Positions 1-58,478 of a stretch of DNA of 58,478 bases are shown piece by piece (position 1 is the first letter of the stretch; every line of letters starts with the position of its first letter). Made by a program: the position numbers and the translations under genes. This DNA comes from Catajapyx aquilonaris (Eukaryota). The stretch lies in contig KZ538617.1 of NCBI GenBank assembly GCA_000934665.2, positions 1-58,478 on the forward strand. The letters are read 5' to 3'. Below the pieces are notes generated by a model. It saw only the letters and a list, made by a program, of their open reading frames with translations, searched no databases and had not been told where the DNA came from.

Positions 1-241
1 GCCTAGGCCTCATTGCCATTCCCAGGAAAAAAATATTTCCTTCGTACCCACCCATTTCTTGGACTGGACTTGGGCTTTTGTTCCAGAGGGCCATTCAACT
101 ATTTTTTGGACCGAGTTTGCTGCTTCAGGCGTGTGTTTGTGTATTTATGACAGTATATTTGATACCGTAATTGCTGAGATTGACAGACCAGCCTGCCGAA
201 GGTGAGGGCCGGCCGTCTCCATCTTTATGCTTGCGGGTGTA

Positions 242-411
242 CAGTGTTGGACATTAATCGAGGCATTCGAGGCACTGGTGGCTAGCGACATTTTCTGAAG
301 CGGCAGAAGAAGGAATCGATGATAAGGATACTGCAAGCCGGGTGAGCAAGATTCCTTCTTCTGCCCCTTCAGATAATGTCGCTAGCATACCTCGATATAT
401 GTCCACCACTG
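242..411. mobile_element. Tc1/mariner-type hairpin MITE
   Basis: Ends CAGTGTTGGACA / TGTCCACCACTG; arms about 242-320 and 349-411 are reverse complements; TA at 240-241 and 412-413. Confidence 0.7.
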
Positions 412-413
412 TA

Positions 414-1082
414 CTTGCCCTACACCAGTGCCATTTGCCCACCCCACAAAAAATGGAGTGGTGGGATAATAAACAAAATGTGATAAAAAATCACCATTAA
501 GTTTATCTGGACTTTAGAATAGCTAATTATGAAGTGTAACAATGGGTGGAATTTTCGTCGTACTACACATTAATTCAATTGAAATTTTTAATCATAGCAC
601 ATTGGACTGAGGTCTAAATAGACGATGATGTCGCATTTTTATTTATTCATAAATAACACCGTTAAATGTTGTACACCAAAGTGTAGCAATTTCAGAAAAA
701 GTTCGCAAGCCGTACGGCATAAGCATTTAAAAATTCAGTGGTAGATTTTTTGGAATTAATTGTAATAATGTTTTCGAGTTTGTGTGGCCCCTCTGGTTCG
801 TTATTACAATTAATGTCCTGCTAAGTAACATATAAACATAGTGGCAGCAATTTTTACGAGACCCCCACAGAAATTCACTGTCCAAGTGTAATCATATTTA
901 TGTCCGTTGTTAACTGTCAAATCAATTTCAACTTTGGTGTCCGCCTAACTACATTGCTACTCTTCATAATTTATCTATTCTAAAGTCCAGATAATCTTAA
1001 CGGTGATTTATTATCACATTCTGTTTATTACCCCACCACTCCATTTCATTGGGGTGGGCGAACGGCACTGGTGTTGGGCAAG
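414..1082. mobile_element. TA-flanked MITE with ~135-bp imperfect TIRs
   Basis: CTTGCCCTACACCAGTGCC... (414-545) is the reverse complement of about 950-1082 (...GGCACTGGTGTTGGGCAAG); TA on both sides. Confidence 0.75.
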
Positions 1083-1551
1083 TAATGCACACTATTGCAC
1101 ATGGATTAATTACTCTATCCACCAAAACGGAACATTAGCTTACCCGTAAATTACACAGGACCAAAAAAAGACATAATTTTCTTTTGTTGTCTCTTTGTTG
1201 CCAAATATACCAGAAAAAGAATGATTTTGACCTTTCTGAAAGTGTAAAGGAGCACCTCTTACATCTTGGCCCCCTTTGTCTGAACAGCCTGACTCAGGTA
1301 TAGACTCGGGTCTGCACAGCCCGAGCATGGGAACCAAGGTCAGCTCTGTGATCCAGCCCAAAGAATTAAGACTCTGGGATACATTGAACAGAGCACGTGT
1401 GTGCCGCAACCTTGAAGTGCAAAACTTGTGAGTAGGAAGCTTAGATCAGTAACAGATGCGAATATCACCCTCTTCTCTGCCTTCCTGCATGTGGGAAAGG
1501 AAGTTGAGTAATCGAAAGCAGCATATTTTCCCACCAAGGGGCCAAAAAATG

Positions 1552-1710
1552 GCCTGTTATATCTGAGGAGAGGTGAAAAATGAGTCTGTTATAACCAGAG
1601 TAAAAATACACAGGGCCTTATGGAAGTTTTCTGGGACCAGCCTTTTCAGTCAGTTACTTGCATAACTGAGAATCTGTTATAGCCGAGGCTGTTATACCCA
1701 GAGTCAACTG
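1552..1710. mobile_element. Right end of a pogo/Tigger-like MITE (partial)
   Basis: Four CTGTTATA subterminal repeats ending in GAGTCAACTG followed by TA; no left end found. Confidence 0.4.
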
Positions 1711-1722
1711 TATACACATTAA

Positions 1723-1865
1723 GGGCCTGTTTCCACTGGCATAATTTTCAAGCACAAAAATGGAGCATAAATCAAACAAACTTTATTATTAATTGCCTAG
1801 CAACAAAAAATTGTTCTGGCTTGCATTTTGTCCGGAACAAAAATTATGCAGGTGAAAACAGGCCT
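1723..1865. mobile_element. PIF/Harbinger (Tourist-like) MITE
   Basis: GGGCCTGTTTCCACTGGCATAATTTT ... AAAATTATGCAGGTGAAAACAGGCCT, flanked by TAA at 1720-1722 and 1866-1868. Confidence 0.65.
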
Positions 1866-1926
1866 TAAGATATCAAAAAACAATCAGTAATAGGTTAAAA
1901 CAAAACAGTACGATATTGTAACGTAA

Positions 1927-3240
1927 GGTCATTCCATGTCAAATCATCACAGCGATAGGCCTTGACCCCTCAAATTTTGATGAAACTTGGTGTGTCTAGT
2001 GTCCTTACATAGTTATGAATGAAAACCAAAAGAAATAATTTATTTGGCCTACCATTCAAGAGTTATTAAATATTAAATATTCCAATTTTGACTAAAAATT
2101 GCTGCGTCTTGAAATACTCAAGTATTATTTTCTCAGGAACCAGATGAGATATAAACCTGGGGAATGTCTCATATTGAAGGTCTTTCCATGGGCTTTAATT
2201 TGATATGTAACATGGCAGAGGTTATCATATTTATTAAAATTTTAAAATCAATTAAATCTTTAAATTTAAATATTTCAAAAAATAGTATTTTTAAAATTTT
2301 GAAAAAATTCCCAAAATCACTTTGTACTGTCCTCTTGCATCTCCCAAAGTGTCATTTTGGGATCGCAATGGGATCAGGTGATACAGAGAGTACACGTTTC
2401 ACACATGCCGGAAAATACCCATCATACCCAATCGAGGTTTTCACAAAAGTCACTTATATTGCCAGTAGCTTTAAAAATCATGATAGTGCTTAATAAACAT
2501 TTCATTCTTAGTGTATATCAACTAAATGATTGACTTAAATGTATAAGAAAAAAATTATGATCATCAGCTACCTCCGAAAAAAACCAATGTTAATAATAAT
2601 AATTTTTTTCTTATACATTTAAGTCAATTATTTAGTTGATATACACTAAGAATGAAATGTTTATTAAGCACTATCATGATTTTTAAAGCTACTGGCAATA
2701 TAAGTGACTTTTGTGAAAACCTCGATTGGGTATGATGGGTTTTTCCGGCATGTGTGAAACGTGTACTCTCTGTATCACCTGATCCCATTGCGATCCCAAA
2801 ATGACACTATGGGAGATGCAAGAGGATAGTACAAAGTAATTTAGGGAATTTTTTCAAAATTTTAAAAATATCATTTTTTGAAATATTTAAATTTAAAGAT
2901 TTAATTGAGTTTAAATTTTTTAATAAATATGATAACCTCTGCCGTGTTACATATCAAATTAAAGCCCATGGAAAGACCTTCAATATGAGACATTCCCCAG
3001 GTTTATATCTCATCTGGTTCCTGAGAAAATAATACTTGAGTATTTCAAGATGCAGCAATTTTTAGTCAAAATTGGAATATTTAATATTTAATAACTCTTG
3101 AATGGTAGGCCAAAAAAATTATTTCTTTTGGTTTTCATTCATAACTATGTAAGGACACTAGATACACCAAGTTTCATCAAAATCTGAGGGGTCAAGGCCT
3201 ATTTTAATTCCAAACTGTGATGATTTGACATGGAATGACC
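1927..3240. mobile_element. 1.3-kb fold-back DNA transposon derivative (~630-bp TIRs, ~40-bp spacer), possibly Sola-type
   Basis: GGTCATTCCATGTCAAATCATCACAG ... CTGTGATGATTTGACATGGAATGACC; arms near-identical in reverse complement; related copy at 8423-10400; no TSD seen. Confidence 0.85.
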
Positions 3241-3703
3241 CGGCGCGAATAAAAGTGCATGTTGGATTTTTAAAATCTAATTATTTAATTTAATATTTTC
3301 AAACTGTGGATAATAAAACCACATATAACTGGGAGCTCACTGTATACAAGAATGTAGCTTCAAAACATTATTCTGATGGTAGGCTACAATTAACTCCATA
3401 ATGACAAAAATACATACTATTTGTTTAGCCTTTGGATGGAGAATGAACCATCAGAAGAAAAAGAATGGCATTCCTTGGATTCTTTGGATGGTTCCATAAT
3501 CTCATGCCATTCTTTGCATGTCACAATGCTCTGTACTATATCCAACTAGAGAATAATGCATACAACAGGGTGCAATAACTGAAATATTATTATTAATATC
3601 CTTTACATCCTTCAGTTGGTCTGTACATTTCGCATTCTATACAGAAAATGAGGCGGAATCAACTAGTTTACATTTGTACCATTATCAAGGTGTTTGAAAC
3701 CCA

Positions 3704-3982
3704 CTACTTTCCACCAGCAAGAGAAGGTGATACATTCTTCTCAAACACGGTCTTGGGCACAAAGGACTTAGACTTGAGGCTGTCCACCTGCGTCTCATCC
3801 TTGTTGCCAGACTCACTCAGGAAACGATCCACCCGTTCCTCTTTGATGCTGCCCTTATATGGGGTGTACTTGTCTGAAACTATGTTCTCAAAGTTGTACC
3901 CGACAAAGCCAATCACGGCAGCGACAGGAAGGGTTATGTATGGAGCATATGCTCGCAGGAAGGTGATGATCACAGGGAGCAT
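3704..3982 (-). CDS. SMIM12: Small integral membrane protein 12 (UPF0767), 92 aa
   Basis: RAYAPYITLPVAAVIGFVGYNFE...TPY...SIKEER..R...FVPKTVFEKN is the family pattern; ATG at 3982; a 5'-UTR intron acceptor (TTTTTCAG on minus) lies at about 4028. Confidence 0.92.
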   Translation of the reverse strand: MLPVIITFLRAYAPYITLPVAAVIGFVGYNFENIVSDKYTPYKGSIKEERVDRFLSESGNKDETQVDSLKSKSFVPKTVFEKNVSPSLAGGK

Positions 3983-4515
3983 CTTGAAAATGTGAGCTTG
4001 TGTCCTGATGGCTCAACTGTACGGCAACTGAAAAATATTCAGCACTATCACAACTGAAACATTAATAAGAATGGAAATGCAGCATTCAATTTTCCACAGT
4101 GCTTTGCACTGGTTTCTCCTGCATGTTAGTGGCGTGTCGCTGGTACAATTTTAAGCAAAAAAAATCCCATTACCATAAGCAGGCCTAATTCCTACCATTT
4201 GAATGACAAGGAAACTTTTATAATTATCTGCCTGGACCACAAATTCCACCCTCTTCCCCAATGCATGATGTTTTGGAATGGTCAACCTCTATTTACACAG
4301 GGTGATCCAATTGAGGTGGCTCTTTTAAGTTAGCGATATTTTGGCACTAACGGATGTTTAAGCAATTACACTTGTCTGGACTCATCTTTTGAAATACATG
4401 CAAGGTGAACCTAGCGTGCAAAATATTGATTTAATATTGTCATTCCATGCCAATTGTTACAATGTGACACAGTAATTACGAAGTAAACCATGTTTAATTT
4501 TTAGGGAATACAATT

Positions 4516-4762
4516 GAGGCATTCAGAGGAAGAATGGAATATCCCAACCGGAGTTCATTTTGAGATAAATGGCTTTTTGTGTTGTAATACAATAGGTTTT
4601 TCCATACGGACCAATTTTACAAGTGGAATATGTAAGCTTTGACATATCCCAATTCATTTGGTACTTCAGGACATGAAAGGTAGATGGCAGGAGAGTACAA
4701 CAGCACTACAATCTCAAATTTGGAGGTCGGTTGGGATATGCCATTCTTCCTCTGAGCGCCTC
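4516..4762. mobile_element. MITE with GAG...CTC termini (Sola-like)
   Basis: GAGGCATTCAGAGGAAGAATGGAATATCCCAACCG / CGGTTGGGATATGCCATTCTTCCTCTGAGCGCCTC; 4-bp flanks AATT and AATA. Confidence 0.65.
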
Positions 4763-4804
4763 AATATTGGTTAGTATGTTGAAATTAAAATCAACTTATA
4801 TGTG

Positions 4805-5191
4805 CACAGTGTTTCTTACTAGTATGGCAAGAGCTTGGTATGGCCAACCTTCCTTGGGCCAAAACAAGTCGAAAATGTAGTGGGGTGAAATGCCAAGGGA
4901 CCAATTGTTAATGAGGTCGATGACCAGAGACATTGGCCGTTGATCGCCTGGGGAGTAGGATATGAGTGGTGATAATCACATCTGTGAAAGAGGTGATCTC
5001 ACAAATCCCAACAGTCATGATATATCACACTCATATCCTGCTCCCTAGGCAACCACTGGCCATTATTTCTGGTCATCCACCGTGTTAACGGTTGGTCCCT
5101 CGACATTTCTTCCCCCTACATTTTCAACTTGTTTTGGCCTTTGGAAGGAATACGCTGATGCCTGTTGGCCATACTAGTAAGAAACACCCTG
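4805..5191. mobile_element. Tc1/mariner-type fold-back MITE
   Basis: ~170-bp imperfect arms; GTGTTTCTTACTAGTATGGC / GCCATACTAGTAAGAAACACCCTG followed by TA. Confidence 0.7.
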
Positions 5192-5347
5192 TATACGTGA
5201 AGCATATTGCCTTTGTACCTCCATCTTGTCCTGGTCCATGCCTAACACTGATGATTAACCAATGTGATGATGTTCTTTAAAAGCCCCACCAAGTAATGCA
5301 CATGTTTCACAACCTTCCCCCCCCCCCCNNNCCCCCCCCCCAATTAA

Positions 5348-5617
5348 CCCTGGAACTGTGATGTGACTGAAAGTTACAGCAACTGTGACATGGGGTCTTT
5401 TAGGACCCCATCCATATTTTAATTTGTATTAATTTTTATATAATACTTTTCAATGTATTCACTGTGCAATCATTCTTTGAACAAAGCCTAAAATGATCGC
5501 TAATTCAAAATAAACATGCACTTCCTGTTATATACTTTTTTTTAAATGGCAAAATTTCATCGTAATTATCATTTTAATTTCTCTGGGGTCTTAAAAGACC
5601 ATGTCACAGTTCCAGGG
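5348..5617. mobile_element. piggyBac-like MITE (uninterrupted copy)
   Basis: TTAA|CCCTGGAACTGTG ... CACAGTTCCAGGG|TTAA; same family as 38234-38944. Confidence 0.85.
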
Positions 5618-6115
5618 TTAAAAATACCATTGACACAAACCCATCACAAAAAAACGCCACTTTTTGTGGGTAGGCTACAAGACAGTTGGTCAACAAGATC
5701 TAACCCCAAGAACTCCCAAGTTTGTGAATCTGACATGTAACATGCCTTCCCCATCCATGCCAGAGTCCACCATGCCAATCTTGAACTTTCACCCATACTA
5801 GCATGACTTCATTTATGAATGGCCTCTTATAAACAGTTCATCACTATGCTTCTCACTGACATTACATAACCTAAAGAAAACTTAATGAAACCTCCTAGTT
5901 CTTGAACTCTGCTGGCATTGTTTGTTGCACATTCGAATAACCTCAGGGTTATGATTTCTGAAACAAACTGAATCTGTCCACTACATCCACTGATGCAGTG
6001 GCACCTTATTCTCTCAGTTCATACAGGCTCATTTGTATAACTAATTGTAAATTGCATGCATCTTGCTATTGTACATGCTGTAAGATAATCAACTCTAGCA
6101 TTCATCAATGACACT

Positions 6116-6216
6116 TGCAGTGGTTGTTCAGCTGTTAGCCTGGTAACTTACAGAAACTGCCTTTGTGAATGGTTACAAAGATAAGCTACCATGCTAACAG
6201 CTGAACAACCACTGCA
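6116..6216. repeat. ~100-bp hairpin, old MITE
   Basis: TGCAGTGGTTGTTCAGCTGTTAGC / GCTAACAGCTGAACAACCACTGCA; no TSD. Confidence 0.6.
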
Positions 6217-6659
6217 TGCTCATATAGACAAGATACATAACACTGCGATAAAACCCATAGACACAGTGTACTATTACGTATTAAAGTCCAATATCAATCA
6301 TGTGACCTATGACCTGGGAGCGCCTGGGAGCAATAACTGGGGAGAGAAATTAAACTCGGCAATACTATACATCCGCATTCAACTTGCTTCCCAAAATCTA
6401 CTGATTGGATGTTGTGGTCAGTCTTCTGCAATTGTTACTACCATTTCAGCAAGGTACTACTACCAGCAAGTGTACCACAACTTAACATTTCACAAATGAA
6501 GCATTACAACCACTTCATCACAGCATGATGAAATATCCTGTTTCCTTTTGGTCACTACATGGTCTCTACATGAAAACAACCTATTTAATTTGCCTGGCCA
6601 TGCCAAAACCCCACTGTGGCGAAACCTTGACTTTACAAAAACTGGCAACTCACACGCTT

Positions 6660-7150
6660 TCCTGCACGTGTCACCAGCGACTGATTTAAAAAACTGAACG
6701 GCGTACAAGTACGGGCCATTCACCGGTCAAACCAACACAACGTAACTGATCGACCGTATCGAGCGCCCTCTGCTATACGAAATCTTCACATGCTATCCGC
6801 CATTAGCAAGTAATTGTGTAGCAAGAACACAGACGCAGGTGGCTTTAACCCCTCAAATAATGGCTCCAGATGGCTTAAATTCCAGTTTAATTAACATCTA
6901 ATTAATTCATCACTAATTTTATGATACGGCAGCCAAATACAAATAAGTACAACTTGCCAAGAGCTTGCTTCGAACTGTACAATTTGCGCGCTTCATCTGC
7001 CTAACGTTATGTAGTAATCACACGTCAGAGCTCAGTTTGATCTCTGGTGGTGATGATTGGCCCTTGCAGCAGGGCCCAATTTTGCATCAGCACCCTGTAG
7101 GCGCCTGTCCCCGATTCTCCCGTGTGACACCCTCCCTCCTCCCCCCATAG
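6660..7150. promoter_or_regulatory. Probable bidirectional promoter of SMIM12 and DDHD1
   Basis: Locally CpG-rich patch between divergent genes whose bodies are CpG-poor; inferred from position, start sites not mapped. Confidence 0.45.
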
Positions 7151-7252
7151 TTGGAATGATTTTATAAGGTGGTGTGCAAACAGCTGTCGTGCGCTAGTCA
7201 TGTGAAGAACGTTACAGCTGTTCATTGTTGGTCCGATTAGAGTGGTGTGGAG

Positions 7253-8009
7253 ATGGACTTCCCTTCTCACCTGCAGTCAGCCTTTGAGGACAACTTTGGC
7301 TACACGGATGATATTGGTGAGGTGTCCATCGAGGTGGACCATGGTGGTCAACGCACTGTGTCCTACCATGAGTTTACACATGATGAGTACCCAGAGGAAG
7401 GAAACAGTGTTCCAGATGATGGGGTGGATGCGACCACACCAGGGCAATACTGCAATTTGGGTGAATACGTGACTGACTTGGCTCCAGAACATGTACGCTG
7501 GTTCTACAAGACAGAGGCGGACAAGAAGTGGAATGAATTTGATGGGTATGACTCATTGCGTATAGAGGCCAAGTATAGAGAGTACTATGCGGGCTATTAT
7601 CGAGACTGGGCGCAGTATGGGTATGATGCACAGACCTACTGCGAGTACCCAACAGGTGAAGAGTTTGATGCAGCTTATTACGAGCAAGTGGAGCAGAAGG
7701 GCGGCAAAGGGGATGAACATTCCACATCACAGGGTTGTGAGGAGTTCAAAGAGGCAGTGGAGGAGCAGAGCCATTTGGAGATGATCAACCCAGCTGCAAG
7801 CAAGGACCAAGTGGTGGGAGATAGTAACCTTGCAGGAGGTGACCTTGCAGGAGGTGACCTTGGACAGAGTCATCTCTTGGAGGGTCAGTCCGCAGAAGTT
7901 CGAGATGATTACTTTCCGAACACGGCCCTGGGCGACAAGATTGTTGTTCGTGGTGGACTGTACGAGGTTGACTTGCAGCTCTGGAAGTGCCTCTCCACGT
8001 ACTGGCCAG
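7253..8009 (+). CDS. DDHD1: DDHD1 coding exon 1
   Basis: ATG 7253; VRWFYK, GYDSLRIE, VRGGLYEVDL, YWP; donor CAG|GTACGA. Confidence 0.88.
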
Positions 8010-11000
8010 GTACGAGAAATTCGTAATAGCTACAATAATCTCATAATAATTGCATAATTCAAGGTTTTAACATATTTAAGGAGTATTAGCTGCTGGTAAA
8101 TTATCTTCAGCATTTATGGTTTTGCAGTCTGCTAACATAATGACTTCTTCTAACATTGAGGAAACTTGGACAAACTCTTAAAATCTTGGCTTTTCAAGGG
8201 TGTCATTGTCATTTGATTCTAATTATGAATTGTACCATATTACCTCTCATATTGCGGCATGCCGGTGTAGTCGAGGTTGACCAGTTTTTTAAAATGCTTG
8301 ATCTGGTGGCTATACCGGCATGCTGGTATAAGGCGAGGTTTTCACATAAGTTACATTATCCTTTCCGAACTCGACATTTGCCTCAAAAACAAAGTTTACG
8401 TAAAGGCTATCAAAATGGCACGTGTTATTCCATGTCAAATCATCACAGTTTGGAATTAAAATTGGCCTTGACCCCTTGGATTTTGATGAAACTTGGTGTA
8501 CCAAGTGTGCTTACATAGTAATGAATGAAAACCACAAGAAAGATTTTTTTTGCCTGCCATTCAAAAGTTATTAAATATTAAATGTTCCAATTTTGACTAA
8601 AAATTGCTGCGTCTTGAAATACTCGAAGTATTATTTTCTCAGGAACCAGATGAGATGGAAACCTGGGAAATGTCTCATATTAAAGGTCTTTCGATGGGCT
8701 TTACTTTGAAATGTAACATGGCAGAGATTAACATATTTATTAAAAATTTTAATCTCAATTAAATCTTTAAATTTAAATATTTCAAAAAACTGCATTTTTA
8801 AAACTTCGAAAAAGTTCTCAAAATTACTTTGTACTATCCTCTTGCACCTCCCCAAGTTTCATTTTGGGATTGCAATGGGATCAGGTGATACAAAGAGTGT
8901 ACATGTTTCACATGTTGTATGGGAAAATAGCTCTGGACTTATTATTATCATCAGTAGTTTTAAAAACCATGATAGTGCTTAATGAACATTTTATTCTTAA
9001 TTAGTATGAAGAATTTATGGTGTATACAGGGTGTAAATGAATTTGGGGGACAAACTTGTAGGGGTAATAGAGGGGACCAAGACAAACATATTTGACCTAG
9101 GAACCCGTGTCCGGAAACGCCATTTAGAGGGGGTTCATAGACAAGGAATGGGTGCGCTCAGACATGTCAGTCAGGCGGCGTTAGCGAGCGGACCGTTTAG
9201 TTTCTAGGTGGCGCGCGGATTGTACACAACTTTGCAATTTGCCATAACTTGGCAACAACAGAGTTGTTGTTTATTATCTGTGCGCTACCTAGCATGCTGA
9301 CTTTAGTTGTTAGGTGGCTCTGTTGTTGCCAGGTTATGGCAAATTGCGAAGTTGTGTACAATCAGCGCGCCACCTAGCAACTAAACGGTCCGCTCGCCAA
9401 CGCCGCCCGCCTGACGTGTCTGAGCACACCCGTTCCTTGTCTATGAACCCCCTCTAGATGGCATTCCTGACACGGGTTCGTAGGTCAAATATGTTTGCCT
9501 TAGTCCCCTCTATTACCCCTACAAGTTTGTCCCCCCGAATTCATTTACACCCTGTATGTCAGTTTCATTTTTAAAATACAAAGGTAAATTTATGGAACAA
9601 ATTTTACCTAAATTTTAAATGATGTATATTGCATAAAAGGAGACACCAGAATGGAGCTTATTAATTGCCCCAAAGTTCCCACCCACTCCTCTATTTAGCT
9701 TGAGAGACTATTGTATGTATGTGTGTGAGTGAGTGAGCTTATTAATTGCTGAAGTGAAAGTGACATTTCTCCACCCATCAGGACCTTCTCCTTCTTTTTC
9801 TTACCCTTCACCATCTGATGTGCTCTGGATTCCTTATGCTGATGTAATTTGCAAAGTGAATTCCCACACACCAACTGGTAGGGTTTACACTCTACCAGAA
9901 GGTGAAAGGGAAAAGATTGCAGGGGTCACTAGACGACACCTGGATTTGACAAAAGAGACATAACCTTGAGTCGCCACCCACAACCTCCAGCATATGGACA
10001 AATATTATGTTTTTTCACAGAAGCAGGTTGGTATAGGGGTTAAGGAGCCAGACTGCTAATCTGGAGGTCCTGGGTTCGATTCCCAGGGCCGGCGATCCTG
10101 ACCGTGGTTTTCTGTGGTTTTCCACGGTCCCTCCAAGATAATTCCGGGCTCGTTTCCGTATAATAGGCTACAGCCGCTTCCTTCCTTCCCTATCCTTGGC
10201 CCCATCCAATGGTGGTATTCCACACCCTAATGGAGCGCCGATTCTCCCAATGGGGTATAAAAAACAAACAAAATGTTTTTTCGGGGTAAGCTGATTAAAC
10301 ATGTTTTTTTTCTTGTACATTTAAGTCAATTATTTAGTTGCCATACACTAAGAATGAAAAATGTTTATTAAGCACTATCACGATTTTTAACACTACTGGC
10401 TCGATTTGGATCACATTTTGTTCTGAAAATCTCATTCTCAGAAGTTTTGACTGTAAACTGCAAAGCATTAAAAGAGCATCAGCACTTAAAGTCTCCCATG
10501 GAGCATTACACTCTTGTAATGCTCAATGGAGACTCAGTAGCTTGATGTTTGTGGTTGTCCGTGTAGTCCATCTGCTTGATATCAAGAAAATGCCATGTTT
10601 ACTATGAGTACATTTTTAGTTGTTTTCCTTTTTCTTGGAATTTGTGTACTGCCACCCATGAGGGGCATATCACATTCTCAGAAGTTCTGACTAGTCTATC
10701 TGCTTGACGTCAGAAAATGCCATGCACTTTTTTTCTTTTTTTTTCAATAGTTTGCTTGGAATTTATGTACCGCTGCCACGCAGGAGATTCACCATTGTGA
10801 TTTTTAGGCCCTTGTATACATAGTATCTACTGTGTAGTTTCACAATTGAGGTCATTTTGATTCCTCCCTTGGTAGTGTTTCACAGGGGTTAACTAATATC
10901 TGATTAGTAGATAAATGAATTGCTCATCCACTCTTATTCCCTCTGCCATGATGCCACTGGTTAATCATAGTGGCAGGATAAAAAGTCACAGTAGAATGAT

Positions 11001-14000
11001 GTAGGACCTCAAGGTTGGATCAGCTATTTGAACAGAACTTCCACACTCATTACAATGCCACATGGGCACATTTTGAATGAAATGGCTCTCAGTGACAATG
11101 CAACTACAGAAAATTATCTATTTTGGGCCTGGATGAGATACTCCAGCACTATTTAGTTGATGTACCTAATAGAACTGTATATGTGTATGTGCTGTGTATG
11201 TTGCAGGTGAAGTATTTGACATCACCCGAGGCTCCTGGTACTCTGTGGCTACCTGGCAACCTCTTTCGATGGAGGATGCAGAAAAACTGGAGGTAGAGCA
11301 CATGAAGTGCTTTGGGGGACACAACATGGCAGAGTACCTCAACACTGGCACGCCAATTAAGACGCCTCGACCTGTCCTGCACACTGTCTCATTCTCGCTC
11401 TTCCATGTTGATTGGCTCAATCCAGCTGAGGTCTATTTGTACCATGAGACTACTCCATCTAAACTGGTGCGATCGGTCACACAACGGTTGGGGTTCCAGA
11501 AACGTAAGTTTGGGAAACTGGCATATTCTGCTGGATGAAGATTTGGCTCTTGCTTTCAAGATAAAAGGGAATCAAGTTGTGATATCTTATGCTGCAATGC
11601 ATCCAAACAGAATTAACAATATGTTTTAGAGCAGGGTTCTAGTTGAGTGATAATTTTGCTTCACCTCAGTTCATACTGTAATGGAAAAGCTAGACAAATT
11701 CAATATATGTCATCCAGCAGATGCACAGTGGCCTGTAAACCTTAGTTCCACTCAACTGAAAGTGTTGTATTGTTGCAGCTGCTGGCCACCAGTTATGCCG
11801 AGGCTACAAGACTCCTTGTCGTGCAGAAGATAAGCCAACGGACATTAGCCACTTGGTATTTGTTGTCCATGGCATTGGACAGAAGATGGATACAGGAAGG
11901 ATCGTCAGAAATTGTTCCACCTTCCGTGACTGTGTCACCTGGCTAAAGCAGAAGTATTTTCCATATGCTGATACCAAAGAGAGAGCTGAGTTTTTCCCAG
12001 TTGAGTGGAGGTCTTCACTAAAGCTAGATGGAGGTAAGACTACATGCTGACATGTCTTGATATACAGGGGTTGGACAAAATATAGAGCCCCCTGTAAAAA
12101 GCGGTGGAAACTTTGTGTCTATTTTATTTGAAAACTGGAAAAATTACAATGATGACGTTTACCTAGTTTTGAAGCTCCTAGGTATGCAGATGACGCAAAA
12201 ATAATCACGAGAGGGGGAGAGAAACAAAAGACGACCGATAACCTCCCCCCAGGCCTCATTTTTGACCAAAGTGTCCCACCCTGTTAATTTGAAAACGAAA
12301 ACAGTTACAGATATGAACTTGATTGGGTTTTGAAGCTCTGTAGATGTCACTTCGTGTGATATACAGATGGACCAAAATCACGCTGGGGGACAGGGAAAAA
12401 AATAGAAATGGCTCCCCCCTTCCCTGTCATTGCTTTAATGCAAACAATGGAAAGTAACTAGCAGTGGGACGAAAATTCAACCCGAACTTATTCTACATTA
12501 TTTTGTCCAACCTCCTCTCAGATTTAGTGCTGGCAAGTTATTAGCTCTTGGTGCAGGGGGGTGGGGGGGGGCGTAGCTTCTCTTTTTTCCCCATCTGTAT
12601 ACCACACAAAGTGACATTGGTAGAGCTTCAAACCCCAATCAAGTTCATATCTGTAACTGTTTTCATTTTCAAATTAGCAGGGTGGGACACCTTGGTCATA
12701 AATGGAACCTGGGGGTATCATTCATCTTTTGTTTCTCTCCCTCTCTCATGATTATTGCTTCATCTGAATACCTCAACAAATGCACATTGACAGAGCTTCA
12801 AAACTAGGTAAAAGTCATCTTTGTAACTGTTCCGGTTTTCGAATAAAATAGACACAAAGTTTAAACTGCGTCTTGCAGGGGGCCCTATAATTTTGTCCAA
12901 TCCCTGTACATGGTGGGAACATCCAAGAGAGTTACATGCTGCTATGGAAGAAAATTCTCGTAGCAAAAAGTATTGCATCTATAAACAAAAAGTTCACACA
13001 AGAAATGGTAGTCCTGCTGTCACAGAGTTTGAGAAAGGCCTCATTTCATAGAACCTACTCTTTCTCACTCTGGTACTCTCCGATTCGCATAAGTCTGAAC
13101 CTTTTCAGGTATACATACGCCCGAGGGGGTGAGCCGCCGCAAAATTAGTCCCTGGTATCACTGGCTTTCTCGAAGAACCAGTGCTGGTACATGTCATTCG
13201 AATGCCTAATTATCATGGGTAGCCCATGCAGTAGCTGCAGCGCTACACAAAGTGCACCTTTTGTTGTGAGGAGCGGTAGGGCCCAGCATGGTGGGCGCTA
13301 CTTTCGGCATATGGATATCCAAAAAAGGTTCACACTTATGCGATTCGGAGAGTAGAAGAGTAGTAACATTTGTGTCAAAGAGAGAAGCTACACTAACACT
13401 AGACAGTCCTCAGCAAATAAACAACCTTTTTGCCTTTTTTTTCTCCAAGAAGTAGAGTGGCTATTTCTTATGAGGGAAGTGTGTCAAGTTATGGGTCTCG
13501 CCTTTACTCTGAGCTATATTACACTGTCCTTTTTCAGACATTGTAGAGCTGATCACTCCCCAGAAGGTGCTAGGCCTGCGCCAGATGTTAAACGCAACTG
13601 CAATGGACATAATGTACTATACCAGCCCTCTTTACCGGGGTGAGATCCAGCGTGTCCTGCAGGATGAATTGACTCGTCTCTACACAATGTTCTGCCAGCG
13701 AAACCCAACATTTGAACCAGGAGGAGGGAAGGTCTCTATTGTTGCACACTCCCTGGGATGTGTCATCATGTATGACATCATCACTGGATGGACACCACCA
13801 AGAGAGGCTGTCCAGATCACATCAGGGAGTGTGGAAACAGAGCCTCAAGCCAATGGCATTGAGGATGAGGCACCACATCTTTTGTTTCGGGTATGGTGTT
13901 TTGTGCCTGCCAACTATTGTGTTTGGTGCTGCTTATTTGTGCATGGAATTAAATACAGGACTAGCCATTCAATGTAAACAACGCATACTTTTTTCCGGTC

Positions 14001-17000
14001 CCTTGATCAACCCCATAACCTCCTGAGACCTGAGAAGAATTTTTAACGCAATGTCAGTTCCTATTGCATTTTCTGAACATTTTCCCAATAAGAAACGAGA
14101 AAAAAATTTTAGTTTTAAAATATCGACAAACAACCAATGAGAACAGTAGGGCCCAATTGGTGCTACAAAAGCAGAACGGATGAAAGCTGAAAATTTAAAT
14201 ACCACTTAATGGATCACTAACATAGAGCACTATCCTCAAAACAATGTTTTTTAAATTCATTTGTGGAATTCGTGGTAGCAATTCCTCTCAGAAGACAATT
14301 AAAGATAAATGAAATTATTTTTGAACGCCACCACTCCAGGGATGGGGCTTGCTCCTTCCCTTCTTACCCGCTAGAGTGGTACCTTGCTATTCTAGATTTT
14401 AAAACTGAACTGCATAGTGCAAAGCACACTTCCTTATGGGTGTATAGGTACAGGCACTTAAAGAAAAGTCACATCCATTCAGCTAAAAATGCCATTTTTC
14501 GGATGTCCATTTAAATGGGCATTTGGTCTCAGGAAGAAAAGAAAATTACCAGTTCTCTACAGCAACCAAGACTGTCACAGACACATCATTTCGTATTTCC
14601 TAATACGCATTCCTTGCGAATCCAGGGACATTCACTGCATTGCGAAAATCGCACTCTAAGTATGAGTAAAAAAATAAAACTGATCAGATGAGCGCCTAGC
14701 TTCAGCAGCGGCGTCCGCCATTTTAATCCGCGATTTAATTTTTGCGGCCCAAGTCAGATATTCGACACTAGGTGGCTACACCTATTGAGGCCATATTGTA
14801 ACCATGGGGTTCTGTTGGCATCACTAGTTGGCGCCAAAAATTATTTTGCTGATGTCGACATATGTCGACACCAGGTCTCAGGAGGATAAGGCCTAATGGT
14901 AAATTTTCCCACTTATAACACTACTTTTGGGTATCATATCGAGGTGTTACTGTAGTGGATTTGGCTGGGACATCACCAAGAGATTTTCTTTCTTGAATTC
15001 CATCATTGCAACTAACCCAACAAGTTTGTACGGAAAAAAATCCTTTAAACTTGCATACTTTCTACTACAATGATGATGGACATTCAGGAAGTGCAGGCCA
15101 ATGCCATCCAAGATTAGGGAATATCAGGGTCAGTGGTTTCCAAACTTTTTTTGGTCGCGGCCCACATCAGATAGGGAAAATACCTCGCGGCCCACCTAAT
15201 GAGCCAGTTACACCTGGTCACCTCCCACACAAAGAGTGTATGTGTATGCTTTCTGTGTTAAGAACTAAGCGGCATGCAGGATTTTTTTTTCTTTTTTTAC
15301 GTACTGTGCTCTTGCTTCTCATTTTGCCAGATCATTTTATAGTTTACAAAAAAAATTAAAGCTGGCGGCCCACAGTTTGGGAACCAGTGATCAGGGTGAA
15401 TGACATATGGAATAATGCAGTAAGGAGTGACATAAATTTTCATAATGCAGTAGTTTCACATTAATCTTCGATGGTTTTTCCCAATATACAGTGTTGTGTA
15501 ATGAATGAGTCACTCTGCATTATATCTGCTTCGCATATTGCAGTTATTTGTACAGTGTGTTCAAGTATTGGGAGTCCTTTGAGTTATAAATATATAAATT
15601 TTGCCCAAATTTGTTACTTTTGTGTGGCGTTTTGCACCTCAATCGAGATGCCTAATTATTCCAAAAGGTGGTCGAACATAGCTTATGGGCACCTCAATCG
15701 GGGTGCAAAAAAAAATTGGAAAATAACCACTTTGGGCAAAATTTGCAGTAACTTAAGGCCTGTATACTTGCAACACGCTCTACTGTACACCTCTCCCTTA
15801 TGTAATGTGTCTTACAACAACCCGAGTTTATGTCTCTTGATTATTATTTGCCATTATTTGCTTAATTTATACCACTAGAAAGTTCATGTTGCAGTTCAAC
15901 AAGCTAGGGTAGATGTGACTTTCAGGGCGGACTTTGCAGATTACTCATGAATGAAAATGGATGTGAATTACACGTACTGCCAATTAAGCATTCAAGATCA
16001 CTGCACAGACCAATGCAGATAATTTGCTCAATGGACTCTGAAAAGCTGTCATTTTGAGGCTCTTCTCCCAAGGTCATGCATATTAAAAGGCTTCTTACAA
16101 GCCTCCAGCTCAGTTATTGATTATTATATTTTGAGGATGTAAGGGCATCATGGAATTATAGCCACTGCTACTGTTGCACCACAAAAAGCCTAACCAGTTC
16201 CTGGATTTACTCACTTTTTACTTTTAGTTGTATGGAATGGCCTACCCTTGGACACAGAATTACAAGTTTGAATGTGCCTCAATCTTGACTTCCCGGGATT
16301 TTGGTTGTGAAGGTAGAATTGATCTTTTCGACCTGTGATGCATTGTGCCACTTAGGCACCGTATAGGTAATTACTGCAAATTGCAGGGTTAAGTAATGGC
16401 AGGTTAAGGGCAAGTCAGGGTTGAGTTGGATCCATATATATTACAAAAAACATTATACAATTAATCAACAAATGTAGTATATTTTAAAGGATGGAGATTG
16501 GAGTAAGCCTAAGCATTGAACAATTGCATTTAACTACAGACTGCATATTTATAAAACATAATCATGTACACATTTCAAGACACTTTTCTGGGATTACATT
16601 GCTTTTAAAAAATGATGCGAGTGAAAAAAATTGTGTTATTTTTGTGTTATTTTGGTCGAGATGGAAGGTCATAAAGTGAAATCTCTTTCTTGTGCACAGA
16701 AAATGGCAAGTGATGTCCCCAATAATACAAAATTGTCTTCTACAATTCTAGTGGGGGGGAGCACCAATGCCATGTGCAAAGAAATTGTTCTTTAAATTTG
16801 CAGATAGAGAATTTCTTCTGCATTGGGTCACCTCTTTCTGTGTTCCTGGCCCTGCGATGGAAAAACCCACACAATCCTCGCCTTCGTGACAGGATTATTC
16901 CCAAGGCACTCTGCAAGCATATTTTCAATATCTTCCATCCTTCTGATCCAGTGGCTTATAGGTAAGTTACTGTAACTTGGTGTCAGAGATCAAGTGCACC

Positions 17001-17787
17001 AACCTATCCTTATATTTGGTCTCAGGATCGAGCCTCTGCTGATCAAGCACTACAGTAAGATAGCACCAGTACAGATCCATGCCTATAATGCGGCTGTGAA
17101 GACTCCATACAAGGATATGCCCAAGGAACTTATTGTGAGTGGGCCAGTTGCGAAAGAAACAGAGCCAAAGAAAGAGAGGGAAAATGGAAGTGGAGTTGCC
17201 TCGCCTAAATCGCCTGGTACACCTTCAAAAGGTACTATTATGTCTGATGAAAGGAATCTCTTGACACATCAGAATTCCACAATTCATACTTTCAAACTAA
17301 TATATTTTAGTTTTCTTATTTCTTTGCACCTTTATTATGAAATGCCTAGAATTCAAATACAGTGAAACACAAGAATGTCATTTGCTGTTCTTGTTGGATA
17401 ATTGTGATTGATGTTGAAAGTCTTCTTGTATCCATTTCACTAAAAGGATTAAACGATACTGATAACTTCCTCTCCTCAGACAAGAGCTGGAGCCTGTGGA
17501 ATCTGATGCGTGGAAACTGGCGAGCGGAGGCCCTCCCTCCTGAGTCTGAAGAGGGAGTCTCCTCTGACCCCCCACAGGAGCCCTCTCCGTCCCAGTCTGA
17601 TCTAGAGTACCGCATAGACTACGTCCTGCGAGAGGGAAACCTCATCAGCAGCTCCTATTTGTCCGCCCTCACCTCGCATACCGCCTACTGGGGCTCGTTG
17701 GATGTGGCTCACTTTGTCCTCAATCATCTGTACAGTCAGGAGGCAGTTCGAACTACCCCAGACTCAGAGTCACCAACAAGCAGCTGA
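7253..17787 (+). CDS. DDHD1: Phospholipase DDHD1 / PA-preferring PLA1, 7 exons, about 777 aa
   Basis: join(7253-8009,11207-11503,11779-12033,13538-13890,16804-16961,17026-17231,17480-17787); all introns GT-AG with consistent phase; motifs VRWFY, FDGYDSLRIE, VRGGLYEV, HLVFVVHGIGQ, FFPVEWR, MDIMYYTSPLY, AHSLG (catalytic Ser), FHPSDPVAYRIEP, RIDYVL, SHTAYW. Confidence 0.93.
9027..9554. mobile_element. Tc1/mariner-type fold-back MITE
   Basis: TA|CAGGGTGTAAATGAATT ... AATTCATTTACACCCTG|TA; palindromic along almost its whole length. Confidence 0.85.
9733..9963 (+). pseudogene. Probable C-terminal remnant of the long-TIR element's transposase
   Basis: EVKVTFLHPSGPSPSFSYPSPSDVLW...TGRVYTL lies between the two TIRs; resembles C-termini of invertebrate DNA-transposon proteins from memory, not searched. 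Confidence 0.5.
10017..10272 (+). mobile_element. tRNA-derived SINE (type D)
   Basis: A box TGGTATAGGGGTT, anticodon-like stem CCAGA-CTGCTAA-TCTGG, B box GGTTCGATTCC, A-rich tail, 10-bp TSD ATGTTTTTTC (10007-10016, 10273-10282). Confidence 0.85.
11207..11503 (+). CDS. DDHD1: DDHD1 exon 2
   Basis: TTGCAG|GT acceptor; ITRGSWY..TWQPL; donor AAC|GTAAGT. Confidence 0.9.
11779..12033 (+). CDS. DDHD1: DDHD1 exon 3
   Basis: RGYK...DISHLVFVVHGIGQKMD...EFFPVEWRSSLKLDG; donor GAG|GTAAGA. Confidence 0.92.
12065..12906. mobile_element. Tc1/mariner-type MITE with ~350-bp imperfect TIRs
   Basis: TA|CAGGGGTTGGACAAAAT ... ATTTTGTCCAATCCCTG|TA; mirrored arms explain the reciprocal ORFs 12159-12350 and 12548-12751. 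Confidence 0.8.
13076..13352. mobile_element. TA-flanked MITE
   Basis: TA|CTCTCCGATTCGCATAAGTCTGAACCTTTT ... AAAAGGTTCACACTTATGCGATTCGGAGAG|TA. Confidence 0.75.
13538..13890 (+). CDS. DDHD1: DDHD1 exon 4 (catalytic AHSLG)
   Basis: ITPQKVLGLRQMLNATAMDIMYYTSPLY...KVSIVAHSLGCVIMYDI; AG/GT boundaries. Confidence 0.92.
14019..14885. mobile_element. piggyBac-like non-autonomous element with ATAA TSD
   Basis: ATAA|CCTCCTGAGACCTG ... CAGGTCTCAGGAGG|ATAA; perfect 14-bp TIR. Confidence 0.8.
15131..15389. mobile_element. hAT (Charlie-like) MITE
   Basis: CAGTGGTTTCCAAACT ... AGTTTGGGAACCAGTG; perfect 8-bp TSD ATCAGGGT; subterminal GCGGCCCAC x3. Confidence 0.88.
15581..15754. repeat. Degenerate hairpin element
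   Basis: AAATTTTGCCCAAA / TTTGGGCAAAATTT and TTTTGCACC / GGTGCAAAA nested inverted repeats. Confidence 0.45.
16804..16961 (+). CDS. DDHD1: DDHD1 exon 5 (start of DDHD domain)
   Basis: IENFFCIGSPLSVFLALR...FNIFHPSDPVAYR; donor TAG|GTAAGT. Confidence 0.92.
17026..17231 (+). CDS. DDHD1: DDHD1 exon 6
   Basis: IEPLLIKHYSKIAPVQIH follows a 64-bp intron; donor AAG|GTACTA. Confidence 0.88.
17480..17787 (+). CDS. DDHD1: DDHD1 exon 7 (terminal)
   Basis: CTCCTCAG acceptor; LEYRIDYVLRE...SALTSHTAYWGSLDVAHFVL; TGA at 17785-17787. Confidence 0.88.
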
Positions 17788-18242
17788 GATCTGGCCCCAA
17801 AGGTAGAAAAGTAAATGTTTGTTTTCTGGTTACCCAAGACAACATAGGGATTCAGGTTCCCAAGTGATAACCTGACGGGTGTCAACAGAGTCTTCTTATA
17901 AGAACTTTTTGTGTTCTATTTATAGCTGTTTTGGAGGCTGTTCATGAACTTACTGGACACTTTCATTCTCCTTCTTCCAGTCCCAACTCCCCTAATATTA
18001 CATGAGCTTGGCCTGTGGCAACCTTTACTGCAAGGGCATTCCAGCAGGGGATGAATTGGGGAAGGGGAAGAGGGCTGGATCTGATCTAGAGTGACCAAAC
18101 AGGTATTTTTAGGTGCTGTTAAACCTCCATGTGGCACCCAAAAATACCTCTAGTCACTCACTCAGTTGTATGGATTGTATGGAGTAGGCAATCTGTGCTT
18201 CCGCCATTCTGTTGTTGAAGTATTGTCCTCCTGTCATTGGTA

Positions 18243-18502
18243 CTGTTGGCACGGAAATGGTCCGGATACTTGGGGGTAGGCTGAGGGTTATGCTGACCAC
18301 CAGTTGAGTGCGCTAGGTGATGCTAGTGCAAGTCTGAGATTTATTACTGTTTTGCAAGAAAAGGGTTCTGATCATAGACATTTTTCTTGCGAAAAGTAAT
18401 TTTAAATCTGAGGCTTGCACTAGTGTTACCTAGTGCACTCAATTGGTGGCGAGCATAACCTTCAGCCTACCCCAAGTGTCCGGACCATTTTCATGCCAAT
18501 AG
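18243..18502. mobile_element. TA-flanked fold-back MITE
   Basis: TA|CTGTTGGCACGGAAATGGTCCGGA ... TCCGGACCATTTTCATGCCAATAG|TA; ~110-bp arms; short relative at 22936-23017. Confidence 0.8.
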
Positions 18503-18817
18503 TACATTCACTAGGTATTCATCACAGTGTATGTGGGCAAAATATTGTTGTGTGATGCAGCCAGATCCAGTGATTTTAACATTGGTAGCAAATTGCAACT
18601 TGGGACAACTCTCCTGTTAAATCACAATTTATGGACAGCCCCATGTGCATTTTAAAGAGAAGAGAATTATATTATACAAAACAATACCTGGGTGGAATAG
18701 AAGTCATGATCGGTGCCTTATTATATGCACACCTAAACTTGTTCAATTATTATGATCAGAAGTGGGTTTCCGTCTCCAGTGAAATCTGGAGTAAGATAAT
18801 ATGAAATCATACTGTTG

Positions 18818-19066
18818 TAATGGATACCCTGTGATAGGCCTTGGCCCCCTTAAGGGATCATCTTTTCGTGAACCGACTTTAATCGTTGCCTGCATGTGAT
18901 GGATTTTGATTGTGGGAGGAAATGGGAGAACACCGAGAAAACCCACGCAAACACAGAGAGAACCCATCGAAACTTGATCCACATAAGTATCCTCTGCGCG
19001 ACCTGGGGATCGAACTCGGGACCTTAGAGGGCTGGGGCGCTAACCACTCCGCCACCGTGTCGCCCT
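18818..19066 (-). mobile_element. tRNA-derived SINE with V-domain-like core (type A)
   Basis: Head GGGCGACACGGTGGCGGAGTGGTTAG...GAGTTCGATCCC on minus; core GCGTGGGTTTTCTCGG...TTTCCTCCCAC; 18-bp TSD TATGAAATCATACTGTTG. Confidence 0.88.
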
Positions 19067-19192
19067 TATGAAATCATACTGTTGCTGAGTGGTGATCAAA
19101 GTTCTGCAATAATAATGATGAATCATGATGTGTTAATTAATATTCTGTGTAACACAATATGCATGAAAACCGTAACAGTTACACCCTCCCAA

Positions 19193-19455
19193 GGCGGCAT
19201 GGGGGTGCAGTGGTTATCTCCACAGCATTCTACCTATGAGGTCCCATGGTCTATCCCTGGATTGGACAGAGAAATTTCTCATGTGGAGAGAGTTTTGATG
19301 GGTTCTTCCCATGTTTGCGAGGGTTTTCTCAGGATTCTCCTGTTTCCTCCCACTACCAAGATACATCACAGCACTGTTAATGAATAAAGACAGTATTCTA
19401 AAAGACGATCCCCTAAATGCCCCAGTAGGCCTATCACAAGATTCCAATTATTATG
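19193..19455 (+). mobile_element. Older SINE type A copy
   Basis: Diverged homologue of 18818-19066 in the opposite orientation; 12-bp TSD ACACCCTCCCAA. Confidence 0.8.
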
Positions 19456-19616
19456 ACACCCTCCCAACCAACTAGTGGTGCCTCAAACTCATGCTCAAAC
19501 TTATTTGAATGAGGCCCATTTTTGGTGAAGTAAAAGAGAGGGATGATTCTCTGGCACACTTATCCCCACTCTCCACTTTTCATTTGCTGGTAAAACGCCA
19601 ATGAATCATTTGAATT

Positions 19617-19898
19617 TTTTTGTTTTGTTACCCGTGCTCGAGCCATTGCGGCTCGTTTTGGGGGGAGGGGAAAGGTTCCCAAGGGGGGGCATCCTTGGTT
19701 TATAGTCACTCACGACTCTCTCAGATCACCAGACCTTTTCTCTGGCCCCGGGCAGCTAAGGGAGTGCAATGCTGCCCCGGCGTGTCGGGTGAAAAGCGGA
19801 AAAAGACCCGGCCAAGCAGAGGTGACGGGGACGGGATTTGAACCCTGGCCTCCCGCTTGGCTAGTCAGTGGCGTAACCACTAGACTACCACGCCTCCC
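19617..19898 (-). mobile_element. tRNA-derived SINE (type B) with LINE-like 3' tail
   Basis: Head GGGAGGCGTGGTAGTCTAGTGGTTA...GGTTCAAATCCC on minus; 14-bp TSD GAATCATTTGAATT; tail matches the LINE 3' end at 53226-53263. Confidence 0.9.
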
Positions 19899-20273
19899 GA
19901 ATCATTTGAATTAAGCACTCGACACAGGCATTTTAGCACTAAAAGATGCTCCTATTAGGGCAGGATGCTCCGTCCTTTAGTGGGACTGAAACGGATTGGC
20001 CTGCAATTATTGGCTGATTCTTAAAACAAACTATTGCTAAACACACATGTTAGTAGATTGCTTAAGTTTGCAGCTATGTACCACACCTGGGGAACCACTA
20101 GCCTAAAGGCTGTGAACAATGCAAACAATGCAGGCCTCAGTCTAGGACACGAAGGAATACTATACAATTGAATCAGTTGTTTCGAAAACCACATAAGTCC
20201 AGAGGACAGTACCATATTGATTTACAATTCCTTTTTTTGCCACAAATACGGGGCCAATACAGGTCGGAAGATA

Positions 20274-20899
20274 TATAATATTATTATAATAAATGTGGGT
20301 AGTGCTTTCACCCTGTCGGGTATATCGCACGGACCTTTATTGATCTTGATATATGAGGGGTGTGGTGGAAAAACGTGATAACTGACAAAGGTGTAATTTT
20401 TCAGGAGAGCGAATTAAAGTTTGCATTTTCTTAACAAATCATACAGAATTCTGGTTTTGATCTAGTCCGTGTGGCAGTCTCGTGCATGATACGTGAACTT
20501 GGAGTATACCGAACTGTTTGTCTGTCTTATACAGAGTTGCTAGGTGTTTAGGTGAAAAATGACAAAAATGTCAGTTATCATGTTTTTGCACCACATCCCT
20601 CATATGATGTACATAACGAACCTTTGTATGAAACGCCCGGGTCCACGGGCATATGGGGAAGGGGAGGTTCCCAAGGGAGGGCACTCTTAATTAGTTTCTA
20701 GTCATTTCTGACCCTCTTAAATACCAGACCTTTTCTCCTGGCTCTGGGCAGAGAAGGGAGTGCAATTTTGCCTGGACATGTCGGGTAAAAGCTGAAAAAG
20801 ACCCAACCAAGGAGAGGTGAAGGGGACGGGATTTGAACTCCAGACCTCCCACTTGGCTGGCCAGTAGCATAGCCACTAGACCACCATGTCCCCCCTCAC
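20274..20899 (-). mobile_element. Chimeric SINE: type-B head and body with type-E tail, interrupted by a MITE
   Basis: 20655-20896 is homologous to 19660-19898; 20290-20350 and 20605-20652 are homologous to 53066-53175; TSD TACAGGTCGG (20258-20267, 20900-20909). Confidence 0.8.
20354..20602. mobile_element. mariner-type MITE
   Basis: TA|TGAGGGGTGTGGTGGAAAAACGTGATAACTGACA ... TGTCAGTTATCATGTTTTTGCACCACATCCCTCA|TA. Confidence 0.8.
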
Positions 20900-21339
20900 T
20901 ACAGGTCGGCATATACAGACACATTATCAACAGAATCCTCCTGGAGCTGAATGCACTGGCACCACAGGTATGTCAACCTCTCCTGGCCCTCCAGGAACCA
21001 CTTTTTGGTGGTGTGGCGCACCCACTCCCGGTCAACTGCTTTCAGTTATCCTCCAAAGCGTGGTTCATGGAGGGCCTGATGGAGAATTTTCCACACCCAT
21101 GACCCCTGTCCATTCAGCTCCAGGAGGATACTATCGATAATGTGTGCATATCTGCCAACCTGCATGGGCCGTATATTTTTGGCAAAAAAATAAACTGTAA
21201 ATCAATATGGTACGGTCCTCTAGACTTGTGGTTTTCGAAACACTTTTAGGAGAGTAGCTGCTGCTTGAATGTTGCTATTCTTTCACTTCCAATTACCTAC
21301 TCCCACGGCGTCTAGCATTAGGCCCTTTAGGCAGTGTTG

Positions 21340-22050
21340 CGAGGGGTAGTTAAGTTTCACGTATCCATATTTTTGAAGCCAATAGACTTAAGAGGTAAAA
21401 CATAATTACTCGTATGTGCTGGTGCAAGCATCCTCCTCCTGAAATATGTGATAGTTGGCCATGACAGTGCATGCTCAGCAATAGTTGGAAACTAACTGGC
21501 TCTGACTAGAGTGTGTCCATCCTCGTTACTCCTAGAGACATAATGGTGAACAGATGTGTGTTGCAAATGTGGACAAAAGATGAGGTACAGGCAGTTGTCC
21601 ACTATGAACGTTCACATGGCATGTGTGGTACTAACTGATGGAACTGATGGGACGATGGTGCCAACAATTCTATGATGGGCCTGAGAGTGAGCAGAGGTCT
21701 GCACCATTTACTCTTACATTACGTTGGGACCGTACACCTCCACCAACCACTTATGGACTATGGTACCACACATGCCACATGCACATTTGTAGCAGACAAC
21801 TGCCAGCACTTCATCCTTTGCCCACATTTGTAACACACATCTGTTTGCCATTATGCCTCCTGGAGTAATGAGGATGGGCACTCTCTAGCCAGCAATAGCT
21901 CATATCTGACTACTGCTGCTGTGCATACACACAACATGCATGATCAAGACCAACTATCATATATTTCAATACCAGTATGCTATATTTTACCCCATAAGTC
22001 GATTGGCTTTGAAAATGTGAATATGTGAAACTTATTTGTACTACCCCTCA
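21340..22050. mobile_element. mariner-derived fold-back element (duplicated 5' end)
   Basis: CGAGGGGTAGT / ACTACCCCTCA termini; ~270-bp diverged arms; peptides WTKDEVQAVVHYE and MGRWCQQFYDG resemble the mariner N-terminal HTH. Confidence 0.7.
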
Positions 22051-22935
22051 TTTTTTGACAGGTTTCATCAGAGTTTACAATTATTGTTCATGTTTACATG
22101 TCTTCAATAATGAAACACTTATCAGGACTTCTATCCCAGCCCACGTACATTGTGAGTCTGTAATTTTGGTGCTGACATGGTGATAATGAACATGTCCTTG
22201 TATCTTTATTGTAGTGAATGATTGTATGGAGGTGACTCTATGTTGTGTTTGGAATGTGATTTTTGTTAGTTATCACAATTGAAGACATTTGGTCACCCTC
22301 TATGAGCGGCTATAACATGTTGAAATAATGCTCGCATGAATGCCCAAAGTTCCATAGTTTAGTGAGCTAGAGCAACCGAGACCTATGGTAGCACCATGTC
22401 AAACATGGTAATATGCAGCCCTAAAATTATGCACTGTTGTTAAGAAATATAGCACTGCTGTTGAAAAGATGCCTGTTCTCAACTGCCATGAACAAAATAT
22501 GTTGGGATGAAAGCATAATATATTTTAATTTATAGTTTTCTGTAGCCATGAAATATTCTGGGCATGTGCTGCTGAATCTCACAAGCTGCCATCGAGCACG
22601 TAGGCACACTTTTCATGTGACAGTGCCTGAAAATCCAGTTCAGTGATAAACCAAAGTGCTCGTATTCAATTAGGAGAAGTTTTGATGCACTGAGTGCTAC
22701 TCTTGTGCCACAAATTGTTGATGTCATGAAAAAGGTGATTGTGCAAAGAGGCTTGTCAAGTCTTCATATCAAATTCCACGTGACTGTGGAGTTATACACA
22801 TGCAATTTTAAGGGAGTGGCCATTGGAAATGATTCACCTTTTTGCCATGGCAATTTCACATTGATTGAAAGGTTTGATACAAGATAGCTTTGTTGCCGTC
22901 ACAGAACTGAATAATTGACATTAGGCATGCATGTA

Positions 22936-23017
22936 CTATTGGCACGGAAATGGTATGGTCACTGTCTTGTCAATGATCAGTTAACCCCAAGTGTCTGTAC
23001 CATTTCCTCGCTGATAG
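22936..23017. mobile_element. Minimal derivative of the 18243 MITE family
   Basis: TA|CTATTGGCACGGAAATGGT ... CCCCAAGTGTCTGTACCATTTCCTCGCTGATAG|TA. Confidence 0.6.
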
Positions 23018-26000
23018 TACATTACTAGAGGTTGACACCTCAGTTTGAGGCCAAATACAGCGTCTTTCTGAATAGTTATTCCAATTGACTACTAGGTGAA
23101 TGCTTGGGCACCAATGGATCGCTTTATGGAGAGGTGTGATTGGGTCTCCACCAACTGAGGTAATTCGCTTTAAACTAGGAGTGAATAATTATACCATCTT
23201 ATATGTAGCAAATATAGCATGCAAGATACTATCATATCGGCCATTGCCTCCTACATGATATTGTCTGCTAATAATATCATGACTTAAATTTCAATTGCAT
23301 AGTGACCTAAAATTTTAATAAAAAGCAAGACAGCACGGAGGAATACACACCTAGCAGGATATTTTATACCTTTTGTTTGCAGCCAACCTGCCAACCTGTG
23401 GAGATTAAATGATACCTCAACATAAAGTGATATTGTGGTCCACAAGGGTTCCCTCTAGAAGTTTGTTGGAATTGTTATGAATCACCCAGAGTCGTACTTG
23501 TAGCTTATATGGATTTAACCTCTGTTAGTGCTTTACTGAAGGGTGATCTTATACAGCTGGTGCAGAGTGAAACATCTCTCATATTTGAGCCATCCTCTGC
23601 AAGAGGTTCAGAAGTATGCCAGAAGTAGCAAACCATTATTTTCACAAGTCATGGTAGTATACCACATGTTTAAGAATTTAGCCCACATCTGTATCAGTGG
23701 AAATGTCACAGCCCATTGCGCCTGTGAACGCACCCCTCAAGTTTGATATGTAATCATACATGCCATTCTGGTGTGTGTGTGTGGGTTTGCTACAGTTGAA
23801 GATGAGGTGACATAAGAGACTGGAAAGGAGCCAATGCAAAAATTTTACCAACACAGTTGTGATATTAATTCTGAGTCATGTGGTACAGTTTTTAATTAGA
23901 CATCTTTGTAGCACCTTAAATTTTTACTCAATTTTGGATAATTATTCACCTAAATAAAACATGGCCTTAGACAGGTTAGTCATGTTTGGTCCAACATGGA
24001 TGACAACATTGTTATTTAGGCAAAGAATTATCTTGCATCCAATCTTGCAATGCTTGATGAGGGATCACGTGACATTACAATAAAGCAGTTTTCTAAGGGC
24101 TATAAAGATTCCATAGGTTGTAGGTCTCGCATAGAATCTCAGAAAGAACAAGGTAACTTATTCCAGATTTAAATTCCAAGACTGATGCCGTAAAATTAAT
24201 AAATGTGTGCTACTACCTAATAGTAGTTGTGTGATACAATCATGTTGCCACGACCATTTCTTTTGGAAGAGCTCATTCTTCCCACACCTGCCAATTTGAC
24301 AAGTGTTTTTGTTTGTGATACCTGTGTTTGCTTTGTGATACAGTACTACATGCTGTGTTTGCCTCCATTATGTCCATCACAAATGTCCACAATGCAATTT
24401 ATTTGTCTCGGGTGCCAAGTACCAGTGCAGTCAGCTAATTCCACCAGAGTGCTTGACTTGCAACTTGGAATCACTCGACTTGCCGCATATCACAGTGGCT
24501 GAGGGATTACAGTGTATGATTAACATAACATTCCTGAGCATTTATAACCAAAGGTATCTTCCTCTTATTGTAACGTTATTGTAAGTACAGTATATAAGGT
24601 AAGAACCACTGTCTAGTTACAAGCACAATCTGCACACCGTAATAAAAACAGATTATATAATAAGGCAGACATTCCCGAGTGATGTTGCCGTATCTTTTCG
24701 CACTGAAATTCCTTTTCATTGTCTGATGCGCATCTTAAAGCTCTAGTCAGAAAATATGTGTACTCATTTATGTAGTTACTCAATACTGTTGAGTTTTTGT
24801 GTACAGAGGCCCCCCCCAATATGTCAAATTCCCGTTGTATCTGTTCAAAGTGCGTGACAAATAAAGAAAAGATTTTTTAAAATGGGAAGTGTGCCTTTTT
24901 TGTTTGCAAACCTGAGACCTATTCCGAAGGTGGGATTGTCCAAATCCGAGGGGCAGACCTTTCTCTTTTATGACGCTGTCTACTTTTCTTCCCTATCGAT
25001 CTTCATGAGCCTCTTCAGGGATGGCCAAAGCACTGTCGGCTACTGGAGGTGTTCGTATGAAACTTGGGATAGCCGGAAGCCTTATTGTGGAGTTTTCATC
25101 GGGAACTGCGATGTCCCTACTTTTTCCTTACGAGTTTGCGTCAGTGGAAAACACGAGGACTCTTCGATGACGGTGACGAAATAGTGACTCACAATTAATG
25201 TCTTGGTATGAACACCCACAGTTAGGGCTACATTATCTTTTTGAACAGGTCTTTACTCAATATGTTAGGGGCAATTCTTTCAGGTTATCAGATTAGGTGT
25301 GAAGTGGATTCATTTTCATTCCGAAAATTTAGAATTGGGGGGGAAAAACCGTAGCCTATAACTTCTCGAGTGGAATTTTCACTCAGTCAATATTTTAGAG
25401 TGCTGGCGCGTTTGAGATGACTCTCCCGGGAATTTACAGTACGAATAGATTTGAAGCATGTGGAAAACGTCTTTTTTCTTCTTTTTTTTACAAAACAGAA
25501 ATAAAAAAACACTGATTGTTCGAAACTTATTTCGACAATCAAGCAGTTGAAGAATGTGAGTTCTCCATTGTGGTTATCTACGGCGCAAGATTTAGTCATT
25601 CTATCTTACAGTTATGAGGACAATATATTGAAGAGAGTTGAATACAAAAAGCGTTATCTCCACTTGTGACACTTTCGAAATACCGGTAATCGAAAAAATG
25701 TTCAGCTCTACACTGTTAGGGCATAGGAATCGGATTCTTTTCCCTAAATTTTAACAGGGGATAATTTTTTAATATATCAGGGGTCGAAATATTCGGATGC
25801 AAAGGTGCAATTTGTACTCCCCAAACTGAGCCTTGGAGTTGCAAAGACAGTTGATCCTGATAATTTACATAGCTTAACACAGTAATTAATTAAGCACTCC
25901 AATTAATTTGCACTCCAGATGAATGTTTGCAGTGCAAACTTTGAACCTGGATAAAAAAATTAAAATTCGACCCAGAATATTGCACAATACCGCCTACACC

Positions 26001-28416
26001 ATTTGACCAAAATTGTAACAAAAAAAAAGGTCGTTCAAAACATTAACTAAAATCCCTGCAATTATTCCAGCACTTCATTCGGGCACGATGTCACAGTCCA
26101 TCACCCTGACATCAACCCAACACACCAGCGTGACGTTATGAACGATCCCCTTTCCAGATTCCGACATAAATTCTATATAGCCAGTACTATGTCATGTTGC
26201 ACGTGACAGTGCCCCCAGCGTCAATCACCCCTACATGTCTTTAATATTCCTAAAATTCGTGTCATTCCCTCTGCACTAAAAGGGGCAATAAGCTGCATTC
26301 CCATTTGTCGTCATTAAGATCCGTATCTTCTCCAATTGCAGCATGATCAATTTAAGGAAATGGTGGTGGTACACACTGATTCATTTATAATTCCGCGGGG
26401 AATGCCAACCAAGGAGAGTGGATTGAGATACAATATTAATAACCCTGAGTAGCGGAAAAGGGCAAGGGAGGACATCACGCAATTGCGTCTCGGCATTACC
26501 ATCTGCCAGAGTGACATGAATTATTCTCCTTCACTCATATTGATTGGACGGATCCTCCTAAGAGACATGTGGCGACCATTTACAATCAGACATGAGATAA
26601 GAGGGGCAGGTGTGTGGGAAAAACTGAAAATGGGTCGCACGTGGGTGAAGACACTGGAGAATTCCAGAAATTCCATTTGATTTTGAACACTTTTTTTCAT
26701 CCAGTGTTTCATAGCTGTGATGATTTACACTCTGCTATATTCCAGGTCAAGGGCGACCTTTCCGTGCCAATGGTTCGTTTACGCTGTCGTTTGTCATCTG
26801 TTTCGTTATTAATTCCCTTTAAAGGCTTATCGTTGACGCCCAGTGAAGCATTCTGCATCCTCGTTTCTTCCGCCTCATGTACTGCCGCGATGTGGAAATT
26901 TGCGCAAATATGATCATATTTGAGGGCGGAAATGTTGACATTATCATGACATCCACGATATCATTATGTCATTAACCACTCTGTACTGTATACGTAGTTT
27001 CGCTGCGCGCTCGAGCATGTCATATAAGCATATTTCCTCCGTCACTCCTACAAGTGTTTTGTCTGTCACCGAGTTACTGTTCAGCAGTTGACAAGTTTTT
27101 GAGAAAATACAACAATTACTACTCTCCTTATGCAGACATAAGGAAAAATGAGGAGAAACTGCCACGTGGCCTGATATCTGAAAATTTTATACAATCACAA
27201 TATTTTTTGCTTTCGCCACATCTGTATCTTGAAGCACCCTGTGTATAGGGAAGTGGAGAAAAGAACACGAAACCGCAGTGTAGAATCCTGGAATGGACCT
27301 TGAGTGGTATGAGAACAGAACGTAAATAATGGCTTTGGAAAAAGTCCAGGTCTGCACCAGAAGAGGGAATGTTTACGACGTGAAAGAAAAGAGCCGTGTT
27401 GCGGTGGGAAATCATTCCACTGGGTGCTTCCAGGAAGTTGGAAATTCCCAAATGAAACATACCAGGTGGCCTCAGGTGAACTAGGAATGATATTTTATTT
27501 CTTTCAAGGCCGAATCTATTCTGGACGTCTCCGATTCTATCGTGGAGCTTTGGGCTTCCAGACTTTGTCGAGAGCTCATCCTGAATGCAAAGTTTACAGA
27601 CGCGCAGTTTGCAAATTAGATTTGGCTTCACGGGTTGTCTTTGTCGCCTCCAAGGGGTTCTCTCTGCCTAACTGGAGGGGCTTATTTCAACACTTTCTAT
27701 ACCGACTGGATCGAGTTCTAACTAAGAAAAACCTATTGCCGACTTTGCGTAACTGCGAAACTTTCAGGTTTCCGCTCATTTGCACCATTACTTTTCCCTC
27801 CACTTTCAGATGAAAGTTGAGCGTAATAAGTTACGCACCTTTCTCCATGTTCAACCAGTTGCGCAACTTAAATGGAATTTTCAAATAGTGATTAGATGCA
27901 GGGCGGTGTCTTCTTTTCCATGACTCAACTACTGCTAGACACGTTTGTATGACCAATTACTGCTTATATAGGATTGCAAGGCCATATATGGAATCGATTC
28001 CATTTCACCCCCTTGCGACCTACCCCCGCCTATCTCCCCACCCCCTCTCATCCGATGTCATCTTCGCTCTATTATCCTCTTTCTGCCCAGATATTATGAT
28101 CAGTTGCGACTGTTTGAATTACACTCCGCGCAATTCACGCTGCTGATAAAAGTGTCTGTCAATGTGGGAGAATCCATTTCAAATTCGTCTGATGGTTGTA
28201 TACTAGACTCAGCCATTGTAAACTACCCACACGCCTATATTTCACGGTAAGTGTGCAGTGTCTCACCGAATGACGTCGTCTGTGCGAAAACGAGACTTTA
28301 ATTCACCCGAGAATAGATTTTACGCAGTCTATGTTTGCGAATCACCACTCTTGGGGAAACGACCTTTCAACTCTGACTCAGGTTTTCACACACACACACA
28401 CCCCCCCCCCCCCTCT

Positions 28417-28642
28417 NNNNNNNNNNNNNNNNNNNNNNNNNNNNNNNNNNNNNNNNNNNNNNNNNNNNNNNNNNNNNNNNNNNNNNNNNNNNNNNNNNNN
28501 NNNNNNNNNNNNNNNNNNNNNNNNNNNNNNNNNNNNNNNNNNNNNNNNNNNNNNNNNNNNNNNNNNNNNNNNNNNNNNNNNNNNNNNNNNNNNNNNNNNN
28601 NNNNNNNNNNNNNNNNNNNNNNNNNNNNNNNNNNNNNNNNNN
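28417..28642. other. Assembly gap (others at 5329-5331 and 37463-37487)
   Basis: Runs of N, each beside a poly-C tract. Confidence 0.99.
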
Positions 28643-31136
28643 GTCAAGCGGAAGGAACCTGACCCCCCCCCCCCCCCAGATCGAGGGTAAAATATTGGAA
28701 TGATAGTGGTCACTCCCCAACGTTTCAACCCTTGCACCCAAGTCAATTGGACTTCCGAGTCCATATAATCGAAGGCCGGCGCTCTTCAGCAAACCCGATA
28801 CCCGCCCCACCACCCGGCAACTACCCGCCCCTCACCCTTACCCTAACCCCAAGCTGCAACTCCGATGGGAGCTTCAGTTTCAGAAGAGCTGGCTCCGAAG
28901 CAGGACCATCTCAGTGCTTCTACCAGATTTCACTTGTTACAGGTAAGATCACAGGTGCATTTGGAAAGGCGCGAAGTTTTATTTCGAATGGGACATATTT
29001 ATTTTATGTCGCAGTTTTTTCTGGGTTGAGTCTGGGGACAATTGATGTGTTGACAGTATTGTATTGAGGGGGAAGGTAGAGTATGTGTAGGAGAGTATTG
29101 ATCATAAGTTGTAATATTTTATCAGGTGTGTTGGTGCGCAAATTGACATGTTTTTCAAGTCACCTTTGTTGCGTTGGGAATTGTAATTAATGAGTTTGCA
29201 TAAATAATCTATCCTATGCAGTTATGAACGAGACTCGAGGTAATTAACAAAAATTGGATTAAAAACATTATGTACCTAAGTTCGCAACTATTAAATTTTT
29301 TATTATATTTATTCGAGCGTATGCCCCTAACTGTTTCGTCTACAGTTATCGCAAATCGCTACTTTCCTGCATTCAATGAGCGCAAAACCGTTCCGCCTGG
29401 TGGAACGGCACTAAAAAATTAAAACCATCGAGTATATAATAATAACAATGCGATATGCCCTGTACAACATCGTGCAGCTAATTAATGACTGCATTGAAAA
29501 TATCCCCTTTCTAATCATATATGCGAAGATCTTAGATCACTCCCAATGCTCTTTCATCAGACCGGCTTATTTGAGCCACGTTCCTTATATTTATTGGCAT
29601 CAAAGGAAAAGCCAATCAAAAGATTAATAAACGAGCAACTGCCTTTTCCAGGCACTTGATAGAGTTCATCGAACTTCTTGCATAGAGCTTATTATACACA
29701 AGTACTTGAGCAGCCCTCGACTATTTTGGCGCTTCAAATACGCAATTTGCGTTTTTCAATACGAAACGACATTAATATGCTAATAGGTTAATCGGAGCTC
29801 ATTTGCTGGCGGTGCGCACCCGGATAAAAGCCGAGTCCCTTTCCATCAACCCAACAGGAGGGGTTGGTTCCGCACATCAAATATGCAAACCTGTGGAAAT
29901 GGCCTGAAACCATCTCACTGCGTACACACACACAGCCGCAAAAGCCAGAGTAAACCCTATAGACCAGCTATTCACAACCGGATTACAGTCGAGACCTCAG
30001 GGCTTTACCGCCTGTGAAATGGCTGGGCTGCGCATTTTCGATAGAGTTCGTTCTGAAACACCATGTGATGTAACAGTGTGAATTTCTAACCACCACCCCC
30101 ACTAGCATCCAGACCCTCACTGCTCTATTGCATTGTCCCAGAATTGCGGTTGAGACCTGAAAGAAGCCCGGACAAAAGCCGGTCTCCGCAAAAGCCCATA
30201 TTTCTCTCGCCACGTCATTTCTTTCCCATCCGGCCCTAAATTTTTATGCTCTATAAATAAGTTAGCAAATAGCGTCCGGGAGGCTTGATTTATGTCTGGG
30301 CTGAAAATTCTGGGCCTTGGTTTGGGCATGTAGAGGAGCATTCATCAGACACAAAACGTCCGTGGAATTATTCACCTACTATACTGTAGGTTTCCGGTTA
30401 ATTTCTCGTGGGGCTAGGAAGCTCCGGGACAAATTTAAACAAAAAAAAAAAAACTGGTTGTTTGTCACAATTTCGCCTGAGATAAGTAATTGTGAGGTTT
30501 CAGGTCGAAACCACCACCTTCTTGTGAAGGGCTTCTTGATTGATGGGGGCCAACTTGACGTCACGTGTATATTTTGGTTGCTCTGATGAGACGCATTTGT
30601 GTCGTCACAATTCCTGCCCACATTTTCCGGGTACAAAGCGTATTATTTCCTTCTCCGATCCTCTTCTGACGTTTCGTACGAATTTATATTTCACGCCGAA
30701 ATGAGTTATGTTGCACTCTGCAGTATACTCCGGTATAGCAATAGGGTGTATATTTGCTTGCCCAAAAAAAGGTCAGTGTTCTAACAGTTCCGCTTGCTCA
30801 CCAACAGGTACTTACACCTAACACCAGACGCAACAAGTACCCTGTTTTGGCTGCATTTCCGACATAACACCCCACCCTCATCCATATTGCACGAGACCGA
30901 GTGTGTGTATCGGTCCTTCGACCACTGCTTGCACTGCACGGCAGGCGATACAGTGACCATTAGCGCTTGGGAGCCACATTGCAATACACCACTGTTGTAC
31001 AAACACCTTCAGGCAATGACGGCCATTAGTGTCTAACTGTCTAAGTGCCATATTGTACGTGACTTAAGGCCATTGACAGCAACAGGAAGACATTGAAGGC
31101 CAGTGGTGGCTGAAGAAAGAGTGGCCCACTAGAGCT

Positions 31137-31445
31137 ATGCCATTCTCGCTGCATCTGCCATTTGGCGAGACTCATCGACAGCAGCAGTCCAGGACCAGCC
31201 TTGAAGATGGTCTGTTGCAGATCAGTAACCAGGCCTGGCACATTTTGGTCCATGGCCCAGACGAGGAAGGACGTGCGGGAGGAAGCGGAGGTGGTTCCGA
31301 TCCTTTGCTGGCTGTCGAATCCTCAATGTCATGCCGAGACCAAGTCTACATGATATGTTCCCTGCCCACCACCTCTGGTCATAGGTCATCGGGAGGAAGC
31401 CCCCGTCGAAAACGAAGGGTAAGATTTAACATTAACAACAATCAG
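31137..31445 (+). CDS. PLD3: Probable first coding exon of a long PLD3 isoform
   Basis: ATG-initiated, coding-like 103 codons ending KRRVRFNINNNQ at donor CAG|GTCAGT in phase 0, matching the phase-0 acceptor at 39809; the link is inferred. Confidence 0.55.
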
Positions 31446-33307
31446 GTCAGTGTTGACCTTTGTACAATGTGTGGCAGCTTAACCTTCATACCTGAGCTTG
31501 ACGTGCTAATCACTCACCAGAGATTGTCACATAGTTGAAATCAGGGTTGCGTGCGGCATCCATTTGATTAATCATGTGGTGCAAGCCACGTGCCCATAAG
31601 CAGTTTATGAGCAGATGATCGCAGACTTAATTGTTATAATTGCGTATTGACCGTGATCTGCAGTGCACACAAAACGTGACGTTAATCAGGCGCGGCAGTT
31701 AATTATTCGAAACCAAGCTAATCGCCACTCGGACCGCATCGCTTCGGATCTAATTACACTAAACCTCACAAGTGTCCTCCATCAGTCGAATTACCTATGT
31801 GGGAAAACTATGCGTTGACATCTGCATATCTGTTTTGTTCAAACCTGGTATACTCTATCGATTTTCCTATATCATCACAGCAAACTAACCGAGATGGAAA
31901 ACGCATTTTGTCCACTCTCTCAACACTTGTTGAGAATGCGCAGCTCTCTTTCTCTTTACCATTTTCCATTCCTTCCACTGTTTGCTTTGGACCGCCTCTA
32001 TATATATACTGGACCCAAACACCCACTGCGAATCGCCATTTCAGGCAATAACCAAGAGTAGTCACCCTCACGACCCTGACCTTCAGAGAAAAAACCAATA
32101 GCAATTAATCAGACTGATAAATGTATGTACAAATGGTCCAAATAGCATTTAAAAGATTAAAGGCTAGAATGGGAACTTTTTTTTTAAAAAAAAAGGAACA
32201 AACCAGTCTGTTGGGAAAAGACTGGTATTTGAGAGTCTGTCCAGATGGGCACTTGGAATTAGTTCCTGTTTGGTCTCGCCCTTGTTTTCCCCATCTGCAC
32301 CGTTACTGACGTTGGGAGCTAGTGTTTATGCCATCATCGACAGAATGAAATGCGAGGCACGAAACAGGTGACATGCCCGTCAATGGAAAGCATCCTTGAT
32401 TAGCATTCGGCTCGGCCACGTGACAAGGGAATGATTGTCACGCGCTGCCATTTCGTTCGTGTTTGGTGCCATCGGATACATTGTACCGCTCTACGGGGCG
32501 TGACGCACTCTGAATTTTAGTGTCAACAAAACTATTTTTTACGGGCGTAAAAACCATGTATGTTAGGGTGAGAACTGCGGGGCCGTTAAAAATAGTACTT
32601 GCTGTGTAATGGAAGCCGCGTTTGGTAATTGCGCCTAAAACGGATTTTGTCAGTCTCATAAGCTAGAGTGTTGACATTATTATTGCCTGACGTTCATCAA
32701 AGTAATTATTATGCAGGTGAAATGCGAAAACTTGCCAACAAATGTGTGATGCAATATTAGAAGAGTTACGCCTGCGATATATGCAGCCATTCAGACAACA
32801 GGAGCTGTTGGGTTGCCTATGCAATTAGGATAAAGTGCTAAGGAGCATACGATTCGCATGCGCGATACAAATCGACCCTGTCAAAGCAAAGGCTCCGGTG
32901 GAAGACACGGAACAATATTTCACACAGGCGTCGTTCTGACGTGAGAAAATAAACGACCCAAGTTCTTTTATACCATGTGTATTCTTGCGAAGAGCACTGG
33001 ACAGAATAGGCTACAGTGGATAGGGGTGGAAAGGTTCCAGTCCATTTTTTGTGACTTCTCGACCTATGATGGAAGTCAATATTGACGAATTACACAATGA
33101 CTTCCTTCCAGCTGGTGCTGTGTATTTTTTTTATCAATGGTACTTTTAATATCTATTCTTTCTGTAATATTTGTTAGCTGTAGTTTGCCATATTGCAACT
33201 CGCAGGAGAAAGTACTAATACTTTTTGATAAAATATTTACGGTACATTTCCGGATTCATTACATCTAACTACAAAAATGTTAGCAAGTAATGTAGGTACT
33301 GTGATAT

Positions 33308-33654
33308 ATATTTTTTATTTAGTTTACCCCGTGATGACCCTTACGGGTGCTATAGGGGGTGGCATACCACCATCAGTTTTCTGTATATATTTTCACTTCA
33401 TTCTCCGGTGCAAGGAAACAGGGACAATGGGAAAGGATAGGGATTTTTGGGGAGGGAACATGGGTGCAAGGTGCAATGCCGTAGCTATGGGTCATGTGCT
33501 GTTCCCCAGGATGTTAGGTTGCCAGACACCTCCTTGGTGCAGGTCAGAGATCCTCCTGACGCAGGTGAAAGGAAAGTTCCCCAGGCGGGATCGAACCTGG
33601 GACCTTTCACTCAGCAAGCCGAGACGTTACCATCTCGGCCATCTACACCTCCCC
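33308..33654 (-). mobile_element. tRNA-derived SINE (type C)
   Basis: Head GGGGAGGTGTAGATGGCCGAGATGG...GGTTCGATCCC on minus; 16-bp TSD GTAGGTACT(G/A)TGATAT; A-rich tail. Confidence 0.87.
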
Positions 33655-33752
33655 GTAGGTACTATGATATGTAGACCACCTCTTTTGCTTGATACAGTAA
33701 GATCTTGATGCAAATAGTGCTTACATTGCAATCAGAGCTGTGATATTGTGGT

Positions 33753-33828
33753 ATTGAAACTTGAAGCATTTTAAATTCTCATCAATTTTATAAAATTGAC
33801 GAGAATTTAAAATGCTTCAAGTTTCAAT
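33753..33828. repeat. 76-bp spacer-less palindrome
   Basis: Two 38-bp arms with one mismatch, centre TTTTA|TAAAA. Confidence 0.9.
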
Positions 33829-36800
33829 TGGCCAAAAAAGGCTCCAAGAACATAAAACAATTTTAATTTTAATTTTGATGGCATTGATAGATGACGCCAA
33901 TTTTTCAGTTGAGATATTCTTCACTAAAACAGGCATTTAATGAACTTGGTAAGTTATTCCAGTGTAATACCCCATTTTGAATGGTACCCATATTGAAGGA
34001 ATATGGTGCAAAAAGGTACGCATCAAGTTCATTAATTATCCTTTTTAGTGAACAATATGTGACTCCAAAAATCATGTCATACACAAATCCCGTAAAAATT
34101 TAATTTAACATTATAGAGCCCTATGTGCTGGTCATTTGAAACTGGACAAAATCTGTTGCATATGCAGCATTCCGATCTCTGTCTCTCAGCTCAGAAACAA
34201 TTTATTTCCATTCTAGCTGTCACTTTTATTATCGCGGCATACATGCTATCAAGCACCATTTGCACTAAATAATATCGTAGTGAACATAGAACAATGGGAG
34301 TCCTACAGATTACCTATCTCACTGCTAACATTCTTTCAAGGAGAGACAGGTTTATCCCTTTGGTATTATTCAACGTGTATTGTCCTTACCACTTGTTTGA
34401 TAAGTAAATAATTATTTCGGATTATCTACGCAGCTCTCACAATGAGTCCATGATTAGGGCAAGTTGTTCTACAGGGTGTTTCACTATAGGTAGTCCCCCC
34501 AAAGAATCGACTATATTTTTCTTACCACTATATACCTAGAAACGTGATGTTTGGTTTAAAAGCTATCTTAGTTCAAAGATGATTATAGATCATTATATAT
34601 GATTATTGTATGATCCACACATTTAATCTTTTAAGTAGGATGACATCATAAAAATGCAAACGAAGTTATTCATGCCGCGAAGGTTTGACAGTATCCAATA
34701 CTATCAACGAGGTGGTTGGAACTTGGAACACTTACTACAACCAAGCTACAACTAGCATCTGACATTTTGTTGCAACCAATCCCTACCCAACCTTGCACAT
34801 TGATTCTAGCCATACTGTTACCTTCTGCATGACACGTGCTGCAAAATACTGTAATAAGGCCATGTCTGTCCTTTTTTCTAGACCTCCAAAAGTATAAATA
34901 GAGCGCGGGAAATTTTTACTCGTGTGGTTAAAAAATAGAAAATGAGGATATTCCCTAAGGTCTGACGTGACAGTATAGGTGGGATTCACCTTCACAAAGA
35001 GCTCCAGTTGTTACAATTTCGACCAGTTGAGTATGTTTGAAAACATAGTTGCAGAGGAAGTGATAGTGTTACTACCTGCACGTTTCTATAGCCAGTTCCA
35101 CTCTATCCTATTGTGCTGTCAACTGTTAAAGGTTTTGTGCATGATCGCATTTCCAAACGTGTCAATTATACAGGCGTGATCAAGGTTGAGCGATTAGTTG
35201 AACAACCACCTGAAAATTCTCACCAAGAATTACTCGATTAATTGCAACGAAATGTTACATAATTAATAAATAAAATGTGTGTGAAGGAACTTAATATGAG
35301 TAATGGCGCATGAAATGTAAAGCTTGGAGATCCCTGAGCTTGTACAGTATTAGAAGGAACTCTGTGGACTATCAACGACAGAAATCTGTCTCTGAAGTCA
35401 GCTGAAGTCAGCCTGGCATAAAAGAGAGTTAAGATCAAAATGCACCTGAGACATTCTGATCCCCTGGGAAAGCACGTCTTCTTTAATGTATTCCAATATC
35501 AGCAGCAGCTTTCCTACCAGTCAATAGAAAATTCTTATTCAAAGCCCCGGAAGCATGTCCCTTCATCGTAAGATCCAGGATTTGTATACCTATTTTTAGA
35601 CACTGCAGATATCGCTCAGGCAAGAACATGGACGAATATAACCATCCTTCTACCACTTTATAAACAGGAGAAGCACCTGGTTCAAAATTCCATTGAGGGC
35701 ATCAACCAAGAAACATGTTTGAATATGGAGAATCCGTCGTGATTTTAAAGGGTAGTACTAATTGCGTATAGTCGTAGTCGTATACTATAGACTGTTCGTT
35801 CGGATGTTCCCTTTAAGAAAACTTTAGCGTTCTTTCTTTCCTTATCTCGTTTTTTTCTCTCTCTCTCTCGATACGGCATTAACCTCAAGCGCGTTCTCGC
35901 GTGATGAAGTCTATTTCTTGTAAGCACGAGGCAAGTCGCTTTCGACGCCTATTTACGTCAAGGTAAGGACAATGCCGGAAACTTCGCGTGAGCCCAGCCT
36001 CAGTTCTCAGTGGTCATGGCATTCAAATAAATCTGAAGCTATTCACTACTCTTTCAAGCACGCCTAAACTTAGACTTCTTGAATGGAAGATTATTCCCTC
36101 TCTAGATAGCCTATAGGAGTTGATGCTAAAAATAGCCAAAACGGCAATAAAAAGTGATAGTCTGCAATTTTAGGACTTTGATTCCGTCATCAGATGGTGA
36201 CGTACATCATATCAGCGGACATATTTGCCGCCACAGGCTACAAAAATAGGCTTTTTGGATGTGCCAAAAGGTCGTTGTCAGATCAATCAGCAGGCGACGA
36301 GGATGGCTAGCATTTTTATTCCCCTGATGACAACAATTCCCGATAAAAGCTTTCCCTTACATGCCCTAAAAGTGCAGTGCAGATAAGACTGGAAATAACA
36401 TAGCCAACAAACTTAACCACCATGATTTGAGAAGGCGCTCAAATTGTATAGCAGTTACCCTGGCCATATTCCCTAGAAATGGGCCATATAGCGCAGCATA
36501 GTAACCAATATGTAGGTCATGGCGGTGTTCACCTACGGTTTTGGATAGAGTCTTGAATAAAACATGACTTCTGGAAGAAAAGTGTAACGACCTCTGATGA
36601 GCCTACCCCCTTGCATATTTCACGAAACATCGATTGACTAGCTGCGTTTCTCCGATGGCGTGCGTGGGCGGGGGGTGAATCACGCTACACCCCAAAATGC
36701 ATTGGGATTACCGGACGTACAACTAGTCCACTGCTATTAGGCCTCATCCCGACTCATCTTTTTGACATAAAGACAAGTAAGCGTAGTTCTGAAGCTATTC

Positions 36801-38338
36801 AGACACTCCAAAAGGATTTATTATTACGATATAACGTGGGGGGAGAGGATAAGATAACGCTATGGCGGATTTTGACCTCATAAATGGTACGTTTTGGGGA
36901 CGACAGGGGTAATGCCCGAATTCAGTGGATAATTCAGACTGCATTGTCTCTTTAAGAATGTAAGATGTGTCATACGACACAATGAGTAGGCTATTCAGAG
37001 CATTCTATTCCCTCTCTATGAGGGCAATCGCCTCTAGTATCACCAACCTATTATGTGTTACAACTCGATTAAAAAGTAGTATAGCCACAGATAAGAGCTT
37101 TACACCCACTAGAGACTTGCGTTCGTATACTCGACTACTCATCCGATCGTCAACTCGCAAAGGTACAGTACAACTCCCATCCTCAGTGTTACGAAAAAAA
37201 ACCACCATCCCTCCGTAATCATTTATCAATACTACGGGTTAGAATTTTTAATGAATCCTACGACGTACCGTATATCACTGCACGTGGAACTATACGATTA
37301 TGTAGTTAAGCCTTAGGAATGCGACACTACCCCACTAGATGGCATCCGTATCCTTATCTCCAGACATTGTAGCATCCGAAGCATCCACATTCTGTGCAGT
37401 GTGGTACAAGTTGATACACAATCTAACAATTGCATATGTAGCATTCCTGCTACTGCCCCCCCNNNNNNNNNNNNNNNNNNNNNNNNNCCCCCCCCCCGTG
37501 CATCACAACAGATAAAGTACGATCTCATAGCGTGTATCACGGTAGTTGAGATGGAGCAGGGAAGATGTTGAGTCAGTCAATAGGTAGTACTTATGCATCG
37601 TGGTAGTACTGCTGCAGCAGCAGGTTAGCATCCGTTATGAAATTTGTCTGGAAGTATTTCATTGGTGATGCTTGGGACAGATCCAAACTTGGATCCAAAC
37701 CCTCTGAGGACACTGTCATTGCACGAGAGCGGCAGGTGGGAAGAAGAGCTAAGGTAATATATTTTCTTGCAGGAAAACTGGATGCTTGGGAGTAATACAG
37801 CATGCCTCTGCTGCTGCCAACAGTGAATACAGGGTGGCTTGTCACATGACTGTCATTAGTGTCGGGGCAGTTTCAAATATTTGAAATAACATATGGGTCA
37901 GAAATATTACTCGTGTGTATTTTAGTGCCAGTAGTTGGCCTTTTGCAACTAAATAACTTTGTAAAAGTATACTTCATGGTCTTATGCAAATGTTATGAGT
38001 AGTAAATAATTATGCAAACGCAGTCGACAACCGAACCTGCACCTCTCACCCATCCCATATAACATTCAGGTGGCGGAAGATCACCCATTGGGGGATTTAC
38101 AAATTAATCCCTCAGTGTCGGAAAATACCATACTAACACCAATAGTGAAAAATTAATATATTTGCAGCAAAAAAAAACATGGTTGAGATTTTTTAAGCAA
38201 AAAAAACTAGTACCTTTATCAAGATGTCATTAACCCTGGAACTGTGACATGCCTGAAAGTTACGACAACTGTTACGTGGGGTCTTTTAGGACCCCATCCA
38301 TATTTTAATTTTTATTAATTTTTATATAATACTTTTCA

Positions 38339-38637
38339 GGGCCGTTTTCTCGAACAGTGGTTCAAATGTAAACCCGGTTCAAAGCCGGTTTGAAGGGCCA
38401 GTTGCACCGACCTCAGTATATCTTAGAACCTCGGGTATAACAAGAATTGCCATAGCAATCATTGTTGACCAACAATGATTGCTATGGCAATTCTTGTTAT
38501 ACCCGAGGTTCTAAGTTATACTGAGGTCGGTGCAACTGGCCCTAAACCCTTGACAACAGCCTAACAACAATCAAATCAGGGATTAAACTGGCTTTGAACC
38601 CGGTTTACATTTGAACCACTGTTCGAGAAAACGGCCC
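38339..38637. mobile_element. PIF/Harbinger MITE
   Basis: TCA|GGGCCGTTTTCTCGAACAGTGG ... CCACTGTTCGAGAAAACGGCCC|TCA; the empty site in the 5348 copy has one TCA. Confidence 0.88.
38395..38542. mobile_element. Near-perfect 148-bp hairpin MITE (Harbinger-like), nested
   Basis: GGGCCAGTTGCACCGACCTCAG ... CTGAGGTCGGTGCAACTGGCCC; flanks GAA and TAA. Confidence 0.75.
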
Positions 38638-38722
38638 TCAATGTATTGACTATATGCAATCATTCTATGAACAATGCCTAAAATGATCGCTAATTCAAAA
38701 TAAACATGCATTTCCTGTTATA

Positions 38723-38846
38723 CAGGGTGTTTCAACTTTTTTGTCCGAACAGTTATCGGAATTGTTGGGGCATATTCTGGCTACATAGCTAGAAGATACA
38801 TAGGCTTTTCCGATAACTGTTCGGACAAAAAAGTTGAGACACCCTG
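38723..38846. mobile_element. Tc1/mariner-type MITE, nested
   Basis: TA|CAGGGTGTTTCAACTTTTTTGTCCGAACAGTTATCGGAA ... CACCCTG|TA; absent from the 5348 copy. Confidence 0.88.
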
Positions 38847-39808
38847 TATACTTTTTAAAAATGGCCAAGGTTTATTGTAATTATCATTTTAATGCATTTT
38901 AATTCCTTCGGGGTCCTAAAAGACCCCACGTCATGGTTCCAGGGTTAAGCAGCTGGAAGTGTTTGGCCTGCACTTGATGAACTTGATTGGTATCACCCAA
39001 TTTTGTGTGTTGCACTATTGTCGTATGTCATGTAGGGCCTAACATGTTTTTGCCATAATAGATTTTCAACTGTAAAGGTCCATTTGCATGAGGATGTTCG
39101 TACTCAGCTACCACAGCTTTGAATAAATCAGCTTTTCTCTTAATTGACAATGACATACACCATCAATGTTGACAGTGAAGATGAACACTCATTTATGCTG
39201 CAGAAGCTGTACAGGAGTGTCCTCATGTAAGTTGAAAACTGAAATGAATGACTCTTAACTGAATGAAATCATTCTACTACATGGATGGGTTAAAACCACA
39301 GAACCCTCTAATCTCGATGTGCTATACCTTCTTTGAGTATTATTGACCCAGCATAGCAACCCGGAAGTCCCAAGTGTCCATTTTCCCAGGCAATAACAAA
39401 CACCCCCCAACCCCACCAAACACTGTCCAAGTTGTAAGGCGTCAATCCATTGGCATCTGCAATTGAGCTGGAGCCAACCAAAATGCCTTACAAAAGTGGA
39501 GCACTAACCACACTTCTGCACCCCTCATGCCACTGTCCCTACATTAAATATTAATGTAAATTGGGTATGGTCGTGCTCAGCCTGTGAAGGAAAATCGCTG
39601 CTGTCTAGGGAAAAAGGTTGGGGGAGGGGGGGGGGGGTTGTGTGCCCTAATTAAATGCGTACGAATGATATATGATCCAGATTGAGGTTGGCAAATGCGG
39701 GAGGTCGTTAAACCTTCACACAACGTACCGTGCCGTGTGACAGGTTGGCTTGTGTTTTGAGACGTGTGGGGATATTGCTGGGTTGACTCTGTGTTTTTTA
39801 AATGCCAG

Positions 39809-40092
39809 AACCCTGTGGATGGCATCTCGAGGGCTGCAGACCGCCCCTCTGACGTGGGCAGCTCTGATTTGGACTGGGATCTGTGGGACTCGCGCTACAT
39901 GCTGAAGGAAGAGGAGAGTGAGGAGAAGTGGCATGGGTGGTGCAGGCCTTCCTGCATCCCCATCACTATCATCCTTGTGCTCATCATACTGGTGGTGCTG
40001 CTTCCCTTGCTCGACCAGAAGTGGGAGGAGGAGAAGAGGGAGGACCTTGAGTTGCTGCAGCAGCAGTGGAAGGCATGTCGCAGCACTTGCCA
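39809..40092 (+). CDS. PLD3: PLD3 exon encoding cytosolic tail and TM helix
   Basis: TGCCAG acceptor; [26 protein letters not shown]; donor CA|GTAAGC in phase 2 fits the next exon. Confidence 0.82.
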
Positions 40093-43000
40093 GTAAGCAT
40101 TTCTTTGCTTTATGGTATTGTAACCTAGCATGGTTCACAATTGGGAGGAAAGTTTGTGTATAGCATGACAAATTAAATTTACCTTTCTTGTGCAAGTGAC
40201 TGAATAAGTGGCCTAGTTGAGCAATAACTGGGAGCAATACCTAACCTCTCCTAATGCCAACGTAACCGACATAATTCCCCAACCTCACATTTTCACTAAC
40301 AATTTTTATCTCAAAAGTCAACACCATTATCCTCAATGGCTCTTTTGATGGCCTTTTTGGTGCACTTTTTTTTTCGCAATTATGGATATAAAGGTAGCCT
40401 GTCCTTTTCAGTGTAGGGGAAGCATAAAGAAAATAAGGAAGTAAGGCATGTGGTTGATTAAAACATTAACGAATATAAAATCTGAAGGAGTATGGTCACA
40501 TAGTACTGTCATGGAAGGCCCAGAGATTTGTGTCACATATTTTTAATATTGTTAGAAAGACCTCACACATTCAAAACAAACATATCAGAAACATGGAGAG
40601 TTGGACAGTATGGTCCTCACAACCATTGTTCCCTTCTTGTGCATTTTATCATTGTCCGAGATTAATCATGTGAGCATTCTGTATGATTATATGATTACCC
40701 TCATTTATGTTGTTTTTGTTTCAGTAGTCCCATTGCTTTGGATTTTGGGCAGTTATTTAATTGTTACATGAGTTTTTATGCTTGCATTGCTAGTGTGAGT
40801 GGCAAAGAGACTAGAGTGGAAAAAATGATTTTTTATATTTTTTATGGATACCCCGTGATAGGCCCCTTGGGCCTCTTAGGGGATCATCTTTTGAATACCC
40901 GACTTTAATCATTTGCCTGTAATGTGATGGATTTTGATAGTGGGAGGAAAGGGAGAACCCCGAGAAAACCCACGCGAACACGGAGAGAACCCATCTAAAC
41001 TCTATCCACATAAGTATCCTCCGTCCGACCCGGGGATCGAACTCGGGACCTTAGAGGTGGAAGGCTGCGGAGCTAACCACTCGGCCACCGTGTCGCCCCG
41101 GAAAAAAGGATTTAGAATGCATGTTGCACATAAAAGAAAAATGTAGTTATGCTTGGTTCCAGAATTATTTCCAAAATAATATGGCTAACAATTAGCAACA
41201 TCTATCACATGTCGTACATATATTCTCTGTTCCAAGGCTTAAGGCAGAGACCACTCAGGGCGATATCTGTAAGCAGCCCACTCCAGATTACCTACTGCTA
41301 TAACTGAGGGCATTATTCGATGCTCTGAAAGACAGATTTGTCATATTCCTTGCATCAACAGAGGGCACCTTGGTAATTACCGCATGTAAAGCATGATAAC
41401 TCTTGAGGTTTTTGTGCCTCATGGAGCCTTCAGTTATTGTCGGGAGTGATCTGGAGTAGGATGCATTTAAATATGGCAGTGGGTGGTTACTGCCTTGGAA
41501 CATGGAGTACACTACCAACTAAAAACTTATAAAAATTTATATTATTTATTCATGTTGCCAATGTACTTTTCATACCTAGGTGCCTGTTCTCTCTCTCTCT
41601 CCTCCTCCTCTTCACCCCCCCCCCCGGATTTGCTTCTGACTGTACGTGTCCAAGAGTGAAGTAGGCTAGTGTTTGTCTTTTTGCCTATGAATATTTCACT
41701 ACCCCAAGCATGCAACTTTGCATTATTTACATCAATGTAGTCTTCATACCACCATCAAAACTTGGTATTATATGAATCTGGAGTGGAAACTTTAGCTTTC
41801 ATGTTAAAATAATTGGTCTGTATGTGAGCCGACAGGATGGAACAAAGAATTGGGAATTTTTGTGATTCTTATCTCCAACCAATTTAAGCAATCAAGTAAT
41901 CAACACCATTTGTTTGGCATGTAGTTGAATAAAGAGAGTTAGTCCTGATTGTTGCTTCTGTTTCAACTGGTTGGGGTAAATAATTCGTAGCTTATTATCC
42001 TTCCTCAGTTAAGGGTGTCTGTTTGATAAGTGTTCCATCCTGTTGACCCACACCAGGTGGAGGGTGGACATTGGGAAAGGGGGGCACACTGGTTTAGTGG
42101 TTCTGCCACTGGGGCCAGCCAAGCATGACTGCAGGTCTGGGTTACAAATCCTATCCCTGTCACCTTGCTTGTTGGGCTTTTTTCTGATTTTCTATTGACT
42201 TGTTTAGGAAGACTTAGTCCCTTTTTTGCCCAGGGTCAAGAGAAAAGGTTTGGTGATGTATTGCCCAAGGTTCCAGTTAGAAGGAAGAAATTGTGGATTG
42301 TTTAATCCAGCAACCAGTTGGAAAATAATCGATTGGAAAGAACAATCAAGGCCATATTCACTTCTTGTGATAGTTGCTTCTGTTTAAGCTTGTTGCTGGA
42401 GTAAACAACCCATAACTTTTTAAATCTGTCCCTCTTCAACTGGAGACTTGTGCAGTGCACTTACCCTGCATATATTTGTACATGTTTGACACTTTTAATG
42501 GACAAATGGTATTGTATGTGAACATCATACAAGAATAATTGCCACTTGGACTTTGACTGTGGGGCTCCTTGCAGTGCTATGCAATGTGGACATAGCCTAT
42601 ATTTAAACTTGTTTACCACAGCCTTGGAAAACCGGATAAGCAATTTGGAAGCTTCATGAAAAGGGCACACTGATTAGCTGATTACATCAATTTTAAATGT
42701 ACCCTATAAATAACTTGTGACAATTTTTGCCTCTCAGGTTGACTGTAGTGGAAAGCATACCAGAGGGCCTAGTGTACAAAAACAGCACCACATCACACTT
42801 ATCCACTTTCCAAGGATGGATGAATTTGCTCAACTTGGCTACTTCCACTATCGAGATTGGCTCCTTTTATTGGACTCTGCAACCTGGCGATGTCATGCCA
42901 AAGCCAGACCCATCTTCCGCTGAGGTGAGTACAATGAAATGAAAAGGGGGGAGAAGAGATAGAGGGAATTTAATATAGCTTAAATGTTGTTGTTTTATTC

Positions 43001-45882
43001 TAGGGTGAGCAGATTTTCCAGGGACTTATGGAAGCTGGTTTATCCAGGAAGATACAAATCAAAATTGCTCAAACACTGCCATCTGATTCCAAGCCTAACA
43101 TGGACACTAAATTACTGGAAGAAAAGGGAGCTGCACAAGTACGTGTATAATGTTTTAAAATGTGGACTGAAGCAATGAGGTCACTTTTTAAACTTAGGTG
43201 AGGAGCTTGGATTTTGAAAAACTGCTTGGAAATGGGGTGTTGCACACAAAAATGTGGATAGTGGACAGGACACATGCCTACATTGGAAGTGCAAACTTTG
43301 ATTGGCGATCCCTCACTCAGGTACTGGTGTGTATGATTTTGCTTGGGATTGATAATTTGAGTAACATGTGTTGCTTATTCCAGGTTAAGGAATTAGGAGT
43401 CGTTGTTTACAACTGCAGCTGCTTTGTCAAAGATCTGGCAAAAATCTTTGATGTAAGTAACACCAGCTAATTGAAAGTTTTGCCTAAGGAATCAATTATT
43501 ATGAGAGTGATTTTAATTGAAGTTACTGTTGTGTCAATCTAAAATTCAACAGCCAAGGGGGATGTAGTAGTGGCCCAAATATCTGCCATGTGTAAACAGA
43601 ATGAGGGAATGAGTCTAGTTGGGCAGCAATGGTTTACCTACATGCTGCAATTTAACATGTTTTCTTATAGTTGGGAGCATTTTGTGTTACCAGTTTGTTT
43701 TGTACATACCACATATTTTCTGCGCATCAGAAATTTTTTTCAGGCATGTGGATCTATGTTAGTTGAGCCTAGGAAAGTTGGGGCTACCTGTAAATGTAAC
43801 TGAAATTTGATAATGAAGACCTTTACCAAATAATGCTGCAACACATTTTTAATTGCTCTTGGTGGATGTAAGGCCAATGTTTGACTTTCCTTGTTAATTT
43901 ATATTATCTGCTTTCAGGTGTACTGGGATTTGGGAAAAACTGATGCAAAGATTCCTCCCAAGTGGCCTGAAGCCTATCAGACAATCTACAATTCACACAA
44001 CCCCATGGACATGGCTTTCAATGGCACTAACTTGAGCTCATATATAAGTGTGAGTTATTAATCATACGAAAAGTCAGATACCAAGAGGTGAAATGTAACA
44101 ATTACAATATTTTCAGAGCTCACCTCCTGAGTTTTGCCCCAAAGGACGCAACACAGATCTGGATGCTATTTTGAGTGTAATTGACAATGCCAACAAATTT
44201 GTCTACATCAGTGTGATGGATTATATGCCAGTGACTCTTTACACTCCAACAAGAATGTTCTGGCCTGTGATAGATGACAGGCTGAGGGCAGCTGCAATTG
44301 AGAGAAGGGTGACAGTCCGCCTTTTAATTAGCAAGTGGAAACATACCATCAAGGCCATGCCCAACTTCCTTCAGTCACTTGCTGCCTTGAATCAAGTCTA
44401 TCGTAATGTGAACATTGAAGTTGTAAGTACACAGGGGTGTCTAGTAATATATGTCCCAATACTTTGGGAAACTATTTTAGGTTTCACTGAGGAGTACCGA
44501 GTTGGTTACTGATGGGATTCACAAGGATAAAAAGGACTCTGGACAGTCCGTGATGGGGTTCTTAACCTGTTGAGGGCGATGTCCGTCATAATTATGATGG
44601 TCTGCGGATATTTGAATTTGGCGCTCTAAAATGTGCACAGAGAATGTAACTTTGCGGTTCCAAAGTCAGTTCAATATACTCCTGCCATCTCTTGGATGGT
44701 GACTAAACTACCATGAGACTCCCACAATTCACTGGGCGGGAGGCAAGCTGAGTTGAACATGCCAAGGCCATGGGGCTGCTACATCATCTTTCATGTAAAA
44801 AAACACCCTGAGTACAGGGTGTCCGTAAAGTCTGGACCCTTGGGAGTTTATCATGGTACAGTGTTGTGGTAATATTATGCAACCATAATAACAGTGTATA
44901 GTGATTATGGTAACTTGTTAGACCTATAGACGTTATGTGAGCCAAACGATTTAAAAAAATTATTTCTGGAACACCCTGTAGACGACTTTTTTCCGGCATT
45001 TTACATTTAAAAGGACCACCACGAATTAAAATGATTAATTTTGGTGTGAAGTTGTTATTCATTAATATCACTCCTACATCAAATTTTGGACAAAAGAGAG
45101 AAAAAAGGCCCAAAAACCTGCCAAAAACTCCGCCGTCAACAGGTTAATAGTTTGGGGTTAAGGAACAAAATTAATGTGTAACTAATCCTACAAACTTCTT
45201 CAAATAATATGGGGTTGCTAGATGATGATTTTATATTCAGGCATCAGGTGTCATCACCACCTCCTCATTGAAATAATTAGCTTTTATCAGGAAGTGTAGT
45301 GCAATATATCCTGTCCAGGGGTGGGGCCTACATCCAATGATGATTGTATGTGTCTGCAACTGGTCACATCATGTGATTGCCCATGGCCAAAGAAGGGGAG
45401 AGGGGGAAAAGTAATGGATTGTTTTTATGTAGCACAACCAGTTTAAAGAAGAAACAATTATAATAATCTACTTTCATAATGACTGGGTCAATTGTTCACA
45501 ATATGTTTTTCTTTCATTTCAGAAATTATTTGTGGTTCCAGCCACCACAGCCCAGGCTCGAATTCCATTTGCACGAGTGAACCACAACAAGTACATGGTG
45601 ACTGACAATGTTGCATATATAGGTATGAGTTCATGTCAGTGCCAAAAATTGAACCATTGCAACCTTTTTTTCTTATTGTAAACAGGAACTTCCAACTGGT
45701 CTGGTGACTACTTCATCAACACTGCAGGAGTAGGACTTGTCATGAATCAGACCCACACCAACATTGCAATGGGGAGAATTCTCAACATGTCCACCTCCAT
45801 TCGACAGCAGATACAGGATATATTTGAGAGGGATTGGGCTTCGGAGCATGCCAGGCCACTGAAAGAGTTTTTCCCTTCATGA
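39809..45882 (+). CDS. PLD3: PLD3-family type II membrane protein (5'-3' exonuclease / phospholipase D3-like); about 613 aa if the 31137 exon is used
   Basis: join(39809-40092,42738-42924,43004-43138,43198-43320,43384-43452,43918-44049,44117-44422,45523-45622,45686-45882); GT-AG and in phase; [87 protein letters not shown]. Confidence 0.93.
40832..41099 (-). mobile_element. SINE type A copy (V-domain-like)
   Basis: Close homologue of 18818-19066; TSD GGAAAAAA(T/G)GATTT. Confidence 0.88.
42079..42270 (+). mobile_element. Degraded SINE type B copy
   Basis: GGGGGCACACTGGTTTAGTGGTT...CAAATCC...GCCCAGGGTCAAGAGAAAAGGTTTGGTGAT resembles the type-B head and body. Confidence 0.55.
42738..42924 (+). 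CDS. PLD3: PLD3 exon
   Basis: [11 protein letters not shown]...[13 protein letters not shown] boundaries. Confidence 0.92.
43004..43138 (+). CDS. PLD3: PLD3 exon
   Basis: [12 protein letters not shown]...KGAAQ; AG/GT boundaries, phase 0. Confidence 0.9.
43198..43320 (+). CDS. PLD3: PLD3 exon, first HKD motif
   Basis: [11 protein letters not shown]...[14 protein letters not shown]. Confidence 0.93.
43384..43452 (+). CDS. PLD3: PLD3 exon
   Basis: [23 protein letters not shown]. Confidence 0.92.
43918..44049 (+). CDS. PLD3: PLD3 exon
   Basis: VYWDLG...IPPKWP...SYIS. Confidence 0.9.
44117..44422 (+). CDS. PLD3: PLD3 exon
   Basis: [18 protein letters not shown]...ISVMDY...[13 protein letters not shown]...VRLLISKW. 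Confidence 0.93.
44566..45143. mobile_element. piggyBac-like element with a nested Tc1-type MITE (44815-44978)
   Basis: TTAA|CCTGTTGAGGGCG ... CGCCGTCAACAGG|TTAA; inner TA|CAGGGTGT ... ACACCCTG|TA. Confidence 0.75.
45523..45622 (+). CDS. PLD3: PLD3 exon, second HKD motif
   Basis: KLFVVP...[21 protein letters not shown]. Confidence 0.93.
45686..45882 (+). CDS. PLD3: PLD3 terminal exon
   Basis: [15 protein letters not shown]...[13 protein letters not shown] at 45880-45882. Confidence 0.92.
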
Positions 45883-46707
45883 GACTTTTAATATTTAAGG
45901 TTGTGGTTTGGCCAGAATTATTTGTCGATTATTGCTGAATCCCAACAAGGGTTTTGTCAGCAATATTTACTGGGAAGTTCAGGTAAACATATCATGTTTG
46001 TCATGACTGTGGCAACGATTTTGAGTCCATATCTATGCCATACTTGAAGTGGGCCAGTTTACATCACAAACAAGTGCTTTATCCAGTTGGAGCATTTTGA
46101 ATGTGTTAACATGGGGCAATTTTTAATAGTGTATTTATCTTATACAATACTTTGGGAAGTTTGAATAGGTTATTATGAAATACTCTAATTCTGTGCGTGA
46201 ATTTTGAATGATGGCATTTTGTGCATTGCAGCCATTCCATTGAGGCTGGAAAAATTCTGCAAGATGGGTTCATTATGAGACATTTGCAAAATTACCAGTT
46301 TTAGACTACATTTGTGCTGTTACAGGGATTTTTTAAAACCTTAATTGCTCATTTTTACGTCTAACTTATAACTGTATGAAGTTGAACTTCCATAGCTTGA
46401 AATTCCTCCAAACAAGTTTTTAGTTTTGGAAGTTCAAGGTAGAACAATTAATTTTCTACGACATTGTCCAGGCCCAGATTTTCTTTAATGGAAGAATCAG
46501 TATTGACCAAGGTTACCATACATCCACTACATGCAGCCCCCTCTACATTTATGAGTAATGCAGCAAATATTATTAGTCACTTAGAGGGGCAACAGTGTGA
46601 TATGATACATGCTTACAAAGTGGTTTAATCGTTATTGTTTGAACAGTGTGTAATGATCGAGTCTTATCATATTCCTTGATATGAATTGAGTGTGTGGCCA
46701 TTTTTAA

Positions 46708-47177
46708 CCCTTAACCACGTAGGTGGGTGAAACACCTTTAACTACGTCGGTGGAGCCTGAGAGGCTCCAACGGTATATTTCAATTTCTGCTTATCAACTA
46801 AATTGTTATATTGGACTTTTCACATACAGAAAGTGGAGTTCAGATCATTAGGCTTCCGAAAACGTAAAAATCACACGCTTAGTCAGCATATTCCGACAGG
46901 GAAAAATTCTTAATTAAAAGGTTACATCATGCTTGAGCCGCTCAGTCTTCACCTGCACAGGTAGAGCCAGTATAGAGTCCAGGAGGGACCTGTTCCTCGT
47001 TACGAATTTTTTTAAACCAAACAATAGGGACTTAAAAAAAATTTCTTTCCTTTTCATGCTTAGGAAGATTTTTCTGACAAAGTCACGGAAGGACAGGGGA
47101 AAATAAAATTCAATGAAAAGTTATATGCGTTTAAATAGTGGTTGGAGCCTCTCAGGCTCCACCTACGTAGTTAAGGG
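46708..47177. mobile_element. piggyBac-like MITE
   Basis: TTAA|CCCTTAACCACGTAGGTGG ... CCACCTACGTAGTTAAGGG|TTAA; subterminal GGAGCCTGAGAGGCTCC palindromes. Confidence 0.83.
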
Positions 47178-47494
47178 TTAAAGAACTACCTGAGGGCTAA
47201 GCTATATCACAATAATTCTCCTGTACTCTCCAAGTGCAGTACCTGAAATCTTTCGCAGTACTATATAAGGCGTACTGCTTATATGTACCATGCAAAAATA
47301 GGGCATACCAAACACATAGTTCATATTAGTTAGTGATTCTTTAGCATGAATCTGCTTATTATGGAGAAGTTACTTTCAAGCAATTTGATAGGTTATCAAG
47401 ATATGAATTACAATTAGTATCCTGCATTGAATAATTCACCCCCCTAAATTGCAGTGAATTATAGTGGGAATGACTCACGTGAGGGGGGGGGAGG

Positions 47495-47498
<4 letters not shown>

Positions 47499-47536
<38 letters not shown>
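47499..47536. repeat. (GA)n microsatellite
   Basis: About 19 GA units. Confidence 0.95.
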
Positions 47537-47541
<5 letters not shown>

Positions 47542-49511
47542 GGGTTGCCTGTTTGCCTGATGAGGGATCTGGAAAAAGAGGCCGCCAGTGACATGTTATT
47601 TTATACCCTCTTGTGGGCTTTACAAACCAACAGGCACCAATGTCAATGTTGGTTGAAAAATTCTTAGATGGCTTTGCTTCAACTAAAACCAGGGCCTTCA
47701 AAGTGGAGTCCAGAGTGAGTTTGTGCTCTCTCTCTATTTTCCTTCCATTTCCCGCACTGTCAGTGACATTCAGATCAGCCTACACCCTAGCATGGCATTT
47801 GAACTTCGTCATTCCTTCCATGACAATAATAATATGGCAGCAGAATTTTTCTTTGCTGACTTGTCCATAATGAAAAAAAATATTCTTCTTATGTACTGAT
47901 AATCAACAGCTTTGTGCAAAAAATTGCTAACTAAAACAGGCTTGGAACACCCTGTATGTGCAGAATGAAACAATGTTTTTTCTTACAAGGAAGTGTCTAG
48001 TCACGGCTGAAACTGGCATACTAGGTAACATGGAGGCCAAACAATATATGTCATGCTTGGTAGCCACTTTTGAATTCCGATCATAGTAAGGTGGAGCACT
48101 TGTGCACTCTGCCAGTGCAGCACTGGAACAGAGATGGGATAGCTGATTGACAGCTATGGCTGAGCTCCCATGTCAAACTCATTCCAATGTTGTGGACTTC
48201 CCAAAATTTAGGCATGCATTGTGATAAGAACAAGCACCATATTTTTTCAACTACAACTTGAAAATTATTCCGATATGCAATTTAAGCATTCTGCAATCAT
48301 ATTTTGGCTTCTAATGTTCTGAACATGCCAATTTTCTGCCAATATGTCTTCTGGTTTCTTCCTTGCTTATTACCATATAGATATCTGATATGATAGTAAA
48401 TGTGCTTCATTTGACATAGACAATATATTTGCATGGTGCTGTGTTTGTATGTGCATTTATGGTAAATATGACCTGTAAGTAATTTGAGATTACTGTTACA
48501 ATTGATTCCTTTTTGAATTCTCAGAGGATAATGATTGAATTGTTTCTGACACTTTTTTTGTGCAATGCCTATTTATCATCATAAATCTTGTCATGGATTG
48601 TATTTATTGTTTTATTTTAGAATGCTGACTGAATAGTTTGCTACATTGCTGTTTTCTGGTCCATTTGCTTTATCGTTGAGATAATTTTTGACATATAATT
48701 TTTTGCCGCCTCAAAGGCTAGTTGGCAAAAGATTTTAAAAGCCGGTGTTAGATCTCTGCGCATATGGACCACAAAGACACTAAACATTAAATGGTCAAGT
48801 CACTCTTCTAAAAAAAACAAGTTTGGAGGTTTTTGTAGCTGGTAGTTTCATGTCCAAGAAATTCTTTTACCTGTCAATTGACTTTAACAATGCAAATATA
48901 GCAAGTGTCTGGCATACATTTGGTCCAGTATAAGGGTTTGTAACATTTCTTGCATCCTGCAGTGCTTCCCTGAAATGACTATCGTCCTCACTGCACAAGT
49001 TTGTGATTTTAGGTGTAATTTTACCAAGGTCAGATATCATGTATTTAACAAGTCAAAATATTTTCAAGTATTTTCAGTAATAATACTGAAATATATCTAA
49101 ATATTTAATGTTAAAAAGTGCTACAATCATATTTATTGCAGATTCATCCATGTTACATTTACCATTCTCAATAATGTTATCAGCTTAAAGCAGGTGGAAT
49201 GCAGATTTGTGCACATGTTAGAAATATTGCAGGTGCTAGTAAATTTCATTCATCGATTTTAGTGTAGCATGCAGACAAATCAGTGCCATGTTAATTCATT
49301 GTGGTCAAGTTGAATGATTCATTATCCTTTAATGGCACATGCCACTCTGCAGGTGAAAGAAAAAACTATTACGTTTCTCTACTTTTTCAGTAGTGGCAAG
49401 AATGAGGGGAAACATTTTGTTGCCTTGTTCAATTTGTTCTAGAGTCATCAGTATAATAATATTGGCTTTCCTGATACCACATTTTAAGCTGATACATTGG
49501 GATTTGCTTAA

Positions 49512-50011
49512 CCCTCAGACGGTGACGTGCGAAATGTTCCCTCTCCGGTGACGTGGGCCCTTTTTGTGACCAAGCCATATTTTTTGTTATATCTGGCGAA
49601 ATATAGCACATTCGGGCTTCACTTTTGAGACAATCATAGTGTGATTCCTTCTACGACGAATAGCGTTTAGTTTACATTTTTTGAGAAAATAGTGCGATCA
49701 GAAAAATATCGGAAAGAAAATCAGTCGGGGCCAACTCCCCGGGGTAGGGGGATTCCACCCCTTGGCGGCCTGGGATGCCACCGGGAGCCGCCAGACCGGA
49801 TCTTGGTTAGGCCCCATCTACGCATTGCCGCCTAATTTATTTTTTCCTGGTCGTGCTATTTGCTCAAAAAATTTAAACTAAACTTCATTCATCACAGAAA
49901 TAGTCAAACGAAAATGTTCTCAAAGATGAATCTCGAATGTCCTAAATTTGCCAAGTTATAGCAAAAAAAGGGTCGTTGGACACAAAAAGTGCCCACGTCA
50001 CCGTCCGAGGG
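49512..50011. mobile_element. piggyBac-like MITE with long imperfect arms
   Basis: TTAA|CCCTCAGACGGTGACGTG ... CACGTCACCGTCCGAGGG|TTAA. Confidence 0.83.
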
Positions 50012-51020
50012 TTAAGTGTGCCATTTTGATATTAACTTATGAAATAGGTGGGTGAAATGTGGCAAATACATCTTCAACAATGTTATGTCCACCTTCATGG
50101 TGTAATCATGTCCGCGAGTTCTGTGTAAAATTAAAGCAATAATGTTACTAAAACCTTACTGCAAGGCTACTATTAATTATGAAAATTAATACCTTGATAT
50201 AATAGACATCTGTTAGGTTGGCAGTAGTGTTTTGTTCAGATGTGAGCCTCTTCTGGCTATAAAAATACAATTGTGTTACTTTAATTTTCTAAAGATGTGT
50301 GCTTGTTCCAGTGTTTGGCATTTTATTTAGGTTGGCACCTGAATAAAGCAACAATGATTATTGATTCACTGGTTTTCTTTTAGTAAATGAAAAATACTTC
50401 ATCGGACTTTACATTTGGAACTATACCAAGAAAGTTTCCCTATTTCAACTATACACACACAATGTAAGGTAACTTGCAATATATGCAAATTTATGAATGC
50501 ATTTTTGGCCTTTTGTGATTGGTCATTTAGCACCTTGTTAAAACATATACATACACTAATTCCGCGCCATATTTCCCATTAGGCGCAATAAGGAATTGCC
50601 TAAGGGCGGCCACCCTCCAATGCAATATATGATTTTTAAAATGAAATAATATGAAATAAAGGTGAGAACACAATAAAAAATAAACTTGAATTTTGAAGCT
50701 GGATATCAACTGCCTAGGGGCAGCTGGGGTGGGGGGTGGGGGGAGTGGGGTAAATCCGACGAGCTGCACTTATTTAGGACTGCGTGGACTTTTTTAGCTT
50801 CAGCGTGGTAGAAAGGTGAAAAATTCACCTGAAGAGAGATGCTTGTCACCTCCATTTCTTATTTCACTGCCACAGCCATGGTTCTGGCCGGGAGGTGGTC
50901 CATAAACCAGTAACCCCCAATCTTACAAGCCACCACCTGCAGGTTATCCTGACAGTATTCAACATGAATATGTGTCGTAAAATTGAAATGAAAATTGAAT
51001 AACAAATGACTTTTCATTTC

Positions 51021-51162
51021 AATTTTGGAATAAGGGACAATTTCCAAAAGAGGATAAATGCCATACTTAAATTTTGGAATGAGGGACAATTTCCAAAAGA
51101 GGATAAATGGGGATCCAACAATTTGTGGGATCGGCACTTATCCTCTTTTGGAAATTGTCCCT
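51021..51162. repeat. ~40-bp direct duplication plus an inverted copy
   Basis: AGGGACAATTTCCAAAAGAGGATAA occurs twice in direct orientation, with its reverse complement at about 51138-51162. Confidence 0.75.
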
Positions 51163-52249
51163 GTTCTTGTGCGCCATCTGGTGGCTGAAATACTGTATAT
51201 AAGGAGCGATGCTGCTGAGCTCCGCCCTCTTACCCATTACTCTTATGCTCTTCTCCTGAGCTTGGCTGTAACCTCAGAGAGCAATAGACGTGCTGTTGTT
51301 ATCACCAGTCCGAGTATCATTTACTGAACCTGGTATTTGGACCCATGAGCTAGCCAGGTGTACTGTACCGCAAATACGGTACGGGTCCGACAATGGTCGT
51401 GTCACAATATAGCCACATGTATCACAAAACCTCAATTTCACCATTACGATTCTTTCTCAGTAACGTTATAGATTATACTTATAAAATACTTATAAATTTT
51501 GTTTTATATTTGGGAATGCATGTGTCATTAAATTCCAAGTTAATTATGAACATAATTCCTAAGTTCTCGTCAAGCAGACTTAGACTCCACTTATTATGGC
51601 GCTTTTGTCAAATGTCATATGTCTCCATTATAAAAACTCGTAGGGTTTAGGATTTATGGTGACATAAAAGAGCGATCGGCTATACATGGCTATATATATC
51701 CGTGTGGGCCTGGTACGGTCTTCTCAGAGATTACGTATCTCCTGCTGTTGATGGACCTTAGTTTTAATTGTCAGTGTTGATCCTACTGGAGAACACAGGA
51801 ATAATAATTGTTGTTGTTGTTGATATTATTATTATTAATAATAAAAATAAATAAATATAAAATATAATAAATATAAAATAAAAAATAGTAGCCCCAATAA
51901 TAATAATATTATTATTATTATTAATAATAATATTATTATTGGGACTACTATTTGTTTCTTTTGCCCTGCAGATAATTGAGCAACCCGGGCAGGAGGGCCA
52001 CCAGTTATAGCGACTGGTGGACTCGGGTCATCTGCAGCATTTGTTGATTTTTATGAGGCATGTTTACCTATGTTTACGAATAAGGATTCGCTGCAGATAA
52101 TGGCGCTCACTTGTCAGATGCTGTAAGAAAGAATCCGTGCCCCCCCCCCCACCTCCCCCAATCCTATTTGGCCTTGGCCAGTAACAGAGTAGGTGTGTGT
52201 GGAAGAATCTAATAGTCTACGTCTCTACGAACGGTTCAACTGTTTTGTT

Positions 52250-52447
52250 TACTGCGTGGTCCGCTGACTGACGGTACCAAGGGGGTAACCACTCGACTGA
52301 AAAGTGTACACTGGAGTACCAAAATTCAAGGAGTACCAAGGAGTACCAAAGAGTAAAGTACCTAAGGAGTACCTGGGAGTACCACTTGCAGTTGTACACC
52401 GGAGTACCGAAGTGATTACCCCCTTGGACGGTACCGTGCATGCAGTC
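52250..52447. repeat. Small element with a GGAGTACC array inside inverted repeats
   Basis: Six GGAGTACC copies between CCAAGGGGGTAA and TTACCCCCTTGG. Confidence 0.65.
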
Positions 52448-52861
52448 ACAGAAGATATAGGCTACCGTATATCCATTTTCTTATTTATTTTTCATCACAC
52501 ATCGTCTAATATTACATAACGATCCCAATTAATGTCAAGATGCTGATGACTTGGGGCACATGATATAAACGCTGCATAATTGGTTGCTTGAAGATTACCC
52601 TGTACAGAGTTTAGATTTCAGTCGTCGAAATTGTGTGTGATTGTCCTTTGTATTTTACGCAATTTTTATTCGTTCAATTAAGTTATTTGTTGAAAGAAAG
52701 GCGCTCAAAAAATGGGCGCCGCGCCGATTAGAATGCTGACGGCTACAACATAAAATTAACAAATTGATCGATCTACTAAAGAAGCTACAGTATAGCTTAA
52801 TAAATTCTGATAAAGAAGCTAGAATATATGTGTCATTTAAATTCCAAGTTAATTATGAGCA

Positions 52862-53189
52862 GGGGAGGCGGAGTGGTGCTGCGGTAACGTATGCGCCCGG
52901 GTTCGATCCCAACCCGGGGACACCCCCTTCATCTCGTGCAGAGTTCAGGGTCACCTCTGGCTTCGTCTCGGGTGGTATTTCCACAGACTAAACCACCCGG
53001 GGGAGTTCACTAAAAATGGCCACGGATAAGACCACTGGACCTTGCACATCCCCTCCTGTCATCCTGCCCGTGGGCCCGGGCGTTACGTATAAAGGCTCCA
53101 ACGTACTGTACTTGACATGACATAATAAATAAAGGTCCGTGCTGCATACCTCAGATGAGGTCAAGCACTACCCCGGATTATTTTTTTAA
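52862..53189 (+). mobile_element. tRNA-derived SINE (type E)
   Basis: GGGGAGGCGGAGTGGTGCTGCGG...GGGTTCGATCCC head; 16-bp TSD AAGTTAATTATGAGCA at 52846-52861 and 56034-56049, pushed apart by the LINE. Confidence 0.8.
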
Positions 53190-53204
53190 AAATTAAAAAA
53201 GTTA

Positions 53205-56025
53205 TTGATTTTATTTTTTATTTAATTTACCCCGTGTTCGAGCCTTTGGCTCGTTTTGGGGGACACAGCCACATATGTATTACATACAAATTCGGTATGT
53301 GTGCATTAATGCTCATTTATATTTACAATTTTGATCACGTTTTGAAAAAAGGAGAACAATTTATGTACATCTGGTTTTTGGCTATTTGTGAAGAGCATCA
53401 AGATCTGGTCAGGTAGAAATTTAGGTATATCAAACAGGTATTTCCGTCTTGGAGGAATGAACAAGGGGCCTTGCAGGGGCATTCGTAAATCATATGAAAA
53501 ATTGAACAGTTTACCTGCCAATTTCACCATACACACTGTTCCTCTGAGTCTATTTTAAGTTGCTCGTTTTGTTTTAATTTTATATAGCAGGAGTTATTTC
53601 GCAAATTCGCTAACAACCGAATGTGGGATATTGGCAGGTCTATGTTAAAATAGCTTTCTCTCTGGAATTCGTCTTTTACGTCTTCGTAGCTTATATATCT
53701 ACTAGTTTTTTGTAGTCTGTTTATTAAATCATTGTTAAGCGCCAGTTCAATTGTTTCAAGGATCTTTGGGAGCTCATCTGCCGACTTTTTCCAATTTTCT
53801 GCTAGAGGTTGGAAGGTTTTTGAACAACTTGCCAGCCAATTTAACCTGTTTTTTGGACTTAATTCTTTTTGTGTAGTGTATAAGTATGCTGCTTTAAGAA
53901 GTTCATTTTTTGAGTTTGTTTCTATATTGAGTATAAATTTTAGTGTTGCTCTGGCGACATTTAAAGTAAGTGGAATTACTCCTGTTTCTAAATAGACAAA
54001 GTATGCTGCTGTCGTCCGTGGTAGGTTCAAAAACTTCTTCAGGAAGTAAGTTTGGACCTGGAGTATCTCTGCTAAGTGCTGGGGTCCCCATATTGGGCAT
54101 GCGTACAATAAGACTGGCACAATGTGGGCATTGAACAGTTTCAATGCCACCGTGAGGTCTCTAAGTTTCAATTTAATGAAGACCGGCCAGAGTGAATTTA
54201 TTGCGGCTCTAGCCTTTCTTTTGAAAATTTCCGCTGCCTCGTTCTTTTTGCCGGAGCACTTAAAAGGGACCCCTAGATATGTGTATATGATTCGTTTTTA
54301 ATTTTTTGATCTTGCCAAAAGAAAATTTTCCAGGGTTTTCTTCCACCCTTTTGGAAGCAAACAAGTTTGGTTTTGTCTAAATTTATTCGTAGCTCGTTCT
54401 CTCTAAAATATTCCACTAACATATTTATATTTCTCTGCATATAACATGGGTGTTCTGTAATCAGTATTATATCATCCACGTAAGCCAATATCAATATTTC
54501 CTCTTGTCCTGGTCCAAAATTTACACCTTTAGCACCTGCGGCTGCTAACTCTGCATGGAGATCTGCTAAATATAAATTGAATGGGAATGGGCTTAAAGGT
54601 TCACCCTGTGGTAGTCCTGTTGTTATCTTAATTAGATCGGTATTGTGTTCCGAAACTATACCCATTTTAGTATACATGTCTTTCAATAATATAATATATT
54701 ATCTTATCACTCATACCGATCAGTCTAAGTTTTATGAATAATTTGTCATGTCTAACCGAATCAAATGCTTTCGACAGATCGATAAAGAGAGCATACAGCT
54801 TTCCTTTTGGTCTAGATAAATATTTCTGTATTAGAATGTAAAAGGTGAACAAATGGTCCATGCAACCTCTCCCTTTTCGGAAAGCCGCCTGCCAATCTGG
54901 GATTTTATTATGTGTGTTTGCCCATCTTTGCAGCCTGTCAGTTAATATGGAAGTAAATAATTTAAATGAGTTGTTGAATATTGCAATGGGGCGATAATTT
55001 TTTGGCAAGTCCCTGTCTCCAGTTTTATGTATGGGTATGACTCTAGCCTGCCCCCAGTTATTTGGTACTTTTTGTGTTTGTATGCAGTTATCGAAAATCT
55101 TGAAAAACCTTTCCATTAAACTTATTTTACAGTCTTTTATTAGTGTGTTAGATATCAAGTCCAGTCCCGGAGCAGTTTTAGTTTTAAGTTTCGTTATTGC
55201 ATTTTCCAATTCGATTCTCGTGAGTGGGCCACCATCCAATGTCCGATCTTGTTGAAAGATGTCCATATCCCTCAATTCTGCGTTAGGTGAAAGCTGGGCC
55301 ACCTCTGAGTAGTTCGATTTCAAGTATTCCCACCATGTTGAAGCATCTAATATTTGACGGGGATTTTGTTTTTTGGCTCTCTTTATGAGTGCCCAAAACT
55401 CTCCGGGCTTTGTTGTGTTATTAGTTTTTGCCTCAGTGTATGTGAAAAATATCTCTTTTTTTTGCAAGGCTTAGGTTTTTATAACTCGCTCTCCTATTTA
55501 TGTAGACTTCCCTATTACTTGCAGTATCAGCTTCCCCCCAAATATGTAGCAGGTTCTTTACCTCGCCTTTTACTTGTTGTAGGTCGTTGTCAAACCATGG
55601 GGCTACTCTAATTCGGTTATTGGGAGAGGGCGTTTGTGACCTTGTAACTATCAATCCAAATTCAGTTAGTTTTTTTTAAATCAAGGTGGTTAAAGTTTCC
55701 ATTGGGTTCACCAAATTGCAATCATAGTCCCAATCTAACTCCTGTTGTTCCATTAGGCTGTCGGATAAGAAGCCAAAACCGTCCATTGGGGTAATCAACA
55801 TACTACGTGAGATTTGAGAGGTTTTCTCCTTTTATGTGAATTCAATCACTGGTCTCATCCTTCACCTGTCTTGGGGTATTCCAGCAACTTACCAAATCTG
55901 ATTCTAAAACATTTTAATTATAGTTTCCAATTCGTGAATTAAAATCGCCCATTATGATTGTGGGGGTTCCCTTTTCAGAAGCACTTTCTATTAGTTTAAC
56001 TACAGGCTCTATTGAATTGCTATCG
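53205..56025 (-). mobile_element. 5'-truncated, frameshifted non-LTR retrotransposon (APE + RT; CR1/L2-group-like)
   Basis: APE remnant PTIIMGDFNSRIG near 55930-55965; RT motifs APGLDLI, NYRPIA, FIDLSKAFDSV, GLPQGEPLSP, YVDD; A-rich tail near 53205-53228; TSD AAATTAAAAA(A)GTTA at 53190-53204 and 56026-56039. Confidence 0.92.
53524..55467 (-). pseudogene. Broken LINE ORF2 (reverse transcriptase and C-terminal region)
   Basis: Consecutive ORF pieces 54667-55467, 54273-54686 and 53524-54171, separated by frameshifts or stops. Confidence 0.88.
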
Positions 56026-56712
56026 AAATTAAAAAGTTAATTATGAGCATAATTTCATTCCTAAATATCAACAAGTTCTAGAATTCTGTGCAGATGTTTG
56101 TGCTTCTGAGTAGTTTCCCTGCAGCTTATACTTGTTAAAGCCTGTTGCACCCTGTTTGGAAATGAATAGGTAAATAGGAAAAAAAAAATCTGACATACTC
56201 CCTTCCCGTCAGGCTCTCACACAGTGTCACATGCAAATCTTTTGTCCATGTAGGTTTTATTCAAAACAGATTAAAATCACTGGAGACCAGGTACGAGTAT
56301 AGACTGTAAGCCTCCATCCTGTCACGTATCACCATGTACCACATCATCATGTAATTTCCTTTTTTTTAAATGGACTGCTTTTATGAACAAAGGCCATTCT
56401 TATCTTCTGATTGACATATGCTTGAGCCTTGAGGTGTCCTCCAACTGATAATTCTATTCTTATTGGATTCAAAATTGTCAGAATATACATGTATTCATCG
56501 CGAGCAAAAAAGATGGGAGGCGATTGCTCACAGGTTGATCGAAAGTTCCGTGGAATGCCTCTCGGCTGCAATAAAAATAATAATAAACATGCAATCAGTT
56601 GTCCTCATCTTTTAGCTCGCAATACTGTATGATATAATAGCAGACTAAACATATCGGCACGAACAAAACGAGTAATAATTTCTATGTTCTGCCTGTCGAA
56701 TGAACCTAGTTG

Positions 56713-57552
56713 TTACATATCTTCGACTTGTGGAATAATTGACGCATAAGCAGTTTCAGGATCGTCATAAGCATCCACGTGATCTCCCGATTGATATTTT
56801 CCTTCTTCAAGAATTTGGATCAATTTTTGTACAGAGGCAGTTGGAGACAAAAGGTACTTTGCCCTCTTTATGTGCTCGATTACTTCAGGAGTACCTCGGG
56901 ATGACATACCATCCCACATCAGTTTGGTAGAAACCACTCCAGGAGCATAGTTAAGCACATTCAATTTGGGATTCTCTAAAGCTAAGGATTTGAATATCAT
57001 ATTTCGAGCTGCTTTGGCAGCGCAATACAAAGATGCATTAGGAAATGCCCTGACAGCAGCCAAAGAAGATACTTGAATGATAGTGTGCCTCTTGACAGTT
57101 TCCTCTTTAAACACCTTCAAAAACTCAGCGTTGAGACATATTGCAGACGTCACGTTCATGTTGAAGTAATTCTCTATGTCCGTAGGTTGGTCAAGTTTGG
57201 CCACCACCTTATTGAGTAGGGATGCTGCGTTGTGGATTATGATGGCGTGGGCAAAATCTGAAGCTTTCTTATCCAGTTTTTTAAGACAGGCATTGATAGA
57301 CTGGATAAACTTGTCGCTGTCATATTTGCTGAGATCAACAGATTCCACAATGACCTTGACCTCCGGAGCTACTTTGGTCACTTCAGACCTGGTTTCATTA
57401 AGACCCTGGACATCTCGAGCCATGAGAAGAAGAGCAGACCCCTTGCCCATCAGCTTTGCAAATTCGACGGCCACAGCCCGTCCGATTCCTCTGCTGGCAC
57501 CAGTTATCAAGCAGAAGGAGCTGCCTTCCCAGAATTTGGACTGACTAGGCAT
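56713..57552 (-). CDS. SPR: Sepiapterin reductase-like short-chain dehydrogenase, 279 aa
   Basis: ITGASRGIG, HNAAS, SSLAA, YCAAK, VLNYAPG and C-terminal YQSGDHVD; ATG at 57552 (the ORF track start at 57588 lies beyond a TTTACAG acceptor at about 57574). Confidence 0.88.
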   Translation of the reverse strand: MPSQSKFWEGSSFCLITGASRGIGRAVAVEFAKLMGKGSALLLMARDVQGLNETRSEVTKVAPEVKVIVESVDLSKYDSDKFIQSINACLKKLDKKASDFAHAIIIHNAASLLNKVVAKLDQPTDIENYFNMNVTSAICLNAEFLKVFKEETVKRHTIIQVSSLAAVRAFPNASLYCAAKAARNMIFKSLALENPKLNVLNYAPGVVSTKLMWDGMSSRGTPEVIEHIKRAKYLLSPTASVQKLIQILEEGKYQSGDHVDAYDDPETAYASIIPQVEDM

Positions 57553-57873
57553 GACTGCTTCTTGATGTGATCCCTGTAAAGTCACCAATGTTCAATGAAA
57601 AAGTGCTGGCAATGCGTGCAATAGCATTAAATTGCCATTTCCTTTAGCACCCATGAAAAATATTTAAAATATATTGCAAATCGGCATTATTTCTATTTAT
57701 TTCTATTTATTATTTCTATCGAACAATGTGCTGTGACAGGATGGCATCACACCATATGAGTAGGCAAATAGTGCAACGCGGCTGCAAAATTACACATACA
57801 CTGTCTAGTGTCCATTGCGTCCCGCGTTACCCCAGTGTACCATTTTCCAAAAGTAATTACATAATATAATAGA

Positions 57874-58420
57874 AACTAGCAGCGGTACCCGTTCTTCGCA
57901 CGGGAAAAAAAGAGCGTGGATAATTACACCGAAATCTTCTTAGATCTCAAGCAATATTAAATGCAAAACTGCTCATTCCCTTGCATATGTAGGCATTGGA
58001 AGGGTGTAAAAATTCTGGTTTGTTTGCGTAATAAAGAGCCACGCAACTATGGCTATGTGGTGATCAGAATACAAAAAGGTGGGACAGATGGAGAGAGAAA
58101 CAAAGAGGAAAAAGAAGAAAGGAAAGACTGGTATCTCTCTTAGTCTGTCTCCTATCCCAAAGACCTGTCCAACTTGGGCGGCCCTATCAGTAGACGAAAC
58201 TACCGCCGGCATAGCTCTTCAGGATCATGGGAAAACGAAATCCCACCACCAAGGCAAGGTGGAGATACATTGGGGGGAGGGGACAAAAAAATTTGGATAA
58301 AAAAATTGGGGGAAGTGCAAAATTTGAAACCATTTACAGGCCTGTTTCTATGGTAATCACCAACAAAATTCTGTTGCCACTGGCAAATAAATGTTATTTT
58401 TTTGCCTTACATACGTAGAT
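57874..58420 (+). mobile_element. Possible Lep1/DINE-1-like non-autonomous rolling-circle element
   Basis: Begins ACTAGCAGCGGTACCCGTTCTTCGCACGGG (ACTAG plus a short GC hairpin); 3' boundary uncertain. Confidence 0.35.
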
Positions 58421-58478
58421 TATCAAAATATGTTATTTATTTATTAATTTATAGCAGCAAACCCTGTCTGGTACATAT

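What the first reader, a model, noticed from the sequence alone, without database searches (positions are those of the whole stretch)
53226..53263. One 3'-terminal RNA structure shared by the LINE and several unrelated SINE families
Seen, in sense orientation just before each A-rich tail. LINE: CCCC-AAAA-[CGAGCC AAA GGCTCG]-AACAC-GGGGTA. SINE A (40846-40885): CCCC-TAAG-[AGGCCC AAG GGGCCT]-ATCAC-GGGGTA. SINE B (19627-19666): CCCC-AAAA-[CGAGCC GCAAT GGCTCG]-AGCAC-GGGTA. SINE C (33323-33360): CCCC-TATAGC-[ACCC GTAA GGGT]-CATCAC-GGGGTA. SINE D (10224-10258, weaker): CCC-TAAT-[GGAG..CTCC]-CAAT-GGGGTA. The outer CCCC/GGGG stem and an internal loop are kept, while the inner stem changes sequence but still pairs. 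Established: stringent LINEs of the L2/CR1 group recognise a 3' stem-loop that partner SINEs borrow. Inference: this is a covariation-supported recognition module for this LINE clade's RT, used by SINEs with different heads. Whether it has been described is unknown to me.
Basis: partly seen in the sequence, partly recalled or inferred. Interest (0 to 1): 0.8.

Follow-up and report, generated by a model that had tools for sequence, protein, structure and literature searches.

The report
LINE tail hairpin shared by SINEs
A dead copy of a LINE retrotransposon and four different families of small tRNA-derived SINE elements in this animal-like genome end in the same short two-tier RNA hairpin. This is the familiar way SINEs borrow a LINE's copying machinery, so it is a clear but ordinary example.

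Summary
One 5'-truncated LINE (53206-56025, minus strand, flanked by target-site duplications, TSDs) and five SINE copies from four families all end the same way. The ending is CCCC, a 4-nt loop, a variable hairpin, ANCAC, GGGG-UA, then an A-rich tail. All five SINEs have tRNA-like heads and TSDs.

A covariance model built from these six ends scores them 28.8-49.9 bits. Nothing else in the window scores above 13.4 bits.

LINE/SINE B and SINE A have 6-7 bp inner stems that differ by three double, pair-keeping changes. The 4-bp inner stems of SINE C and SINE D are no better than chance (32 of 113 anchor-matched control sequences reach 4 bp).

Public contigs of the same organism show these SINEs are high-copy. 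They also show that the commonest letter restores the C-G outer pair at two positions where the window copies are imperfect (10224 and 18853).

The module was not found at the 3' ends of related LINEs from metagenomes (0 of 80 loci). The LINE's clade is unresolved.

The best reading is a stringent-type 3' recognition hairpin borrowed by partner SINEs. That mechanism is well published, including compensatory changes, so this is a new member of a known kind.

The parts
53206..56025 (-). LINE insertion. It is 5'-truncated inside the endonuclease domain and is a dead copy. It is flanked by a 15/16-nt target-site duplication (TAACTTTTT(T)AATTT) at 56026-56040 and 53190-53205.
   Evidence: RVT_1 matches in two frames, E 3.8e-17 and 6.9e-17. 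An endonuclease remnant carries GDFNSR and three in-frame stops. The TSD was read.
53228..53261 (-). LINE 3' module: CCCC / AAAA / CGAGCC-AAA-GGCTCG / AACAC / GGGG-UA.
   Evidence: MFE fold -16.3 kcal/mol, z -2.10. R1 49.2 bits. The inner stem of 6 bp was reached by 0 of 20000 shuffles.
53206..53227 (-). A-rich 3' tail of the LINE. It appears partly templated: TAAAYTAAATAAAAAATA is shared with SINE C.
   Evidence: The local alignment of LINE against SINE C covers the last 32 nt, tail included.
40829..41099 (-). SINE A copy 1, with a tRNA-like head. Module at 40849-40882 (inner stem AGGCCC/GGGCCU). TSD TC(C/A)TTTTTTCC.
   Evidence: Fold -19.1 kcal/mol, z -2.60. R1 49.9 bits.
18817..19067 (-). 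SINE A copy 2, decayed and without an A tail. Module at 18825-18857. TSD AACAGTATGATTTCAT.
   Evidence: The A1/A2 alignment scores 329. R1 39.5 bits. Commonest letters in public contigs differ at 18853 and 18848.
19615..19898 (-). SINE B. Module at 19629-19663, with the same inner stem as the LINE, a longer loop and only three G in the outer stem. TSD TTCAAATGATTC.
   Evidence: The last 48 nt align to the LINE end, score 51. R1 37.0 bits.
33304..33654 (-). SINE C. Module at 33325-33358 (inner stem ACCC/GGGU plus a G-C pair across a bulged C). TSD CA(T/C)AGTACCTAC.
   Evidence: Fold z -0.86. R1 42.9 bits.
10017..10272 (+). SINE D. tRNA-like head at 10023-10094. Weak module at 10224-10257 (inner GGAG/CUCC, 3' loop CAAU). 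TSD ATGTTTTTTC.
   Evidence: R1 28.8 bits. At 10224, A is C in 10931 of 11669 summed depth in run X1, which restores CCCC.

Best explanation
The 34-nt module is the 3'-terminal recognition hairpin of an endonuclease-type (APE) non-LTR retrotransposon lineage of this genome.

In the RNA, a 4-bp C/G clamp and an inner GC-rich hairpin are separated by an asymmetric internal loop: 4 nt on the 5' side and ANCAC on the 3' side. UA and an A-rich tail follow directly.

Inferred mechanism: the LINE's ORF2 protein binds this structure, the A-rich end pairs with a nicked T-rich target, and reverse transcription starts there.

At least four tRNA-derived SINE families have acquired the module by tail exchange and are copied in trans.

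Because the inner stems and loops differ, the families are probably served by sister LINE subfamilies. The LINE copy in this window matches only SINE B in the inner stem.

Shown here: shared terminal position, TSDs, sequence homology of the tails, pairing with some compensatory change, and high copy number of the SINEs. Inferred: protein binding, trans-mobilisation, and which LINE serves which SINE.
For: - Terminal position inside TSD-bounded insertions holds for 6 of 6 copies.
- Heads and bodies are unrelated between families. The best inter-family local scores are 17-32 outside the tails, against 329 for A1/A2 and 231 for B/B'.
- Tail homology to the LINE end: SINE B 48 nt (score 51), SINE C 32 nt (score 42), SINE A 45-49 nt (score 21).
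- LINE and SINE A inner stems differ at 3 of 6 pairs, each on both sides, and none is broken.
- On the model-fitted alignment, 87.7% of 57 cells pair and 4 of 10 pairs have double changes. The covariation score is 0.393 against 0.167 +/- 0.050, reached by 0 of 500 shuffles. Slid controls give 0.027-0.180.
- Stems of 6-7 bp are rare in controls: 4 of 113 reach 6 bp.
- A-rich tails of at least 60% A follow 2 of 113 control matches. The letters after GGGGTA in all 6 window copies were read directly: five are A-rich, and A2 has only TCCATTAC.
- SINE bins have summed contig depth of 44,000-174,000 (runs X1-X3) against about 25-36 in unique sequence. The commonest letters restore outer-stem C-G pairs at 10224 and 18853.
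- SINE B and B' share head and body but carry different tails, which shows tail exchange.
- Published mechanism: a stringent LINE ORF2 binds the cognate 3' stem-loop (abstract of PMC4176376).
Against: - Only one LINE copy is in the window and it is dead, so the family consensus 3' end was not seen.
- The inner stems of SINE C and SINE D (4 bp) are at chance level, p 0.21 and 0.26, with 32 of 113 controls reaching 4 bp.
- SINE D lacks the CAC of the 3' loop.
- Single-sequence fold z-scores are weak for A2, C and D: -0.55, -0.86 and -1.29.
- The alignment used for pair counts was fitted to the model, and the model was trained on the same six sequences.
- There was no significant hit at the 3' ends of RT relatives.
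- The read laying tables are truncated (555 other-letter rows not shown), so most module positions were not checked against the family majority.
- No binding or mobilisation data exist.
Confidence: 0.7

Rival explanations
1. The tails are homologous only because all derive from one LINE lineage. The A-rich end alone is what the RT needs (relaxed, L1-like recognition), and the hairpin is a passenger or serves RNA stability or 3'-end formation rather than RT binding.
For: All copies but A2 end A-rich and their TSDs are T-rich or AT-rich. SINE C and SINE D stems are at chance level. No protein-binding data exist.
Against: Three double, pair-keeping changes separate LINE and SINE A, with no broken pair. 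The outer stem and ANCAC loop are conserved across families with unrelated bodies. The family majority restores outer pairs. A2 inserted with almost no A tail.
Confidence: 0.15
2. The module at the LINE's end is not the LINE's own. A 5'-truncated SINE B-like fragment happens to lie next to a LINE fragment.
For: Only one LINE copy was seen, and homology to SINE B covers just the last 48 nt.
Against: A 15/16-nt TSD brackets the whole stretch from the endonuclease remnant to the A-rich tail as a single insertion. The tail after GGGGUA matches SINE C, not SINE B.
Confidence: 0.05
3. Chance resemblance of short C/G-rich motifs near A-rich stretches.
For: A loose structural scan finds 10 anchors against 3.8 +/- 2.2 in 200 simulated sequences, and the largest simulated count is also 10.
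Against: CACGGGGTA occurs 3 times against 0.18 expected. 6 of 6 strong model hits are at TSD-defined element ends. Tail homology extends beyond the motif.
Confidence: 0.02

Closest known systems
CR1-14_CGi LINE with BivaV-SINE2 and BivaCORE-SINE1 in bivalves (Nishihara et al. 2016, PMC4824008; passages read)
   Same: SINEs of different superfamilies share a LINE's 3' tail. Conserved stem-loops and compensatory mutations are used as the argument for a common partner RT.
   Different: The sequences are in figures that are not held, so identity of the motif could not be checked. The motif strings were absent from the 2 supplementary files searched, and file 1 was not searched. Here the tail is A-rich and the LINE clade is unresolved.
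Zebrafish ZfL2-1/ZfL2-2 stringent-type LINEs (Hayashi et al. 2014, PMC4176376; abstract read). Eel UnaL2/UnaSINE1 is recalled, not read.
   Same: A 3' stem-loop directly upstream of the terminal repeats or tail is the element that ORF2 recognises. Recognition is bipartite: the stem is recognised generally and the loop specifically.
   Different: Those are L2-clade elements ending in short tandem repeats. Here there is a two-tier hairpin with a conserved internal loop and an A-rich tail, and no experiment.
Modular 'jigsaw' SINEs of gastropods and bivalves (Matetovici et al. 2016, PMC4758252; passages read)
   Same: Heads, bodies and tails are recombined between SINE families. The same tail occurs on different heads and different tails on the same head, as with SINE B and B' here.
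   Different: The stem-loop discussed there lies in the V-domain of the body, not the tail.
Proposed 3' stem-loop shared by human L1 and Alu (Grechishnikova and Poptsova 2016, PMC5135761; abstract read)
   Same: A hairpin with a bulge just before an A-rich tail, in both LINE and SINE.
   Different: There is no sequence homology between L1 and Alu tails. Here the tails are clearly homologous.

Membership tests
LINE/SINE partnership through a shared 3' tail (stringent type) | The non-autonomous partner is a Pol III-type SINE (tRNA-like head with A and B boxes) flanked by target-site duplications. | tested here: met
   7 tRNA-like heads found. Rfam tRNA at 33.5 bits and ARAGORN for SINE D. TSDs of 10-16 bp for the 5 module-bearing copies.
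LINE/SINE partnership through a shared 3' tail (stringent type) | Sequence homology between the SINE tail and the extreme 3' end of an autonomous LINE. | tested here: met
   SINE B 48 nt (score 51), SINE C 32 nt (score 42), SINE A about 45 nt (score 21). SINE D was recognised only by the model, at 28.8 bits.
LINE/SINE partnership through a shared 3' tail (stringent type) | A conserved stem-loop in the tail, supported by compensatory changes. | tested here: inconclusive
   Strong for LINE/SINE B against SINE A (3 double changes). Overall score 0.393, reached by 0 of 500 shuffles. SINE C and SINE D stems are at chance level. There are only 6 sequences, and the alignment was fitted to the model.
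LINE/SINE partnership through a shared 3' tail (stringent type) | The LINE ORF2 protein binds the tail RNA and mobilises the SINE. | not testable with these tools
   Needs a binding or retrotransposition assay.
CR1/L2 group of LINEs | RT phylogeny places the element in the clade. | not tested
   No reference LINE library is at hand. Relatives carry Exo_endo_phos_2 plus RVT_1, a C-terminal CX2CX7HX4C pattern, and no RNase H among the precomputed Pfam domains.
CR1/L2 group of LINEs | The 3' end consists of short tandem repeats rather than an A-rich tail (this feature is recalled). | tested here: not met
   The LINE and the SINEs end A-rich. Several RT relatives do end in 4-5-nt repeats (L007, L020, L023, L025, L039).

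The most novel reading that the evidence does not exclude
An undescribed type of LINE 3' recognition element: a C4/G4 clamp, a free-to-vary inner hairpin and a sequence-conserved ANCAC internal loop, placed directly before a partly templated A-rich tail. It would belong to an A-tailed LINE lineage that combines stringent structure recognition with L1-like priming on T-rich nicks. It would have been captured independently by at least four high-copy SINE families through tail exchange at the C-run.
Probability: 0.25. Interest if true: 0.45.

Novelty: new member of a known kind. Interest (0 to 1): 0.25.

Why it matters
The finding gives a compact, testable RNA element for asking how an A-tailed invertebrate-type LINE chooses its template. 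It also gives a clean local example of SINE tail exchange: the same head and body carry two different tails. It does not change the established picture of LINE/SINE partnership. Its practical value is for repeat annotation of this genome and as a starting alignment for a covariance model.

Tried and rejected
- The whole genome is not held, so no genome-wide model search or family consensus was possible.
- Earlier findings of this scan: nothing by place, by sequence or by words.
- Model R1 on 80 metagenome loci with RT relatives (277,320 bases, default filters) gave 0 hits at E up to 10.
- With filters off on the 21 loci that show a 3' end (86,495 bases), the best hit was 12.6 bits, E 1.7.
- My loose scan of the 80 loci gave 7 hits. 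Only L006 3899-3927 lies at a LINE 3' end. It folds alike but with z -0.07, so it is a lead only.
- The pattern scan of prokaryote genome contigs returned 113 chance matches and no eukaryote-like copy. I used them as a null set.
- Taxon: the protein atlas and a protein search with the neighbouring SDR gene gave only about 40% identity to lancelet and sea-urchin proteins. The organism is unresolved, and the run names are coded.
- No RNA holder was listed among the sequencing runs.
- Literature: the string CACGGGGTA together with 'retrotranspos' matched 0 papers. Motif strings gave 0 occurrences in 2 supplementary files of PMC4824008, with file 1 not searched. Kojima 2018 (PMC5786205) has no passage on tail stem-loops beyond the introduction.
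- LINE clade assignment was abandoned for lack of reference sequences.

Full report
**What is there**

The window is eukaryotic. No genome is held for it. It carries host genes (UPF0767, DDHD and PLD-like exons, and an SDR/sepiapterin-reductase-like ORF) among many retroposons.

At the stated coordinates the minus strand reads CCCC-AAAA-CGAGCC-AAA-GGCTCG-AACAC-GGGG-TA, followed by an A-rich stretch. Upstream on the same strand lie reverse-transcriptase pieces in two frames (RVT_1, E 3.8e-17 and 6.9e-17). Further upstream is an endonuclease remnant with GDFNSR and three in-frame stops.

The stretch 53206-56025 is bracketed by a 15/16-nt target-site duplication (TSD), TAACTTTTT(T)AATTT. It is therefore one insertion of a 5'-truncated, now dead LINE, and the module is that LINE's own 3' terminus.

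**The SINEs**

A B-box-like pattern finds 7 tRNA-like heads. Five of these copies end in the module:

| Copy | Coordinates | Strand |
|---|---|---|
| SINE A1 | 40829-41099 | - |
| SINE B | 19615-19898 | - |
| SINE C | 33304-33654 | - |
| SINE D | 10017-10272 | + |

The head of SINE D is called a tRNA by Rfam at 33.5 bits and by ARAGORN. Each copy has a 10-16-nt TSD.

Between families, heads and bodies do not align beyond generic tRNA similarity. Local scores are 17-32, against 329 for A1/A2. 'Unrelated families' is therefore fair.

Two further copies carry a different tail: B' (head near 20829) and E (52858 to about 53185). B and B' share head and body (score 231) up to the C-run where the module starts. 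This is direct evidence of tail exchange.

**Is it more than chance?**

- CACGGGGTA occurs 3 times against 0.18 expected.
- All six ends fold into the two-tier hairpin as their minimum-energy structure, though single z-scores are only -0.55 to -2.60.
- A covariance model built from the six ends scores them 28.8-49.9 bits. Nothing else in 58 kb exceeds 13.4 bits.
- A loose structural scan gives 10 anchors against 3.8 +/- 2.2 in 200 simulations, whose largest count is also 10. Six of the 10 anchors are the element ends.

**Covariation**

LINE and SINE B share the inner stem CGAGCC/GGCUCG. SINE A has AGGCCC/GGGCCU. Three of six pairs are changed on both sides and none is broken.

On the model-fitted alignment:

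- 87.7% of 57 cells pair.
- 4 of 10 pairs show double changes.
- The covariation score is 0.393 against 0.167 +/- 0.050, reached by 0 of 500 shuffles.
- Slid controls give 0.027-0.180.

The caveats are six sequences, an alignment fitted to the structure, and a model trained on the same sequences.

The 4-bp stems of SINE C and SINE D are not remarkable. Their shuffle p-values are 0.21 and 0.26. Among 113 prokaryotic sequences that match the outer anchors by chance, 32 have at least 4 bp, 19 at least 5 bp and 4 at least 6 bp. The covariation claim therefore rests on two strong independent stems plus two weak ones.

The conserved unpaired letters are an A-rich 4-nt 5' loop and ANCAC on the 3' side. 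SINE D has CAAU instead.

**Family level**

Contigs of four public runs of the same organism were laid on 10000-20950 at 80% likeness or better.

| Region | Summed depth |
|---|---|
| Unique sequence | about 25-36 |
| SINE D bin | 143,000-174,000 |
| SINE A2 bin | 89,000-116,000 |
| SINE B bin | 44,000-50,000 |

The figures are for runs X1-X3. The tool warns that these are not copy numbers.

At two positions where window copies spoil the outer stem, the majority letter restores C-G:

- 10224 A>C, 10931 of 11669 summed depth in X1.
- 18853 plus-strand A>G, 11625 of 11985.

In addition, 18848 changes A2 to the A1 letter. The table was truncated (555 rows not shown) and the LINE end was not in the laid stretch. 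This is a partial test, and it passed.

**Reach beyond this genome**

80 metagenome loci encode RT relatives at 24-45% identity. Model R1 finds nothing in them. It also finds nothing with filters off in the 21 loci that show a 3' end; the best hit is 12.6 bits, E 1.7.

Their tails are mixed:

- 4-5-nt tandem repeats in L007, L020, L023, L025 and L039.
- Poly-A in L034 and L045.
- An A-rich tail after a hairpin in L003 and L016.

L006 has a look-alike two-tier hairpin at its 3' end, but its z-score is -0.07.

Relatives carry Exo_endo_phos_2 plus RVT_1 and a C-terminal CCHC-like pattern. RNase H is not among their precomputed domains. The clade is unresolved.

**Mechanism and comparison**

The best reading is the established stringent-type model: ORF2 protein binds the cognate 3' stem-loop (abstract of PMC4176376) and SINEs borrow the tail.

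The same argument is already published for bivalves. There, different SINE superfamilies share a CR1 tail with conserved stem-loops and compensatory mutations (passages of PMC4824008). Modular exchange of SINE parts is also published (passages of PMC4758252).

Two features differ here:

- The tail is A-rich and partly templated. LINE and SINE C share TAAAYTAAATAAAAAATA; SINE B and SINE D share an ACAAA-type tail.
- The internal loop is conserved.

I found no paper holding the motif. However, figure sequences and one supplementary file could not be searched.

**Verdict**

The covariation is weaker than stated, the clade-wide claim is unsupported, and the novelty is low.

Noticed in passing
window 20618-20651 (-) and 53065-53098 (+): A second tail type (GCCCGTGGRCCCGGGCGTT...) is shared by SINE B' and SINE E. 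B' has the same head and body as SINE B, and SINE E has a different head. The E tail also folds as a two-tier hairpin, z -2.50. This implies a second LINE partner and tail swapping at the C-run.
   Followed up: partly
window 53170-53230 and 56026-56045: The LINE inserted into the AT-rich stretch just after the 3' end of SINE E, which lies on the opposite strand. The two elements therefore sit tail to tail.
   Followed up: partly
window 53206-53227, 33304-33324, 19615-19628, 10258-10272: The 'A-rich tails' are not random. LINE and SINE C share TAAAYTAAATAAAAAATA, which contains AATAAA. SINE B and SINE D share an (A)ACAAA(A)CAAA-type tail. This pattern cuts across the sharing of inner stems.
   Followed up: no
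window 18830 and 18853: In decayed copy A2 the innermost outer pair is U-A instead of C-G, changed on both sides. The family majority at 18853 is C. This could be coincidence or a subfamily.
   Followed up: no
window 56713-57549 (-): An uninterrupted ORF encodes a sepiapterin-reductase-like SDR. Its best named hits are at about 40% identity, and the alignment covers 91% of the query within one ORF. It lies about 690 nt from the LINE's 5' end and may be a single-exon gene or a retrocopy.
   Followed up: no
window 12196-13293 and 14026-15123: Other high-depth repeats of unknown type. Summed contig depth reaches about 38,000 against about 30 for unique sequence.
   Followed up: no
window 40940-41010 and 18900-18975: The body of SINE A (GGGTTCTCTCCGTG...TTCCTCCCAC) reminds me of the V-domain of V-SINEs. 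This is recalled, not tested here.
   Followed up: no
L006 3899-3927 (+): A metagenome LINE with 32% RT identity has a look-alike two-tier hairpin 150 nt after its ORF2 stop. The hairpin is followed by AAUAAAC and two CATTGT repeats.
   Followed up: partly
window 5329-5331, 28417-28642, 37463-37487: Runs of N, which are assembly gaps.
   Followed up: no
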